Under the pieces are notes generated by a model that was given only the letters and a program-made list of their open reading frames with translations, was not told the origin of the DNA and did not search any database. Shown here piece after piece: positions 1 through 41,156 of a stretch of DNA of 41,156 nucleotides (positions are counted from its first letter, which is position 1; each line of letters starts with the position of its first letter). This DNA comes from a virus. The DNA is taken from IMG/VR virus record IMGVR_UViG_3300010429_001127. The stretch is one strand, 5' to 3'. The position numbers and the translations under genes are program-made.

Positions 1-346
1 TCTCCTTACAAAATTGTTTCTTCCCGAGGGAGGTATCGTAGCGCGAATTAATTGCGACCTTTCCTGGGGCCTCCGTGGTGAACTGTATGAACCCGCTCCC
101 AACACGATGTAGAGTCACGGTCTCCGCCAGCGGCTTGCTCGGCGCTGCGGTTGCAGTCTGGGTTGGTATCGGAGTCCGGGCGGTCGTGAGGGTCGTGACC
201 GGCGCGGCCGTCGTTGCTGCAGGTGTCGCTGTCGTGACGGCGGGTTGTGCAGGAGTGGCGGCCGGGGGGTGCTGCGAGGCCGCGATGCACCCGGTGGTAA
301 CGATAATCAGGGCTGCGATGCAGAACAGGATGATGCCCTTGTGCAT
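1..346 (-). CDS. Predicted lipoprotein, allele A (C-terminus runs off the window start)
   Basis: Not in ORF track; ATG at 346 reads MHKGIILFCIAALIIVTTGCIAASQHPP..., lipobox-like TGC, Thr/Pro/Ala linker, homologous to 38967-39491. Confidence 0.85.
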   Translation of the reverse strand, partial: MHKGIILFCIAALIIVTTGCIAASQHPPAATPAQPAVTTATPAATTAAPVTTLTTARTPIPTQTATAAPSKPLAETVTLHRVGSGFIQFTTEAPGKVAINSRYDTSLGKKQFCKE

Positions 347-362
347 AATCTCTTTTAAACTA

Positions 363-378
363 TTATAAGAGGATAAAA
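363..378 (-). promoter_or_regulatory. Putative TATA box for lipoprotein A
   Basis: TTTTATCC / TTATAA about 20-30 nt upstream of ATG 346 in a short AT-rich gap; equivalent CTTTATTT at 39515-39522 in copy B. Confidence 0.5.
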
Positions 379-385
379 GTATCTT

Positions 386-1456
386 TTAACCCGTCGGACC
401 GTCAAACACTAATGCCCATGCCGCTCCGTCTGTTGTATCAAAGACGTCATACAGGAGCGACCCGCCGGCGTTGACCCCGGAGATCACCCAGAGTTTGCTG
501 TCATAGACGAAAGACGAGTGCGCGTACCGGGCGGCAAACGCAGCGGATGCTGTCGCCTGCGTCCATGTCCCGCTATCGAGATAATGGACATCGTTATACG
601 TCGCACCGGCACCCCCTCTACCGCCAATTACCCAGAGCTTGCCGTCATAGACCTCTGCGGTGTGCATCGCCCTTGCAGAGAGGGTAGGGGTTGTGATCTC
701 CGTCCACGTCGCGCCGGTATCGGAGTACCACACGTCGTTATAGAAGGTGGAGACCCCGTCGAAACCGCCGATGATCCACATTCCTCCGGCGTGGGAGGTC
801 ATGGTGTGCCGTTCCCGGGTGGGAAATTCTGCGTTCGTGGTCTCCTCATCCCATGTTATCCCGTCGACAGAACTCCAGACCTTTTTGCCGAGAGAGATAT
901 ACATCCGGCTGTTATGGACGCACCCTGCGCAGCCGATGCCGGAGAACGGGGCGGAACTATTGACGAGCTGCCATACGGTGCCATTTGCTGACTTATAGAC
1001 GGTAGAACTCCCGGATCCCGCGATGACCCAGATGTACCCATTGAACGAGAGGACGACGTGCCCGTATCGTGCGGAAAATGCAGCGTTCCGCATCTTCATG
1101 GTCCACTCCTTTGCGGTCAGGGTGTTCCAGATGTCGTTCGACCCGTCATAATCGTGCCCGCCGATCCGCCAGATCAGGCTGTCGTGGGTAATGAACGACC
1201 GGAACACGCCACCCCATGGCGAGAAGTAGGATATGGCGTCGGTCAGAACGGCTATCTTCTTTCCCCCTGCAGCCGGGAAGATCGCAACCTTGTCGCCAAC
1301 GGAGATCGGCGAGAGCTTGACGGCGACCCTCTTTCCTCCGGCCGTCGGAATAATCGCAACCTTATCCCCGGCAGCTACCGGAGAGAGCGGGATGCTGACC
1401 CGCTTTCCGCCTGCGGTTGGGAAGGTTATCACCCTGTCGCCCGGCGAGATCGTCAT
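386..1456 (-). CDS. Kelch-repeat beta-propeller protein with three N-terminal repeats, allele A; putative tail-tip receptor-binding protein
   Basis: Repeated R-x-x-H...W-x-I-GG...W Kelch motifs; last gene of the tail operon, start overlaps the hub-gene stop. Confidence 0.8.
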   Translation of the reverse strand: MTISPGDRVITFPTAGGKRVSIPLSPVAAGDKVAIIPTAGGKRVAVKLSPISVGDKVAIFPAAGGKKIAVLTDAISYFSPWGGVFRSFITHDSLIWRIGGHDYDGSNDIWNTLTAKEWTMKMRNAAFSARYGHVVLSFNGYIWVIAGSGSSTVYKSANGTVWQLVNSSAPFSGIGCAGCVHNSRMYISLGKKVWSSVDGITWDEETTNAEFPTRERHTMTSHAGGMWIIGGFDGVSTFYNDVWYSDTGATWTEITTPTLSARAMHTAEVYDGKLWVIGGRGGAGATYNDVHYLDSGTWTQATASAAFAARYAHSSFVYDSKLWVISGVNAGGSLLYDVFDTTDGAAWALVFDGPTG

Positions 1457-3042
1457 GATGCGTCCCGGGATACGCTCGTGATGCCCTGCTCAAGGGTTGC
1501 GGTTACCTCATCGTTGGTGACGTCCGTGACGGTGCCGATCTCAACCACCGGCTCGCCGTTCTTTATATCCCGGATCACCGCCCGCATGCGGGAGATGTGT
1601 TCCGTGAAGGTCCGCTTGAGCTGGAGGTATGCCTTGAACTGCGAGTCCGGGATCACGGTGACGTGCGTGCGGTTGACCGTGCCCGCGCGATCGTAGACGT
1701 ACCGGATATCGACGATCCGGTAATCCCCGTTCGTGATCCGGCCGGTGAAGCCCGAGAACGCGAGCAGTTGCAGCTTTCGGAGGTCGGACCGGGCCCGCAG
1801 GGTTACGTCGTATTTCAGGATCGGGGTGCAGTAGTAGTCGTAGAGGTCATCCGCCCGGGCGTCTGCGTCATCCTGCGAGGAGATGTCCTCATTGATCTCC
1901 TTGTAGGTCCGGGGGGTCTTCCCATTAGTGATCTCGCTCGTCTCCTTGACCGACCTGTACCATTCAGATTTGGCAAGCGCCTTGCACTTGACAATGATCC
2001 GGTTGAAGTTCTGCCCCCCCTTCCGCTCGTACCGCGCCGGGGAGATAACTGCATACGAGGTCGGGGTGATGGTGACCTTCGCCGGCAGATCGAGGCCGTC
2101 CGTGGCGCTGTCGATATCGTCCTCCGGGATGAAGTACGCGGAGGGTTTCGGGCTGCCCGCGACCGTGACCCACCGGCGGTAGAAGATATAGTCCATGTAA
2201 TCGGCAACCTTGTCGATCACCTGGATGATCGTCTCGAGGTCCTCAAAGAAGAATGTCTTCTGGATCGTATCCCACAACGTCGCGGAGTTCGCCATCCGGT
2301 ACGCGTCAATCCCGGTGCTGCCCCCGCCGTCGACATTCTCCAGCAGCCGCTCGACCCAGTCCTCCGGGTAATAGTCTGACACCGTATAAACAACGGTCTG
2401 CCCGTCAGCCGTGGCGATGTTCGTGCCATTGACCTTCAGGTATTCCGTGTCAGTGAAATAGTCGCCGTCTCCATCAGGGGAACCGGAGATAATCGTGATA
2501 ATGAGGTAGTGGTCGAACTGGTCGACCTCCCAGACGCTCGCAATGTGCCCGCTGGTTGCGCCGGTGATGATATCCCCAATCCCAAAGAGGCCGGTATAAT
2601 TCGTGAAGTCCAGCCGGTAGTAGGTGATCTTGTCCTGGTCGATGATTGAGAGAAGGTTGCGGTCCGTGAGCTGCGGGTAGTTCATCGTGAGATACCAGGA
2701 GAAGTCGTACGCGATGCAGGTCGTCTGGTCCTTCTCTGCGCTATACGACGTCTCGCCGTCCACGAAGATCCCGACGAAAACGACCTGGCTTGTCCCGGAA
2801 TAATCCGGGATCGCGTAGGAGAACTTCTCATAGTACGCCGGCTCGACGTTGCCGGAGAAGGTGAAGATCCCGCGCATCATCTTGTCGTTCAGGCTGTCAG
2901 TGATCTCAACCGATACCAGCGAGTCCATGACATTCGCGGTGAAGGTGCTTACCGGCAGGTATCCCGCGCTGCCCCGCACTATTGCGTCGTCGCCGAGCTG
3001 CCCTTCCGTGAAAAGGTTGACGTCAGGCCCGGCGTCCGTCAT
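1453..3042 (-). CDS. Baseplate hub / Tal-like tail protein
   Basis: 529 aa, follows tape measure and Dit-like genes; NRIIVKC motif and C-terminal architecture typical of hub proteins. Confidence 0.65.
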   Translation of the reverse strand: MTDAGPDVNLFTEGQLGDDAIVRGSAGYLPVSTFTANVMDSLVSVEITDSLNDKMMRGIFTFSGNVEPAYYEKFSYAIPDYSGTSQVVFVGIFVDGETSYSAEKDQTTCIAYDFSWYLTMNYPQLTDRNLLSIIDQDKITYYRLDFTNYTGLFGIGDIITGATSGHIASVWEVDQFDHYLIITIISGSPDGDGDYFTDTEYLKVNGTNIATADGQTVVYTVSDYYPEDWVERLLENVDGGGSTGIDAYRMANSATLWDTIQKTFFFEDLETIIQVIDKVADYMDYIFYRRWVTVAGSPKPSAYFIPEDDIDSATDGLDLPAKVTITPTSYAVISPARYERKGGQNFNRIIVKCKALAKSEWYRSVKETSEITNGKTPRTYKEINEDISSQDDADARADDLYDYYCTPILKYDVTLRARSDLRKLQLLAFSGFTGRITNGDYRIVDIRYVYDRAGTVNRTHVTVIPDSQFKAYLQLKRTFTEHISRMRAVIRDIKNGEPVVEIGTVTDVTNDEVTATLEQGITSVSRDAS

Positions 3043-3578
3043 GTGGAGGTCCCGACGAAGGTGCTCACCTGGTCGCTGCCGTCATACGTGGCGGTCTTGG
3101 TGAGGGTGTAGATAACATTGGTGCCAGCTGCCCGGTCCGCCTCGGTGAGGTAGAACTTCTTGGTGGACCCGGTCATCTTGCCGCTCGTGCCGTCGTACGT
3201 GAAGGTGTTCTCGGTGAAGAACGGGCCTTCCAGCGCGAGGATCTTCTTCAGGGTATCGTTGAGGGCGTACTCGTACTCCTCGTGGACCTCCATCTCCTTA
3301 AAGAGCAGCAGGCAGTCGTCGATCTTGATCCGCATGATAAGCGAGCCCGCGGTGTTGGTGTCGGTCGCGTCGAGCGTGATGTAGTACCAGCCGTTGGCGA
3401 TCTCGGTTGCGCCGCCGCTGTTCTTGTTAACGAACGACGTGCCTCCCGCCTTGAGGAACTGGATATCGGTATTCGCAATCGTGAGCCCGGTCTTCGGGGT
3501 GATCCCGTCGTCGTCGTCCAGGAACGGGCCGATCTGGATGACCTGGGATGCCGTGGATTTTTTCAGTTTCTGTACCAT
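3039..3578 (-). CDS. Tail-associated structural protein (BppU-N-like beta-sandwich)
   Basis: GPFLD..DGITPKTGLTIA...GWYYITLDATDT pattern recalled from phage tail proteins; position in the tail operon. Confidence 0.5.
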   Translation of the reverse strand: MVQKLKKSTASQVIQIGPFLDDDDGITPKTGLTIANTDIQFLKAGGTSFVNKNSGGATEIANGWYYITLDATDTNTAGSLIMRIKIDDCLLLFKEMEVHEEYEYALNDTLKKILALEGPFFTENTFTYDGTSGKMTGSTKKFYLTEADRAAGTNVIYTLTKTATYDGSDQVSTFVGTST

Positions 3579-3582
3579 GATT

Positions 3583-4446
3583 TCAGCCTCCTGTCACCAG
3601 CGCGGCCGGCAGGTACCCGAGCAGCTGGTGGATGTAGTTGAGGATGATGATGATCAGCGTGGTCCCGCCGTCCGACGCAGAGACGTTGACCCAGTACGGG
3701 CCCGGTGAGGTGTTGGCCCAGTGGATGTTGCTGGCGTTCAGGGCGATCGAGTAGTTGCCGGGACCGAGGGATACCAGGGGATTTTTGGCGGTCGAGAAGG
3801 TGAACGGCGTGCCGTTGCCCCCGGTGGTGGAGGAGTTCGTGAAGTTCCAGACCCATGCGGTCGGGTTGTTGACGCTGTTATCGGTGAACTGGACGTTCAG
3901 CAGGGCCGGCCCGGTCGTCTTATCGGAGGTGAACGCTGCCGTGACGTACCGGGGGTCCGTCATGATATTGTCGACGTATGCGTAGGTCGCATTCTGGTCC
4001 TGCGATTCGACGTCGAACTGGATCGTGTAGTTCCCGGTATACGCCGAGCTGTCGATCTCGATAATTTCCCATCCGGTCGTCTTGGTGGACCGGGAATACA
4101 CGAACTCCGCGTCGCCGTCAAACGGTTGCGCCATCACCCTGAAAAGAGGATAGACCGTAGGGCCGGTGATGTTCAGCGCGAACGAGAGCTTATACGCGGC
4201 GTCGTCGAAGTCGATCTCCTCCTGGTAAATCCGGGTGTAGTCGTCGTCCCTGAGTGATGAGAGGTTCGCGCCATAGGTGCTGTTATACGCAGCCGGGGCC
4301 GTAACCGATACGTTGCCCCAGTCGGTCGTCCACCCTACGATCGTTCCCGTCTCGAAGTCGCCGTTCACCACTTGGTTCGCGACTGCAGGGAGGATGATGA
4401 GAGCCATCGCCAGCAGCACCGCGATGCAGAGCCTTGTCAGTGTCAT
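3583..4446 (-). CDS. Secreted CBM-like + PKD-domain protein with hydrophobic C-terminus
   Basis: Likely start ATG 4446 (ATGA overlap); signal peptide MTLTRLCIAVLLAMALIILPAVA, NGDFETG CBM4/9-like start, PKD motif VQFTDNS..NPTAWVWNF. Confidence 0.8.
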   Translation of the reverse strand: MTLTRLCIAVLLAMALIILPAVANQVVNGDFETGTIVGWTTDWGNVSVTAPAAYNSTYGANLSSLRDDDYTRIYQEEIDFDDAAYKLSFALNITGPTVYPLFRVMAQPFDGDAEFVYSRSTKTTGWEIIEIDSSAYTGNYTIQFDVESQDQNATYAYVDNIMTDPRYVTAAFTSDKTTGPALLNVQFTDNSVNNPTAWVWNFTNSSTTGGNGTPFTFSTAKNPLVSLGPGNYSIALNASNIHWANTSPGPYWVNVSASDGGTTLIIIILNYIHQLLGYLPAALVTGG

Positions 4447-4793
4447 GATGTATCCCTCACAAACCTGATGTTGAAGATCCAGAGCCCCAGCTGCGTGCCG
4501 TCCGCCTCCATATTCGAGAGGTCCGCGATATAGCAGTTGGTATACGTGGTGCCGTTCAGGACCAGGGAAGCCTTGGTGCCGAGCGGTGAGGTGACCGCAG
4601 TATGGCCGGAGAGCAGGAGGTCCTGCCCGGTATGGCCGAACAGGGCGGCAAGTGCTGTGTACTGGGTGCGGTCCTTCGTGGCGCATTCCAGCTCGACTTC
4701 ATACCCATACGCCCCTGCGGTGCCGACCATCTTCTCGCTGACAACGTGCCGGGTTGGCACCGTGACGGAATTGAACGTGCAGACGACCGTCAT
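4443..4793 (-). CDS. Distal tail (Dit)-like protein
   Basis: 116 aa directly after the tape measure gene, ATGA-coupled. Confidence 0.55.
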   Translation of the reverse strand: MTVVCTFNSVTVPTRHVVSEKMVGTAGAYGYEVELECATKDRTQYTALAALFGHTGQDLLLSGHTAVTSPLGTKASLVLNGTTYTNCYIADLSNMEADGTQLGLWIFNIRFVRDTS

Positions 4794-6355
4794 AGCAACC
4801 GGACCCCCGCCTTGGTGAGATCGGAATCCGACAGGGAGATCGTCTCGTTCCGGGTGGTGTCAGCCACGCCCTTGACACGGCGGATCTCCTTGCCGTCAAG
4901 CTGGATGATGAGATCGCCGGACTTCACCTTGTTCCCGGTGGCTTCGTTATAGACCGCAGCGCCCGCAGCCCGTACATTCTCCCCGGCTATACCCAGGTCC
5001 TGATCGCTCTCCCGCATCGACCGCCGGTAATTCTTCATAATCGACCGGAACTGGTCGCCGCCAAGCCCGACCGCATCTTCGAGATCCTCGATGGTGTCTG
5101 CGGTGATATCCACCCGGTCCTGCTCAAGGTCCACGACCCTCTGTAGGGAATCGGCGTACTTGTCGGTGGCGGCGGTCAGGCTGTCGATAGCATCAGCCTC
5201 GGCCTTTTTTGCGGTTTCGGCGATTGAGTCCTTGAGGGCGATCTCCTTATCGGTCAGTTGCGCGATCTGCAGGGAATACTTATCGTAATCGGCTTCAGTG
5301 AGGGCCTTGTTCCGGTTCTCGATCGCCGTGGCGAGCTGGTCCTCGATGATCTTCATCTGGAGATCATTGCCGGAAAGACCGGCATACTTGTCCGTGAATG
5401 TCTTTTCAGCTGCTGTGCCCCCCCCGCCAGCGGTCTTCAGGGCTGCCGCCTGCTGTGCTGCGAGAGCGTCCTGGGTGTAGGCTGCCGGGTTGAAGATCCG
5501 TTTTCCGGCCTCGACCATTCCGGCGCGGTTCCCGGTTTTCAGGAAGTCGATGGTGCCGGAAACGCCCATCACGAGCGAAGACGCTTCCACCCCGACAAGA
5601 GCCCCGAGATCCTCAACACCAAGCAGGGCATTCGCGATCGGCAGCCCGATCCTCGCCTTGGCAATCTCGACCTGGTCCGCGAGCTCCGCCCACTTCGTCT
5701 TGAACTCGTCGATGTTGTCGAGGTCTTCCTGGCTGAAGGCCGGGTCATGGTTTGCATACGCCACCAGGGCATCATCCGCATTGTTGATCATCTCGGCGAG
5801 GTTATACCACGACCTCCCGAGGATCGCCTTTGCCGCCGCATCCCGTTCTTGGGCGGTCGACATGCTACCGAGCCTGGCGAGGATGTTTCTCATCAGGGTG
5901 TCGTTGTCGATCAGGTCGCCGTTTGCGTCCCGGTACTGGATCCCGAGCGCGTCGAGCTTGGACCGGAGTTCATCTCCGGCAGCGCCCTGGTCCCCGATCG
6001 TAGCGTTGAGATACTGCATCGACTGGGTGAAGGCCCCGAAATCAGTATCCGTGGCGATCGCGGCTGCCCGCCACTTCTGCGTGGCATCGGTGCTCATCCC
6101 GGTGACATATGCGAACTGTTGGACCTGGTCCTGATATCGCTCGGCGGCCTGGATGAGCTCGTTTGTTGTGACGACCATCGCGGTCGCTGCAGCGATCGGG
6201 AGCGCGAAGGCAGCCCCCCATTCCAGCAGGCTTTTCTCGCTCTTGGCGATCTCCCCGCGCCATTCCATCAGGGAATACTTGGCCTTGTCGACCTGGAACT
6301 GGAAGCCGTCATCTTTCCAGTGAAGCCAGACCCAGAGCTCTTCCGTGTCACTCAC
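4790..6355 (-). CDS. Tail tape measure protein
   Basis: 521 aa, Ala-rich helical, follows the chaperone pair. Confidence 0.85.
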   Translation of the reverse strand: MSDTEELWVWLHWKDDGFQFQVDKAKYSLMEWRGEIAKSEKSLLEWGAAFALPIAAATAMVVTTNELIQAAERYQDQVQQFAYVTGMSTDATQKWRAAAIATDTDFGAFTQSMQYLNATIGDQGAAGDELRSKLDALGIQYRDANGDLIDNDTLMRNILARLGSMSTAQERDAAAKAILGRSWYNLAEMINNADDALVAYANHDPAFSQEDLDNIDEFKTKWAELADQVEIAKARIGLPIANALLGVEDLGALVGVEASSLVMGVSGTIDFLKTGNRAGMVEAGKRIFNPAAYTQDALAAQQAAALKTAGGGGTAAEKTFTDKYAGLSGNDLQMKIIEDQLATAIENRNKALTEADYDKYSLQIAQLTDKEIALKDSIAETAKKAEADAIDSLTAATDKYADSLQRVVDLEQDRVDITADTIEDLEDAVGLGGDQFRSIMKNYRRSMRESDQDLGIAGENVRAAGAAVYNEATGNKVKSGDLIIQLDGKEIRRVKGVADTTRNETISLSDSDLTKAGVRLL

Positions 6356-6620
6356 GGTTTACCCGCCCCCTTTTCGAGCGTTCCGTGACCATGAAGTCCC
6401 GGGGTTTCGGATGGGCTTTCGGTGCATGGGCTACGATATTGACGGCGCAGTTCTGCCCGTTCAGGATGTCCAGGAATGTCTGCCAGCTGTCCTTCTCCTT
6501 CATGCGTTCCGTGATCACTGCGATGATCTCCGCGATCGTCATCCTCCATGTGTCCTCCGGCATTAGCCCGCACCTGATGGCAGCCGGTTCAAGGACCGCC
6601 ATCAGGTCGTTCAGTTTTTT
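6348..6620 (-). CDS. Tail assembly chaperone, frameshifted C-terminal extension (GT-like)
   Basis: Open in the -1 frame from the A AAA AAC site: KLNDLMAVLEPAAIRCGL... Confidence 0.75.
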   Translation of the reverse strand, partial: KKLNDLMAVLEPAAIRCGLMPEDTWRMTIAEIIAVITERMKEKDSWQTFLDILNGQNCAVNIVAHAPKAHPKPRDFMVTERSKRGRVNRE

Positions 6621-7114
6621 GGCGGTTTCCCTTCGGATTTTCCCTTTTTCCCGGCTCCGTCTTTCGGCGCTACCGCCCGGTACGCGATCTTCGCTGTGAA
6701 GAAGCCCTCCATGATCTCATGGTAGAGCCGGCCCATGTCGTCCGGGTTCTCCGACTCCTGCATGAAGGACCAGAGCAGCTCGCCGGCCTGTTCCTTCCCG
6801 GCATCGTTCATCGGGAAGACGTGGACCAGCTCGCCTTTCTCATCCTCCTCTCGCAGGCCGCGCCAGAGGAAGACTTCGGTCGCTACCTGGCTGCCGAAGA
6901 TCCCGCGCCGGGTGAAGTCGGGATACCCGATGCCGAGCGCCCGTTCCATCGCCTTGACGTCCGCCCGGTCGAACCGGATCTGGTAGGTCTGCTGGAGGGT
7001 GAGAGGGGAAGACCGGTCAGTGGCCTCCCCCGGTTCATCCTCATTGGCTTTCGTCCCGGCGAACTGCTGCCGGAACCGTTTGCAGAGCTCGGCGCTTTCC
7101 GTCTGTTTTCGCAT
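6611..7114 (-). CDS. Tail assembly chaperone (G-like)
   Basis: Between tail tube and tape measure; ends in the slippery site. Confidence 0.75.
   Translation of the reverse strand: MRKQTESAELCKRFRQQFAGTKANEDEPGEATDRSSPLTLQQTYQIRFDRADVKAMERALGIGYPDFTRRGIFGSQVATEVFLWRGLREEDEKGELVHVFPMNDAGKEQAGELLWSFMQESENPDDMGRLYHEIMEGFFTAKIAYRAVAPKDGAGKKGKSEGKPPKN
6614..6620 (-). promoter_or_regulatory. Programmed -1 ribosomal frameshift slippery site AAAAAAC
   Basis: CCA AAA AAC TGA ends the chaperone ORF; X XXY YYZ heptamer; conserved position between tail tube and tape measure. Confidence 0.8.
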
Positions 7115-7120
7115 CCCGGA

Positions 7121-7864
7121 TCACTCCAGGATGACGTCCATGTAGTGCGAGAGCTGGAACTGGAAGGCGTCGTTATACTTCGCGGTCGTCGGGAAGTTGT
7201 GGTTTGCGCTCGTGCCCTTGGCGTTCATGAGGAACCATTTCCGGGTGATGGTGCTGTTCTCGTCCCGGCGTTTCCCGACAAGACAGCCAATCTCCTTGAA
7301 GGCATGGGTCTTGTTCGAGAACTTCTTCATGGGAGTGGTCTCGTTCTCGGTGTCGACCTTGTCACCGTAAACGAGCGCTACGAAATCGAGCGTATAGGCG
7401 AGCTGGTTGAGCGTGGCCTTGTTCTCGATCGCGCCGCTGGTCTGGATCTTGGTGGCCTGCCCGTGGACGCTCTCGCTGGAAGTCTCGGCGGTCCCGGTGA
7501 AACTGACATCCTTCGCCGTGGCGATATGGACCAGCGCCGAGGTGTCGACATCGACATACGCGAGCTCGACCACGTCGTTCTCGGCAATGCCGGTATACTT
7601 GACGAAGTCCGTGCCGGTTGCCTCTGTCGCCCATACTCCGGCTGATACCTGTTCCTCGACCGCGAGCGGCGTCCGGACGTCCGAGACGACCTTGGCCGCC
7701 CAGACCGAGCCGTAATCGGCTGTCTTCGCGAGGGCGAACCCGCCTGCAGCAGCCTCACCTGCAGTAACCGTATGCGTTTCCGTCTTGTAGGTCCCGCCGG
7801 CGTACCAGCGGACCTCTGATCCCTGGGGGACATCTTCCGAAATGATATCGTCTGTCATCTTCAA
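7121..7864 (-). CDS. Major tail tube protein
   Basis: 247 aa after the terminator gene; tube-like pattern (ATAKDVSFTGTAET..SVHG). Confidence 0.7.
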   Translation of the reverse strand: MKMTDDIISEDVPQGSEVRWYAGGTYKTETHTVTAGEAAAGGFALAKTADYGSVWAAKVVSDVRTPLAVEEQVSAGVWATEATGTDFVKYTGIAENDVVELAYVDVDTSALVHIATAKDVSFTGTAETSSESVHGQATKIQTSGAIENKATLNQLAYTLDFVALVYGDKVDTENETTPMKKFSNKTHAFKEIGCLVGKRRDENSTITRKWFLMNAKGTSANHNFPTTAKYNDAFQFQLSHYMDVILE

Positions 7865-8301
7865 TCAGTCCTGTAGGTCACCATGAAGTCCATCGGCTTG
7901 TGGTAGTAGTCCGTCTGGTCTTCGCGGAACCTGCGTTCGCTTGAGAGTTTCATCCTCGAAATGTAGTGCACGACCCCGTTGACTGTCTGCGACAAGGGGG
8001 TCTTCTTCAGGTCCGGGGCGTGCAGGGCCGCCTTGACGGCAGCCGCGAGTTGTTCGACTTCCTTGGGGTCCTTGATCCCGTTGACTTCCTGCGGGTTGCT
8101 GTAGCAGGAGACCTGGACCCGTGCGGTCGAGAGGTCCGGGACATCATCGTCCGGGACGTCGTCGACAAGGGTAATCCGGAGGGCCGGCAGGACCGGGTCC
8201 GTGTACGGGAGGGAGTCGGGGTAGATCCGATCGCCTGCGATCGCGCTCACTCCCGAATTGGCTTTGAGCAGCTCCAGGATGCAGGTCGCAATATGGGTCA
8301 T
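7861..8301 (-). CDS. Tail terminator (DUF3168/SPP1 gp17-like)
   Basis: RIYPDSLP...P...RVQVSCY motif, gene order. Confidence 0.75.
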   Translation of the reverse strand: MTHIATCILELLKANSGVSAIAGDRIYPDSLPYTDPVLPALRITLVDDVPDDDVPDLSTARVQVSCYSNPQEVNGIKDPKEVEQLAAAVKAALHAPDLKKTPLSQTVNGVVHYISRMKLSSERRFREDQTDYYHKPMDFMVTYRTD

Positions 8302-8744
8302 GACCGCACGACGCCCCCGATGCCGTTTTTGATCCGTGAGAGGACCTTCGGCTTGCCCTCATCCCATGCCGGGCGGAGGAACGGCTGGGCTCTCATACCC
8401 TTGGTGTACCGGAAGCCCGGCTTGCCTTTTCGGCCGGCATACCGGAAGACCCAGGGGGTTTTCCGGCCCTTGCCATTCTCGGCATAGAGCCCGGTCCCGA
8501 ACTCGACATAGATACCATATTTGAGGCTGGTGCCGGTCCGGACGCCGTCGACAAGGTCTTCCGTGTGGATCTCCCTGCGGAGCGTGCCGGTGTCATGGGC
8601 GCACTTCTGCTTTGCCGGGTTCTGGACGAACTCGACCATGCCGGCCTTCGCCTCGGCCCGGAGGATCCGGGGGGTGTCCATCTTGATGCGGTCGAGTTTC
8701 GCGAGGAGGTGGTCCATGCCTTCGACTTTCATGGAGGTGGGCAT
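8298..8744 (-). CDS. HK97 gp10-like neck/tail-completion protein
   Basis: Likely start ATG 8744; DTGTLRREI, YGIYVEFGTG, MRAQPFLRPA motifs. Confidence 0.85.
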   Translation of the reverse strand: MPTSMKVEGMDHLLAKLDRIKMDTPRILRAEAKAGMVEFVQNPAKQKCAHDTGTLRREIHTEDLVDGVRTGTSLKYGIYVEFGTGLYAENGKGRKTPWVFRYAGRKGKPGFRYTKGMRAQPFLRPAWDEGKPKVLSRIKNGIGGVVRS

Positions 8745-8992
8745 CAGGATCCTCCTGTGAGCCGGATCCAGATCCAGTTGCCAATGATCGCCACCCCTGT
8801 TGATAGAGTAATGGCAATACCTACGAGGGTGCTTTGGAACTGCTCCAGCTTTGACACCCGCCCACACAGGCCGCCCTGCCCATCCTCTCCATACATGGCT
8901 TTCCTGAGCGAGGCGTTGGCTTCGATGACGCCATCCATTTTCACATTCAGCTCAACCAGGAGGTCATGATCGCTGAGGTCCTCGGTTTTCAA
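8744..8992 (-). CDS. Small coiled-coil protein with C-terminal transmembrane helix
   Basis: LVGIAITLSTGVAIIGNWIWI hydrophobic stretch; architecture resembles XhlA-like holins but unproven. Confidence 0.55.
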   Translation of the reverse strand: MKTEDLSDHDLLVELNVKMDGVIEANASLRKAMYGEDGQGGLCGRVSKLEQFQSTLVGIAITLSTGVAIIGNWIWIRLTGGS

Positions 8993-9543
8993 TTGACCGC
9001 CTCCAGCTCGACGCTCACATGCGAGACCGTGGCTGCAGCTGCCTCATAGACCTGCTTGGGAGAGACCGCCCGGTACTTCCGGGCGAACCCGGTGTTGCTG
9101 CCGGTGATCTCGTCGCCTTCATAGACGACCGTGCCGGTAGGGAGCAGGACCTTCGCGAGGTTCTGGAACCGCTGCCCGGATTCGAGGTCGACCTTCGTGG
9201 ACCTTGGCCCGACAAACCTGCAGGCGACTCCTGACTGCGTGGCAGCCACTACGATCGGGACGCCCTGGGAAAGGGCATCGGTCGGTGCTGCAGTGCTGGC
9301 CGCGGATCCGGTGGCGCTGGTGATAGTCTCTCCTGACGAGAATGTGCCGGTGAGGACCACATACTGGAGGTAGGTTGCGCCCACGGCGTAGATCGTGCCG
9401 GTTGCATGGGAGGTGCCGCCAGTGATGGTCTGGCCGACCGCGAAGGTGCCGGTGATGGTGCCGATCGCGATCTGCTTGACGTTCTTTCCCAGCCGGCTGA
9501 CAATCGTGCAGGTATGGATAAGGAAGACTGCGGGGAGGACCAT
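8989..9543 (-). CDS. Head closure (stopper)-like protein with inserted beta domain
   Basis: Follows the adaptor; LIHTCTI...VACRF...KVLLP...GDEI pattern. Confidence 0.6.
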   Translation of the reverse strand: MVLPAVFLIHTCTIVSRLGKNVKQIAIGTITGTFAVGQTITGGTSHATGTIYAVGATYLQYVVLTGTFSSGETITSATGSAASTAAPTDALSQGVPIVVAATQSGVACRFVGPRSTKVDLESGQRFQNLAKVLLPTGTVVYEGDEITGSNTGFARKYRAVSPKQVYEAAAATVSHVSVELEAVN

Positions 9544-9939
9544 TTACCGGCACCTCGTGGTTCTGACACGGGATGCCCGGATGCCGCTGCCATTCACCGA
9601 TGCAATATATGCGGCGATCGCATCGGCGGCCTTGGCCTCTGCAGCAACGGCCTCGGTCTCCGGCTGGGTGCTGAAGGAGATATCCCCTCCGAGGTTCAGG
9701 GACCCCGGCCGGCTCAGCTCGTGAGACTGCCGGCGCTTGACCTTGGCGATAGTGAGCTGGATCGATGCGATGTTGAGATCGTCGTTTGCCCCGGTGGGCG
9801 CGGTGAGGCCCTTGCGGCGGAGGATGCCGGCGATCTCCTTGTCGCTCTGTGTGATCATGTTGGTGATGTCCGTGGTCGTGACTGTACCGTGGCTCGTGCC
9901 GATCTCCAGCTCGACTTCAGTGTAAGTACAGTATGCCAT
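9544..9939 (-). CDS. Head-tail adaptor (gp6/gp15-like)
   Basis: MAYCTYTEV start, 131 aa helical, after the capsid genes. Confidence 0.7.
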   Translation of the reverse strand: MAYCTYTEVELEIGTSHGTVTTTDITNMITQSDKEIAGILRRKGLTAPTGANDDLNIASIQLTIAKVKRRQSHELSRPGSLNLGGDISFSTQPETEAVAAEAKAADAIAAYIASVNGSGIRASRVRTTRCR

Positions 9940-10114
9940 CGGTCTCCTCCCGATCTCGTTCCAGCCTGTCTTTTATGGCGCCTTCCCCATCCTGGATTTC
10001 GAGGTACTCGATCTCCGCTTCGGTCAGGGTGCTGCTGTCCAGCTCTCCGGCGTTCTTGTCCCGCTCGTAGCTCCGGGTGAGATACTTGCCGCAGTTCGCC
10101 GTGCTTAAAACCAT
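9917..10114 (-). CDS. Small hypothetical protein after the capsid gene
   Basis: 65 aa ORF filling the gap between MCP and adaptor. Confidence 0.5.
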   Translation of the reverse strand: MVLSTANCGKYLTRSYERDKNAGELDSSTLTEAEIEYLEIQDGEGAIKDRLERDREETDGILYLH

Positions 10115-10135
10115 GAGGGATTGTCTCCCTCTGGC

Positions 10136-11182
10136 TTACGCTCCGCCGTATTCGACGCGGCCGATCGCATTGGCGAGCCCGTACTGGCAGGCAACACGCA
10201 TGGAGACCTTACCGCCCGCGAGGTCGCGGAGCGGGTCGCGGTAGTCCTCGACAAAGAGGTCCTGCCTCATGCCGATGTATCCGACCTTCCGACTGTCGAA
10301 GAGGCACATTCCGATGTAGCCGTCTGTCGGTGCGCCCCAGGTGTATGATGCCGAGGCGGTCGGTGCTGACGTAGTGGTCAGGTCAACCCCGCATTCAAAC
10401 GGCCGGCATCCGAGGATCATCGGGAGCAGGCCCGTGCGCATCTGTTCCTGCGCAACCGGGTTGTAGGCGATCGGGGTGTAGTCCTTGAAGATGTAAGTCT
10501 CGACCTGCGGGTGGTAGATGAACCGGTCGGCCTGGAACCCATCAGCCTTGATGAGTGCCTTGCATTCCCGGATGGCAGCGGCACCACCGAGAGCGGCGAC
10601 AGCGGCGTTGATATCGTACTCGTTCCCTGCGTTGTCGAGAAGGACCTGCAGCATCCACTGGTTGAGGGTATTCTCGCACGCCTGGCCAGCTGCTGCAACT
10701 TCCTGCTCAATGACTGCGAAGAGCGAGTCGTCGACCATCTCCTTGGTACAGAGCGGAATCTCTCCGATCTTCTTCGCGGTCCATGTGCGGGCAGTGTATG
10801 CCTGGTTCTTGACCGTGTATTCCGAACCCTCCTTCACGAACGGTGCATACCTGCCGGAATCCCCAATGTTGATCTGCATTGCGTTGGCGTTCATCGGGAT
10901 GATGGGGATCGCGTCCCGCATGCACCGGGCGGGCTGGGCGCCATCCATAATCGTCCGATTGATCTCGGTCTGGATCAGCGTGGTGGATTCGACTGCCTCC
11001 GAAAGGAGCAGTTCACGGGCGGGCTTGATCTTGCCGTCTGCACCCTCGATCATATACCGTGTGCCTGTCGCCCGCTCGAATGCTGAAAGGTCACGGGAGA
11101 TGATGGTGTTCTGGAGGCGTTTCTGCTCGGAAGAGTCCTGGTTGAATCCGGCCTCAAGAGCCCTGATAAGTAACTGTGTCAT
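10136..11182 (-). CDS. Major capsid protein (HK97 fold)
   Basis: 348 aa; FVKEGSEY, AKKIGEIP..TKEMVDDS and MRVAC motifs; gene order. Confidence 0.9.
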   Translation of the reverse strand: MTQLLIRALEAGFNQDSSEQKRLQNTIISRDLSAFERATGTRYMIEGADGKIKPARELLLSEAVESTTLIQTEINRTIMDGAQPARCMRDAIPIIPMNANAMQINIGDSGRYAPFVKEGSEYTVKNQAYTARTWTAKKIGEIPLCTKEMVDDSLFAVIEQEVAAAGQACENTLNQWMLQVLLDNAGNEYDINAAVAALGGAAAIRECKALIKADGFQADRFIYHPQVETYIFKDYTPIAYNPVAQEQMRTGLLPMILGCRPFECGVDLTTTSAPTASASYTWGAPTDGYIGMCLFDSRKVGYIGMRQDLFVEDYRDPLRDLAGGKVSMRVACQYGLANAIGRVEYGGA

Positions 11183-11198
11183 GGTTTTCGGTCCCTCC

Positions 11199-11678
11199 TT
11201 AGCTCGCCAGCGTGTGCTGCGGGCTGGTCAGAATGATGATCTTCACCTTCGATCCGACCGTGGCTGCTCCGAGAGTAGAGTCTTCAAGGGTCTTGCCGAT
11301 CGCTGCTGTGGACTGGGCAGCCTGGGTGGCCGCGTGTGCCCCAATCGCCGGGTCATATTCGACGACAGTGCCGGCAACTGCTCCGACCATGACCCAGTGA
11401 CCCGCGTCGATCGCGGAGTCGTCGGCTTCCATGGTGACTGTCACGATAGATCCATCCATCGCGACGGTCACATCCTGTCCGGAGGTTGCGGAATTGAGGG
11501 CAACCCCGACAACAGCACCGGTGCTGGTGGTCGCGGGATGGACTGTGCCGCTGACGCCGGTGTCGGCAAAGGCGACGACCTGATCCATCAGGATCGTTGC
11601 GCCCGCTTTGAAGGTCCGTGTCGGACCGGTGGGCCGTTCGGGTTTCGGGTCGAATGCGACAAACGTTGTGGCTGTCAT
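11199..11678 (-). CDS. Capsid decoration/cement protein (DUF2190-like)
   Basis: FKAGATI...VVGVALNSA..GQDVTVAMDG; between protease/scaffold and MCP. Confidence 0.65.
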   Translation of the reverse strand: MTATTFVAFDPKPERPTGPTRTFKAGATILMDQVVAFADTGVSGTVHPATTSTGAVVGVALNSATSGQDVTVAMDGSIVTVTMEADDSAIDAGHWVMVGAVAGTVVEYDPAIGAHAATQAAQSTAAIGKTLEDSTLGAATVGSKVKIIILTSPQHTLAS

Positions 11679-11679
11679 G

Positions 11680-12678
11680 TTACTGGCCTCCGATAGTGCC
11701 CTTCTTCCGGTCTACAGGGATGTAGAACTCCGGCAGGGCTTCGAGCTCCTTGCCGCAAGCGGCGCCGGTCTTGACGGTGCCGTCTTTCTCCAGGGCATCG
11801 ACACGGTCCGCGAGGGCCTTGATCGCTGCGGGAAGTGCTGCGAGTTCCTTGATCTGCCCGGGGAGTTCCGCGAGTTCCTTGGGGATCTCCGGTGCCTTGA
11901 CCTCGGCGGGCTTCTGCGCTGCCTTGACAGCCTCCAGCTCCTTCATGATGGGGGCGGTGGCTGCCGTTACCGCGGCAGTAATTGCCGCTTCAAGTTCCTT
12001 GTTGTCTGCCATAATTTCCTGCTCCACCGGCTTGTCTGCCGGGGTTGTCTCTTCTGCCGGTGCGGCCTCGTTGATCCTGCAAACTTTGCAGGCTCCCTTG
12101 TTGACGAAGGCAAAGCCCCCGAAGACAAGGCTCGCGGCCTCCATACGGCGGGTCAGCGGGTTCTCCGCTTCATCGCCCCCGTGTTCGACGGAAACGTACC
12201 GGATGTTCTTCCGCTTGATCAGTTCCTGCATGGCCCGGCCGTTCGGGGTGCTGCCGTAGACGAGGAGATCAGAGAGGACTGCGGCGCGGGTGGTGCCCTC
12301 CTCGTCCGTGATATGACCAAAATGCGGGTTGATGGCCTCGCTCACCCTGTTGCTGTCGTCGCGGGGCTTCCACCCTGGGGCATTGGGATCCCCGTTATGG
12401 CGGTTGAATCCGGTCCTCCGGATCCAGTTCCCGGCGTATGCTTCGAGAGTCTTCGCGGGGTAGAAAAGCGGGGTTTTGACTGCGGAGTCTGTCCACTCTC
12501 CTTCAGCCAGGAGCGGCACGTCCCTGATCAGGAGATCGCCGTTTTCCAGCTCGAAGAGGTTGGACGGTTTGAATGCGACCTGCAGCGCCCGGTGTGAGAT
12601 GCTGCCGGCAGGCTGCTGGTCGGAGCCTCCGGTGGGGAACGATGCATCGGGCGGAGAATTAGGACCCTTTTCGGGCAT
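11680..12678 (-). CDS. Putative prohead protease-scaffold protein
   Basis: Globular N-domain (IRDVPLLAEGEW, VSVE, GFAFV) plus Ala/Glu/Pro-rich coiled C-terminus; position. Confidence 0.65.
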   Translation of the reverse strand: MPEKGPNSPPDASFPTGGSDQQPAGSISHRALQVAFKPSNLFELENGDLLIRDVPLLAEGEWTDSAVKTPLFYPAKTLEAYAGNWIRRTGFNRHNGDPNAPGWKPRDDSNRVSEAINPHFGHITDEEGTTRAAVLSDLLVYGSTPNGRAMQELIKRKNIRYVSVEHGGDEAENPLTRRMEAASLVFGGFAFVNKGACKVCRINEAAPAEETTPADKPVEQEIMADNKELEAAITAAVTAATAPIMKELEAVKAAQKPAEVKAPEIPKELAELPGQIKELAALPAAIKALADRVDALEKDGTVKTGAACGKELEALPEFYIPVDRKKGTIGGQ

Positions 12679-12711
12679 GTAGATATATGAAACTCAAGAG
12701 GTATAGTTTGG

Positions 12712-12717
12712 TTTATA
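12712..12717 (-). promoter_or_regulatory. Putative TATA box (TATAAA) for the capsid operon
   Basis: About 34 nt upstream of ATG 12678 in an AT-rich gap. Confidence 0.55.
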
Positions 12718-12721
12718 CGGA

Positions 12722-12889
12722 CTAACAGGCTGCACGGGCCCGGTGGCAGTAATCGATGATGCCTTTTCGGGTTCGCGGGATACCATAGAGAAGAGTGAGG
12801 TGGGCGGCAATCTCACCGTGAGAGAGCCGGCCCTGTGTGACGCTGATGTATGCCCGCTCGAGAGTGAAGAGGTGGACCCCGCTGGTCAT
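12722..12889 (-). CDS. Small HTH-like protein (55 aa)
   Basis: Not in ORF track; ATGA-coupled; MTSGVHLFTLERAYISVTQGRLSHGEIAAHLTLLYGIPRTRKGIIDYCHRARAAC. Confidence 0.55.
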   Translation of the reverse strand: MTSGVHLFTLERAYISVTQGRLSHGEIAAHLTLLYGIPRTRKGIIDYCHRARAAC

Positions 12890-13098
12890 CGCATCCCGTG
12901 GCTCGCCTTGCAGTTTCGTTCGAGCTGTGCGATCCGCTTTTCCAGATCAAGGTTGGCGAGCTCCAGCGCCTCCACGCGATCCTCCACGGCCGGGGGCTGC
13001 ACGGCCATCGGGAACGGGACCTCTTCAGGAGTCTCAACGATCTCTTCTGCGGGCTGTTCCTGCTGGGGTTTTGGGGGTTTCTGGTTATGTTTTGACAT
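12886..13098 (-). CDS. Small hypothetical protein with coiled coil
   Basis: ATG 13098 preceded by AGGAGG; MSKHNQKPP... Confidence 0.6.
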   Translation of the reverse strand: MSKHNQKPPKPQQEQPAEEIVETPEEVPFPMAVQPPAVEDRVEALELANLDLEKRIAQLERNCKASHGMR

Positions 13099-13100
13099 CC

Positions 13101-13940
13101 TTATCCTCCTTTCTTCCGGTAGAGCTCGCAGCACCGGCAGTTGACGTGCCCCGGTGGCGCCTGGACTCCTGAGGAGTGCCGTTCGTTGACCGGGATCCAG
13201 CCGTCAGCCTGGTTGCCCCGGCACAGGTCCGATACGCGATCGTCTTCTGAAGTCTGGTAGAATTTCTCCATCTCGATACCTTCATCCTCGATGGTGTCAA
13301 TGAAAGCGCGGTTCCCGGCCTCATATGCCTGCGCTGATTCGTGGACTGCGATGGTCCGGGCCCGTTCCTCGGTGACCCCGGCAAAGAACTTCTGGATCTC
13401 CCGTGCGGTGTCGCCATAGGACCAGCCTTCATCGAGGCCCTGGACCACCACCTTCTTCAGGTCATCGGCCGTGGTCTGCTGGATCCCCTTGATGTAGTCG
13501 ATGGTTCCGCCATGCTGCCGGAACCATGAGACGGCCCGGGGGTTTGACAGCCTGAAATCAATCTCGGGGTTGAACAGCGCTTTTGCCTGGTCCGCGCCTT
13601 TCAGCAGGGCGTCCCGTTCGATATCGAGAACCGTTTTTTGGAGATCCTTGGTGGTCTCCGCCTCGATGCTTTTCCAGATGTCCTGCCAGCGTTTGAGTGC
13701 GGCAGGATCGACCGGATGCTTCGCTTCCATGGTCCGCACGGGCCCTGCGGCCGGCTGCTGCGGGAAAAACTCCTGCATGTACCAGAACCGCAGGATGGCG
13801 AGGTGGGCCTGGTTCTCGAAGAATGCCCGGACTCCGGGCTGGTGGATGCGGGCGAGGCTGTCTTTTTCGCGGATCTTCTGGAGCGCGATGGCGGCGCGGG
13901 CGAACTGATTGATGGCCCGGGTGAGGCTGATGGGGATCAG
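13101..13940 (-). CDS. Head morphogenesis protein (Mu gpF / SPP1 gp7 family)
   Basis: RARTIAVHES, PPGHVNCRC motifs; frame open to CTG 13940, which overlaps the portal stop. Confidence 0.85.
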   Translation of the reverse strand: MIPISLTRAINQFARAAIALQKIREKDSLARIHQPGVRAFFENQAHLAILRFWYMQEFFPQQPAAGPVRTMEAKHPVDPAALKRWQDIWKSIEAETTKDLQKTVLDIERDALLKGADQAKALFNPEIDFRLSNPRAVSWFRQHGGTIDYIKGIQQTTADDLKKVVVQGLDEGWSYGDTAREIQKFFAGVTEERARTIAVHESAQAYEAGNRAFIDTIEDEGIEMEKFYQTSEDDRVSDLCRGNQADGWIPVNERHSSGVQAPPGHVNCRCCELYRKKGG

Positions 13941-15337
13941 GATCCGATCCCCCTCACAACTTCGGACAATTCATGCGCAGCGGCGGCCATCTGTTTTTCA
14001 GCGGCAGCAACCTGGTCGGTCGGCATCATGCCGGGGTTGCCTGGCCTCTGGCGGGAGAACCAGTCCATCAGGTTGGTCTGGCCCGGATCAGATGGCGCCG
14101 GATCTTCGGGCACTTCCGGGATCCCGAGGTCGGCATTAGTCGGGATCTTCAGGCGCTGCCGGCACCACTGCCAGGGCGCGACCTTCTCGGGATACTGGCC
14201 GGCCCGGAGCTGCGCGAGGGCTCCTGCGATCTGCACGAAATCCTCTGGGTTGGCGTCGGCGAGTTTCATCTTGATCAGGCCGGGAATCCTGGTCACCTTG
14301 TCGATGACGTTCAGGTTCCACAGGCTCTCGATATCGCGCTGGACGATCTTGGTTTTCTTAAGGAACGACCCGATCCGGGAGACGGCCGTGGCGTCGGTGG
14401 TGCCTTGCCGGAGCCCGAGAAGTTCCGGTGGCACGCCCATGCCAGCGCAGACCCGGAAGAGCATGACATCCGAATACTGCTGGATGTTCGGGACGCCGGT
14501 GGTGTCGATCACTGTCATCTTGACGTCGCCTTCGTAGAGGAAATTGTCTTTCGAATTGAAGTCCTTCTGGCTATCTTCGATCTCTTTCCACTTGACTTCC
14601 GAGAGGGGTGCAGCGTCGGGACGGCTGGCATTGACTGTCGTGCAATATTTCGGGGTGCCATGCAGGTGGACCCCATTCGCGATCGCTTCCGCCGTCCGGG
14701 TATCCCGCTTGATGTCGTGGACCGTGCGTTCGACGATCGAGATCCCGTACGGGGAGTCTGACCGGCTGAGGAACTGGTAATGCAGGACCTGTGCGGGTTT
14801 GAGGAGGATTGGTGAGATGGTGTTCCCCCGGTTGTCACAGACCTGGTCGTAAGATATGATCGCGCCTTTGACGTTGGTGCGGAACTCAAAGCACTCTGCA
14901 GGGCGGGGGACGACATTCACGGGCACGTCTGCCAGCTGCCCATTGCCATATACGATCTCCGCGATGCCATCCCGCACGGTTTCCGCGTCGGTCGAGAGTT
15001 GCCACTGGACGTCGAAGAAGTTGATCCGGTCGAAGAACTCTTTCACGAGCTGTTTCTCGTTCTCTCCATCAGTCCCGGACTTCTCGGCTATCTTCTTATC
15101 GATCTCCAGCTCGAACCCCCCGCCGATTGCAAAGATCGGGAACAGGTCCGCACCCTCGGAAATATATCCCCCCTGGAGGTAGATGTTCCGGAATCCCCGC
15201 ATCCGCGAGAACGTGCGTGTCGGATCCTGCGTGAGGTCCAGTACGCTTTTCGTATCCCATGCCTTCGCCCGCGTCTGCGCTGCATCGGTCGGGCCTTCGA
15301 GGAGCGATAGCTCCTTTCCAAATACTCGTAATCTCAT
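13937..15337 (-). CDS. Portal protein
   Basis: 466 aa after TerL; PYGISIVE, GVPPELLG motifs. Confidence 0.85.
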   Translation of the reverse strand: MRLRVFGKELSLLEGPTDAAQTRAKAWDTKSVLDLTQDPTRTFSRMRGFRNIYLQGGYISEGADLFPIFAIGGGFELEIDKKIAEKSGTDGENEKQLVKEFFDRINFFDVQWQLSTDAETVRDGIAEIVYGNGQLADVPVNVVPRPAECFEFRTNVKGAIISYDQVCDNRGNTISPILLKPAQVLHYQFLSRSDSPYGISIVERTVHDIKRDTRTAEAIANGVHLHGTPKYCTTVNASRPDAAPLSEVKWKEIEDSQKDFNSKDNFLYEGDVKMTVIDTTGVPNIQQYSDVMLFRVCAGMGVPPELLGLRQGTTDATAVSRIGSFLKKTKIVQRDIESLWNLNVIDKVTRIPGLIKMKLADANPEDFVQIAGALAQLRAGQYPEKVAPWQWCRQRLKIPTNADLGIPEVPEDPAPSDPGQTNLMDWFSRQRPGNPGMMPTDQVAAAEKQMAAAAHELSEVVRGIGS

Positions 15338-16671
15338 GTTCTCGCCTTCTCATTCGTCCGCCCGGTTGCCCGGATGTGGCCGCCGGTATTCCCTGACAGT
15401 TCCGTGAGCGCCCAGACGAGCGCGTCGAGCCGATCTGGGCTGTCCATCTCATCCTGCACAAGCGGGGCATAGCTGCACATCTGATCCTCAAGTTCCGGGA
15501 ATTCCCCGACGTGGTGGACCTTGCCCTGCTCATAGAGTGCCGCGATGGGTTCCGCCCGCACGATCTTCCCCCTGCTGGCGTGGACCTGTTTGAACGGGAT
15601 CGCGGGCCGGATGCGCCGGACGTTCATCTCCACGAGGTCGCCGCCGTTGTTCGTCTCACCCACCACGAGGTCGGCCTCCTGATCGTCAAACACCGTAACG
15701 ACTGCCGTGCCCCATGTGTTCGGGCTGGCCTGCTCCTGGGTGACATCCCGGGTCACGTAGTACTCGCCCCGGGCGTCGACCCCTGCTGCAATAATGCCGG
15801 TCGAGTTGCTGCCTTCCTTCGCGGTCACTGCGGGATCTACCGCAATCACTATACGGCGGAGGTCCGGGCATTTCACCACGCGGGCGGCGTCGATGGTCTG
15901 GTGGGTCCAGAGCGCTCCCTCGACATCGTCCAGCCATTCCCCATCCTTGAACCGGGACCGTTTCCGGGCGGTCAGGGCGCCGAGTACCGTTTCGATATAA
16001 TCATCCGGCAGGTTGGCCCGGTTGCCTTCCGGGTTCATCCGCTGCTCTGCATAGAGGTCCGGGCGGGCGATCTTCACCTTGGTTTCCGGGTCGATATGCT
16101 GGAAGAACAGTTTATACAGCCAGTGACTCTTTGTCGGGGGATTGCAGTCGAAATAGAATTTATTGACCAGCCCGGCCTTCTGCGCGAGCCGTGTCTGTGC
16201 GATGCTGACTGATGAATACGGGATCTGGCTGCTCTCGTTGAAGTAAATGGTCGAGAACTCTTTGCCGAGGATTTTCTCCGTCCGATCCTTGTCATCGAGC
16301 CCGCCGATCCATAACTCCGAGCCGTTCGGGAACATTATAAAAAAATCCTCCCGGTTCCACTTGATCAGCGGCGCGATCTTGTGCAGTTCCGGATCCTTCT
16401 CGATAACATCCGGCAGCGTCTCCATGAAGATCGACTGTTTGACGTGGTTGAACCGGAGCCGGAAGATGACATGGCGGGACCGCGGGGCCTTCAGCGCCCG
16501 GATGCAGAGCGCCCGGACGAGAATGAACGTCTTGCCGCTCCGGCTGCCGCCATGCAGGAGCACCCACCGGTAAGCACCGTTGAGCAGTGCCGTGGCTTTC
16601 CGCTGGTCTGCCGTCTTATGAAACGCGGGCGGTTGTTGATATTGTATCGGCATGGCGGCTGCGGTGCTCAT
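15334..16671 (-). CDS. terL: Terminase large subunit
   Basis: Walker A HGGSRSGKT, FNES Walker B, nuclease VDPA and DRLDALVWA. Confidence 0.95.
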   Translation of the reverse strand: MSTAAAMPIQYQQPPAFHKTADQRKATALLNGAYRWVLLHGGSRSGKTFILVRALCIRALKAPRSRHVIFRLRFNHVKQSIFMETLPDVIEKDPELHKIAPLIKWNREDFFIMFPNGSELWIGGLDDKDRTEKILGKEFSTIYFNESSQIPYSSVSIAQTRLAQKAGLVNKFYFDCNPPTKSHWLYKLFFQHIDPETKVKIARPDLYAEQRMNPEGNRANLPDDYIETVLGALTARKRSRFKDGEWLDDVEGALWTHQTIDAARVVKCPDLRRIVIAVDPAVTAKEGSNSTGIIAAGVDARGEYYVTRDVTQEQASPNTWGTAVVTVFDDQEADLVVGETNNGGDLVEMNVRRIRPAIPFKQVHASRGKIVRAEPIAALYEQGKVHHVGEFPELEDQMCSYAPLVQDEMDSPDRLDALVWALTELSGNTGGHIRATGRTNEKART

Positions 16672-17129
16672 AGATTCTCATCCTCCTTATCGAAGTGCAG
16701 GACCATATTGCCAGTATGCTCTATGTCATGCTTGTCGCGCCAGTCTTTTGACTGCCGGTTCTTGAGCCAGAAGATCTGTGCGGTAACGTCCGGGGCAACT
16801 TGTTTTGTCGTTGTCGTGGTGATAGCCCCTTCCGGACCCTCTTTCACCGAAATTTCCGTATATTCGTACCCGCAAGCCCGCTGATAGAGCGATGCCACGA
16901 CCACGCTGTCCGCCTGATCCTTATTCTTTTTTATGGCATCAGCAAATTCAGGAAATTGTCTCCGCCACTGATTGAGGGTTTCCGGGGTTACGCCGAGAGC
17001 GCCTGCTATCTCCGGGTTCGTTTTTCCCATAAGTGCGAGATCCCCCGCTTTTTGGGGGTGAATTTCAGGATTATACAGGCTCTTGCGACCCCGTTTCTTC
17101 TTCTTTTCAGGCGGTAATTTCTTTGTCAT
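16668..17129 (-). CDS. terS: Terminase small subunit
   Basis: RGRKSLY, HTH (EIAGALGVTPETLNQW), AQIFWLKNR..DWRDK. Confidence 0.9.
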   Translation of the reverse strand: MTKKLPPEKKKKRGRKSLYNPEIHPQKAGDLALMGKTNPEIAGALGVTPETLNQWRRQFPEFADAIKKNKDQADSVVVASLYQRACGYEYTEISVKEGPEGAITTTTTKQVAPDVTAQIFWLKNRQSKDWRDKHDIEHTGNMVLHFDKEDENL

Positions 17130-17141
17130 AATTAACCCGAA

Positions 17142-17339
17142 TTACGGCACCAGCGGTGCATTATGCCAGTCGTTCTCAAGGTGACAGACCACATAGGCTG
17201 CACGGTCATCAACCGGGATCTGGATGCTCACATGCCACTGACATTTCTTACAGACACCAAGCGGAACCGGCGGCATATACTCCCGCGGGCATTTCACATG
17301 ATTGAGGGTGCCTCTTTCATCACTTATGAGGAGCTTCAT
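17142..17339 (-). CDS. Small Cys/His-rich protein
   Basis: CPR...CKKCQWH...CH; 65 aa. Confidence 0.5.
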   Translation of the reverse strand: MKLLISDERGTLNHVKCPREYMPPVPLGVCKKCQWHVSIQIPVDDRAAYVVCHLENDWHNAPLVP

Positions 17340-17485
17340 TAGTACCCCCGCCTCTTTGCATACAGCAGGACGCTCTCAACGATCAGGTACGCAATACCAA
17401 GCCCGACGATCACCAGCGCAACAGCGAACGGCAGCCGCTCAACCGGAGGGATGACAACACTCAGGAGCGGGTGCCCAGGGATCAT
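17339..17485 (-). CDS. Small single-pass membrane protein
   Basis: ATGA-coupled start at 17485; FAVALVIVGLGIAYLIV followed by basic KRR. Confidence 0.55.
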   Translation of the reverse strand: MIPGHPLLSVVIPPVERLPFAVALVIVGLGIAYLIVESVLLYAKRRGY

Positions 17486-18210
17486 GCACCGCTCCCGACC
17501 GCTGCTTTCTCCACCCGCACCCCGGCCTGCACTGCAGTCAGCATATCGGTCGTGCACGATTTGACCGTATACCTGCGTCCGCCATCGGGTTCGATCGAGA
17601 ACTCCGAACGGTCGAAGACCAGATAGACCGGCCCCTCCTGGTTCCGGACGCAGATGAAGTTCCGCTCCGGGAGGGTGAGCATCACGAATGAGGTGCGGGA
17701 GGCAAGCGAATCGAACCGGATCGCAGGGTCCTCCGCGAAGAGGTTCCGGACACGGCCATGGCTGCCATCGAGCCCGGGGTTGCGGTCCATGTACCAGTTC
17801 GCGGGGTCCTGCCGGGCGAGGTTGATATAGAACTCGTTCCTGCGGCAGAGCATCTCGTACAGGACCTTGTCGGCCGGCTCCAGGATCTCGTCGTTCTCCC
17901 AGAGGACGAGGAAATACAGGAACGGTTTCCAGAGCTTCTCTTTCCGCTGCGCGTTGCCGTCGACGTCATACCAGGACTCCTTTGCGATCTCGTAGAGGGT
18001 CCGGCGGCTGCCGGTCAGGCCGTCGATCCACCCCTGCGGGATATCGGGCAGCAATCGGACGATCTGGCGGAGCGGCTCTTTCATGAGCCAATGGAAGAGG
18101 ATGCTGTCGTAGTTGGCCTCCGCCCAGTCCTCCGGGGTGTTGATGCCGTGGATCTTCTGCCGCCCGCCGAACCATTCGAGGACCTTGTTACGGAACCGGA
18201 GGAACGTCAT
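17482..18210 (-). CDS. Hypothetical protein (242 aa)
   Basis: Long ORF with operon-type spacing; no family recognised. Confidence 0.7.
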   Translation of the reverse strand: MTFLRFRNKVLEWFGGRQKIHGINTPEDWAEANYDSILFHWLMKEPLRQIVRLLPDIPQGWIDGLTGSRRTLYEIAKESWYDVDGNAQRKEKLWKPFLYFLVLWENDEILEPADKVLYEMLCRRNEFYINLARQDPANWYMDRNPGLDGSHGRVRNLFAEDPAIRFDSLASRTSFVMLTLPERNFICVRNQEGPVYLVFDRSEFSIEPDGGRRYTVKSCTTDMLTAVQAGVRVEKAAVGSGA

Positions 18211-18317
18211 TTCAGGTCAGGGCCTCGCCCCTCGCGCACATCTCTCTGCATTTCTGAAGGTCCGGGTAGTATGCACAATCGGCATCATTGGGTTGCATTC
18301 CGCACAGAGTCGTCGCA

Positions 18318-18629
18318 TCAGTAGGTTGCAGGGTCAATCTGGTACGTTCCCGCGCCGGAGTTCTGCTTGACGGACACTACCATCTTGGCAAACGGGTACG
18401 TGACGACGATCGGATCGGTCGCAGTTTCGGCTGCCAGCCCCGTTTCCGATACGAATTCATGTTTCAGTGCAGAATCGGTGTTGGCGAGATAGACATCAAC
18501 CTTGTAATACATCGTTTCGCTCGCATGAGTGTTCTTGACGATCAGCACTGCGCCCATCGCGTTGTTCAGCGTGAGGGCGGCGACGTATTCTTCGGTTGTC
18601 GCTCCGGTTAAAGGGTTGTAGGCTTGCAT
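18318..18629 (-). CDS. Small beta-rich hypothetical protein
   Basis: 103 aa, alternating hydrophobic pattern. Confidence 0.6.
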   Translation of the reverse strand: MQAYNPLTGATTEEYVAALTLNNAMGAVLIVKNTHASETMYYKVDVYLANTDSALKHEFVSETGLAAETATDPIVVTYPFAKMVVSVKQNSGAGTYQIDPATY

Positions 18630-18656
18630 TTTTCTCGTTCTCCTTTTTCAGTTCGT

Positions 18657-19823
18657 TCATGCCCCAGCAAGGGCAACGATCAGCTGGGATTTGTCGTCGC
18701 ATCCCGCTGCATTGCAGGACTCGAGGTTGACCCGGAAAATCCCCGTCCGGGAATAGATGTGCGTTGCATTCTGGGTCGTGCTGTTCGCGGTGCCATCCCC
18801 CCAGGACCATGCCCATGAAGTAGGGGTGTTGGTGCTGGTGTCGACGGCGTCGACCGTCTGGGGGATGAAGGTGAGGAACCGGTTGAGGGTGAAGGATGCG
18901 ACCGGGGTCGTCTCGTCCGTCACCGTGATCTCCGTGTTGTCCGACAGGTCGCTTCCCGCTGCGTTGGTGGCTGTCAGGTTCGCCAGATACGTGCCGGTTG
19001 ACAGGTACGTGTGCACGGGGTTCTGTACCGTTGAATTGGTGCTGTTGCCATCCCCGAAGTCCCAGAGCCAGCTTGTCGGAGTGTTGGTGCTGGTGTCGGT
19101 GAAGGTGACGGTGAGAGGAGCGGTGCCGTTCGTTGGAGTGGCGGTGAACTCTGGTACTGGCGGCTGTTCGTAGGTCACGAGGACACGCCCGGCGTACTGC
19201 GCTCCGGCCTCCGCTGTACGGAATATCAGTAGCGACTGGCATCCGGATCCCCATTCGGGTTCAGCGTTCATTATGTCGCTGTCAAGAAGGATCGCAAACC
19301 CGATATCTCCACTTGAAGGGATTGCTGTGAGATTCGTGATGTGGAAGGTATTGTTTCCGGTTGAGACTGAAGACAGGATCCGGCTGTCGGACGCATTGGC
19401 GAAATCAAAGTTGTCATAATCGTCAGGCGAGATCGCGCCGTCAACATGAAACATGACGACGTTTATCCAGGCGTCCCTAAGGGTAGTCGTTGCTGCCGAG
19501 TTCACGTTTACGATCAGGTCCAGAGCCGTAATCGTCGCGTCACTTGGAATGACTGCAGGATCCCTCTGGAAAATCCAGATCGGACGGTAATACCGATACC
19601 ATTTCCCGGTTTTTAAGTCTCCTGATACCCAGGCATTACTTGTCGTCCCGGTCGCCCCGCCGGTAGTAGCTGTAGAGTTGTCCCTATCCTGCGTCCACGT
19701 CAGGTTATGGACGTTCATGCCAAGCTGCCCATCGCTTGATTCATTGACGACAACTGTTACCGTTGTTGCACTTACACCAGAAATCAGGAAAAAGAGGAGA
19801 AGTGCTAAAAGAACTCGTCTCAT
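18657..19823 (-). CDS. Secreted protein: DNRLRE/CBM96-like domain + two PKD domains
   Basis: Signal peptide MRRVLLALLLFFLISGVSA; IPSDATITALDL; two TDTSTNTPTSW.W.(F/W)GDG PKD repeats. Confidence 0.85.
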   Translation of the reverse strand: MRRVLLALLLFFLISGVSATTVTVVVNESSDGQLGMNVHNLTWTQDRDNSTATTGGATGTTSNAWVSGDLKTGKWYRYYRPIWIFQRDPAVIPSDATITALDLIVNVNSAATTTLRDAWINVVMFHVDGAISPDDYDNFDFANASDSRILSSVSTGNNTFHITNLTAIPSSGDIGFAILLDSDIMNAEPEWGSGCQSLLIFRTAEAGAQYAGRVLVTYEQPPVPEFTATPTNGTAPLTVTFTDTSTNTPTSWLWDFGDGNSTNSTVQNPVHTYLSTGTYLANLTATNAAGSDLSDNTEITVTDETTPVASFTLNRFLTFIPQTVDAVDTSTNTPTSWAWSWGDGTANSTTQNATHIYSRTGIFRVNLESCNAAGCDDKSQLIVALAGA

Positions 19824-20110
19824 GTATCACCAAACCTTGCAAAGACAACTCTGTGCGTCTGATTGCATCCGAAGCTATTACAGCTTTCAAGATTGACAAT
19901 GAAATATCCGGGACTACGATAGTTGTGTGTTGCTGATAGAGACGTTGAATTCGCGGTCATATCCCCCCATGACCAGTTCCTCCGAGTAATTGATCCGGAA
20001 GAAGTGTCGTTAACGTAGACTCCCTGCGGGATCGTGACGTAGTTCCTGGAGATCGAGAGCAGACACAGCGCTACCAGCAGGATCAGGATTATGCTGCGGT
20101 GTGGGGTCAT
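19820..20110 (-). CDS. Secreted single-PKD protein
   Basis: Hydrophobic N-terminus, WSWGD...HNYRSPGYFIVNLESCNSFGC. Confidence 0.75.
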   Translation of the reverse strand: MTPHRSIILILLVALCLLSISRNYVTIPQGVYVNDTSSGSITRRNWSWGDMTANSTSLSATHNYRSPGYFIVNLESCNSFGCNQTHRVVFARFGDT

Positions 20111-21141
20111 GGGAGGACTACCCCCAGATTCCCGACCCGCAGCCTGTCAGCCGGGATGCCGATCAGGTTGTTCTTGATCACTGCTTTGTCGAGCGTCGCC
20201 TTCTGGGTAACCTTCACCGGCGGCGTCCAGTCGGTTGACCATTCAAAAACGTTGTTGTAAATCCAGATCCCATATTCAGGAGGTGTGCCTCGGATGGCGA
20301 TATCAAAGTTGGCGTCCTGCGTCCCGTTCGCGGAAAGGAACGTGTTGTGGTGGATCTTGTAGGAATACCCGGAATACGGCAGCGCTAGCGGGTTGTTGTG
20401 GACGTCGATATGGTGAGAGGAGGGGTCGTCGTGCCCCAGGATCACGTTATACCGCGCTTCGTACCGTTCCCCGACCTTCCCGGCGCCGGTGATGGAATGC
20501 CCATTGTAATCGAAGATATTGGCTTCAATCAGGGCGTTGCCGCCCGAAACAGCGATGCCGTAGCCGTTCCCGATGCCGTAATTGTCATGGACGAAGTTGT
20601 GATGAGCCCAAAGGGTGCCTGTCGTCAGAATGCCACCGTAGGTGAACCCCCGGATCTCGCAGTTGTCAACCTCTAAATTCCCGTACGAGCGGATCCCGAC
20701 CATGTTGAACGCTGACGGGATGGCGAAATTGAACTTCCCCGCCATGGGGCCCTGGAGCCTGATGCCGGTAACCCTCGCGCCATCGTTCGCATGAAAGAGG
20801 ATGTTATAGGCGCTTCCCGTCGAACTGTCCCGCTTGATGAGAGCGCCTTCAGATCCATCCGCCCCCCGATTACTGGCGAGCGTGACGCCCGCGGGAATGG
20901 TGAGTTTCGGGGTGCCCGTCAGGTCTATGGTCGCGCTCCCTTCGATGAAGATGGCATCTCCGGGCTTGGCGCCTTTCAGTGCAGTAACAAGGTCCTCTTT
21001 TGTCTCCACAAGATACCGGACGATCGGGTCTTCCCGCAGGATCGTTTTTCGGTAATCGTTTCCGCCCCCGACCGGGCTCCCGGTAGGGTTGCAATCCGCA
21101 CCGTAACGGCAGTCTGTAATCACTGTTGTATCCTTATCCAT
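20107..21141 (-). CDS. Right-handed parallel beta-helix (pectin-lyase-like) protein
   Basis: Repeated VDNCEI / HHNFVH / IEANIF / IHHNTF / IYNNVF rungs; no signal peptide. Confidence 0.8.
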   Translation of the reverse strand: MDKDTTVITDCRYGADCNPTGSPVGGGNDYRKTILREDPIVRYLVETKEDLVTALKGAKPGDAIFIEGSATIDLTGTPKLTIPAGVTLASNRGADGSEGALIKRDSSTGSAYNILFHANDGARVTGIRLQGPMAGKFNFAIPSAFNMVGIRSYGNLEVDNCEIRGFTYGGILTTGTLWAHHNFVHDNYGIGNGYGIAVSGGNALIEANIFDYNGHSITGAGKVGERYEARYNVILGHDDPSSHHIDVHNNPLALPYSGYSYKIHHNTFLSANGTQDANFDIAIRGTPPEYGIWIYNNVFEWSTDWTPPVKVTQKATLDKAVIKNNLIGIPADRLRVGNLGVVLP

Positions 21142-21144
21142 AAG

Positions 21145-21224
21145 CGCCGCTTGGGGAGTCGAACCCGCTTACTGACCCGAAAGTGTGGCTGACAGGTCAG
21201 GCCCGGCCGACGGGCGTGGGCGGC
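21145..21224 (-). other. Degenerate tRNA-like element 2
   Basis: GGG-TTCGACT-CCC T-arm-like hairpin; 5' GCCGC pairs with 3' GCGGC; no canonical D or anticodon arm. Confidence 0.3.
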
Positions 21225-21364
21225 ATGATGTTCCCTGCCTGGAGAGATCGATGAGATTTCCAGTTCGTAGAGACGTGTATGTACCGGGGTTGAACAAACG
21301 CGAACGTTGAGAGGAAGCTGCTGTTCGGTCTATTGGTGCGATACCTGTCTCTCCGGCAGGGTGA

Positions 21365-21451
21365 TCGGGCCGGGCGGATTGAACCGCACCTTTGACAGGC
21401 TTCGCTCCGTGCCGCAGGACAGTGTGCAGACGGCAGGCGAACGCAGGCCCG
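21365..21451 (-). other. Degenerate tRNA-like element 1
   Basis: GCGG-TTCAAT-CCGC hairpin followed by GGCCCG-A pairing with 5' CGGGCC. Confidence 0.3.
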
Positions 21452-21458
21452 GGGGCGA

Positions 21459-21557
21459 TCATGGCTGCGGTACGTTGAGGCGGATCCAGATCAGGGCGGT
21501 GGCTATCAGAACAGCGGCACCCCCGGCGATCAGGAAGAGTTTTGCCTCGTAGCTCAT
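21459..21557 (-). CDS. 32-aa single-pass membrane protein
   Basis: MSYEAKLFLIAGGAAVLIATALIWIRLNVPQP. Confidence 0.5.
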   Translation of the reverse strand: MSYEAKLFLIAGGAAVLIATALIWIRLNVPQP

Positions 21558-21564
21558 GGCCGGC

Positions 21565-22278
21565 CTATTGGGATTGCACCTCGATCTCGCAGCAGCGGCC
21601 GGTGGTGGCAGTGTTAAACTCCTGGACCGTTCCGTCTGCCTGGACGACCCGGAAGAGCGGATAGAAGGACTTGCCGGTATATTTCGAGTCGCCCTTAACG
21701 TAGGTGTAGGTGTGCGAGAGCGGGGCGATGCCGGTCTTTTCTTCAACCTTGGCGGTTTCAACAGGCGATCCGTCCTGCCAGTCGACCTGGAGGGTGGCCC
21801 GGGTCTTGGCATCGGAGTTCATGCCGACAACGGCCTGCAGGTTGGCAGCGAAGGGGGAGAGGCCGGCGTTGAAGGCTGGCGTGACGGTGAACCCGACGCT
21901 CCATTTCTCCTCTTCCTTGGGGGCTGTGATGGCGGCTGCGGCCGTGGCTGTAGCTGTCGTTTTGGGCTTCAGGATATACTGGTTGATCAGCCCGAAGATG
22001 ACGGTTGCGCCAAGGGTGATAAGAGCCCGGCTTTCAGGGATCCCCGCTTCAATCTGGGTGAAGATCGTTGTCAGTTCCGGGACGGTACCTGTTGAGATAT
22101 ACGCTGCGAGCGCGAGGAGGACCCCGTACCCGAGCGTGCGGGCGAATTTGTCCCAGTCGAATGTTTCCCCGCTTTCCGACTGAACTTTTCGGTAGACATA
22201 CCCTATGAGGGAGAAGATGAACGCCCCCCCGAGGATGACAAGACTGATTGCGAGCTGTGTGTCCATTTTCCAAAACAT
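21565..22278 (-). CDS. Membrane protein: three-TM holin-like N-domain fused to a PKD-like C-domain
   Basis: Three hydrophobic segments, Thr/Ala linker, GLSPFAANL...VDWQDGS...SHTYTY PKD-like pattern. Confidence 0.6.
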   Translation of the reverse strand: MFWKMDTQLAISLVILGGAFIFSLIGYVYRKVQSESGETFDWDKFARTLGYGVLLALAAYISTGTVPELTTIFTQIEAGIPESRALITLGATVIFGLINQYILKPKTTATATAAAAITAPKEEEKWSVGFTVTPAFNAGLSPFAANLQAVVGMNSDAKTRATLQVDWQDGSPVETAKVEEKTGIAPLSHTYTYVKGDSKYTGKSFYPLFRVVQADGTVQEFNTATTGRCCEIEVQSQ

Positions 22279-22419
22279 CTCCCGCCCGCTCTCCGGGCAG
22301 TGGTATGCGGGAAAAATAGGGGATAGGGGGTTATGCGGTTTTAGAACGGGCAGAGAAGGCAGGGAATACAGAGAATACAGAAAAGCGCGATTGTCCGGAA
22401 AAGCGGGGAAATCGGGGGG

Positions 22420-22833
22420 TTATGGGCAGCCCTCGCGCTTTGTTTTTGTTATCGGAAGGTTGCCAGCTGCAAATTCCGTGACCTCATCAACGGTTGATTT
22501 TACTAGCTTTCGGAGATACTCAGAATCGCGGTGAATGTTGATCTTCATCTCACCGCACAGAATACAACACATGCGGGGATGAAGAACCATCGCGGTGATC
22601 GTGGTGTTCCCCTCAGAATCTACGCAATCTTTTTGATATTCTTCATCAAACTCCAAATCATCAAGGGTAGTATAACTCCCATGTACTCCGCTTGTCGAAA
22701 GAAAACACCAGTTCATTTCGTCGGCTTTCCCATCGGGGAATAAGGTTTTTAGATCCTCAATGGTTTGAAGCGCACGGAAAACGTGATAGTGTTTTGTTTC
22801 CGCCCAGTTACCTGCTGCGTCTTTTATCGTTCT
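22420..22833 (-). CDS. Hypothetical protein; reading frame open 39 codons upstream of the ATG at 22716
   Basis: Same frame as 22834-23085, separated only by one TGA; start uncertain. Confidence 0.5.
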   Translation of the reverse strand, partial: RTIKDAAGNWAETKHYHVFRALQTIEDLKTLFPDGKADEMNWCFLSTSGVHGSYTTLDDLEFDEEYQKDCVDSEGNTTITAMVLHPRMCCILCGEMKINIHRDSEYLRKLVKSTVDEVTEFAAGNLPITKTKREGCP

Positions 22834-23085
22834 TCATTCCTCCGCGCCGGGTACAAATTCCCCATATTCAGTATGGCACACTACATTTTCTTTCGAGACT
22901 GTTATTTTACGCTCTCTATTATATAGTTCGTAGAGCTTGCCGTCGAATGCGAGAACATCCCCGATGAATGTCCCCCCACTTTCAAATAGGACCAACACGC
23001 GCTCTCCAATACGAAATTCCCGGTCTTCCCGCGGGATTTCACTGAGCGGGGTCCACTTTGCCACTCTGAACTTCATTTTTATCAC
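22834..23085 (-). CDS. Hypothetical protein (SH3/KOW-like pattern)
   Basis: FRIGERVLV...FIGDV; AT-rich segment. Confidence 0.55.
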   Translation of the reverse strand: MIKMKFRVAKWTPLSEIPREDREFRIGERVLVLFESGGTFIGDVLAFDGKLYELYNRERKITVSKENVVCHTEYGEFVPGAEE

Positions 23086-23175
23086 CCCTCGTTCTCATTG
23101 AATGGTGCCTGTCATACAGGAGCCACTTTCTTTTTACCTTTGTTGTATAGATGAATCTCATTTGTTATCGCCGCC

Positions 23176-23466
23176 TCACACCTTCGCTTTCCCGTTTCTC
23201 TTTGCCAGCTCATCAACCTTCGGCAGCACACCCTCGTCCCGCAGCATCTGAAGGCACACCGGGCAGAGTTCCGGATCGTCGAGGTGCTGCATGATATCAA
23301 AGTCCTGCAGCTGGTAGAGCATGTGCCCGTGACCTCCGTGCGGTCCCCGGCATTTCCGGCGTTTCGCCTTGCCCTGCTCGACGAAGTTGTGGATATGCCG
23401 CCGTTCTTTCGGCCCGGTGACATCGCCACGGCACCGGCCCCAGATGAGTTCGCGCTCTTCTTTCAA
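23176..23466 (-). CDS. Hypothetical Cys/His protein
   Basis: TTG start overlapping upstream TGA; KC..HGGHGH...CPVC. Confidence 0.55.
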   Translation of the reverse strand: MKEERELIWGRCRGDVTGPKERRHIHNFVEQGKAKRRKCRGPHGGHGHMLYQLQDFDIMQHLDDPELCPVCLQMLRDEGVLPKVDELAKRNGKAKV

Positions 23467-23675
23467 TCCACCACCCTCCGCAGATAAAATTCCGTGGCCG
23501 GTCGCTCCAGGCTGCCATTGCTGGTGAGGAGGAGGGCGATCCGGGGATCCTTCGCGAATGCCTCCTCCACCATCATCCGGACCAGCGGGAAGTTCGTGAT
23601 CGCGGGCCGCATCGGGTCGAGCGGGACCGAATGCTCCGGGGGGGCCCGGGGCGTGAAGTCGTCCAGGGTTGTCAC
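23463..23675 (-). CDS. Hypothetical protein (70 aa)
   Basis: GTGA-coupled start, MTTLDDFTPR... Confidence 0.55.
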   Translation of the reverse strand: MTTLDDFTPRAPPEHSVPLDPMRPAITNFPLVRMMVEEAFAKDPRIALLLTSNGSLERPATEFYLRRVVD

Positions 23676-23851
23676 GGCCCCGCCTCTTTTTCCGGCGCAT
23701 TCCCCTCGACCCACGTCCGGACGGCGAGGATCTGCATCGGCGTGAGGGTCGTGCAGGTCACATACGCGTCATAGAGGTAGAGGGGGCACCGGCCGGTTTT
23801 GCCGCAGTCCGGCTTGGTGGGATCGTGGTACGGGCAGGGGGCGAGGGTCAT
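23672..23851 (-). CDS. Small Cys-rich protein (59 aa)
   Basis: Not in ORF track; MTLAPCPYHDPTKPDCGKTGRCPLY...C; coupled at both ends. Confidence 0.55.
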   Translation of the reverse strand: MTLAPCPYHDPTKPDCGKTGRCPLYLYDAYVTCTTLTPMQILAVRTWVEGNAPEKEAGP

Positions 23852-24117
23852 AACGATCTCCAGCAGTTCCTCTGCACCGGGACCTCAACCCGATCGCGGC
23901 ATTCCCGGAGGCCCGGGCAGGTCCAGCAGAACGGCGGATCGTTCCGGAGCCGGAAGACCCGGACGAACGCGGGCTCGTGGACGTGCTGCAGCTCGTGGTC
24001 GATGATGAAGATCTGGTCTTCAGCAGTCCGGATCTGATGGAGCAGGTGGTCCCTGCGGGCCTGGAGGCAGACACGGAGGAGGTTGCTGTCCTGGATGTCT
24101 GCGGTGCAGCCGGTCAC
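23848..24117 (-). CDS. Hypothetical protein with C-terminal Cys cluster
   Basis: ATGA-coupled; CWTCPGLREC...C. Confidence 0.55.
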   Translation of the reverse strand: MTGCTADIQDSNLLRVCLQARRDHLLHQIRTAEDQIFIIDHELQHVHEPAFVRVFRLRNDPPFCWTCPGLRECRDRVEVPVQRNCWRSL

Positions 24118-24578
24118 TCGGCGGCCCCCTTGCCTTTCTTCCTGGCCTTCGCTGCTTTGATGATGTCTTCGGGCGGGATCCCGGTCCGGGCCGATACCTC
24201 CATGGTCTTCCGGGCGAGTTCCAGGGTCTTCATGTCGGTTTCAATCGGGGGGTTGTCGCCGTAGATGACCGTCAGCTTGGTGTCGTCCTCTCCTGTCGAT
24301 GCCCCGGCCTCGAAGTCAGTCAGTGTATGATTGATGGGGCCGGATACATCGAAGGTGCAGGAGAGCGTGTATTTGACCAGTTGCACCCCGCACCGGGCGA
24401 TGCCGAACTCTTCGGACATCTTCCGCCGGACCCTTTCCGTGAGCTCATCCATCATCTGGACGATATCGCCGGATCCTTCGGCCGTGATGCCGAGTTGCTT
24501 GACCGAGATCGTATATTCCGGGACGTCTGGCTTGACGTCCGGATCGAACTTGATCGTGCCCTTGGTTTCAAGCGACAT
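24114..24578 (-). CDS. Hypothetical protein
   Basis: Start 24578 directly after the PCNA stop. Confidence 0.65.
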   Translation of the reverse strand: MSLETKGTIKFDPDVKPDVPEYTISVKQLGITAEGSGDIVQMMDELTERVRRKMSEEFGIARCGVQLVKYTLSCTFDVSGPINHTLTDFEAGASTGEDDTKLTVIYGDNPPIETDMKTLELARKTMEVSARTGIPPEDIIKAAKARKKGKGAAE

Positions 24579-24579
24579 G

Positions 24580-25314
24580 TTACGGTCCCTCCTTTGCATC
24601 AATTCTCGGGGCGAGCAGGAATTCTACACTCATGCCCTCGACCGTGCACGCGAACTTAATCGGGTGATCAGTCGACAAACTGACCGTGATATCCCCGCTG
24701 GCGCCTTTCAGCACCCGGGCGATGTCCTTCAGGTAGTCGAGAGAGAACAGGGAGGTGAACCATTCGGATGTGTCCTTGACAGCCTTGCCTTCGATCTCCT
24801 TCTTCAGGTGATCCGTGTCGCCTTCCGTCTCGAACTTGAGGGTGCCGCCCTTCGCGCTGATGGTTACCTTGTCGTTGATCAGCGCCATGGCTTTGATGAC
24901 CTCGTTCAGTTCTCCGGCGGGGATCTCAAGGACGGCCGGCAGCTGGATGTTCGGCGGGTTCGGGTCCTTCCGGATCGTGTTGACGTCCAGGAGCATGTTG
25001 CCGTAGTTGTACCGGCCGTCGCTCATCTGGATCCGGTTGCCGTTCTCGGCGATGGTGACCTGCCCGGTCTTGTCGAGGATGTTGAGCGCGGTTTTGGTCT
25101 TGCCGATGTCGAGCCCCATAACCTTGAGCCCTTCCCCGTCGCTCTTGTATTCCGCGAACGCTTCCTTGGGCAGCCGGGCGCTGACCATCGCGACGTTGGC
25201 GGTGTCGACCGCCCGGGTTTCGAGTCCTCCATCTTTCAGCCATACACGGCATTCCGGCGCGAGTGCGGCCACTGCGTCGATGAATGCCAGCAGTTTCTTG
25301 TGATCGATCTTCAT
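24580..25314 (-). CDS. pcn: PCNA sliding clamp, paralogue 1
   Basis: RAVDTANVAMV, SLFSLDYLKDI, DHPIKF, FLLAPRI: diagnostic archaeal PCNA motifs. Confidence 0.95.
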   Translation of the reverse strand: MKIDHKKLLAFIDAVAALAPECRVWLKDGGLETRAVDTANVAMVSARLPKEAFAEYKSDGEGLKVMGLDIGKTKTALNILDKTGQVTIAENGNRIQMSDGRYNYGNMLLDVNTIRKDPNPPNIQLPAVLEIPAGELNEVIKAMALINDKVTISAKGGTLKFETEGDTDHLKKEIEGKAVKDTSEWFTSLFSLDYLKDIARVLKGASGDITVSLSTDHPIKFACTVEGMSVEFLLAPRIDAKEGP

Positions 25315-27818
25315 GATTCGGGTTCCTCCTCCTTCTTTTTCGGCTTCCTGCTCGCGCTGCGTTTCTTCTCTGGCTTCTCCCCGATCAGGTGCTGCGTAGG
25401 GCAGTAATTCTGCTCGGTGAGTTTCTTGCCGGTCTTCGTGCAGATCCCGCCTTCCCAGTCAAGGGAGGGGCAGTTCCGGATCGTGCTGCACCAGGTGATG
25501 TTCGGGATCTTGTCCGCTTTTGAGATCCATGCCTCGCACTTCGTCCGGGCCGTCTCCTCCATCAGGACCTTGGCGCTCTTGTCGCCGCCTTTGAACAGCA
25601 GCTCGCCGAGCCGTGGGCAGGTCTCATGGAAGGTCTTCCTGCCCTTATGGTGCCCGCAGGTGCCGCAGGAGCCCGGAGTCGGACCGCCGCTCTTGACTGG
25701 TTGCTCCTTCGCGGCCTCAAAAATGAATTTGAAAACTCCGGTGTCGAGCTGCGAATCTATCTGCAGAAGGGAGCGGCCGATCTTGACGTACTCCGGGTTA
25801 ATCTCAATACCGACAGAGGAACGGCCCATATCTCGCGCCTTCCGTGTGACCGTACCGGTTCCCCAGAATGGATCCAGCACAACACAGGGAACGGGATCCC
25901 CGGCATTGCATTCACAGGTCGGTTTCCAGCCTTTGAACTCGCGCCGGTATCCTTTCGTCGGTGCCCCGCATATCGCCCCGATCACATCGTCTTGTTCATG
26001 CGGGGTCCATGAACCCTGACCAATGGATCCGCCGCTTGTCTCGATGATGCGCCGGTATGGTGCGCCGCATTTCGGGCAGCAGCCATACTCGCTTGTACCG
26101 GCCGCAATGCATCGGCGTGGGATCTCATCGGGGAATGTTGCGAAATGCGCCTCCGGGCGGGCCTGCGTTGCGATGGTCCATACCGTGCGGGCGTTCCGGG
26201 TGATGCCATCACAAATCGGCTGCCCGTCAGATCCGAGATCTCCGGAATGGTTCGATAGGCTCTTCGACCTCGCAGCAATCTTGTTTTTATACCGTTCGTT
26301 GAACCCGGTATATGTCGGATTCCCTGTCAGGTCTTGTTTTCTGATCGTCTTCTTCTCGGGGCTCGCCCATGTTGCGAGTGAAAAGGACCGGTTCTGCCGG
26401 ATACCATTGCCCGGTGCGGTGACTTTCGGGAGCGGCCCTTTGTAGTTCCCGTGCGGATGGGCGTTGCCGGATACTGGTTCCCGGGCACCATCGGCGTCAT
26501 AGAAATATTTCCCGTTCTTTGTGAGCAGGAAAATATACTCATGGCTCTTGGTCGGGCGATCCGTGACGCTCTCCGGCATCGGGTTCGGCTTCGACCAGAC
26601 AATGTCAGAGCGGAGATACCAGCCATCATCCTGCAGGGCGAGGGCGACGCGCCACGGCACGCCCATCATATCTTTTGATTTCAGGCCGTCGGGGACCTCC
26701 GTCCCCGGATCATGGAATCCCTGCCGTTTTGTCTGGTCGCCGATACCGTTCTTTCCGGTCGGTCCTTTCCCGCTGCCCGCGTAACAGTCTCCGATATTGA
26801 GGAACACCGTGCCGTCATCCCGGAGGACCCGCCGGACCTCCCGGAATACCTTAACGATCTTATCAAGATATTCCGTAAGTGAATCCTCGAGGCCGATCTG
26901 CCCATCAATCCCATAATTCCGGAGCTGGTAATAGGGAATGCTCGTGATCACGCACTGGATGAGGCCGGACGGGATCCGCTGGAGGCCGTCCATAACATCG
27001 CCCTGAATGATCCGGTGGACCATCGCTGCAGGGGGCTGCGATGCTTCGGTGTCGGGATTCTCCGGGGGGGCAGCCTTGATTTGTCGGGATTTTGTCGGGA
27101 TTGCTGGGGCCGGGGATGGTGGACATGCCGGTTCCTGCGCTGGTGGCGAGGCCGGGGCCGGCAGCAGCTTCGCGGGGATCCGCCAGAGCGGGCAGACCGG
27201 CAGGTCCGCGAGCGGGACCTTGATCACCGGGCAGGTGGTTTCGCCGATCCCGCAGCGCTTGACACCGTCCGGGCAGAACTCGCCTCCGCATTTGAGCGGG
27301 GTGATCGTGTATCGATCGCGGTCCTGGACGATCTCCTGCAGGGCCTTGAGCTGGTGCTCCTGGTCCGGGTTCCCGAGAACATGGCAGAAGCAATATCCGC
27401 CGAGGCTCTGGCCGAGGATGTCGCCGGTGAAAGCGCACTTCCAGATGGTGCCCGTCTTCTTCTCGTATTGCCCCGCGCCGGTCTTACTGAACTTCTCCCC
27501 GATCTCGGAGAATTTATACGGACAGGTTGCCGGGCAGTTCTTCGGCCCGGGGACCTTGCTTTCATATTTCTGATCCTCGTCTCCGCGCAGATGCCAACCT
27601 CCGGTGTGGAGGAGGACCCACGGATCGATCGCGGGGTCCTGGATGCAGCAGGGCAGCGTGCCGGGCATGGTGTTGAATACCTGACATCGCTCCTGTGCGT
27701 CCTCTGGGTATGCCGTGTCCTCGTTCTTCCGGAGCTGGGGGCATTTCCGTTCCCGGCAGTTCTTAATTCCCCACTTCTTTTCCTTCGGGAGTTCTTTTCC
27801 CATGCAGGAGGAGCTCAT
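25311..27818 (-). CDS. N4C/N6A DNA methyltransferase (beta class) with Cys-rich N- and C-terminal extensions
   Basis: IIQGDV, TSIPY (motif IV variant), WSKPNPMPES, HFATFP, VLDPFWGTGT, GIEINPEY. Confidence 0.9.
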   Translation of the reverse strand: MSSSCMGKELPKEKKWGIKNCRERKCPQLRKNEDTAYPEDAQERCQVFNTMPGTLPCCIQDPAIDPWVLLHTGGWHLRGDEDQKYESKVPGPKNCPATCPYKFSEIGEKFSKTGAGQYEKKTGTIWKCAFTGDILGQSLGGYCFCHVLGNPDQEHQLKALQEIVQDRDRYTITPLKCGGEFCPDGVKRCGIGETTCPVIKVPLADLPVCPLWRIPAKLLPAPASPPAQEPACPPSPAPAIPTKSRQIKAAPPENPDTEASQPPAAMVHRIIQGDVMDGLQRIPSGLIQCVITSIPYYQLRNYGIDGQIGLEDSLTEYLDKIVKVFREVRRVLRDDGTVFLNIGDCYAGSGKGPTGKNGIGDQTKRQGFHDPGTEVPDGLKSKDMMGVPWRVALALQDDGWYLRSDIVWSKPNPMPESVTDRPTKSHEYIFLLTKNGKYFYDADGAREPVSGNAHPHGNYKGPLPKVTAPGNGIRQNRSFSLATWASPEKKTIRKQDLTGNPTYTGFNERYKNKIAARSKSLSNHSGDLGSDGQPICDGITRNARTVWTIATQARPEAHFATFPDEIPRRCIAAGTSEYGCCPKCGAPYRRIIETSGGSIGQGSWTPHEQDDVIGAICGAPTKGYRREFKGWKPTCECNAGDPVPCVVLDPFWGTGTVTRKARDMGRSSVGIEINPEYVKIGRSLLQIDSQLDTGVFKFIFEAAKEQPVKSGGPTPGSCGTCGHHKGRKTFHETCPRLGELLFKGGDKSAKVLMEETARTKCEAWISKADKIPNITWCSTIRNCPSLDWEGGICTKTGKKLTEQNYCPTQHLIGEKPEKKRSASRKPKKKEEEPES

Positions 27819-28144
27819 GGCGTACCCCCCGCCGCGCTCAGCTGGCCGCTTTCCTGCGGGCTGCCGGTACTGAGTGGCCGGGCAAACGACCGGTTGCCAT
27901 TCCGGTTATGCCGCGCACCGCTGTAAGCTGTGAATCCCAGCCGGAGCAGCGCACAGGAGATCTCCATCTTGGCGATCCGGTCGGTCCTCCTTGCCAGCTC
28001 CGGGAAGTCTGCCGGGTGGTCCCTGACCCATATCAGCAGCGGCATGGTGCTGACGTATGTCTTCTCTGCCGGGTAAGCGGCTGCCTGGAGCGCGAGGACT
28101 TCTTTGTCGACCGTTGATTTGTGCGGGGATGCAGTGGTTAGCAT
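27815..28144 (-). CDS. Hypothetical protein
   Basis: Likely start ATG 28144; coupled to the MTase start. Confidence 0.55.
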   Translation of the reverse strand: MLTTASPHKSTVDKEVLALQAAAYPAEKTYVSTMPLLIWVRDHPADFPELARRTDRIAKMEISCALLRLGFTAYSGARHNRNGNRSFARPLSTGSPQESGQLSAAGGTP

Positions 28145-28656
28145 GCGACCATCGCCTCCCGGCCCACGAACCCGGTACACTCCCGGGCCCGGCGCCACGA
28201 GTAATTACAGGTGCCGCCGTTCCTGCAGCCCTGGTATTTCTCCCTGCGCTGACAGGGGTGGTGGACCGCGGCCTTCCGCCCGTGGTGGACCCGCTTGTGG
28301 TGCGACTTCTTGCCGCCGCGGCAATGCCAGCACTTCTCGGCGCCGGGCTTCATATAGTGCCGCTTGCACACCGGGCAGATCACGAACCCGCGCCGGTACA
28401 TCCAGTGGCATTTCCCACAGGCCGGCGTGCCGTTCTCGTCGAGGTTGTAGTATGCCTCCTTGCTGTGATAGGACCGCGGATCGTCGTGATGCGCGAGGGT
28501 TGCCGGGCGCCCGCAGTACTCGCAGATGGGGTTCTTCAGCAGGAACTCGGCTTCGATTGCCTGATACTCAGGATCTGCCCACCATGCTGCGGTCTGCTGC
28601 TTGTGGAGTTCGGCAGCGATGGCGCCGGGGTTGGTGGTCGTGATGGGGCTGATCAT
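28138..28656 (-). CDS. HNH-endonuclease-like zinc-finger protein
   Basis: CEYC...AHH...N....CGKCH plus further CxxC pairs; start ATG 28656. Confidence 0.7.
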   Translation of the reverse strand: MISPITTTNPGAIAAELHKQQTAAWWADPEYQAIEAEFLLKNPICEYCGRPATLAHHDDPRSYHSKEAYYNLDENGTPACGKCHWMYRRGFVICPVCKRHYMKPGAEKCWHCRGGKKSHHKRVHHGRKAAVHHPCQRREKYQGCRNGGTCNYSWRRARECTGFVGREAMVAC

Positions 28657-28754
28657 GGGTGCGTCAGCCTCCACGCTACCGCGCCGGTGATGATCAGCAG
28701 GATGACGAGCCCGACCAGGAGCCGGACACGCCAGATGAGGTCGGAGCGCATCAT
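28653..28754 (-). CDS. 33-aa single-pass membrane protein
   Basis: MMRSDLIWRVRLLVGLVILLIITGAVAWRLTHP; coupled at both ends. Confidence 0.5.
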   Translation of the reverse strand: MMRSDLIWRVRLLVGLVILLIITGAVAWRLTHP

Positions 28755-28963
28755 AGGACCGGCCGCCCCCGTGCACTCTTCAGGTACGGGAGATCGCGCC
28801 GCCCCTTCGGGACCCGCATATCCGGGCGGCAATCGGTGACCCGGGCGCACGGGATCCCGGCAACCTCGCAATAGTCTTCCTTCAGCTCCGGGTACTTCGG
28901 CACCCTCACGAGGTGGTGATGGCCGCACCGCAGGCAGTACCGGCGGATTTCACTGGTATGCAT
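28751..28963 (-). CDS. Small Cys-rich protein
   Basis: CLRCGHHH...C...C...C. Confidence 0.5.
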   Translation of the reverse strand: MHTSEIRRYCLRCGHHHLVRVPKYPELKEDYCEVAGIPCARVTDCRPDMRVPKGRRDLPYLKSARGRPVL

Positions 28964-28966
28964 TGA

Positions 28967-29464
28967 TTAACCCTCCATGACGATGGCCGCCACAATCGGG
29001 TACAGATCCTTCCATTGGAGGTCCTGCCGGGTGGCGATGCTTACTTCATCTGCGAGATCCTCGCGCTTCCGGGACCAGCACATATGATCGCGGTCCCGCA
29101 GGTACTCCCGCTTGAATTCGAGCTTCCGGACTGCTTCCCGGGTGGCCTGTTCGATGGCTGCCCGTTTCTCTGCCTCTTGTCGTTCCCGATCCGCCTTCCG
29201 GGTTTCCTCATCCTGGATGATCTTCCGCTGTGACATTTTTTCACGGCGGATCTTATCGGCAAGCTCCCGGGCCTTCTGCCGGATTGAGGTTTCAGGAAGA
29301 TCGTCACCTTCGAGAATGAACTCCTCAAGCATCTGGTTGACGAAGGCGGAGAGCATCCGCTTATTGCCAGTCATTGCGGTGAGCTTACGGGTGGCGAGAA
29401 AAACGACCTCTTGATCGAGGTAGAGGTTTGTCTGCTTGAAATTGATATCCTTCAGGGGGAGCAC
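28967..29464 (-). CDS. Putative DNA-binding protein (RHH-like N-terminus + coiled coil)
   Basis: TNLYLDQEV...LSAFVNQMLEEFI. Confidence 0.55.
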   Translation of the reverse strand: MLPLKDINFKQTNLYLDQEVVFLATRKLTAMTGNKRMLSAFVNQMLEEFILEGDDLPETSIRQKARELADKIRREKMSQRKIIQDEETRKADRERQEAEKRAAIEQATREAVRKLEFKREYLRDRDHMCWSRKREDLADEVSIATRQDLQWKDLYPIVAAIVMEG

Positions 29465-29493
29465 CCCCGCTGGATTTTCTTTCCTGAAATGGA

Positions 29494-29510
29494 ATTATAT
29501 AATATAATAT
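29494..29510. promoter_or_regulatory. AT-only palindrome ATTATATA-A-TATATAAT
   Basis: Perfect 8-bp inverted repeat in a strongly AT-rich patch. Confidence 0.45.
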
Positions 29511-29546
29511 AATCTTTTTTCTTAGTAGTAGTAGGAGGTGCAGGGA

Positions 29547-30686
29547 TCATTCATCCTCCCCCGCGCTCGTCAGGAACCAGTTCGCCGCTTTCTTCAGGAA
29601 GTCCGCCCGGGTCCGGATACCCTCGTATCGCGCCTGGATGAGTTCATCCACCATCCTGACCTCTTTCTCGGTGAAGAACCCGGACCGTTCGATCAGGTCA
29701 TCGGCGCACTTGTTCAGCTCCTCGCAGGTCATCGGGGTTTTGACAATCCGGATGCCGCCGGGCCTGATGATCTTCGCGCCATCGAGCCGGGCGCTCGCTA
29801 CGGCTGCCTGACCTTCCGGTGAGGCAAGATACTGCCGGCGAAGTACCGGACACTCTTTCTGGTTCACGATGAGGTTGCCGCTGCCGGCGCACTTGTTCCC
29901 CAGGACCTGCTGTTTGACCAGAAGATCGGTGGGTCCTGGGCACGGTTTGCCGGCCTTGCAGGGAGGTGTAAAGTCCGGGGCGGGCGGCAGGGTGGTTGCG
30001 GTCGTGAATGCCGGCTGGTTCTTTGCAGCTTCTGCGATCTCCTGTCTCCGGGCCTGCTCCTGATCGATCTGCGTTACGGTTTTGGGAGGATCGACCGGCT
30101 CGCCATCATGGAGCGGCGCGAAGAAGTGCTCGGGTTTCGCTGGCTCCGGATCCTTTTTTCCGATCTTGTCGGTTTTCATGCGCGAAACGGTGCCATGCTT
30201 AGTTGCATAGGTGCGCGTTTTCGTCGGTGGCTCTGAATCCTCACTACCGGATTTCCGGTAGTGAGAACGGTACTTTGACACGGTTTCCGGGTGGACGTTG
30301 CAGACTTCCGCGATCTTGTTGTCCGACCATTTCGACCATTCCTTGTCATTCAGCAGGCGCTCGACAGCCCGGCGTTTGTCCTCATTCGTCCTGCGGAGAC
30401 CATGGGTAGCATTGACGCCGGAAGCAAACAGGATCGCGTCCCGCATCTTACCCTCGTGGATGTTACAGAGCACCTTCTTGATGCCGGAGGATTGTGCAGC
30501 CAAGAGCCGGTGATACCCATCCACTAAGACATACTCACCGTCAACCCGGAAGACTTCCAGCGGCGGGAATTTACCGCCCGCCTTCATGCTCTCCGAGTAC
30601 TCATCAACGACCGCCATGTGCATGTTTACGCGGGGCTGCGTTGCGGCATCTTGTTTGATCTGCCCGATTGGGATAAGCTCTGTCAT
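29547..30686 (-). CDS. ParB/Srx-like N-terminal domain protein with HTH and Cys4 module
   Basis: PPLEVF...LVDGYHRLLA, NATHGLR, WSDNKIAEVCNVHPETV. Confidence 0.85.
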   Translation of the reverse strand: MTELIPIGQIKQDAATQPRVNMHMAVVDEYSESMKAGGKFPPLEVFRVDGEYVLVDGYHRLLAAQSSGIKKVLCNIHEGKMRDAILFASGVNATHGLRRTNEDKRRAVERLLNDKEWSKWSDNKIAEVCNVHPETVSKYRSHYRKSGSEDSEPPTKTRTYATKHGTVSRMKTDKIGKKDPEPAKPEHFFAPLHDGEPVDPPKTVTQIDQEQARRQEIAEAAKNQPAFTTATTLPPAPDFTPPCKAGKPCPGPTDLLVKQQVLGNKCAGSGNLIVNQKECPVLRRQYLASPEGQAAVASARLDGAKIIRPGGIRIVKTPMTCEELNKCADDLIERSGFFTEKEVRMVDELIQARYEGIRTRADFLKKAANWFLTSAGEDE

Positions 30687-30850
30687 GGACAGCCCGCCTC
30701 CCGCAGCCTGATGGCCCGGTGTTCATACAGCACCGGTACCGGCAGATCATAGATCGTCTGTACGTTATGCCGGGCCAGCTCCGCCCGGAGATCCTGCGAA
30801 CGTTCCCGGGCCGGGACCATCCGCTCAAGCATGCGTTTTCGCTTGCCCAT
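30683..30850 (-). CDS. Small hypothetical protein (55 aa)
   Basis: Not in ORF track; MGKRKRMLERM...; stop overlaps the ParB start. Confidence 0.5.
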   Translation of the reverse strand: MGKRKRMLERMVPARERSQDLRAELARHNVQTIYDLPVPVLYEHRAIRLREAGCP

Positions 30851-30856
30851 GCCGGA

Positions 30857-31039
30857 TCACACTCTCTTGCTATCTGCTGTCAGATCCCCGTGTTCGACCC
30901 AGACCAGTCTTTTGCACTTCACACATTGCCAGAGCGATCCTTTGCTGATTATCTCGCCACCCGCTGAGATTATCGAATGCTCGTGGGTTCGGCAGATCTT
31001 CTCAAATTCGTGTCCGCAACATTCTTTACATATTGCCAT
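30857..31039 (-). CDS. Zinc-ribbon protein
   Basis: CKECC...WQCVKC. Confidence 0.55.
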   Translation of the reverse strand: MAICKECCGHEFEKICRTHEHSIISAGGEIISKGSLWQCVKCKRLVWVEHGDLTADSKRV

Positions 31040-31045
31040 GCCGGA

Positions 31046-31849
31046 TCACCCCTCGACCGGTGCAGACAACGCCGGGTATCCCGTCTCCGGCTGTCGCTTC
31101 AGGCCGGATGCAAAGAGGATCGATTCCCGCCACCGGATCCTGATCTCCCGGTGCCCGCTGGTCGCTTCGAACCAGTACTCCTCACCGAACTCATCGCCCT
31201 TCGGCTGCAGCCGCCAGACCGGGCCTTCCGGGTACTGGTAGCCGTGATTATACAGGTACGAGTTGACCTCCCGGGCATTCAGGCCGCAGCGCTCTCCCAG
31301 CTGTGTAGGATTCAGCCAGGTGCCGCCCTCTCCATGGATGAGACACGGTGCCTTGAGCGCCTCGATGTATTCCGGCATGCCGCACTTTTTCAATGCAACC
31401 GCCTGGAACGCTTTCAGGTCGCCGCCAGTCAATCCGGCGAGGTTCCGGGCACGGTTCATCTCCGCCTCGATGGTCAGGACTGCCGGGCCAAGGGAAGGTG
31501 CCGCCGTCTCCCGGTCAGCGTCCATTTTCTCGAGGGCGATCTTCCGGAGATCCAGCAGCTGGTCCAGGGGCAGCTTGGATTTTGACGGATGGATGATCAG
31601 GAACAGGTAATCAACACCGGTCCGGTTCAGGCAGAGGAATTGCTGCTGCCCGCCGGGGGTCGGAAGGGATACGTAGGTTTTGTAAGGGCTCATTTTTTCC
31701 TTGAACCCCTCTATCGCGCTGTCGATCCCGCTCCGGCTGTACCCGATCATCTTGGCGATATCGAGTACCGGGATGACCGGCCCGATCGGGGAGTCCGCAA
31801 TCCGGAGCCAGCTCTCCATGCCTTCGGGTTTGAGGATCCGGACGGTCAC
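31046..31849 (-). CDS. Antirepressor-like protein (BRO-N-like + KilA-C/ANT-like)
   Basis: GTGA-coupled start 31849; VLDIAKMIGY, TPGGQQQFLCLN, NPTQLGER...AREVNSYL. Confidence 0.75.
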   Translation of the reverse strand: MTVRILKPEGMESWLRIADSPIGPVIPVLDIAKMIGYSRSGIDSAIEGFKEKMSPYKTYVSLPTPGGQQQFLCLNRTGVDYLFLIIHPSKSKLPLDQLLDLRKIALEKMDADRETAAPSLGPAVLTIEAEMNRARNLAGLTGGDLKAFQAVALKKCGMPEYIEALKAPCLIHGEGGTWLNPTQLGERCGLNAREVNSYLYNHGYQYPEGPVWRLQPKGDEFGEEYWFEATSGHREIRIRWRESILFASGLKRQPETGYPALSAPVEG

Positions 31850-32910
31850 GCGCCCACCTTCGCGAGGTTGCTGCGGTTGATCCATTCCATACCATTGTCG
31901 AATGAGACAAGCACTTCCGGCTGTCCCTGCGGGATGCGCTTGATCCTACCGGTGCCTTGGAAAATGACCGGGTGGCCGGTATGCCGGACCGTATCTCCAA
32001 TCCTGAAGGAGCCGTCGTCCGATGGCGTCGGAGACGGTGCAGGTTGCGCGATCGCTTCCAGGGCTTCCCGTGCCTCCTCTGCAAGCGTTTTATCATCCGG
32101 GGTGCCCATCGATTCGAACGTGGTCCCGCCGTTCTCGGTGTCGACCGAATATTCCTGCCCGACTGCCGGACCGGGTGGAACTACGTTTTCCGCCGTTTTC
32201 TGCACCTTGGCGTCTTTTTTCTTCTGCTTCGCTTCCTTCTTCGCCTGCCGGTCGATGGCATACCACTTCATGCCGACGGCGTTATCGTTCCGCTTGCTGT
32301 CAGGGAATGCCGCCCGGTACGCCTTGACGGCGGTCTCCCGGTCCTTGATTTCTGCGACGGCCTTGATCTCGTCCGGGCTCCACTTGCCATTCTCCATATG
32401 GGCACCGCCTCTCTTCTCCCGTGGCTCTGGCTTCTTCGCCTTGGCTTTGATGATCTGCCGTGCGGTGGGCTTCTTCCCCGGAAGTTCCTCCCGGGCCTTC
32501 GCGGCCTGCCGGTCCGCCTCCTTTTCAGTTTCGGTCAGGAGGTCGCCCGATATACCCCCGGGCGGTGTATCCTTCGGAACCTCGTGGTACTGGTCCCACC
32601 ACCGGGTCACCGTTGACTTGCCCCGGCTACTGTTCGGGAACGCTGCCTGATACCGCGTCCATGCGTCCTCCTTCGACTGTGCCACCCTGACGACGTCCTT
32701 CTCCGCGTCGCTCCAGGGCACCATCACGAAATGCTTTGGCGTCGTCGATGTCCGCTGCGGTGCTGCAACCCTCGCGAGAAACAGGTCGATCTCCTTCTCA
32801 ACATGACGGGCGTCGGTCTGTGTGATCCCCTCGACAGAGAAGCCGAAGGAGACAGTGGCCTTGCCGTCCTTGATTTGCGTATCCCGGTTTGCGTTGTAGG
32901 TTTCGATCAT
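31846..32910 (-). CDS. Protein with two Myb/SANT-like repeats and a C-terminal SH3-like domain
   Basis: WSDAEK...AAFPNSSR...RWW and WSPDEIK...AAFPDSKR...KWY; FRIGDTVRH. Confidence 0.65.
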   Translation of the reverse strand: MIETYNANRDTQIKDGKATVSFGFSVEGITQTDARHVEKEIDLFLARVAAPQRTSTTPKHFVMVPWSDAEKDVVRVAQSKEDAWTRYQAAFPNSSRGKSTVTRWWDQYHEVPKDTPPGGISGDLLTETEKEADRQAAKAREELPGKKPTARQIIKAKAKKPEPREKRGGAHMENGKWSPDEIKAVAEIKDRETAVKAYRAAFPDSKRNDNAVGMKWYAIDRQAKKEAKQKKKDAKVQKTAENVVPPGPAVGQEYSVDTENGGTTFESMGTPDDKTLAEEAREALEAIAQPAPSPTPSDDGSFRIGDTVRHTGHPVIFQGTGRIKRIPQGQPEVLVSFDNGMEWINRSNLAKVGA

Positions 32911-32928
32911 GCGAAAAATTCCACCCTT

Positions 32929-33081
32929 TCAGTCATCCAATTCGACAAAATAGGCAGCCGCGGTCATCCCGCGGTTGAGATCGTTCGCGAGTTCTTCCGC
33001 ATCCTTCAGAGCGACCGGGGTGCTATGCAGGTATCGGATTACCTGCCCGTTCACGGTCGCTCCGAGGTAAACAGGGGGCAT
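32929..33081 (-). CDS. Small hypothetical protein (50 aa)
   Basis: Not in ORF track; coupled to the PCNA-2 stop; MPPVYLGATVNG... Confidence 0.45.
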   Translation of the reverse strand: MPPVYLGATVNGQVIRYLHSTPVALKDAEELANDLNRGMTAAAYFVELDD

Positions 33082-33869
33082 CACAACCACCCCGCAGTAT
33101 CAGTCAGCGTATCATCGGATTCTATTCGGGGGGCGAGCGCATATGCAACAGTCAGCCCCGGCGCCATCGCTGCCGTTATCCGGATCGGATGGTCGGTGCC
33201 CATCTCGACCGATAACTGGTGCCCGGCAAGCACCCGAGAAAGGTCTTTCAGGTAGTCGAGGCTGAACAGGGATGCCGCGATTGCGGAACCACCACAGATC
33301 GCGATCGGGATCTTGCACTGGGTCCGGGTGTCGCCCATCGCCGCCATGGTGACGACCCCGGTCTTGAGGACCTCAATCCGGCACTTATCAGAAAAGACGC
33401 CGCAGATCCGGACGGCCCGGGCGAAGTCATCACCGCTGCAAGAGAATACCGCGGGGAGATCGGCTTTGAACCCGACCGTATCTTTCCTTATGGTCGTTTC
33501 GTCAAGCGTCTCGATACGGTACCGGTCCTTCCCGATTCCGTCGATATCAAGATAGGGGCGGACCGGATCCCTCCCGGCGCTCCATGAGAGGGTCACGGTG
33601 CCTTCCGGTGCCGGCTCTCCTTCCGTGATGCACCGGAGCGCCGAATCGAGCTGCGCGATGTCCAGGCCGAGGACTGCGCTGCCCGGGTAACCCTGGACCG
33701 CCATCCTGATATCGATCAGGCCAACATTCGCAGAATCAACGGTGAAGACCCGGGCCTCCCCATCTTTGATGTGGACGCGGCACTCACAGACCAGCGCTGC
33801 GAGGGCCCGGGTAAATTTTAGCAGCATCGGGTAGCCGATGGTGAATGAGCCGGGGTTGAAGGCGGGCAT
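33081..33869 (-). CDS. pcn: PCNA sliding clamp, paralogue 2 (divergent)
   Basis: FTVDSANVGLI, SLFSLDYLKDL, DHPIRI, YALAPRIE. Confidence 0.9.
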   Translation of the reverse strand: MPAFNPGSFTIGYPMLLKFTRALAALVCECRVHIKDGEARVFTVDSANVGLIDIRMAVQGYPGSAVLGLDIAQLDSALRCITEGEPAPEGTVTLSWSAGRDPVRPYLDIDGIGKDRYRIETLDETTIRKDTVGFKADLPAVFSCSGDDFARAVRICGVFSDKCRIEVLKTGVVTMAAMGDTRTQCKIPIAICGGSAIAASLFSLDYLKDLSRVLAGHQLSVEMGTDHPIRITAAMAPGLTVAYALAPRIESDDTLTDTAGWL

Positions 33870-33870
33870 C

Positions 33871-34272
33871 TCACAGCACCTCCTTCAGTGCCATGCGGAT
33901 GGCCGCGTTCTGGCGCTCCAGCCCTTTGCAAGTCTCCCTCAAGAATAGGTTACCGATCTCCAGTTTGCGGTGCTCCTTTGCCGTGTTCTGGATGGCCTCG
34001 GAGAGAAATTCACGATATTTTCCCTCGACCTCTTTTTCCTTTTCCAGTCGGGCTTTGAGTTCGAGGACCTCGCCGCCGAGCTGCTTGCATATCTCCCGCA
34101 GCTTGTCGCTCTCTCCTGCCTGCTGCTCAAGGGTTGCGATCTTCTCGGTCAGGGAGGCGATCTCAGCTCCGAACTGATTCCGTTCTTCCAGCACCCGGTC
34201 GAGCTCTCCCTGCGAGACTTCCAGATTCTTTCGGAGCTCGACCTCGAATCGGTTAGGCTTATGCGGGGGCAT
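33871..34272 (-). CDS. Coiled-coil protein
   Basis: Start at 34272 or GTG 34275; heptad pattern throughout. Confidence 0.65.
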   Translation of the reverse strand: MPPHKPNRFEVELRKNLEVSQGELDRVLEERNQFGAEIASLTEKIATLEQQAGESDKLREICKQLGGEVLELKARLEKEKEVEGKYREFLSEAIQNTAKEHRKLEIGNLFLRETCKGLERQNAAIRMALKEVL

Positions 34273-35069
34273 CACGCACCCCCGAAAGTCCGCTGGATAT
34301 ACTTCTCGACGATCTCCCTGGTGACTGCCGACTGCGTGCCGAGTGCCCGGAGGCTGTCGATCAGGCAGGCGCGGGCGGTCAGGAAGTCGGTCGCCGTGGC
34401 CTCGATCCTGAGGTTCTCGTAGTTGTTGAGGTTGACCGTGGCGGAGAGGGTGATCTCCTTGACGGTACCGGTTGCCGCAGGGGACGTGCAAGGCTCTTGC
34501 GGTGCCGGCTGTTCTTCTTTCTTGAGTTCCGCCGCAGTCTTCAGGACCGGCGCCGGATCCTGTTTCTGCGTCTCGATCCTCTCAATGCCGGCTGCTGCCA
34601 ATCCGTCTCCCCGGCGGTCATCCAGCAGGCCGAGCCGGACCATATCACCGGGCTTAATCGGGCAGTCCGGGGCATTCAGGTACTTCAGGAGCAGGTCAGA
34701 ACCGCAGCTATAGGTATTCTTGGAGCCATCAACCTTCAGGACGACATTCTTACCGGGGGTCCCGACGAACTCCCCTGTCACATACTTCGCGTTCTCCGGC
34801 TCCTTTGCAGGGGCCGGGGGCTGGCCGGGAACCTGGCTCTTTGCCCTTGCCTCATCTGCCTCGGCCTGCGCGATCTCTGCCTTTGAAGGGGCGACCATGC
34901 TCCTGGCAGTACCCTTCTCGACTGTTACCTTCGCGAATGATCCGGGAGGGAAGTTCTTCTGTGCCGGTACCCGGTCCTCCGGGGGAACGAAGATGATCTT
35001 CCCGCCGACAATGACGTTTGAGGGGTCGTACTCGCTGACCCGGCCTACGATCGTTGCCATGGCGGTCAA
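34272..35069 (-). CDS. Hypothetical protein, possibly tandem OB-fold
   Basis: Two beta-rich segments separated by Pro/Ala linkers. Confidence 0.55.
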   Translation of the reverse strand: MTAMATIVGRVSEYDPSNVIVGGKIIFVPPEDRVPAQKNFPPGSFAKVTVEKGTARSMVAPSKAEIAQAEADEARAKSQVPGQPPAPAKEPENAKYVTGEFVGTPGKNVVLKVDGSKNTYSCGSDLLLKYLNAPDCPIKPGDMVRLGLLDDRRGDGLAAAGIERIETQKQDPAPVLKTAAELKKEEQPAPQEPCTSPAATGTVKEITLSATVNLNNYENLRIEATATDFLTARACLIDSLRALGTQSAVTREIVEKYIQRTFGGA

Positions 35070-35566
35070 GCCTCCTCTTTCGCGAGGAGGACGTAATCGG
35101 TGCGGACCGGGTCAGCTGGCGCATGAATGATCCGGTCGAGGTCCTTCTTTCCCTTGATGATCGCCTTCACGTCGGACTGCGCGATGAACGTCCCGGCCTT
35201 CTCCAGCTGTGCCTTCATCTTCTCTTCGGCTGCTGCTTTCAGGTTCTCGCGGATCCGGGTGAGCTGGTCCGGGTAATGCTGCTCGAGGATGGCGATATCA
35301 ACCGTCTTGTTGCCATAGACCGGTGTCGGGACGATCCGGTAAAAGTCATCCTCCAGGATGCACGTCTCAACGGCATGTTGCAGCAGTCCCTCGCGGTCCT
35401 CCGTGAGCTTCTGCTGCTTCTCCCGTAAGATCGTGATCTGGTTCTCCAGGTCCTCTATCTGACCGTCGATGAAATGAATCTGCGTCGGGATGGTTCGGTC
35501 CTCCTTAACGACCAGCGTCGGGAGGGGGTCGGTCTTGAGGCTCGCGGCCTCGTCTCGTGCTTCCAT
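35066..35566 (-). CDS. Hypothetical coiled-coil protein
   Basis: 166 aa, N-terminal coiled coil; Gam/Gp157-like position only. Confidence 0.6.
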   Translation of the reverse strand: MEARDEAASLKTDPLPTLVVKEDRTIPTQIHFIDGQIEDLENQITILREKQQKLTEDREGLLQHAVETCILEDDFYRIVPTPVYGNKTVDIAILEQHYPDQLTRIRENLKAAAEEKMKAQLEKAGTFIAQSDVKAIIKGKKDLDRIIHAPADPVRTDYVLLAKEEA

Positions 35567-35569
35567 CGC

Positions 35570-36055
35570 CTACACCCCCTCGGCGAGGACCTGAATCTGG
35601 AGGAGCATGTCGTCGATGGTGCCCCGGCCATCGCCCCTCCGGATCCGGACCCGGGCCTCTTCCGCGATCGCGGCGATCTTCTGCATGGGCGGCTCAACGT
35701 ATGGCACCTCGACGATGTCCATGCCATGGAACCTGAAGGTCGCGAGCGGCTCGTCCTGACGGTCCACCGTGGCGGCCGCCTGTGTGATCTTCTGCAGGTC
35801 CTCCGCGTCGACCACCTTGCCGGCCTTATAGACAACCTTCGGGTCCTCCACCCATATCGGGCCGAACCCGCAGTCACGGCACCAGAATGCCCACCCTTCG
35901 CAGGGATCGTGGCTGCCGTACACGAGCTGCCCGCCACATTCCGGGCATACCTTGATTTCATCGGACGATTCAGAATAGCTGGCAGTTCCCTTTCCCTCGT
36001 TTGAAGGCGCTGGAATCGGGCTGCCATTTTCAGATTTTGCTGTTACCTGATTCAT
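35570..36055 (-). CDS. Zinc-ribbon protein
   Basis: Likely start ATG 36055; CPECGG...WCRDCGF. Confidence 0.6.
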   Translation of the reverse strand: MNQVTAKSENGSPIPAPSNEGKGTASYSESSDEIKVCPECGGQLVYGSHDPCEGWAFWCRDCGFGPIWVEDPKVVYKAGKVVDAEDLQKITQAAATVDRQDEPLATFRFHGMDIVEVPYVEPPMQKIAAIAEEARVRIRRGDGRGTIDDMLLQIQVLAEGV

Positions 36056-36197
36056 GTGCCACACTTCCGATCTTTTCGACGATCTTAATCCTGCCGCTCT
36101 CCATGACGAGAAGCGCACCGAGCGGGTCCTCCTGCGCGAAGATATCGAAGGCTTCACGGCTGACCTGTCTCGGGTACTGGGCTGCTGCAGAGGTCAT
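36030..36197 (-). CDS. Small hypothetical protein (55 aa)
   Basis: Not in ORF track; MTSAAAQYPRQVSREAFDIF... Confidence 0.5.
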   Translation of the reverse strand: MTSAAAQYPRQVSREAFDIFAQEDPLGALLVMESGRIKIVEKIGSVAHESGNSKI

Positions 36198-36203
36198 GCG
36201 CGA

Positions 36204-36578
36204 TCAGGCCCCCTCGCAGACCTTGGTTTCTGAGCTGACGATAGTCTTTGTACGATCCATCAACCCTTCTCGTGCCGCGAGCGATCGGACGCCCTCATTT
36301 ACGAAGTCATCATCGTCATATCCCTTCTCGCGGAGCGCGGCCTCCTCATCCCACAGGCCCGGTTTAAGCTCGCCGGTTATCAGGTGACAGTTGGGGTACA
36401 ACCCCTCCTGTTTCGCAATGAACTCCACCCCGGCATTAGCAATGGGGACCTTCGAAAGCTTCTTGCCCTCTGAGATCCACTTCGCCAGAATCTTCCCAAG
36501 GAGATCGTCGTGGAATGGGTCCATACGGGCGCCGATGAAATCGGTTGTCCGCTCATCCAGTGGTGTCTTGTTTCCCAT
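36204..36578 (-). CDS. First gene of the early operon, hypothetical
   Basis: 124 aa directly after the AT-rich divergent promoter region. Confidence 0.65.
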   Translation of the reverse strand: MGNKTPLDERTTDFIGARMDPFHDDLLGKILAKWISEGKKLSKVPIANAGVEFIAKQEGLYPNCHLITGELKPGLWDEEAALREKGYDDDDFVNEGVRSLAAREGLMDRTKTIVSSETKVCEGA

Positions 36579-36709
36579 TGTTTACCACAATTAAACAATG
36601 TGCACAACTTGTTTAAAAAACTTTCTATCAACGTTCACTATTCGTAAACAAATATAAATTCGGTAATTTTGATATACTCAAGCACTCATTTGTTAACCGG
36701 TGTGGCACA
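36576..36709. promoter_or_regulatory. Divergent promoter / operator region (lysis-lysogeny switch candidate)
   Basis: AT-rich; perfect IR CATTGTTTA-7-TAAACAATG; TATA-like TTTTTTAAA (minus, 36612-36620) and TATAAA (plus, 36653-36658). Confidence 0.7.
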
Positions 36710-36973
36710 ATGGGGACTGAACCGCTTATCCCTCATGGTTTTAAAATACCGAAATCGAAAAGTGATAAGATCGTTTCGTATGCAAAAGAGCGAGACGTGA
36801 AGATCTCGGTTATCCTGAACGAAGCTGTGACTGAATATATCAACCGCCGGGAGCATCCGGAGCGCCAGATTGAGATGATCCAGCATGTCCTCCTCACTCA
36901 TCCGGAACTTCTTGACGAGCCTCTACGTCGTTACAACGCTTGGAATTTATCAGGGCGGACCTCGAACCAATAA
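36710..36973 (+). CDS. Ribbon-helix-helix repressor candidate
   Basis: HGFKIPKSKSDKIVSYAKERDVKISVILNEAVTEYI fits the RHH pattern; divergent from the early operon. Confidence 0.75.
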   Translation: MGTEPLIPHGFKIPKSKSDKIVSYAKERDVKISVILNEAVTEYINRREHPERQIEMIQHVLLTHPELLDEPLRRYNAWNLSGRTSNQ

Positions 36974-37154
36974 GATTAATGATTTTTTCATTTTCAAGTG
37001 CCTTTTTTATCAGCCCATAAAAATTGTCCACAAAGTGGTCACCCGCTCCTGCAGTATCCATACAAACGCATGGCAGATATTAAGGACAGAGCATAGCGGG
37101 GGATGAAAGTGATAACCTAAAGGTTGTATGAATGTTAACCAGATCGAATAAACT

Positions 37155-38372
37155 CTATTTAGGCTTTCCTACCTTCTCCCGGATCACGTCGTCCCGGACA
37201 GTCTTCAGCGTCTCGATATCCCGCAGGGCCTCAAGGGAGAGCGGCCTGCTGCAGCGCGAACAGAACCCGGACCCTGCAGCATTCTGGAACCCGCACCGCG
37301 GGCACTTGACCGGCTTCAGTGGGTCGGCCGGCTGATCTTCCGGGTTCAGGTCCACCCCCTCGATCTGCAGGATCTTGTTGTCGATATCCCGGCCGGACAG
37401 GTGCACGTAGACTGCTGCCATGCCGGACCGCTCGCTCCACCCGGCATACTTCCGGAGCTCCGATTCAGTGAGTTGCTTGCCTCGCTGGGTCAGTCTGCCG
37501 TGCCGGAAGGCATGGGGGTTCGTCTTCTTCTGCACCCCCGCAAGGTCCCGCAGGCGCTTGAAGAGGTTCTGGACGGTACGTTCATCTAGGCGTGAGTAGG
37601 TTGTGGTCCCCCGTTTCCGCGAGGTGACGAAAAGGGGAACGTCGGCGTCATGCTTCAGCGGATGGAACTTATCGATCCAAGTCTGGAGATCCGGGGCGGC
37701 GCTCACGATCCGGATCTGCCGCTGGCCGGTCTTGCCGGTGACGGTCAGGACCGCACCGTACTGGTCAAACTTGACATGCCCGACATTACAGCCCAGGAGC
37801 TCGTTCAGCCGGGCGGCGCTGTCCCAGTACGTGGCAACGATCGCACGGTCCCGCTGGGTCTCGCAGACATCCAGGAGCTTTGCCACGTTCCCGGCCTGCA
37901 GGACCTTCTCGGGCGGGATCTCGTGCCGGGGCCTCGCTGGCTTGAAGGCGACGATCTTCTTCTCCGGCAGGAGCCAGCGATAGAAAAGTTCCAGCTCCTG
38001 GACATCATGGAACGCGGTGACCGGGGATTTTGTCTTCTTCCGGTGCAGGAAATAGTCCTCGATATCGTGCGGCTGCACGGCCTTCGCGTCCTGGAATTTA
38101 TACCAGATCAGGAACGTATAGATTTTCCAGAGCTTGTTCTGGATTGTCAGTGCGCTCAGGTTCCGGAGCTCCAGCGATCGCAGGTAGCCCGATAAATATT
38201 CACGATTTTTATAATCAAGGTTTTTGAATTTGTGCCACACTTCCATGATCTTTTGTTGGTGCAGGCCGTATATTACGCCATTGTCCTGTACAAGGTTGAG
38301 GGCCTTCGACGAATGACTGGCACAATATCGTGGCGCAAGTGCAGATGGGCGAGGGTTGCCAAGACAGGTCAA
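37155..38372 (-). CDS. int: Tyrosine integrase with C-terminal zinc ribbon (start uncertain: TTG 38372 or ATG 38247)
   Basis: WDSAARLNE (R), HAFRH (HxxR), VYVHL (Y), CPRC...CSRC. Confidence 0.95.
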   Translation of the reverse strand: MTCLGNPRPSALAPRYCASHSSKALNLVQDNGVIYGLHQQKIMEVWHKFKNLDYKNREYLSGYLRSLELRNLSALTIQNKLWKIYTFLIWYKFQDAKAVQPHDIEDYFLHRKKTKSPVTAFHDVQELELFYRWLLPEKKIVAFKPARPRHEIPPEKVLQAGNVAKLLDVCETQRDRAIVATYWDSAARLNELLGCNVGHVKFDQYGAVLTVTGKTGQRQIRIVSAAPDLQTWIDKFHPLKHDADVPLFVTSRKRGTTTYSRLDERTVQNLFKRLRDLAGVQKKTNPHAFRHGRLTQRGKQLTESELRKYAGWSERSGMAAVYVHLSGRDIDNKILQIEGVDLNPEDQPADPLKPVKCPRCGFQNAAGSGFCSRCSRPLSLEALRDIETLKTVRDDVIREKVGKPK

Positions 38373-38433
38373 AGGCGTCAGGTTGAGGGCCTGATCTCGT
38401 AGGAGTTCGAGGGTTCAAATCCCTTCCCTCGCA
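38349..38433 (+). tRNA. tRNA-Leu(GAG), 85 nt; probable integration target / att region
   Basis: Acceptor GCGAGGG/CCCTCGC+A, anticodon stem TCAGG/CCTGA with loop TTGAGGG, long variable arm, T-loop TTCAAAT. Confidence 0.9.
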
Positions 38434-38512
38434 TACTCATTTTTGATAATCTATATCTCCATTTCTGGGTAAGGTTTATATTCCGAGAGGTTTTAGGTTA
38501 ACCTAACAAATC

Positions 38513-38653
38513 ATGACCCGCTTCCATATCCGGGCCCGCGTCCGGAAAGCCCGGAAGGAGATTGACGAGAAAGCGCAGGCCGTCCTCTCCCATTACCCCG
38601 TGGCGGATCCCGGGGACCGGCGCCGGGCCGGTATGTGCATGTGCGTGCGGTAG
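38513..38653 (+). CDS. Small basic protein (46 aa), possible recombination-directionality or regulatory factor
   Basis: Not in ORF track; TTTATATT at 38475-38482 upstream; MTRFHIRARVRKARKEIDEKAQAVL... Confidence 0.4.
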   Translation: MTRFHIRARVRKARKEIDEKAQAVLSHYPVADPGDRRRAGMCMCVR

Positions 38654-38667
38654 GGCTGCCGGCTCTC

Positions 38668-38994
38668 TTATTTTAACTCCATTCTCTCATCGATGGAGAT
38701 CAGCGAGTCGTTGATCTTAAAGACCACCACGACGAACTCACAGAGCAGCCTCCAAAGAAGGTTGCCAAGGAATATTACCCCCAGACCCGCGATATATGCC
38801 TCCTGAGCAGTTTTGTATGACCAGGGAGAGGTCCGTCCCCAAACACAAATAGAGATGCCGGCAAGTAGCAGGACGACGACCCCGAGGATGTAGACGATGC
38901 AGATCGTATATCTCGTTATGAATTCATCGAAGGTGAAGAAGTCCTCAATGGATTTCATTATCGGTTTCATGCGTTCGTAATCACCGCCTGCCAT
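38668..38994 (-). CDS. DUF4282-like two-TM membrane protein
   Basis: FFTFDEFIT...VYILG...LWRLLCEFVVVVFKINDSL pattern. Confidence 0.75.
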   Translation of the reverse strand: MAGGDYERMKPIMKSIEDFFTFDEFITRYTICIVYILGVVVLLLAGISICVWGRTSPWSYKTAQEAYIAGLGVIFLGNLLWRLLCEFVVVVFKINDSLISIDERMELK

Positions 38995-39491
38995 CCATAA
39001 CAGCCACTGGAGACGATCTTATACTGCCCCGGGGTGATGATGTTAAATGTCACTTTATTGGAATTCTTCCGGGTGGTTGCCAGGCCGCTCAATAACGTGA
39101 AGTCGATTGACTTCCCGGTGAGGGTAACCCGATAAGGGGCGGCGGAGCACCCGGTCACGGACGGCGTGAGCGAGTTCCCGTATGCCGCATCTATTATGAT
39201 CTTCCCTGGAGCAACGACCGTAAAGGATCCCGATGACGGGCCGGTTCCTTTTAGTGTCACGGTCTCCGCCAGCGGCTTGCTCGGCGCTGCGGTTGGTGCG
39301 GTTGCCGTCGGTGCCGGGGCTGTCGTCCGGGCGGTCGTGAGGACCGACGTCGTAGCCGGCACGGTGGTCCCGGGCGTCGCTGCTGTGAAGGAGGTTTGAG
39401 GAGGAGTTGCTGCAGGGAGCTGCGAGGCGGCAATGCAGCCGGCAGCGGCTACGATCAGGATTACGGCGCAAAAAAGAAGTCCCTTGTGCAT
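38967..39491 (-). CDS. Predicted lipoprotein, allele B
   Basis: Likely start ATG 39491: MHKGLLFCAVILIVAAAGCIAASQ; lipobox AGC; Thr-rich linker; C-terminal beta domain. Confidence 0.85.
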   Translation of the reverse strand: MHKGLLFCAVILIVAAAGCIAASQLPAATPPQTSFTAATPGTTVPATTSVLTTARTTAPAPTATAPTAAPSKPLAETVTLKGTGPSSGSFTVVAPGKIIIDAAYGNSLTPSVTGCSAAPYRVTLTGKSIDFTLLSGLATTRKNSNKVTFNIITPGQYKIVSSGCYGWQAVITNA

Positions 39492-39529
39492 AATCTCTTT
39501 TAAACTATCGCGGGAAATAAAGATATTCC

Positions 39530-40603
39530 TTAGCCGGTCGGTCCGTCGAACACCAATGGCCACGTCGCCCCATCTGTAGTATTGAAGACATCATAGAGAA
39601 GCGAGCCGCCGGTGTTGATGCCGGAGATCACCCAGAGCTTGCTGTCGTAAACGAATGATGAGTGCCCCCATCTCGCGGAGAACGCGGCGGAAGCGGTCGC
39701 CTGCGTCCATACCCCGCTGTCCAGATAGTAGACGTCATTATACGTCGCGCCTGCAGCGCCCCGGCCCCCGATCACCCAAAGTTTGCTGTCGTAGACTGTC
39801 GCGGTGTGCATCATCCTTGCGGAGAACAGGGCGGATGCTGTGATCTCCGTCCACGTCTGCCCGGTATCAGAGTACCACACGTCGTTATAGAAATTCGTGG
39901 CGTTATCCGTTCCGCCGATGATCCATATCCCCCCGGCATGGGAGGTCATGGTATGCCGCTGCCGGGTCGCATACGCCGCGTTCGTGGTCTCGGTATCCCA
40001 CGTTATGCCGTCGGCTGAACTGTAGACCCTCTTATCGACGGAAATATACATCTTCCCGTTGTGGACACAGCCGGCGCAGCCCCAGCCGGAGAACGGGGCG
40101 GAACTGTTGACGAGTTGCCACGTGGTCCCGTTCGCTGACTTGTAGACTGTTGAGGTCCCACCCCCCGCGAGGACCCAGATGTAACCGCCAAATGAAAGGA
40201 CGACGTGCCCGAACCGTTCGGAAAATGCGGCGTTCCGCATCTTCATGGTCCATTCCGTAGCGGTCAGGGTGTTCCAGATATCGTTCGATCCGCTGAAATC
40301 ATGCCCGCCGATCCGCCAGATTTTGTCGTCATGGACCATGAAGGAGCGGTAGACCCCGCCCCACGGGGAGAAGTAGGATATGGCATCCGTAGGAATGGCG
40401 ATCTTTTTGCCTCCCGCTGCCGGGAAGATCGCAACTTTATCCCCCACGGAGATCTGCGAGAGCTTGACGGCGACCCGCCTGCCGCCGGCTGTGGGGACGA
40501 TTGCGACCCTGTCCCCGGCAGCCACCGGGGAGAGCGGGATGCTGACCCGCTTGCCGCCTGCCGCCCGGAAGGTCATCACCTTATCGCCCGGCGAGATTGT
40601 CAT
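39530..40603 (-). CDS. Kelch beta-propeller protein, allele B
   Basis: About 80% identical to 386-1456 by manual comparison. Confidence 0.85.
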   Translation of the reverse strand: MTISPGDKVMTFRAAGGKRVSIPLSPVAAGDRVAIVPTAGGRRVAVKLSQISVGDKVAIFPAAGGKKIAIPTDAISYFSPWGGVYRSFMVHDDKIWRIGGHDFSGSNDIWNTLTATEWTMKMRNAAFSERFGHVVLSFGGYIWVLAGGGTSTVYKSANGTTWQLVNSSAPFSGWGCAGCVHNGKMYISVDKRVYSSADGITWDTETTNAAYATRQRHTMTSHAGGIWIIGGTDNATNFYNDVWYSDTGQTWTEITASALFSARMMHTATVYDSKLWVIGGRGAAGATYNDVYYLDSGVWTQATASAAFSARWGHSSFVYDSKLWVISGINTGGSLLYDVFNTTDGATWPLVFDGPTG

Positions 40604-41156
40604 GAGGCATCCCGGGAGAGGCTCGTGAGGCCCTGCTCGAGAGTCGCAGTCACCTCGTCGTCGGTCACGTCCGTGACAGTCCCGATCTCGACCTCCGGCT
40701 CGCCGTTCTTTATATCCCGGATCACCGCCCGCATCCGGGAGATATGCTCGGTGAATGTCCGTTTGAGCTGGAGATACGCCCGGAACTGTGAGTCCGGGAT
40801 CACGGTCACCTGCGTGCGGTTGACGGTGCCCGCTCGGTCGTAGACGTACCGGATATCGACGATCCGGTAATCCCCGGATGTGATCTGCGTGAAGCCCGAG
40901 AACGCGAGCAGTTGCAGCTTCCGGAGGTCGGACCGGGCCCGCAGGGTTACGTCGTATTTCAGGATCGGGGTGCAGTAGTAGTCGTAGAGGTCATCCGCCC
41001 GGTCGTCCGCGTCATCCTGTGAGGAGATATCCTCATTGATCTCCTTGTAGGTCCGGGGGGTCTTCCCATTAGTGATCTCGCTCGTCTCCTTGACCGACCT
41101 GTACCATTCAGATTTGGCAAGCGCCTTGCACTTGACAATGATCCGGTTGAAGTTCT
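40600..41156 (-). CDS. Baseplate hub / Tal-like protein, C-terminal part, allele B (truncated by the window end)
   Basis: Near-identical to 1453-2012 with substitutions and one 3-bp indel. Confidence 0.9.
   Translation of the reverse strand, partial: NFNRIIVKCKALAKSEWYRSVKETSEITNGKTPRTYKEINEDISSQDDADDRADDLYDYYCTPILKYDVTLRARSDLRKLQLLAFSGFTQITSGDYRIVDIRYVYDRAGTVNRTQVTVIPDSQFRAYLQLKRTFTEHISRMRAVIRDIKNGEPEVEIGTVTDVTDDEVTATLEQGLTSLSRDAS

Follow-up and report, generated by a model that had tools for sequence, protein, structure and literature searches.

A gene for a probable Kelch tail-tip protein and the variable lipoprotein cassette behind it in a putative archaeal siphovirus

The locus described here raises the question of whether a tailed virus of archaea may carry a counterpart of the exclusion lipoproteins of coliphages, which sit directly downstream of the gene for the tail-tip or receptor-binding protein (RBP) (PMC9586334). 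It is part of a stretch of 41,156 nt (the window), which represents the entire contig of the IMG/VR record IMGVR_UViG_3300010429_001127 and is viral throughout. The window contains two versions of a gene for a Kelch protein followed by a gene for a small lipoprotein. An earlier note, made from the letters of the DNA, had regarded these versions as two copies and proposed that they form allele-specific exclusion pairs analogous to the pb5/Llp module of phage T5.

The supposed two copies did not prove to be two loci. Positions 1886–2012 are identical to the last 127 nt of the contig (41030–41156, no strand assigned), and this repeat reads as the re-entry of the assembly path into the shared backbone. 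The contig accordingly consists of one circular genome of 39,144 bp, to which a second, alternative version of the tail-tip cassette is joined. Independent contigs containing only version 2 were 100% identical to the window at positions ~1,900–10,100 (L007) and 28,967–41,156 (L006), one contig with only allele 2 matched the size of the circle (39,199 = 39,144 + 55), and the backbone outside the tail-tip cassette showed 100% identity wherever contigs overlapped. Because of the terminal repeat and the perfect backbone match of the version-2-only contigs, we regard the two versions as alternative arms within the virus population. A tandem duplication of a provirus was rejected for the same reasons, namely the viral nature of the whole contig, the repetition of positions 1886–2012 at its end and the complete identity of the allele-2-only contigs with the backbone. 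All genes of both cassette versions are located on the minus strand.

Upstream of the cassette, the genes for terminase, portal, capsid, tail terminator and tape measure are present in this order, and an integrase gene and a tRNA-Leu gene are located downstream. The integrase is a tyrosine recombinase of 363 aa that carries a zinc ribbon at its C-terminus (37155..38246, minus strand; Pfam PF00589), which was also called as a gene in contig L006. The full-length tRNA-Leu(GAG) was identified by ARAGORN (38349..38433, plus strand), and its region likely represents the attachment site. It is followed by a conserved ORF of 46 aa (38513..38653, plus strand), which was called in L006–L009 and has a homologue in L018. 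A candidate lysis cassette is located at 17.3–22.3 kb, together with genes for PKD and beta-helix proteins. We tentatively assign the locus to a 39-kb temperate siphovirus of methanogen-type archaea, of which it would comprise the last part of the tail operon and an accessory cassette, and this assignment is part of the overall explanation given below. Using the Kelch protein, a 529-aa protein encoded upstream of it and the window DNA as queries, we found no close relatives in IMG/VR, the JGI metagenome collection, the GTDB species genomes or INPHARED, and these searches returned only distant bacterial Kelch proteins. The tail genes of a distant relative, L017, are 33–38% identical to those of the window. 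RNA-library contigs compared with positions 21157–41156 matched in short pieces of 100% identity over the early region, at 38921–39131 and within the genes for the Kelch and 529-aa proteins, each covered in part, a kind of evidence that cannot define transcripts or transcription units and cannot rank genes.

The tail operon ends with the gene for the Kelch beta-propeller protein, which consists of 357 aa in allele 2 (39530..40603, minus strand) and 356 aa in allele 1 (386..1456, minus strand), the latter of which was found on this contig alone. Several Kelch motifs scored above the cut-off in both alleles (Pfam PF24681, PF01344 and PF13418), with PF24681 reaching 76.9 and 80.6 bits in the two alleles against a cut-off of 50 and an E-value of 1.8e-21 in allele 2. 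The start codon of allele 2 overlaps the stop codon of the upstream gene (ATGA), which codes for the 529-aa tail or baseplate protein. The C-terminal part of this protein is encoded in version 2 at 40600..41154 (minus strand) before the gene runs off the contig end. Its nucleotide sequence is 98% identical to positions 1745–2012, the identity dropping towards the 3' end of the gene, and a recombination boundary lies inside this gene. The homologue in L017 is a DUF2341 protein of 1518 aa with 33% identity (4e-59). The two Kelch proteins are 82% identical and differ, as judged from the protein alignment, at the equivalent loop position of each blade. Their divergence (dS of 0.97, omega of 0.11) points to an old split between the alleles and to purifying selection on both, which we count among the signs of the independent shuffling described below.

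Residues 1–75 of Kelch allele 2 form an N-terminal anchor of three repeats. The same anchor is present in the tail-tip protein of L017, where it carries a BNR/Asp-box propeller in place of the Kelch propeller; a search with the anchor alone yielded nothing beyond the two alleles of the window. Because the Kelch gene closes the tail operon, with ATGA coupling to the baseplate genes, and because the anchor of L017 bears a BNR propeller, a conserved anchor thus being combined with a variable head, the Kelch protein is most likely a distal tail or receptor-binding protein. The anchor would plug into the tail tip, and the exchangeable propeller head would touch the cell envelope, probably by contacting a glycan. 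Kelch and BNR folds are both known as sugar binders. This organization resembles that of modular RBPs, such as those of lactococcal siphophages and the fibre tips of T4-like phages, in its conserved N-terminal anchor, its swappable C-terminal head (here Kelch or BNR) and its recombination boundary, which is located here in the gene upstream of the Kelch gene. The searched literature contained no description of a Kelch-type propeller as the RBP head of an archaeal virus, the role in the virion being predicted in our case.

In agreement with the earlier note, the Kelch gene is followed in both versions by a TATA-like motif and a gene for a lipobox protein. The lipoprotein of allele 2 comprises 174 aa (38967..39491, minus strand) and consists of a signal peptide terminating in the lipobox AAGC, a stalk rich in Thr, Pro and Ala and a C-terminal jelly-roll domain of ~100 aa. 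The gene for allele 1 is cut by the contig end after the first 115 aa (2..346, minus strand), and the remainder of its C-domain was recovered as protein P0125. The TATA-like motif ATAYHTTTWTY is located at 39516..39526 for allele 2 and at 372..382 for allele 1 (both minus strand), ~30–40 nt upstream of the respective ATG. These are the only two sites in 41 kb, compared to 0.13 expected by chance. Across 7 viral loci the motif is conserved after the stop codon of the upstream gene, and within the window it occurs only ahead of the two lipoprotein genes. The motif is promoter-like, and the lipoprotein may thus be expressed independently of the late operon.

In version 2, the stop codon of the lipoprotein gene overlaps the ATG of a DUF4282 gene (ATGA), which is translationally coupled to it. 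The gene product (38668..38970, minus strand) contains 100 aa with two predicted transmembrane segments (residues 16–34 and 58–76) and matches PF14110 (7.6e-14; 52.5 bits, gathering score 27) over profile positions 1–85 of 86. The earlier description of such a gene behind the lipoprotein holds for version 2, the contig ending within the lipoprotein gene in version 1. The second gene of the cassette differs among the viruses and usually codes for a small membrane protein, those of L010 and L012 coding for proteins without a membrane segment. A variable second gene is typical of accessory cassettes beside attachment sites. Because of its own motif, the overlap between the lipoprotein stop and the DUF4282 start and the variable second gene, we regard the cassette as a unit separate from the tail operon.

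As the best explanation of the whole locus, we tentatively propose that the Kelch protein forms the tail tip and that it is followed by an envelope-modifying moron cassette, with exclusion as its most likely function and independent of the Kelch allele. The accessory cassette behind the Kelch gene and the TATA-like motif would be a unit of two genes whose products are made at the membrane of the host. The lipoprotein would be anchored by its lipid-modified Cys, and its stalk of ~50 residues rich in Thr and Pro would lift the jelly-roll domain to the level of the S-layer, where it is probably exposed on the surface. The DUF4282 protein with its two transmembrane segments would be made alongside the lipoprotein through translational coupling. 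The surface domain may then hinder the adsorption or entry of incoming viruses, like the RBP-adjacent lipoproteins of T5- and T1-like phages. The data themselves show the order of the genes, their domain architecture, the promoter-like motif, the membership in the lipoprotein family, the mosaic left by recombination and the incongruence with the tail-tip protein, whereas the place of the Kelch protein in the virion, the exposure at the surface, the timing of expression and the exclusion are inferred.

The lipoproteins belong to a previously unnamed family of ~30 archaeal clusters, which share the lipobox, a Thr/Pro stalk and an eight-stranded jelly-roll domain with two invariant Cys. A lipobox of the type xxGC after a hydrophobic N-terminus is present in both alleles and nearly all full-length members. 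Family-level searches gave no match to PHROG, Pfam, NCBIfam or PADLOC families, and thus no homology to Llp or Cor at this level, and tblastn gave no match in 50,697 phage records. In related viruses, at least 7 members follow the final tail gene and are preceded by this promoter-like motif; outside the window, the arrangement was seen in at least 5 related virus loci. The lipoprotein gene directly follows the tail-tip or RBP gene in both arms of the window and in L012, L019 and L017, and the upstream tail-tip proteins are of three kinds, with a Kelch propeller, a BNR propeller or no propeller. An AF2 model of the C-domain of allele 2 based on 32 sequences, which replaced one from an alignment of three sequences (pLDDT 58.6), showed a beta-sandwich with a pLDDT of 93.7. 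The nearest shapes include clusters of archaeal 'cell surface glycoproteins' and zinc-ribbon-anchored archaeal proteins. Fold searches returned generic jelly-roll matches only (Foldseek against the PDB with TM 0.36–0.59; VIA-align with Z up to 8.4; atlas), including resemblance to GOLD, CBM and collagen-binding domains, and a profile search against PDB sequences gave nothing meaningful. These fold matches point to no function.

At least 3 family members are chromosomal and adjoin genes for MscL, DUF2099, POR and ferredoxin. The chromosomal members indicate that the domain serves an ordinary function in the cell; the viral copies may have kept just that function, which counts against exclusion. 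The jelly-roll domain of the virus would derive from archaeal cell-surface lipoproteins, which form a broader family. The cassette may thus represent a host-beneficial or neutral surface moron, a captured envelope lipoprotein for adhesion, glycan or nutrient binding or S-layer tethering that acts outside any conflict between viruses, its variability reflecting relaxed constraint or pressure from viruses using it as a receptor. The chromosomal neighbourhoods, the generic binding-type jelly-roll and the independence of the lipoprotein from the tail-tip protein (see below) are all consistent with this reading. However, viruses whose tail genes are only 33–38% identical retain the lipoprotein gene directly after the final tail gene, together with the conserved promoter-like motif, which argues for a virus-specific role, and we regard a function solely for the host as unlikely compared with an exclusion cassette.

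The two lipoprotein alleles are ~55% identical in the signal peptide and linker and only 36–38% identical in the C-domains beyond an island of identity at the junction of stalk and C-domain (39252..39295 vs 110–153, no strand assigned; 43 of 44 nt identical, 40 nt exact), which bears out the earlier description of similar, identical and divergent parts. The island encodes ...TAAPSKPLAETVTL, and other alleles contain similar residues at this place, encoded by different codons. We rejected a functional element at the nucleotide level because these codons are not kept elsewhere, which makes it likely that the 44-nt island is a crossover or conversion tract. It appears to mark a breakpoint between the Kelch-linked half of the lipoprotein and its C-domain, and the jelly-roll domain would then recombine independently, as a cassette, at this conserved junction.

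A strict analogue of T5 pb5/Llp would require that each lipoprotein allele blocks the receptor of its own Kelch allele and that the pair is exchanged and co-evolves. The adjacency of the genes, the coliphage precedent (PMC9586334) and the loop differences in every Kelch blade, which would fit a change of specificity alongside that of the lipoprotein, are in line with this idea. That both genes change together, as the earlier note had stated, is true insofar as both differ between the arms, but it amounts to one swapped segment in one backbone (n = 1). Congruence among relatives was not observed: in the tree, the two Kelch-linked C-domains fall into different subclades and are not sisters, with AU p = 0.049 against a Kelch-linked clade, a borderline value from few pairs. 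The identity matrix shows 46–49% identity for lipoproteins paired with unrelated tail-tip proteins compared to 36–38% for the Kelch pair, and allele 2 is nearest to a lipoprotein whose tail-tip partner is unrelated. The proteins encoded upstream of P0002 and P0133 resemble each other and are not of the Kelch type, yet these two lipoproteins share only 40% identity and belong to different subclades. The breakpoint at the identity island likewise separates the C-domain from the Kelch-linked half. Co-folding of the propeller (residues 70–357) with the lipoprotein C-domain gave a score of 0.01, which counts neither way. Co-variation of the lipoprotein with the Kelch gene is therefore not supported, and the observed pattern is the independent assortment that the earlier note had itself set against its proposal, albeit at borderline significance and for few pairs. 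The lipoprotein would thus not be the allele-matched partner of the Kelch head, and we consider a strict analogue quite improbable. Because an exclusion protein blocking the virus' own receptor should follow the RBP, this result also counts against exclusion as such.

Two further readings appear equally doubtful to us. In the first, tailed viruses of methanogen-type archaea would use a conserved cassette with a promoter of its own, placed behind the RBP gene, for superinfection exclusion. Its jelly-roll domain would be shuffled as a cassette and is homologous to host envelope lipoproteins, which may be receptors or their partners, and the viral copy would act at the S-layer as a decoy or a dominant-negative replacement. 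In the second, a late-produced lipoprotein and small membrane protein would help to break through the S-layer or strip it off, or would cover the receptors of lysing cells to save newly released virions from being lost, which is in line with the coupled genes for a lipoprotein and a two-transmembrane protein that close the late operon and with the prophage exported proteins XepA and YomS in the fold list (Z ~7, within noise), but not with the partners without membrane segments in L010 and L012, the different candidate lysis cassette at 17.3–22.3 kb and the promoter-like motif, through which the cassette may be expressed apart from the late operon.

The favoured moron cassette shares several traits with T5 Llp and with Cor of T1/phi80-like phages, namely a small exported lipoprotein encoded directly after the tail-tip or RBP gene, an expression signal of its own (putative here, the motif), a Cys pair in the mature domain and a location in a variable genome region. 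It differs from them in the lack of sequence similarity in family-level searches and in its size and build, the mature part measuring ~150 aa here, long Thr/Pro stalk and jelly-roll domain included, compared to ~60 aa in Llp. In addition, the lipoprotein does not follow the RBP, its family has chromosomal members, and the host possesses neither an outer membrane nor a TonB transporter, so that the mechanism of allosteric jamming cannot apply. An exclusion role like that of Llp is therefore plausible by position only. The bor/lom-type morons of phage lambda are comparable in representing self-contained units of promoter and gene that separate the tail genes from the attachment site and integrase, in coding for envelope proteins and in varying in content among relatives, and differ from the present case by its archaeal setting and new protein family.

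To our knowledge, almost nothing is known on host recognition or lysogen exclusion in tailed viruses of methanogens. The locus provides a natural pair that is identical across comparable contig overlaps and differs in the tail-tip cassette, and its tail-tip protein is modular, with propeller heads of the Kelch or BNR type that can be exchanged. It also reveals an unnamed family of archaeal lipoproteins common to viruses and cells at the position taken by the exclusion lipoproteins of coliphages. If the proposed exclusion function is true, the cassette would be, within the searchable literature, the first module described for tailed viruses of archaea that excludes at the level of the receptor, and it would also point to this receptor.

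Each end of the contig carries a Kelch gene and a lipoprotein gene, and positions 1-2012 are repeated at 39143-41156 with a spacing of ~39,145 nt. While the earlier note correctly saw this repeat, the "two copies" are not two loci. The window represents the entire contig, and its 41,156 nt make it the longest one listed for both Kelch proteins. The last 127 nt (41030-41156) match 1886-2012 exactly and the next base differs, as is typical when an assembly path at k=127 returns to a node that it has passed before. Moreover, two loci on independent contigs that have allele 2 alone match the window at 100% identity, L007 over ~1,900-10,100 and L006 over 28,967-41,156, and the contig behind L006 has 39,199 nt, i.e., 39,144 + 55, the length that a circle closed at k=55 would have. 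Because of these results, which also rule out a tandem duplication, the unit genome is 2013-41156 (39,144 bp), and 1-1885 is the alternative arm of a variant sharing the backbone; the window thus wraps around a circle via two strain variants and is not a linear genome with repeats. The divergence between the arms begins within the last ~130 codons of a 529-aa tail gene, proceeds with stepwise decreasing nucleotide identities (94%, 88%, 83%, 79%, 77%, 74%, and 69%), and ends in the lipoprotein C-domain, which is alignable only as protein. With dS 0.97, dN 0.11, and omega 0.11, the two Kelch alleles are old; recombination has placed an ancient allele on a backbone that shows no difference in any of its overlaps with available contigs.

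The genes of the Kelch region lie on the minus strand. In transcription order, the 3' end of the 529-aa tail gene comes first, its stop codon overlapping the start of the gene for the 357-aa Kelch protein (39530-40603), followed after a 38-nt spacer by the gene for the 174-aa lipoprotein (38967-39491). As claimed before, allele 2 continues with a DUF4282 gene (38668-38970) coding for 100 aa with two hydrophobic segments, whose ATG overlaps the lipoprotein stop codon. Beyond this cassette follow a 46-aa ORF on the plus strand (38513-38653), a complete tRNA-Leu(GAG) gene (38349-38433), and an adjoining tyrosine integrase gene. The 46-aa ORF is conserved in L006-L009 and the more distant viral locus L018; its product is Arg-rich with a CMCxR C-terminus, gave no match in a family search, and might act in excision or regulation. 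The tRNA inside the circular virus genome is a full rather than a partial copy, and the related virus of L010/L011 has this region at 86.6% identity. Upstream, we found a complete siphovirus-type module with terminase, portal, capsid, tail terminator, and a 521-aa tape measure. An archaeal host is indicated by a PCNA gene in the window and by the style of the promoters. The large terminase (15334-16671) shows 48.8% identity to those of two Synechococcus phages, unexpectedly close bacterial-virus relatives for an archaeal virus, vs. less than 31% to other listed phages. Of the contigs from the two metatranscriptome runs (X12, X13) that match at 100% identity, the longest and deepest covers the low-GC stretch 21242-22285; the 237-aa ORF there matched no Pfam family.

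A 24-residue motif, present three times, makes up residues 1-75 of the Kelch protein, ahead of the Kelch propeller. The viral locus L017 codes for a tape-measure fragment, a 116-aa protein, and a 529-aa protein homologue with 29-38% identity to those of the window, the last of which (1787-6343) is expanded to 1,518 aa and contains a DUF2341 domain. The protein at the Kelch position of L017 (6343-7587) shows the same triple-repeat N-terminus, followed by a BNR/Asp-box propeller. Because of the conserved anchor, the exchangeable head, and its position at the end of the tail operon, the Kelch protein has the architecture of a receptor-binding protein, presumably located on the virion. The alleles (386-1456 and 39530-40603), with an overall omega of only 0.11, differ in each blade at the residue after a conserved Arg (ARY/ERF, SGI/SGW, TRE/TRQ, ARA/ARM, ARY/ARW), which would fit a changed ligand specificity on one propeller face.

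The lipoprotein did not match any family in Pfam, PHROG, NCBIfam, or PADLOC. A word-index search retrieved one relative only (P0002); when the C-domain was used for an exhaustive profile search, 36 representatives came up. About 30 of these share a signal peptide with xxGC at its end, a stalk of 40-100 residues rich in Thr, Pro, Ala, and Val, an entry motif P-L..V-T-L-x-G, and a C-domain of ~95 residues with an invariant Phe, two invariant Cys, a near-invariant Trp, and usually a terminal NA. The fragment P0125 supplies the missing part of lipoprotein allele 1 (2-346), which is cut by the contig end. AlphaFold2 modeled the C-domain from 32 sequences as an eight-stranded beta-sandwich (pLDDT 93.7). 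Structurally, it comes closest to generic jelly-rolls (GOLD, collagen-binding, carbohydrate-binding modules, C1q/TNF-like, and nucleoplasmin-like folds) with Z at most 8.4, rated a common arrangement by the search tool itself. Among its atlas neighbors are archaeal clusters labeled "cell surface glycoprotein" and archaeal proteins with a zinc-ribbon anchor. Because the C-domain is also found, in P0134 (358 aa) and in atlas clusters, on archaeal proteins that use a zinc ribbon at the N-terminus plus a transmembrane helix as their anchor instead of a lipobox, it is a general archaeal surface module.

In L010 and L011 (P0002) and in L012 and L013 (P0133), the lipoprotein gene follows one for a non-Kelch protein and precedes one for a zinc-ribbon/bPH/SHOCT protein. 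This is followed by the tRNA and integrase region as in the window; the integrase proteins of these loci and of the window are 91% identical. In L019 and L020 (P0129), it follows a gene for a 30%-identical relative of this non-Kelch protein and precedes one for a 106-aa protein with two transmembrane segments. It is followed in L018 (P0127) by a gene for a zinc-ribbon protein with two transmembrane segments and then the same 46-aa ORF, and is preceded in L017 (P0155) by the BNR-propeller gene. All these viral contexts contain the motif ATAC/TYTTTATC, starting a few bases from the upstream stop codon and ~30-40 nt ahead of the lipoprotein ATG. The lipobox protein behind the Kelch gene does have its own TATA-like element, as previously noticed: the degenerate pattern ATAYHTTTWTY occurs in the window only at the two lipoprotein sites (372-382 and 39516-39526) vs. 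0.13 expected occurrences.

We tentatively regard the unit as an accessory cassette that modifies the envelope and probably acts in exclusion, at somewhat less than even probability. This reading rests on a product predicted to be anchored at the cell surface, on the cassette's own promoter-like motif, on a location flanked by the tail genes and the attachment site, where the partner gene varies and mostly encodes a membrane protein, and on a place directly behind the tail-tip gene that is kept among viruses with tail proteins of only 33-38% identity. In coliphages, exclusion lipoproteins occupy the place directly behind the tail-tip gene (PMC9586334). A captured host surface protein with no part in virus conflict appears rather unlikely. 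The family also has cellular members, namely the P0130 cluster, flanked by MscL/DUF2099 and ScmC/thioesterase genes within a contig of 450 kb, P0126 adjoining POR and ferredoxin genes, and P0128 adjoining flavin reductase and Robl_LC7 genes.

The earlier note had proposed that each lipoprotein is matched to its own Kelch allele, as in T5 pb5/Llp. The joint change of both genes is indeed present in the window, but it is trivial because both lie inside one replaced segment, and it does not appear to extend to relatives. The Kelch alleles are 82% identical with C-domains of 36-38% identity, whereas the C-domains of allele 2 and P0002 (46-49%) and of allele 1 and P0133 (47%) are closer despite unrelated tail-tip proteins; P0002 and P0133, with similar tail-tip proteins (~60% over the last 47 residues, read by eye), share 40%. 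Instead of congruent phylogenies, a maximum-likelihood tree placed allele 1 in a well-supported clade (95/88) with P0123, P0127, and P0133, and allele 2 apart from it with P0129, P0134, P0002, and the cellular P0126. A tree constrained to unite the two Kelch-linked alleles was worse by 19 log-likelihood units (AU p=0.049, borderline, with ~7 pairs in the comparison). The identical junction described earlier was confirmed as a 40-nt run exactly at the stalk/C-domain boundary. Because other alleles encode nearly the same peptide there with different codons, it reflects no family-wide nucleotide constraint and looks like a conversion or crossover tract. Taken together, the identities, the tree, and this tract point to a C-domain behaving as an independently exchanged cassette and argue against the cognate-pair model, albeit on ~7 pairs and at a borderline p-value; a strict pair of this kind is quite unlikely. 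The alleles also share a second identity island of ~18 nt encoding LTTAR (~172-189/39317-39334) within the otherwise divergent stalk, and a 28-nt block (336-363/39481-39508) covering the lipoprotein 5' leader and first codons. A function in egress or progeny protection is likewise improbable.

Returning to the accessory cassette with a probable exclusion role, our search of the literature on archaeal viruses retrieved nothing comparable to a lipoprotein cassette linked to a receptor-binding protein gene, whereas lipoprotein morons linked to receptor-binding genes are already known from bacteriophages. The cassette differs from these in its new protein family, its archaeal setting without an outer membrane, and its cassette-like shuffling, and it is these aspects that would be new.

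Follow-up and report, generated by a model that had tools for sequence, protein, structure and literature searches.

Viral contigs that run past the end of their own circular genome, or on into a strain from the same sample, are known from de Bruijn assemblers (SPAdes with k-mers of 127 or 55, MEGAHIT at its k-max), and the exchange of receptor-binding or tail-fibre modules is known from phages. The window, by which we mean the whole 41,156-bp stretch of viral DNA analysed here, resembles both. As in other k-mer over-run contigs, its end overlap has exactly the size of a k-mer, its unit genome is recovered elsewhere, and its extra piece is a variant allele. Unlike in the usual over-run contig, the overlap lies between the end and an internal position instead of the start, which corresponds to a rho-shaped path with a 1.9-kb spur of the minor allele in front. 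Likewise, the backbone is identical where comparable, the distal tail genes have diverged by about 20% while under purifying selection, and the putative crossover falls in a conserved gene just upstream, all of which is shared with phage module exchange. Tailed phages commonly exchange tail-tip modules by recombination, and the phenomenon is of a known kind. Here, however, the probable host is a methanogenic archaeon, a Kelch beta-propeller stands in place of the fibre, and an exported lipoprotein is added.

Two further groups of described systems are relevant. In T5 (pb5/Llp) and in phi80 or N15 (Cor), a gene for a lipoprotein that blocks the receptor neighbors that of the receptor-binding protein. 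In the window, too, a lipoprotein gene with a lipobox lies directly downstream of a putative receptor-binding gene, and the lipoprotein varies along with the Kelch protein and does so faster (38% vs 82% identity). The window lipoprotein differs from Llp and Cor in that no sequence or fold similarity to them was found, its C-domain being a predicted generic 8-strand beta-sandwich. The gene upstream of the Kelch gene encodes a protein whose predicted fold and place after the tape-measure gene are those of the gp27, Mu gp44, and VgrG hubs and of the tail of Haloferax tailed virus 1; it differs from these known hubs in lacking a Pfam match and in sharing only 8 to 13% sequence identity with the solved structures.

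The window is a tailed-virus genome with almost all genes on the minus strand. Matches to PHROGs identified the large terminase, portal, major capsid protein, tape measure, and tyrosine integrase. The virus is temperate and encodes a tRNA-Leu as well as the integrase (Table 1). Scans of IMG/VR with the tRNA and the hub protein returned no match, blastn against phage records gave only one 146-nt match at chance level, and a literature search found no published description of this virus.

Table 1. Features of the window and the evidence on which each is placed
Feature	Coordinates	Strand	Basis or remark
Lipoprotein gene, allele A (first 115 codons, cut by contig start)	1..346	-	translation
Kelch beta-propeller protein, allele A, 356 aa	386..1456	-	PF24681, PF01344
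Predicted tail hub (gp27 / Mu gp44 / VgrG-like), 529 aa	1453..3042	-	AlphaFold model and Foldseek
A-type 3′ end of hub gene	1453-1885	-	from 1886 on identical to B genome
127-mer, first copy; vertex at which the A and B paths would merge	1886..2012	.	equal to 41030-41156
Real unit genome of 39,144 bp, one full circuit carrying allele B	2013..41156	.	contiguity of 41156 with 2013 in other contigs
Tape measure	4790-6355		PHROGs
Tyrosine integrase, 363 aa	37155..38246	-	PHROG 1, E 9e-20; PF00589
Full-length tRNA-Leu(GAG)	38349..38433	+	ARAGORN
Probable attachment core, 3′ part of tRNA	about 38395-38435	+	end of host tRNA identity, Logan contig breaks
DUF4282 small membrane protein, 100 aa	38668..38970	-	PF14110, 52.5 bits vs cut-off 27
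Lipoprotein gene, allele B, 174 aa, complete	38967..39491	-	translation, family comparison
Kelch beta-propeller protein, allele B, 357 aa	39530..40603	-	Pfam
B-type 3′ end of hub gene, last 184 codons	40600..41156	-	real genome carries on at 2013
127-mer, second copy; path would re-enter a used vertex, contig stops	41030..41156	.	exact match to 1886-2012

Divergence of the two cassette copies

A direct-repeat scan and local alignment paired positions 110-2012 of the window with 39252-41156 at 81.6% identity (1,578 of 1,933 columns), the copies being offset by 39,142-39,147 bp. This agrees with the preliminary description, in which 39256-41156 was reported as a diverged repeat of 114-2012 at an offset of about 39.14 kb. 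We refer to the copy at the start of the contig as allele A and to that at the end as allele B. The final difference between them is a G at 1885 against an A at 41029; directly after this mismatch 1886-2012 and 41030-41156 are identical over 127 nt, and the contig stops there, exactly as had been described. Positions 1-109 had no DNA-level counterpart at 39143-39251 in the alignment. The left boundary of allele A lies outside our view since the window begins within it, and contig position 1 is not at a 127-mer common to B.

Identity is uneven along the repeat. A 44-nt island inside the lipoprotein gene (110-153) is 91.5% identical with gaps counted and 98% ungapped, and the region encoding the lipoprotein signal peptide and linker (154-346) is 66.5% identical with many indels. 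The Kelch gene (386-1452) follows at 79.2%, the hub 3′ end at 86.3% (1453-1744) and then 96.5% (1745-1885), and the common 127-mer (1886-2012) at 100%. The variable module had been called sharply bounded, but its hub-side edge is a stepwise gradient (79, 86, 96.5, 100%), with Fisher p values of 0.006 and 0.0007 for the first two steps. Nor is the hub C-terminus, which had been counted within the module, functionally variable. Codons 1-385 of the hub gene are identical in A and B, and only 10 of 529 residues differ, all after codon 385. Within the 3′ end, pS is 0.10 and then 0.40 while pN stays at 0.03 (dN/dS 0.09), and within the hub family this divergent region ranks with the conserved portions.

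The Kelch proteins A and B (294 of 357 residues, or 82%, identical, close to the 80% first estimated) have a dS of 0.97 and a dN/dS of 0.11. Conservation is highest over their first 80 residues (pN 0.05-0.07) and lower in the propeller, where pN reaches 0.17. Differences in the Kelch gene fall at third codon positions in 68% of cases, and the substitution spectrum is symmetric with no adenine bias. The lipoproteins have a dN/dS of about 0.5 and C-domains that are 38% identical when B is compared with the protein that supplies the remainder of A (see below), which bears out the earlier remark that these domains are far less alike than the Kelch proteins. Judged from these sequence patterns, A and B are old, long-diverged alleles under purifying selection with recombination steps, rather than products of fresh mutation or hypermutation.

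Closure of the genome with allele B and rarity of allele A

In six fetched contigs (L001-L005 and L026) from six public samples (ENA ERZ795055; Logan SRR5007146, SRR5007150, and SRR4244739; JGI 3300009838 and 3300009771), position 41156 runs directly into position 2013 at 100% identity. Past this join we found 0 differences over up to 8 kb, and in these other assemblies a 528-aa hub reads straight across it. Because 41156 joins 2013, the unit genome is 41,156 - 2,012 = 39,144 bp. Two of the six contigs measure 39,199 and 39,267 bp, i.e., 39,144 + 55 and 39,144 + 123, as expected if a de Bruijn assembler closes a circle and repeats one k-mer at its ends; the end overlaps of 55 and 123 are those that the two sizes imply. 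Neither contig has space for a second 1.9-kb cassette, and in the 39,267-bp contig allele B sits mid-contig. The value of 123 is probably the k of that contig's own assembly, presumably made with a MEGAHIT k-list ending in 123. An indel was considered as the cause of 123 instead of 127, but the called start is the sole difference between the 353-aa and 388-aa proteins.

Allele B is also well represented beyond these contigs. Two more samples contributed shorter contigs that align elsewhere on the B genome, Logan SRR18360463 at 100% identity on the lipoprotein-B/DUF4282 side and JGI 3300019247 at 99.9%. The exact Kelch-B protein was recorded on 7 contigs from NCBI, JGI, Logan, ENA, and GEM, 15 carrier contigs having been examined, and eight backbone proteins of the window have exact matches on 5-7 contigs from the same five sources.

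Allele A (1-1885), by contrast, was found on this contig only. Exact look-ups of Kelch-A, hub-A, and P0156 gave no other contig; Kelch-A and hub-A are recorded on one 41,156-bp JGI contig. Like the remainder of lipoprotein A, each of them is a singleton recorded from JGI alone, against 6-7 contigs from five sources for the B versions. That remainder is P0156, a JGI-only protein of 94 aa on a separate 1,222-bp contig, which we found by searching with the truncated lipoprotein A. The last 39 residues of lipoprotein A encoded in the window are matched at 100% by P0156, which then continues for 55 more residues to a B-like end (..GCYGW..NA). Since P0156 thus continues A to a C-terminus homologous to that of B, allele A is real DNA, and its lipoprotein gene is intact and encodes about 170 aa. 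Neither P0156 nor the first 59 bases of the window had a match in the JGI metagenomes scanned. No recorded protein on the 1,222-bp contig is at least 90% identical to B's DUF4282 protein, 46-aa protein, or integrase, which suggests that the difference between A and B does not stop at the lipoprotein. The earlier view had the module reach through the lipoprotein; on the A side the difference seems to extend further. No third Kelch allele, at identities from 82% down to about 40%, turned up in a search of 5.8 billion proteins.

Origin of the duplicated cassette

We consider it quite likely that the contig ends are an assembler over-run, in which one turn of 39,144 bases is preceded by a 1.9-kb stub of a rarer tail-tip variant. 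The window would then be a path through a de Bruijn graph and not a molecule, and the real unit would be a circular (or circularly permuted) genome of 39,144 bp with allele B (2013-41156). The rarer variant A would be present in the same sample, and its path, made up of lipoprotein, Kelch, and the hub 3′ end, would join the graph at the first 127-mer shared with B (1886-2012). With k = 127 as in metaSPAdes, the assembler would begin on the A spur, circle once, return via B, and stop at that same 127-mer; the coverage ratio of the alleles and the shape of the graph are what we infer. SPAdes allows no k larger than 127. Since A and B differ at 1885 and merge at the 127-mer from 1886, such a path must stop 127 bases past the last mismatch, as is seen. 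The two copies show exact identity of k-mer size that starts right after a mismatch, and the unit genome occurs alone in independent assemblies, which are the marks of an over-run artefact. Homologous recombination, with crossovers in the conserved 3′ third of the hub gene, probably placed the old alleles beside identical hub sequence and left nested recombination end points in that gene. One of the two alternatives in the preliminary description was a circular population with two cassettes, through which the assembler walked from A over the shared genome to B. The closure of B on its own and the stop one 127-mer past the last mismatch support that path; as for A sitting on B's backbone, the identity proven for the A molecule is 127 nt.

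This last point is what favors a distinct but related virus as the source of A, one sharing with B only an identical hub stretch of at least 127 nt, in which case the window would be a chimera of two viruses. The 1,222-bp contig, with no recorded match of at least 90% to B's DUF4282, 46-aa protein, or integrase, points in the same direction, and diverged lineages do exist (e.g., L023, with an integrase 92% and a lipoprotein 41% identical). We nevertheless regard a two-virus origin as improbable. The stepwise rise in identity toward the hub is what recombination into a shared backbone would produce, hubs A and B differ at only 10 residues, and the 90% clusters of the eight backbone proteins contain no A-type versions.

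Two proviruses in tandem, A then B, head to tail at the host tRNA-Leu and with identical backbones collapsed by the assembler, would explain the order of the window (A cassette, backbone, integrase, tRNA-Leu, DUF4282, B cassette), which is that expected of a pair integrated 3′ of the tRNA. The evidence for a host tRNA bears on this. The full-length viral tRNA had no exact match in 185,579 species genomes, and its 3′ 35 nt matched exactly in one of them, a Methanoregula metagenome-assembled genome (MAG). The tRNA-Leu(GAG) of that MAG, a likely attB, is identical to that of the window at 83 of 87 positions, and the identity stops at 38435. In three Logan runs, contigs end at 38405/38406 and at 38435, i.e., with a 30-nt overlap at the 3′ end of the tRNA, which fits a second sequence, the host tRNA, that shares the att core. 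The capsid and PCNA proteins also cluster with proteins labelled Methanoregula or Methanoregulaceae, and the host is probably Methanoregula, a methanogen. A tandem pair is nevertheless, in our judgement, quite improbable. The host flanks that the preliminary description had wanted looked for were found neither on the window nor beside the integrase or cassette on any contig examined (0 of 15 integrase-bearing contigs, which collapse to two neighborhood patterns). A tandem array would also have hybrid attL and attR sites, but both stem strands of the window's tRNA are of the viral type. Moreover, the genome with allele B closes by itself in assemblies of 39,144 + k bases, no other data set searched contains A, and the contig ends exactly at k = 127.

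The reading frames are intact in both copies, as they would be in one genome that carries both cassettes, whether these are terminal repeats that have diverged or paralogous duplicates, or if A had arisen in place from B through targeted hypermutation by a diversity-generating retroelement. These possibilities are very remote. A genome with two cassettes was rejected because complete B genomes of 39,144 bp hold one. Direct terminal repeats of the phage type were likewise rejected: the copies are only 81.6% identical, and the first 109 bases have no partner at the other end. The lack of adenine bias, the excess of third-position differences (68%, at a dS of about 1), and the absence of a template repeat elsewhere in the window together exclude a diversity-generating retroelement, and no reverse transcriptase was detected among the ten large ORFs scanned against PHROGs.

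Proteins of the tail-tip cassette and their possible roles

The AlphaFold model of the hub has a mean pLDDT of 75.5, and Foldseek matched it with E values of 3e-13 to 1e-11 to Mu gp44, VgrG, the hubs of contractile injection systems, and the tail of Haloferax tailed virus 1 (HFTV1). The protein matched no Pfam family, and identity to the solved hubs is in the range given above; it combines a predicted hub fold with a place downstream of the tape-measure gene, as do gp27-like tail hubs (Tal). Both Kelch proteins (356 and 357 aa) are six-bladed and score above the Pfam gathering cut-offs, with 80.6 bits for A and 76.9 bits for B against a cut-off of 50 for PF24681 and 53.4 and 44 bits against a cut-off of 20.1 for PF01344. 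The Kelch propeller is likely the receptor-binding protein. Given this gene content, the name "tail-tip cassette" for the repeated block is justified.

Between the Kelch gene and the lipoprotein gene that follows it downstream are 38 nt. Lipoprotein A has a signal peptide, a lipobox (..TTGC), a Thr/Pro-rich linker, and the start of a C-domain, and lipoprotein B has a lipobox (..AAGC) after a hydrophobic N-terminus. The 28 representatives of the family have the lipobox, the linker, and two conserved Cys residues in common, and the lipobox Cys is near-invariant in 21 members. The two lipoproteins had no Pfam match. The C-domain of lipoprotein B is predicted to be an 8-strand beta-sandwich with pLDDT above 90, and a fold search with it returned only generic beta-sandwich binding domains at E values of about 4e-4 and no Llp or Cor fold. 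By analogy with the phage proteins that occupy the same gene position, the lipoprotein is possibly a host-surface protein made by the virus for superinfection exclusion.

Related contigs show how the region between hub and tRNA is filled elsewhere. In L022, a hub homologue at 43% identity is again followed by a Kelch protein. In L021, the similarity of the gene after the hub to Kelch A and B is confined to the first 70 residues (57-60% identity), a pattern that is as expected, at the level of sequence, for a conserved anchor with an exchangeable head. In three other contigs (L023-L025), the slot contains the last tail gene, a relative of the lipoprotein, a small membrane or SHOCT protein, the tRNA-Leu, and the integrase, in that order, and in relatives the same lipoprotein family follows a non-Kelch protein. 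What the relatives carry from hub to tRNA thus marks this region as the variable end of this virus group.

More tentatively, A and B may be co-circulating specificity modules, each made up of a Kelch receptor-binding protein and its own fast-evolving lipoprotein that would guard a lysogen from viruses of the same specificity, with frequency-dependent selection keeping the two modules in balance and recombination in the hub gene shuffling them. This is a possible but doubtful reading that draws on the analogy with phages; if true, it would make the cassette a methanogen counterpart of T5 pb5/Llp.

Taken together, the exact 127-nt identity, the closure of the genome with allele B in independent assemblies, and the rarity of allele A have a direct consequence for databases: the contig is 2,012 bases too long, it represents neither a genome with repeated ends nor one with two cassettes, and the true genome is 39,144 bp. 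At the same time, the artefact reveals a real polymorphism in an undescribed virus. This virus is highly clonal, with 99.9-100% identity wherever it was compared across eight public samples from three archives, and its fixed backbone contrasts with a Kelch protein and an adjoining exported lipoprotein that exist in at least two old alleles. To our knowledge, almost nothing is known about host recognition and superinfection exclusion in viruses of methanogens, and alleles A and B provide a concrete pair of variants for the study of both.

A near-identical island within the lipoprotein gene

When we aligned alleles A and B, the two diverged versions of the tail-tip cassette, we found one near-identical island of 44 nt within the lipoprotein gene (Table), whereas the rest of the gene around it shares 67% identity between alleles. 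The island lies at the linker/domain junction of the lipoprotein, where the encoded protein carries the motif SKPLAETVTL, and directly past it the A and B DNA can no longer be aligned. The island could be a second recombination point. Alternatively, it may be a mere effect of the conserved protein motif, and its significance against chance alone is borderline.

Table. Coordinates of the lipoprotein island, the tRNA genes compared and the loci in relatives
Feature	Sequence	Coordinates	Remark
Lipoprotein island	window	110-153 and 39252-39295	44 nt, 43/44 identical
tRNA-Leu(GAG)	window	38349-38433	
tRNA-Leu(GAG)	L013, Methanoregula MAG	7313-7399	
tRNA-Leu(GAG)	L023, related virus	1323-1407	
Gene-slot locus	L023, related virus	738-1322	
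Gene-slot locus	L024, related virus	1-1155	

Gene content and clonality

In relatives, the slot of DUF4282, a small membrane protein gene, is occupied by a zinc-ribbon/bPH/SHOCT protein, and the Kelch slot by a 384-aa protein for which Pfam comparison gave no match. The lipoprotein was retained in both cases of replacement. The longest ORF at window 3583-4686 encodes 367 aa and overlaps a 116-aa gene, while public gene calls give the same ORF in a 287-aa form (3583-4446). Neither this gene nor the 179-aa gene is present in the interval between tape measure and hub of the related virus L021.

Comparison of the B genome with contigs L001-L011, L026 and L027, covering comparable parts only from eight public samples in three archives, yielded 100% identity throughout with one exception, a single mismatch in 1,526 nt in JGI 3300019247. 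Clonality of this degree is unusual for an environmental virus.

The tRNA-Leu(GAG) region

Logan contigs (k = 31) of runs SRR5007146, SRR5007150 and SRR18360463 that approach from the right end at 38405/38406, and one approaching from the left ends at 38435. The opposing ends overlap by 30 nt at the 3′ end of the tRNA, which indicates a branch in the Logan graphs. Its source could be the tRNA of the host, or integrated copies present in those samples. Nearby, the 572-bp contig L012 from a Methanoregula MAG matches window 38819-38388, a stretch from DUF4282 to mid-tRNA, at 100% identity. At 38388 the contig changes to 140 nt of unrelated AT-rich sequence. This part terminates in a palindrome, 25 nt of which are also found in an intergenic region of another MAG contig. 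It may be that attP has a second form with another left arm, or that the contig crosses a junction formed by integration at a secondary site.

Only four positions separate the viral tRNA-Leu(GAG) from that of the Methanoregula MAG, and all four belong to the anticodon stem, where they make up two compensatory pairs (TCAGG/CCTGA in the virus, CAAGG/CCTTG in the host). A related virus also carries a full-length tRNA of the viral type, though the DNA around it is just 87% identical. From these findings, the virus seems to have retained a functional tRNA-Leu(GAG) of its own, more than an att fragment.
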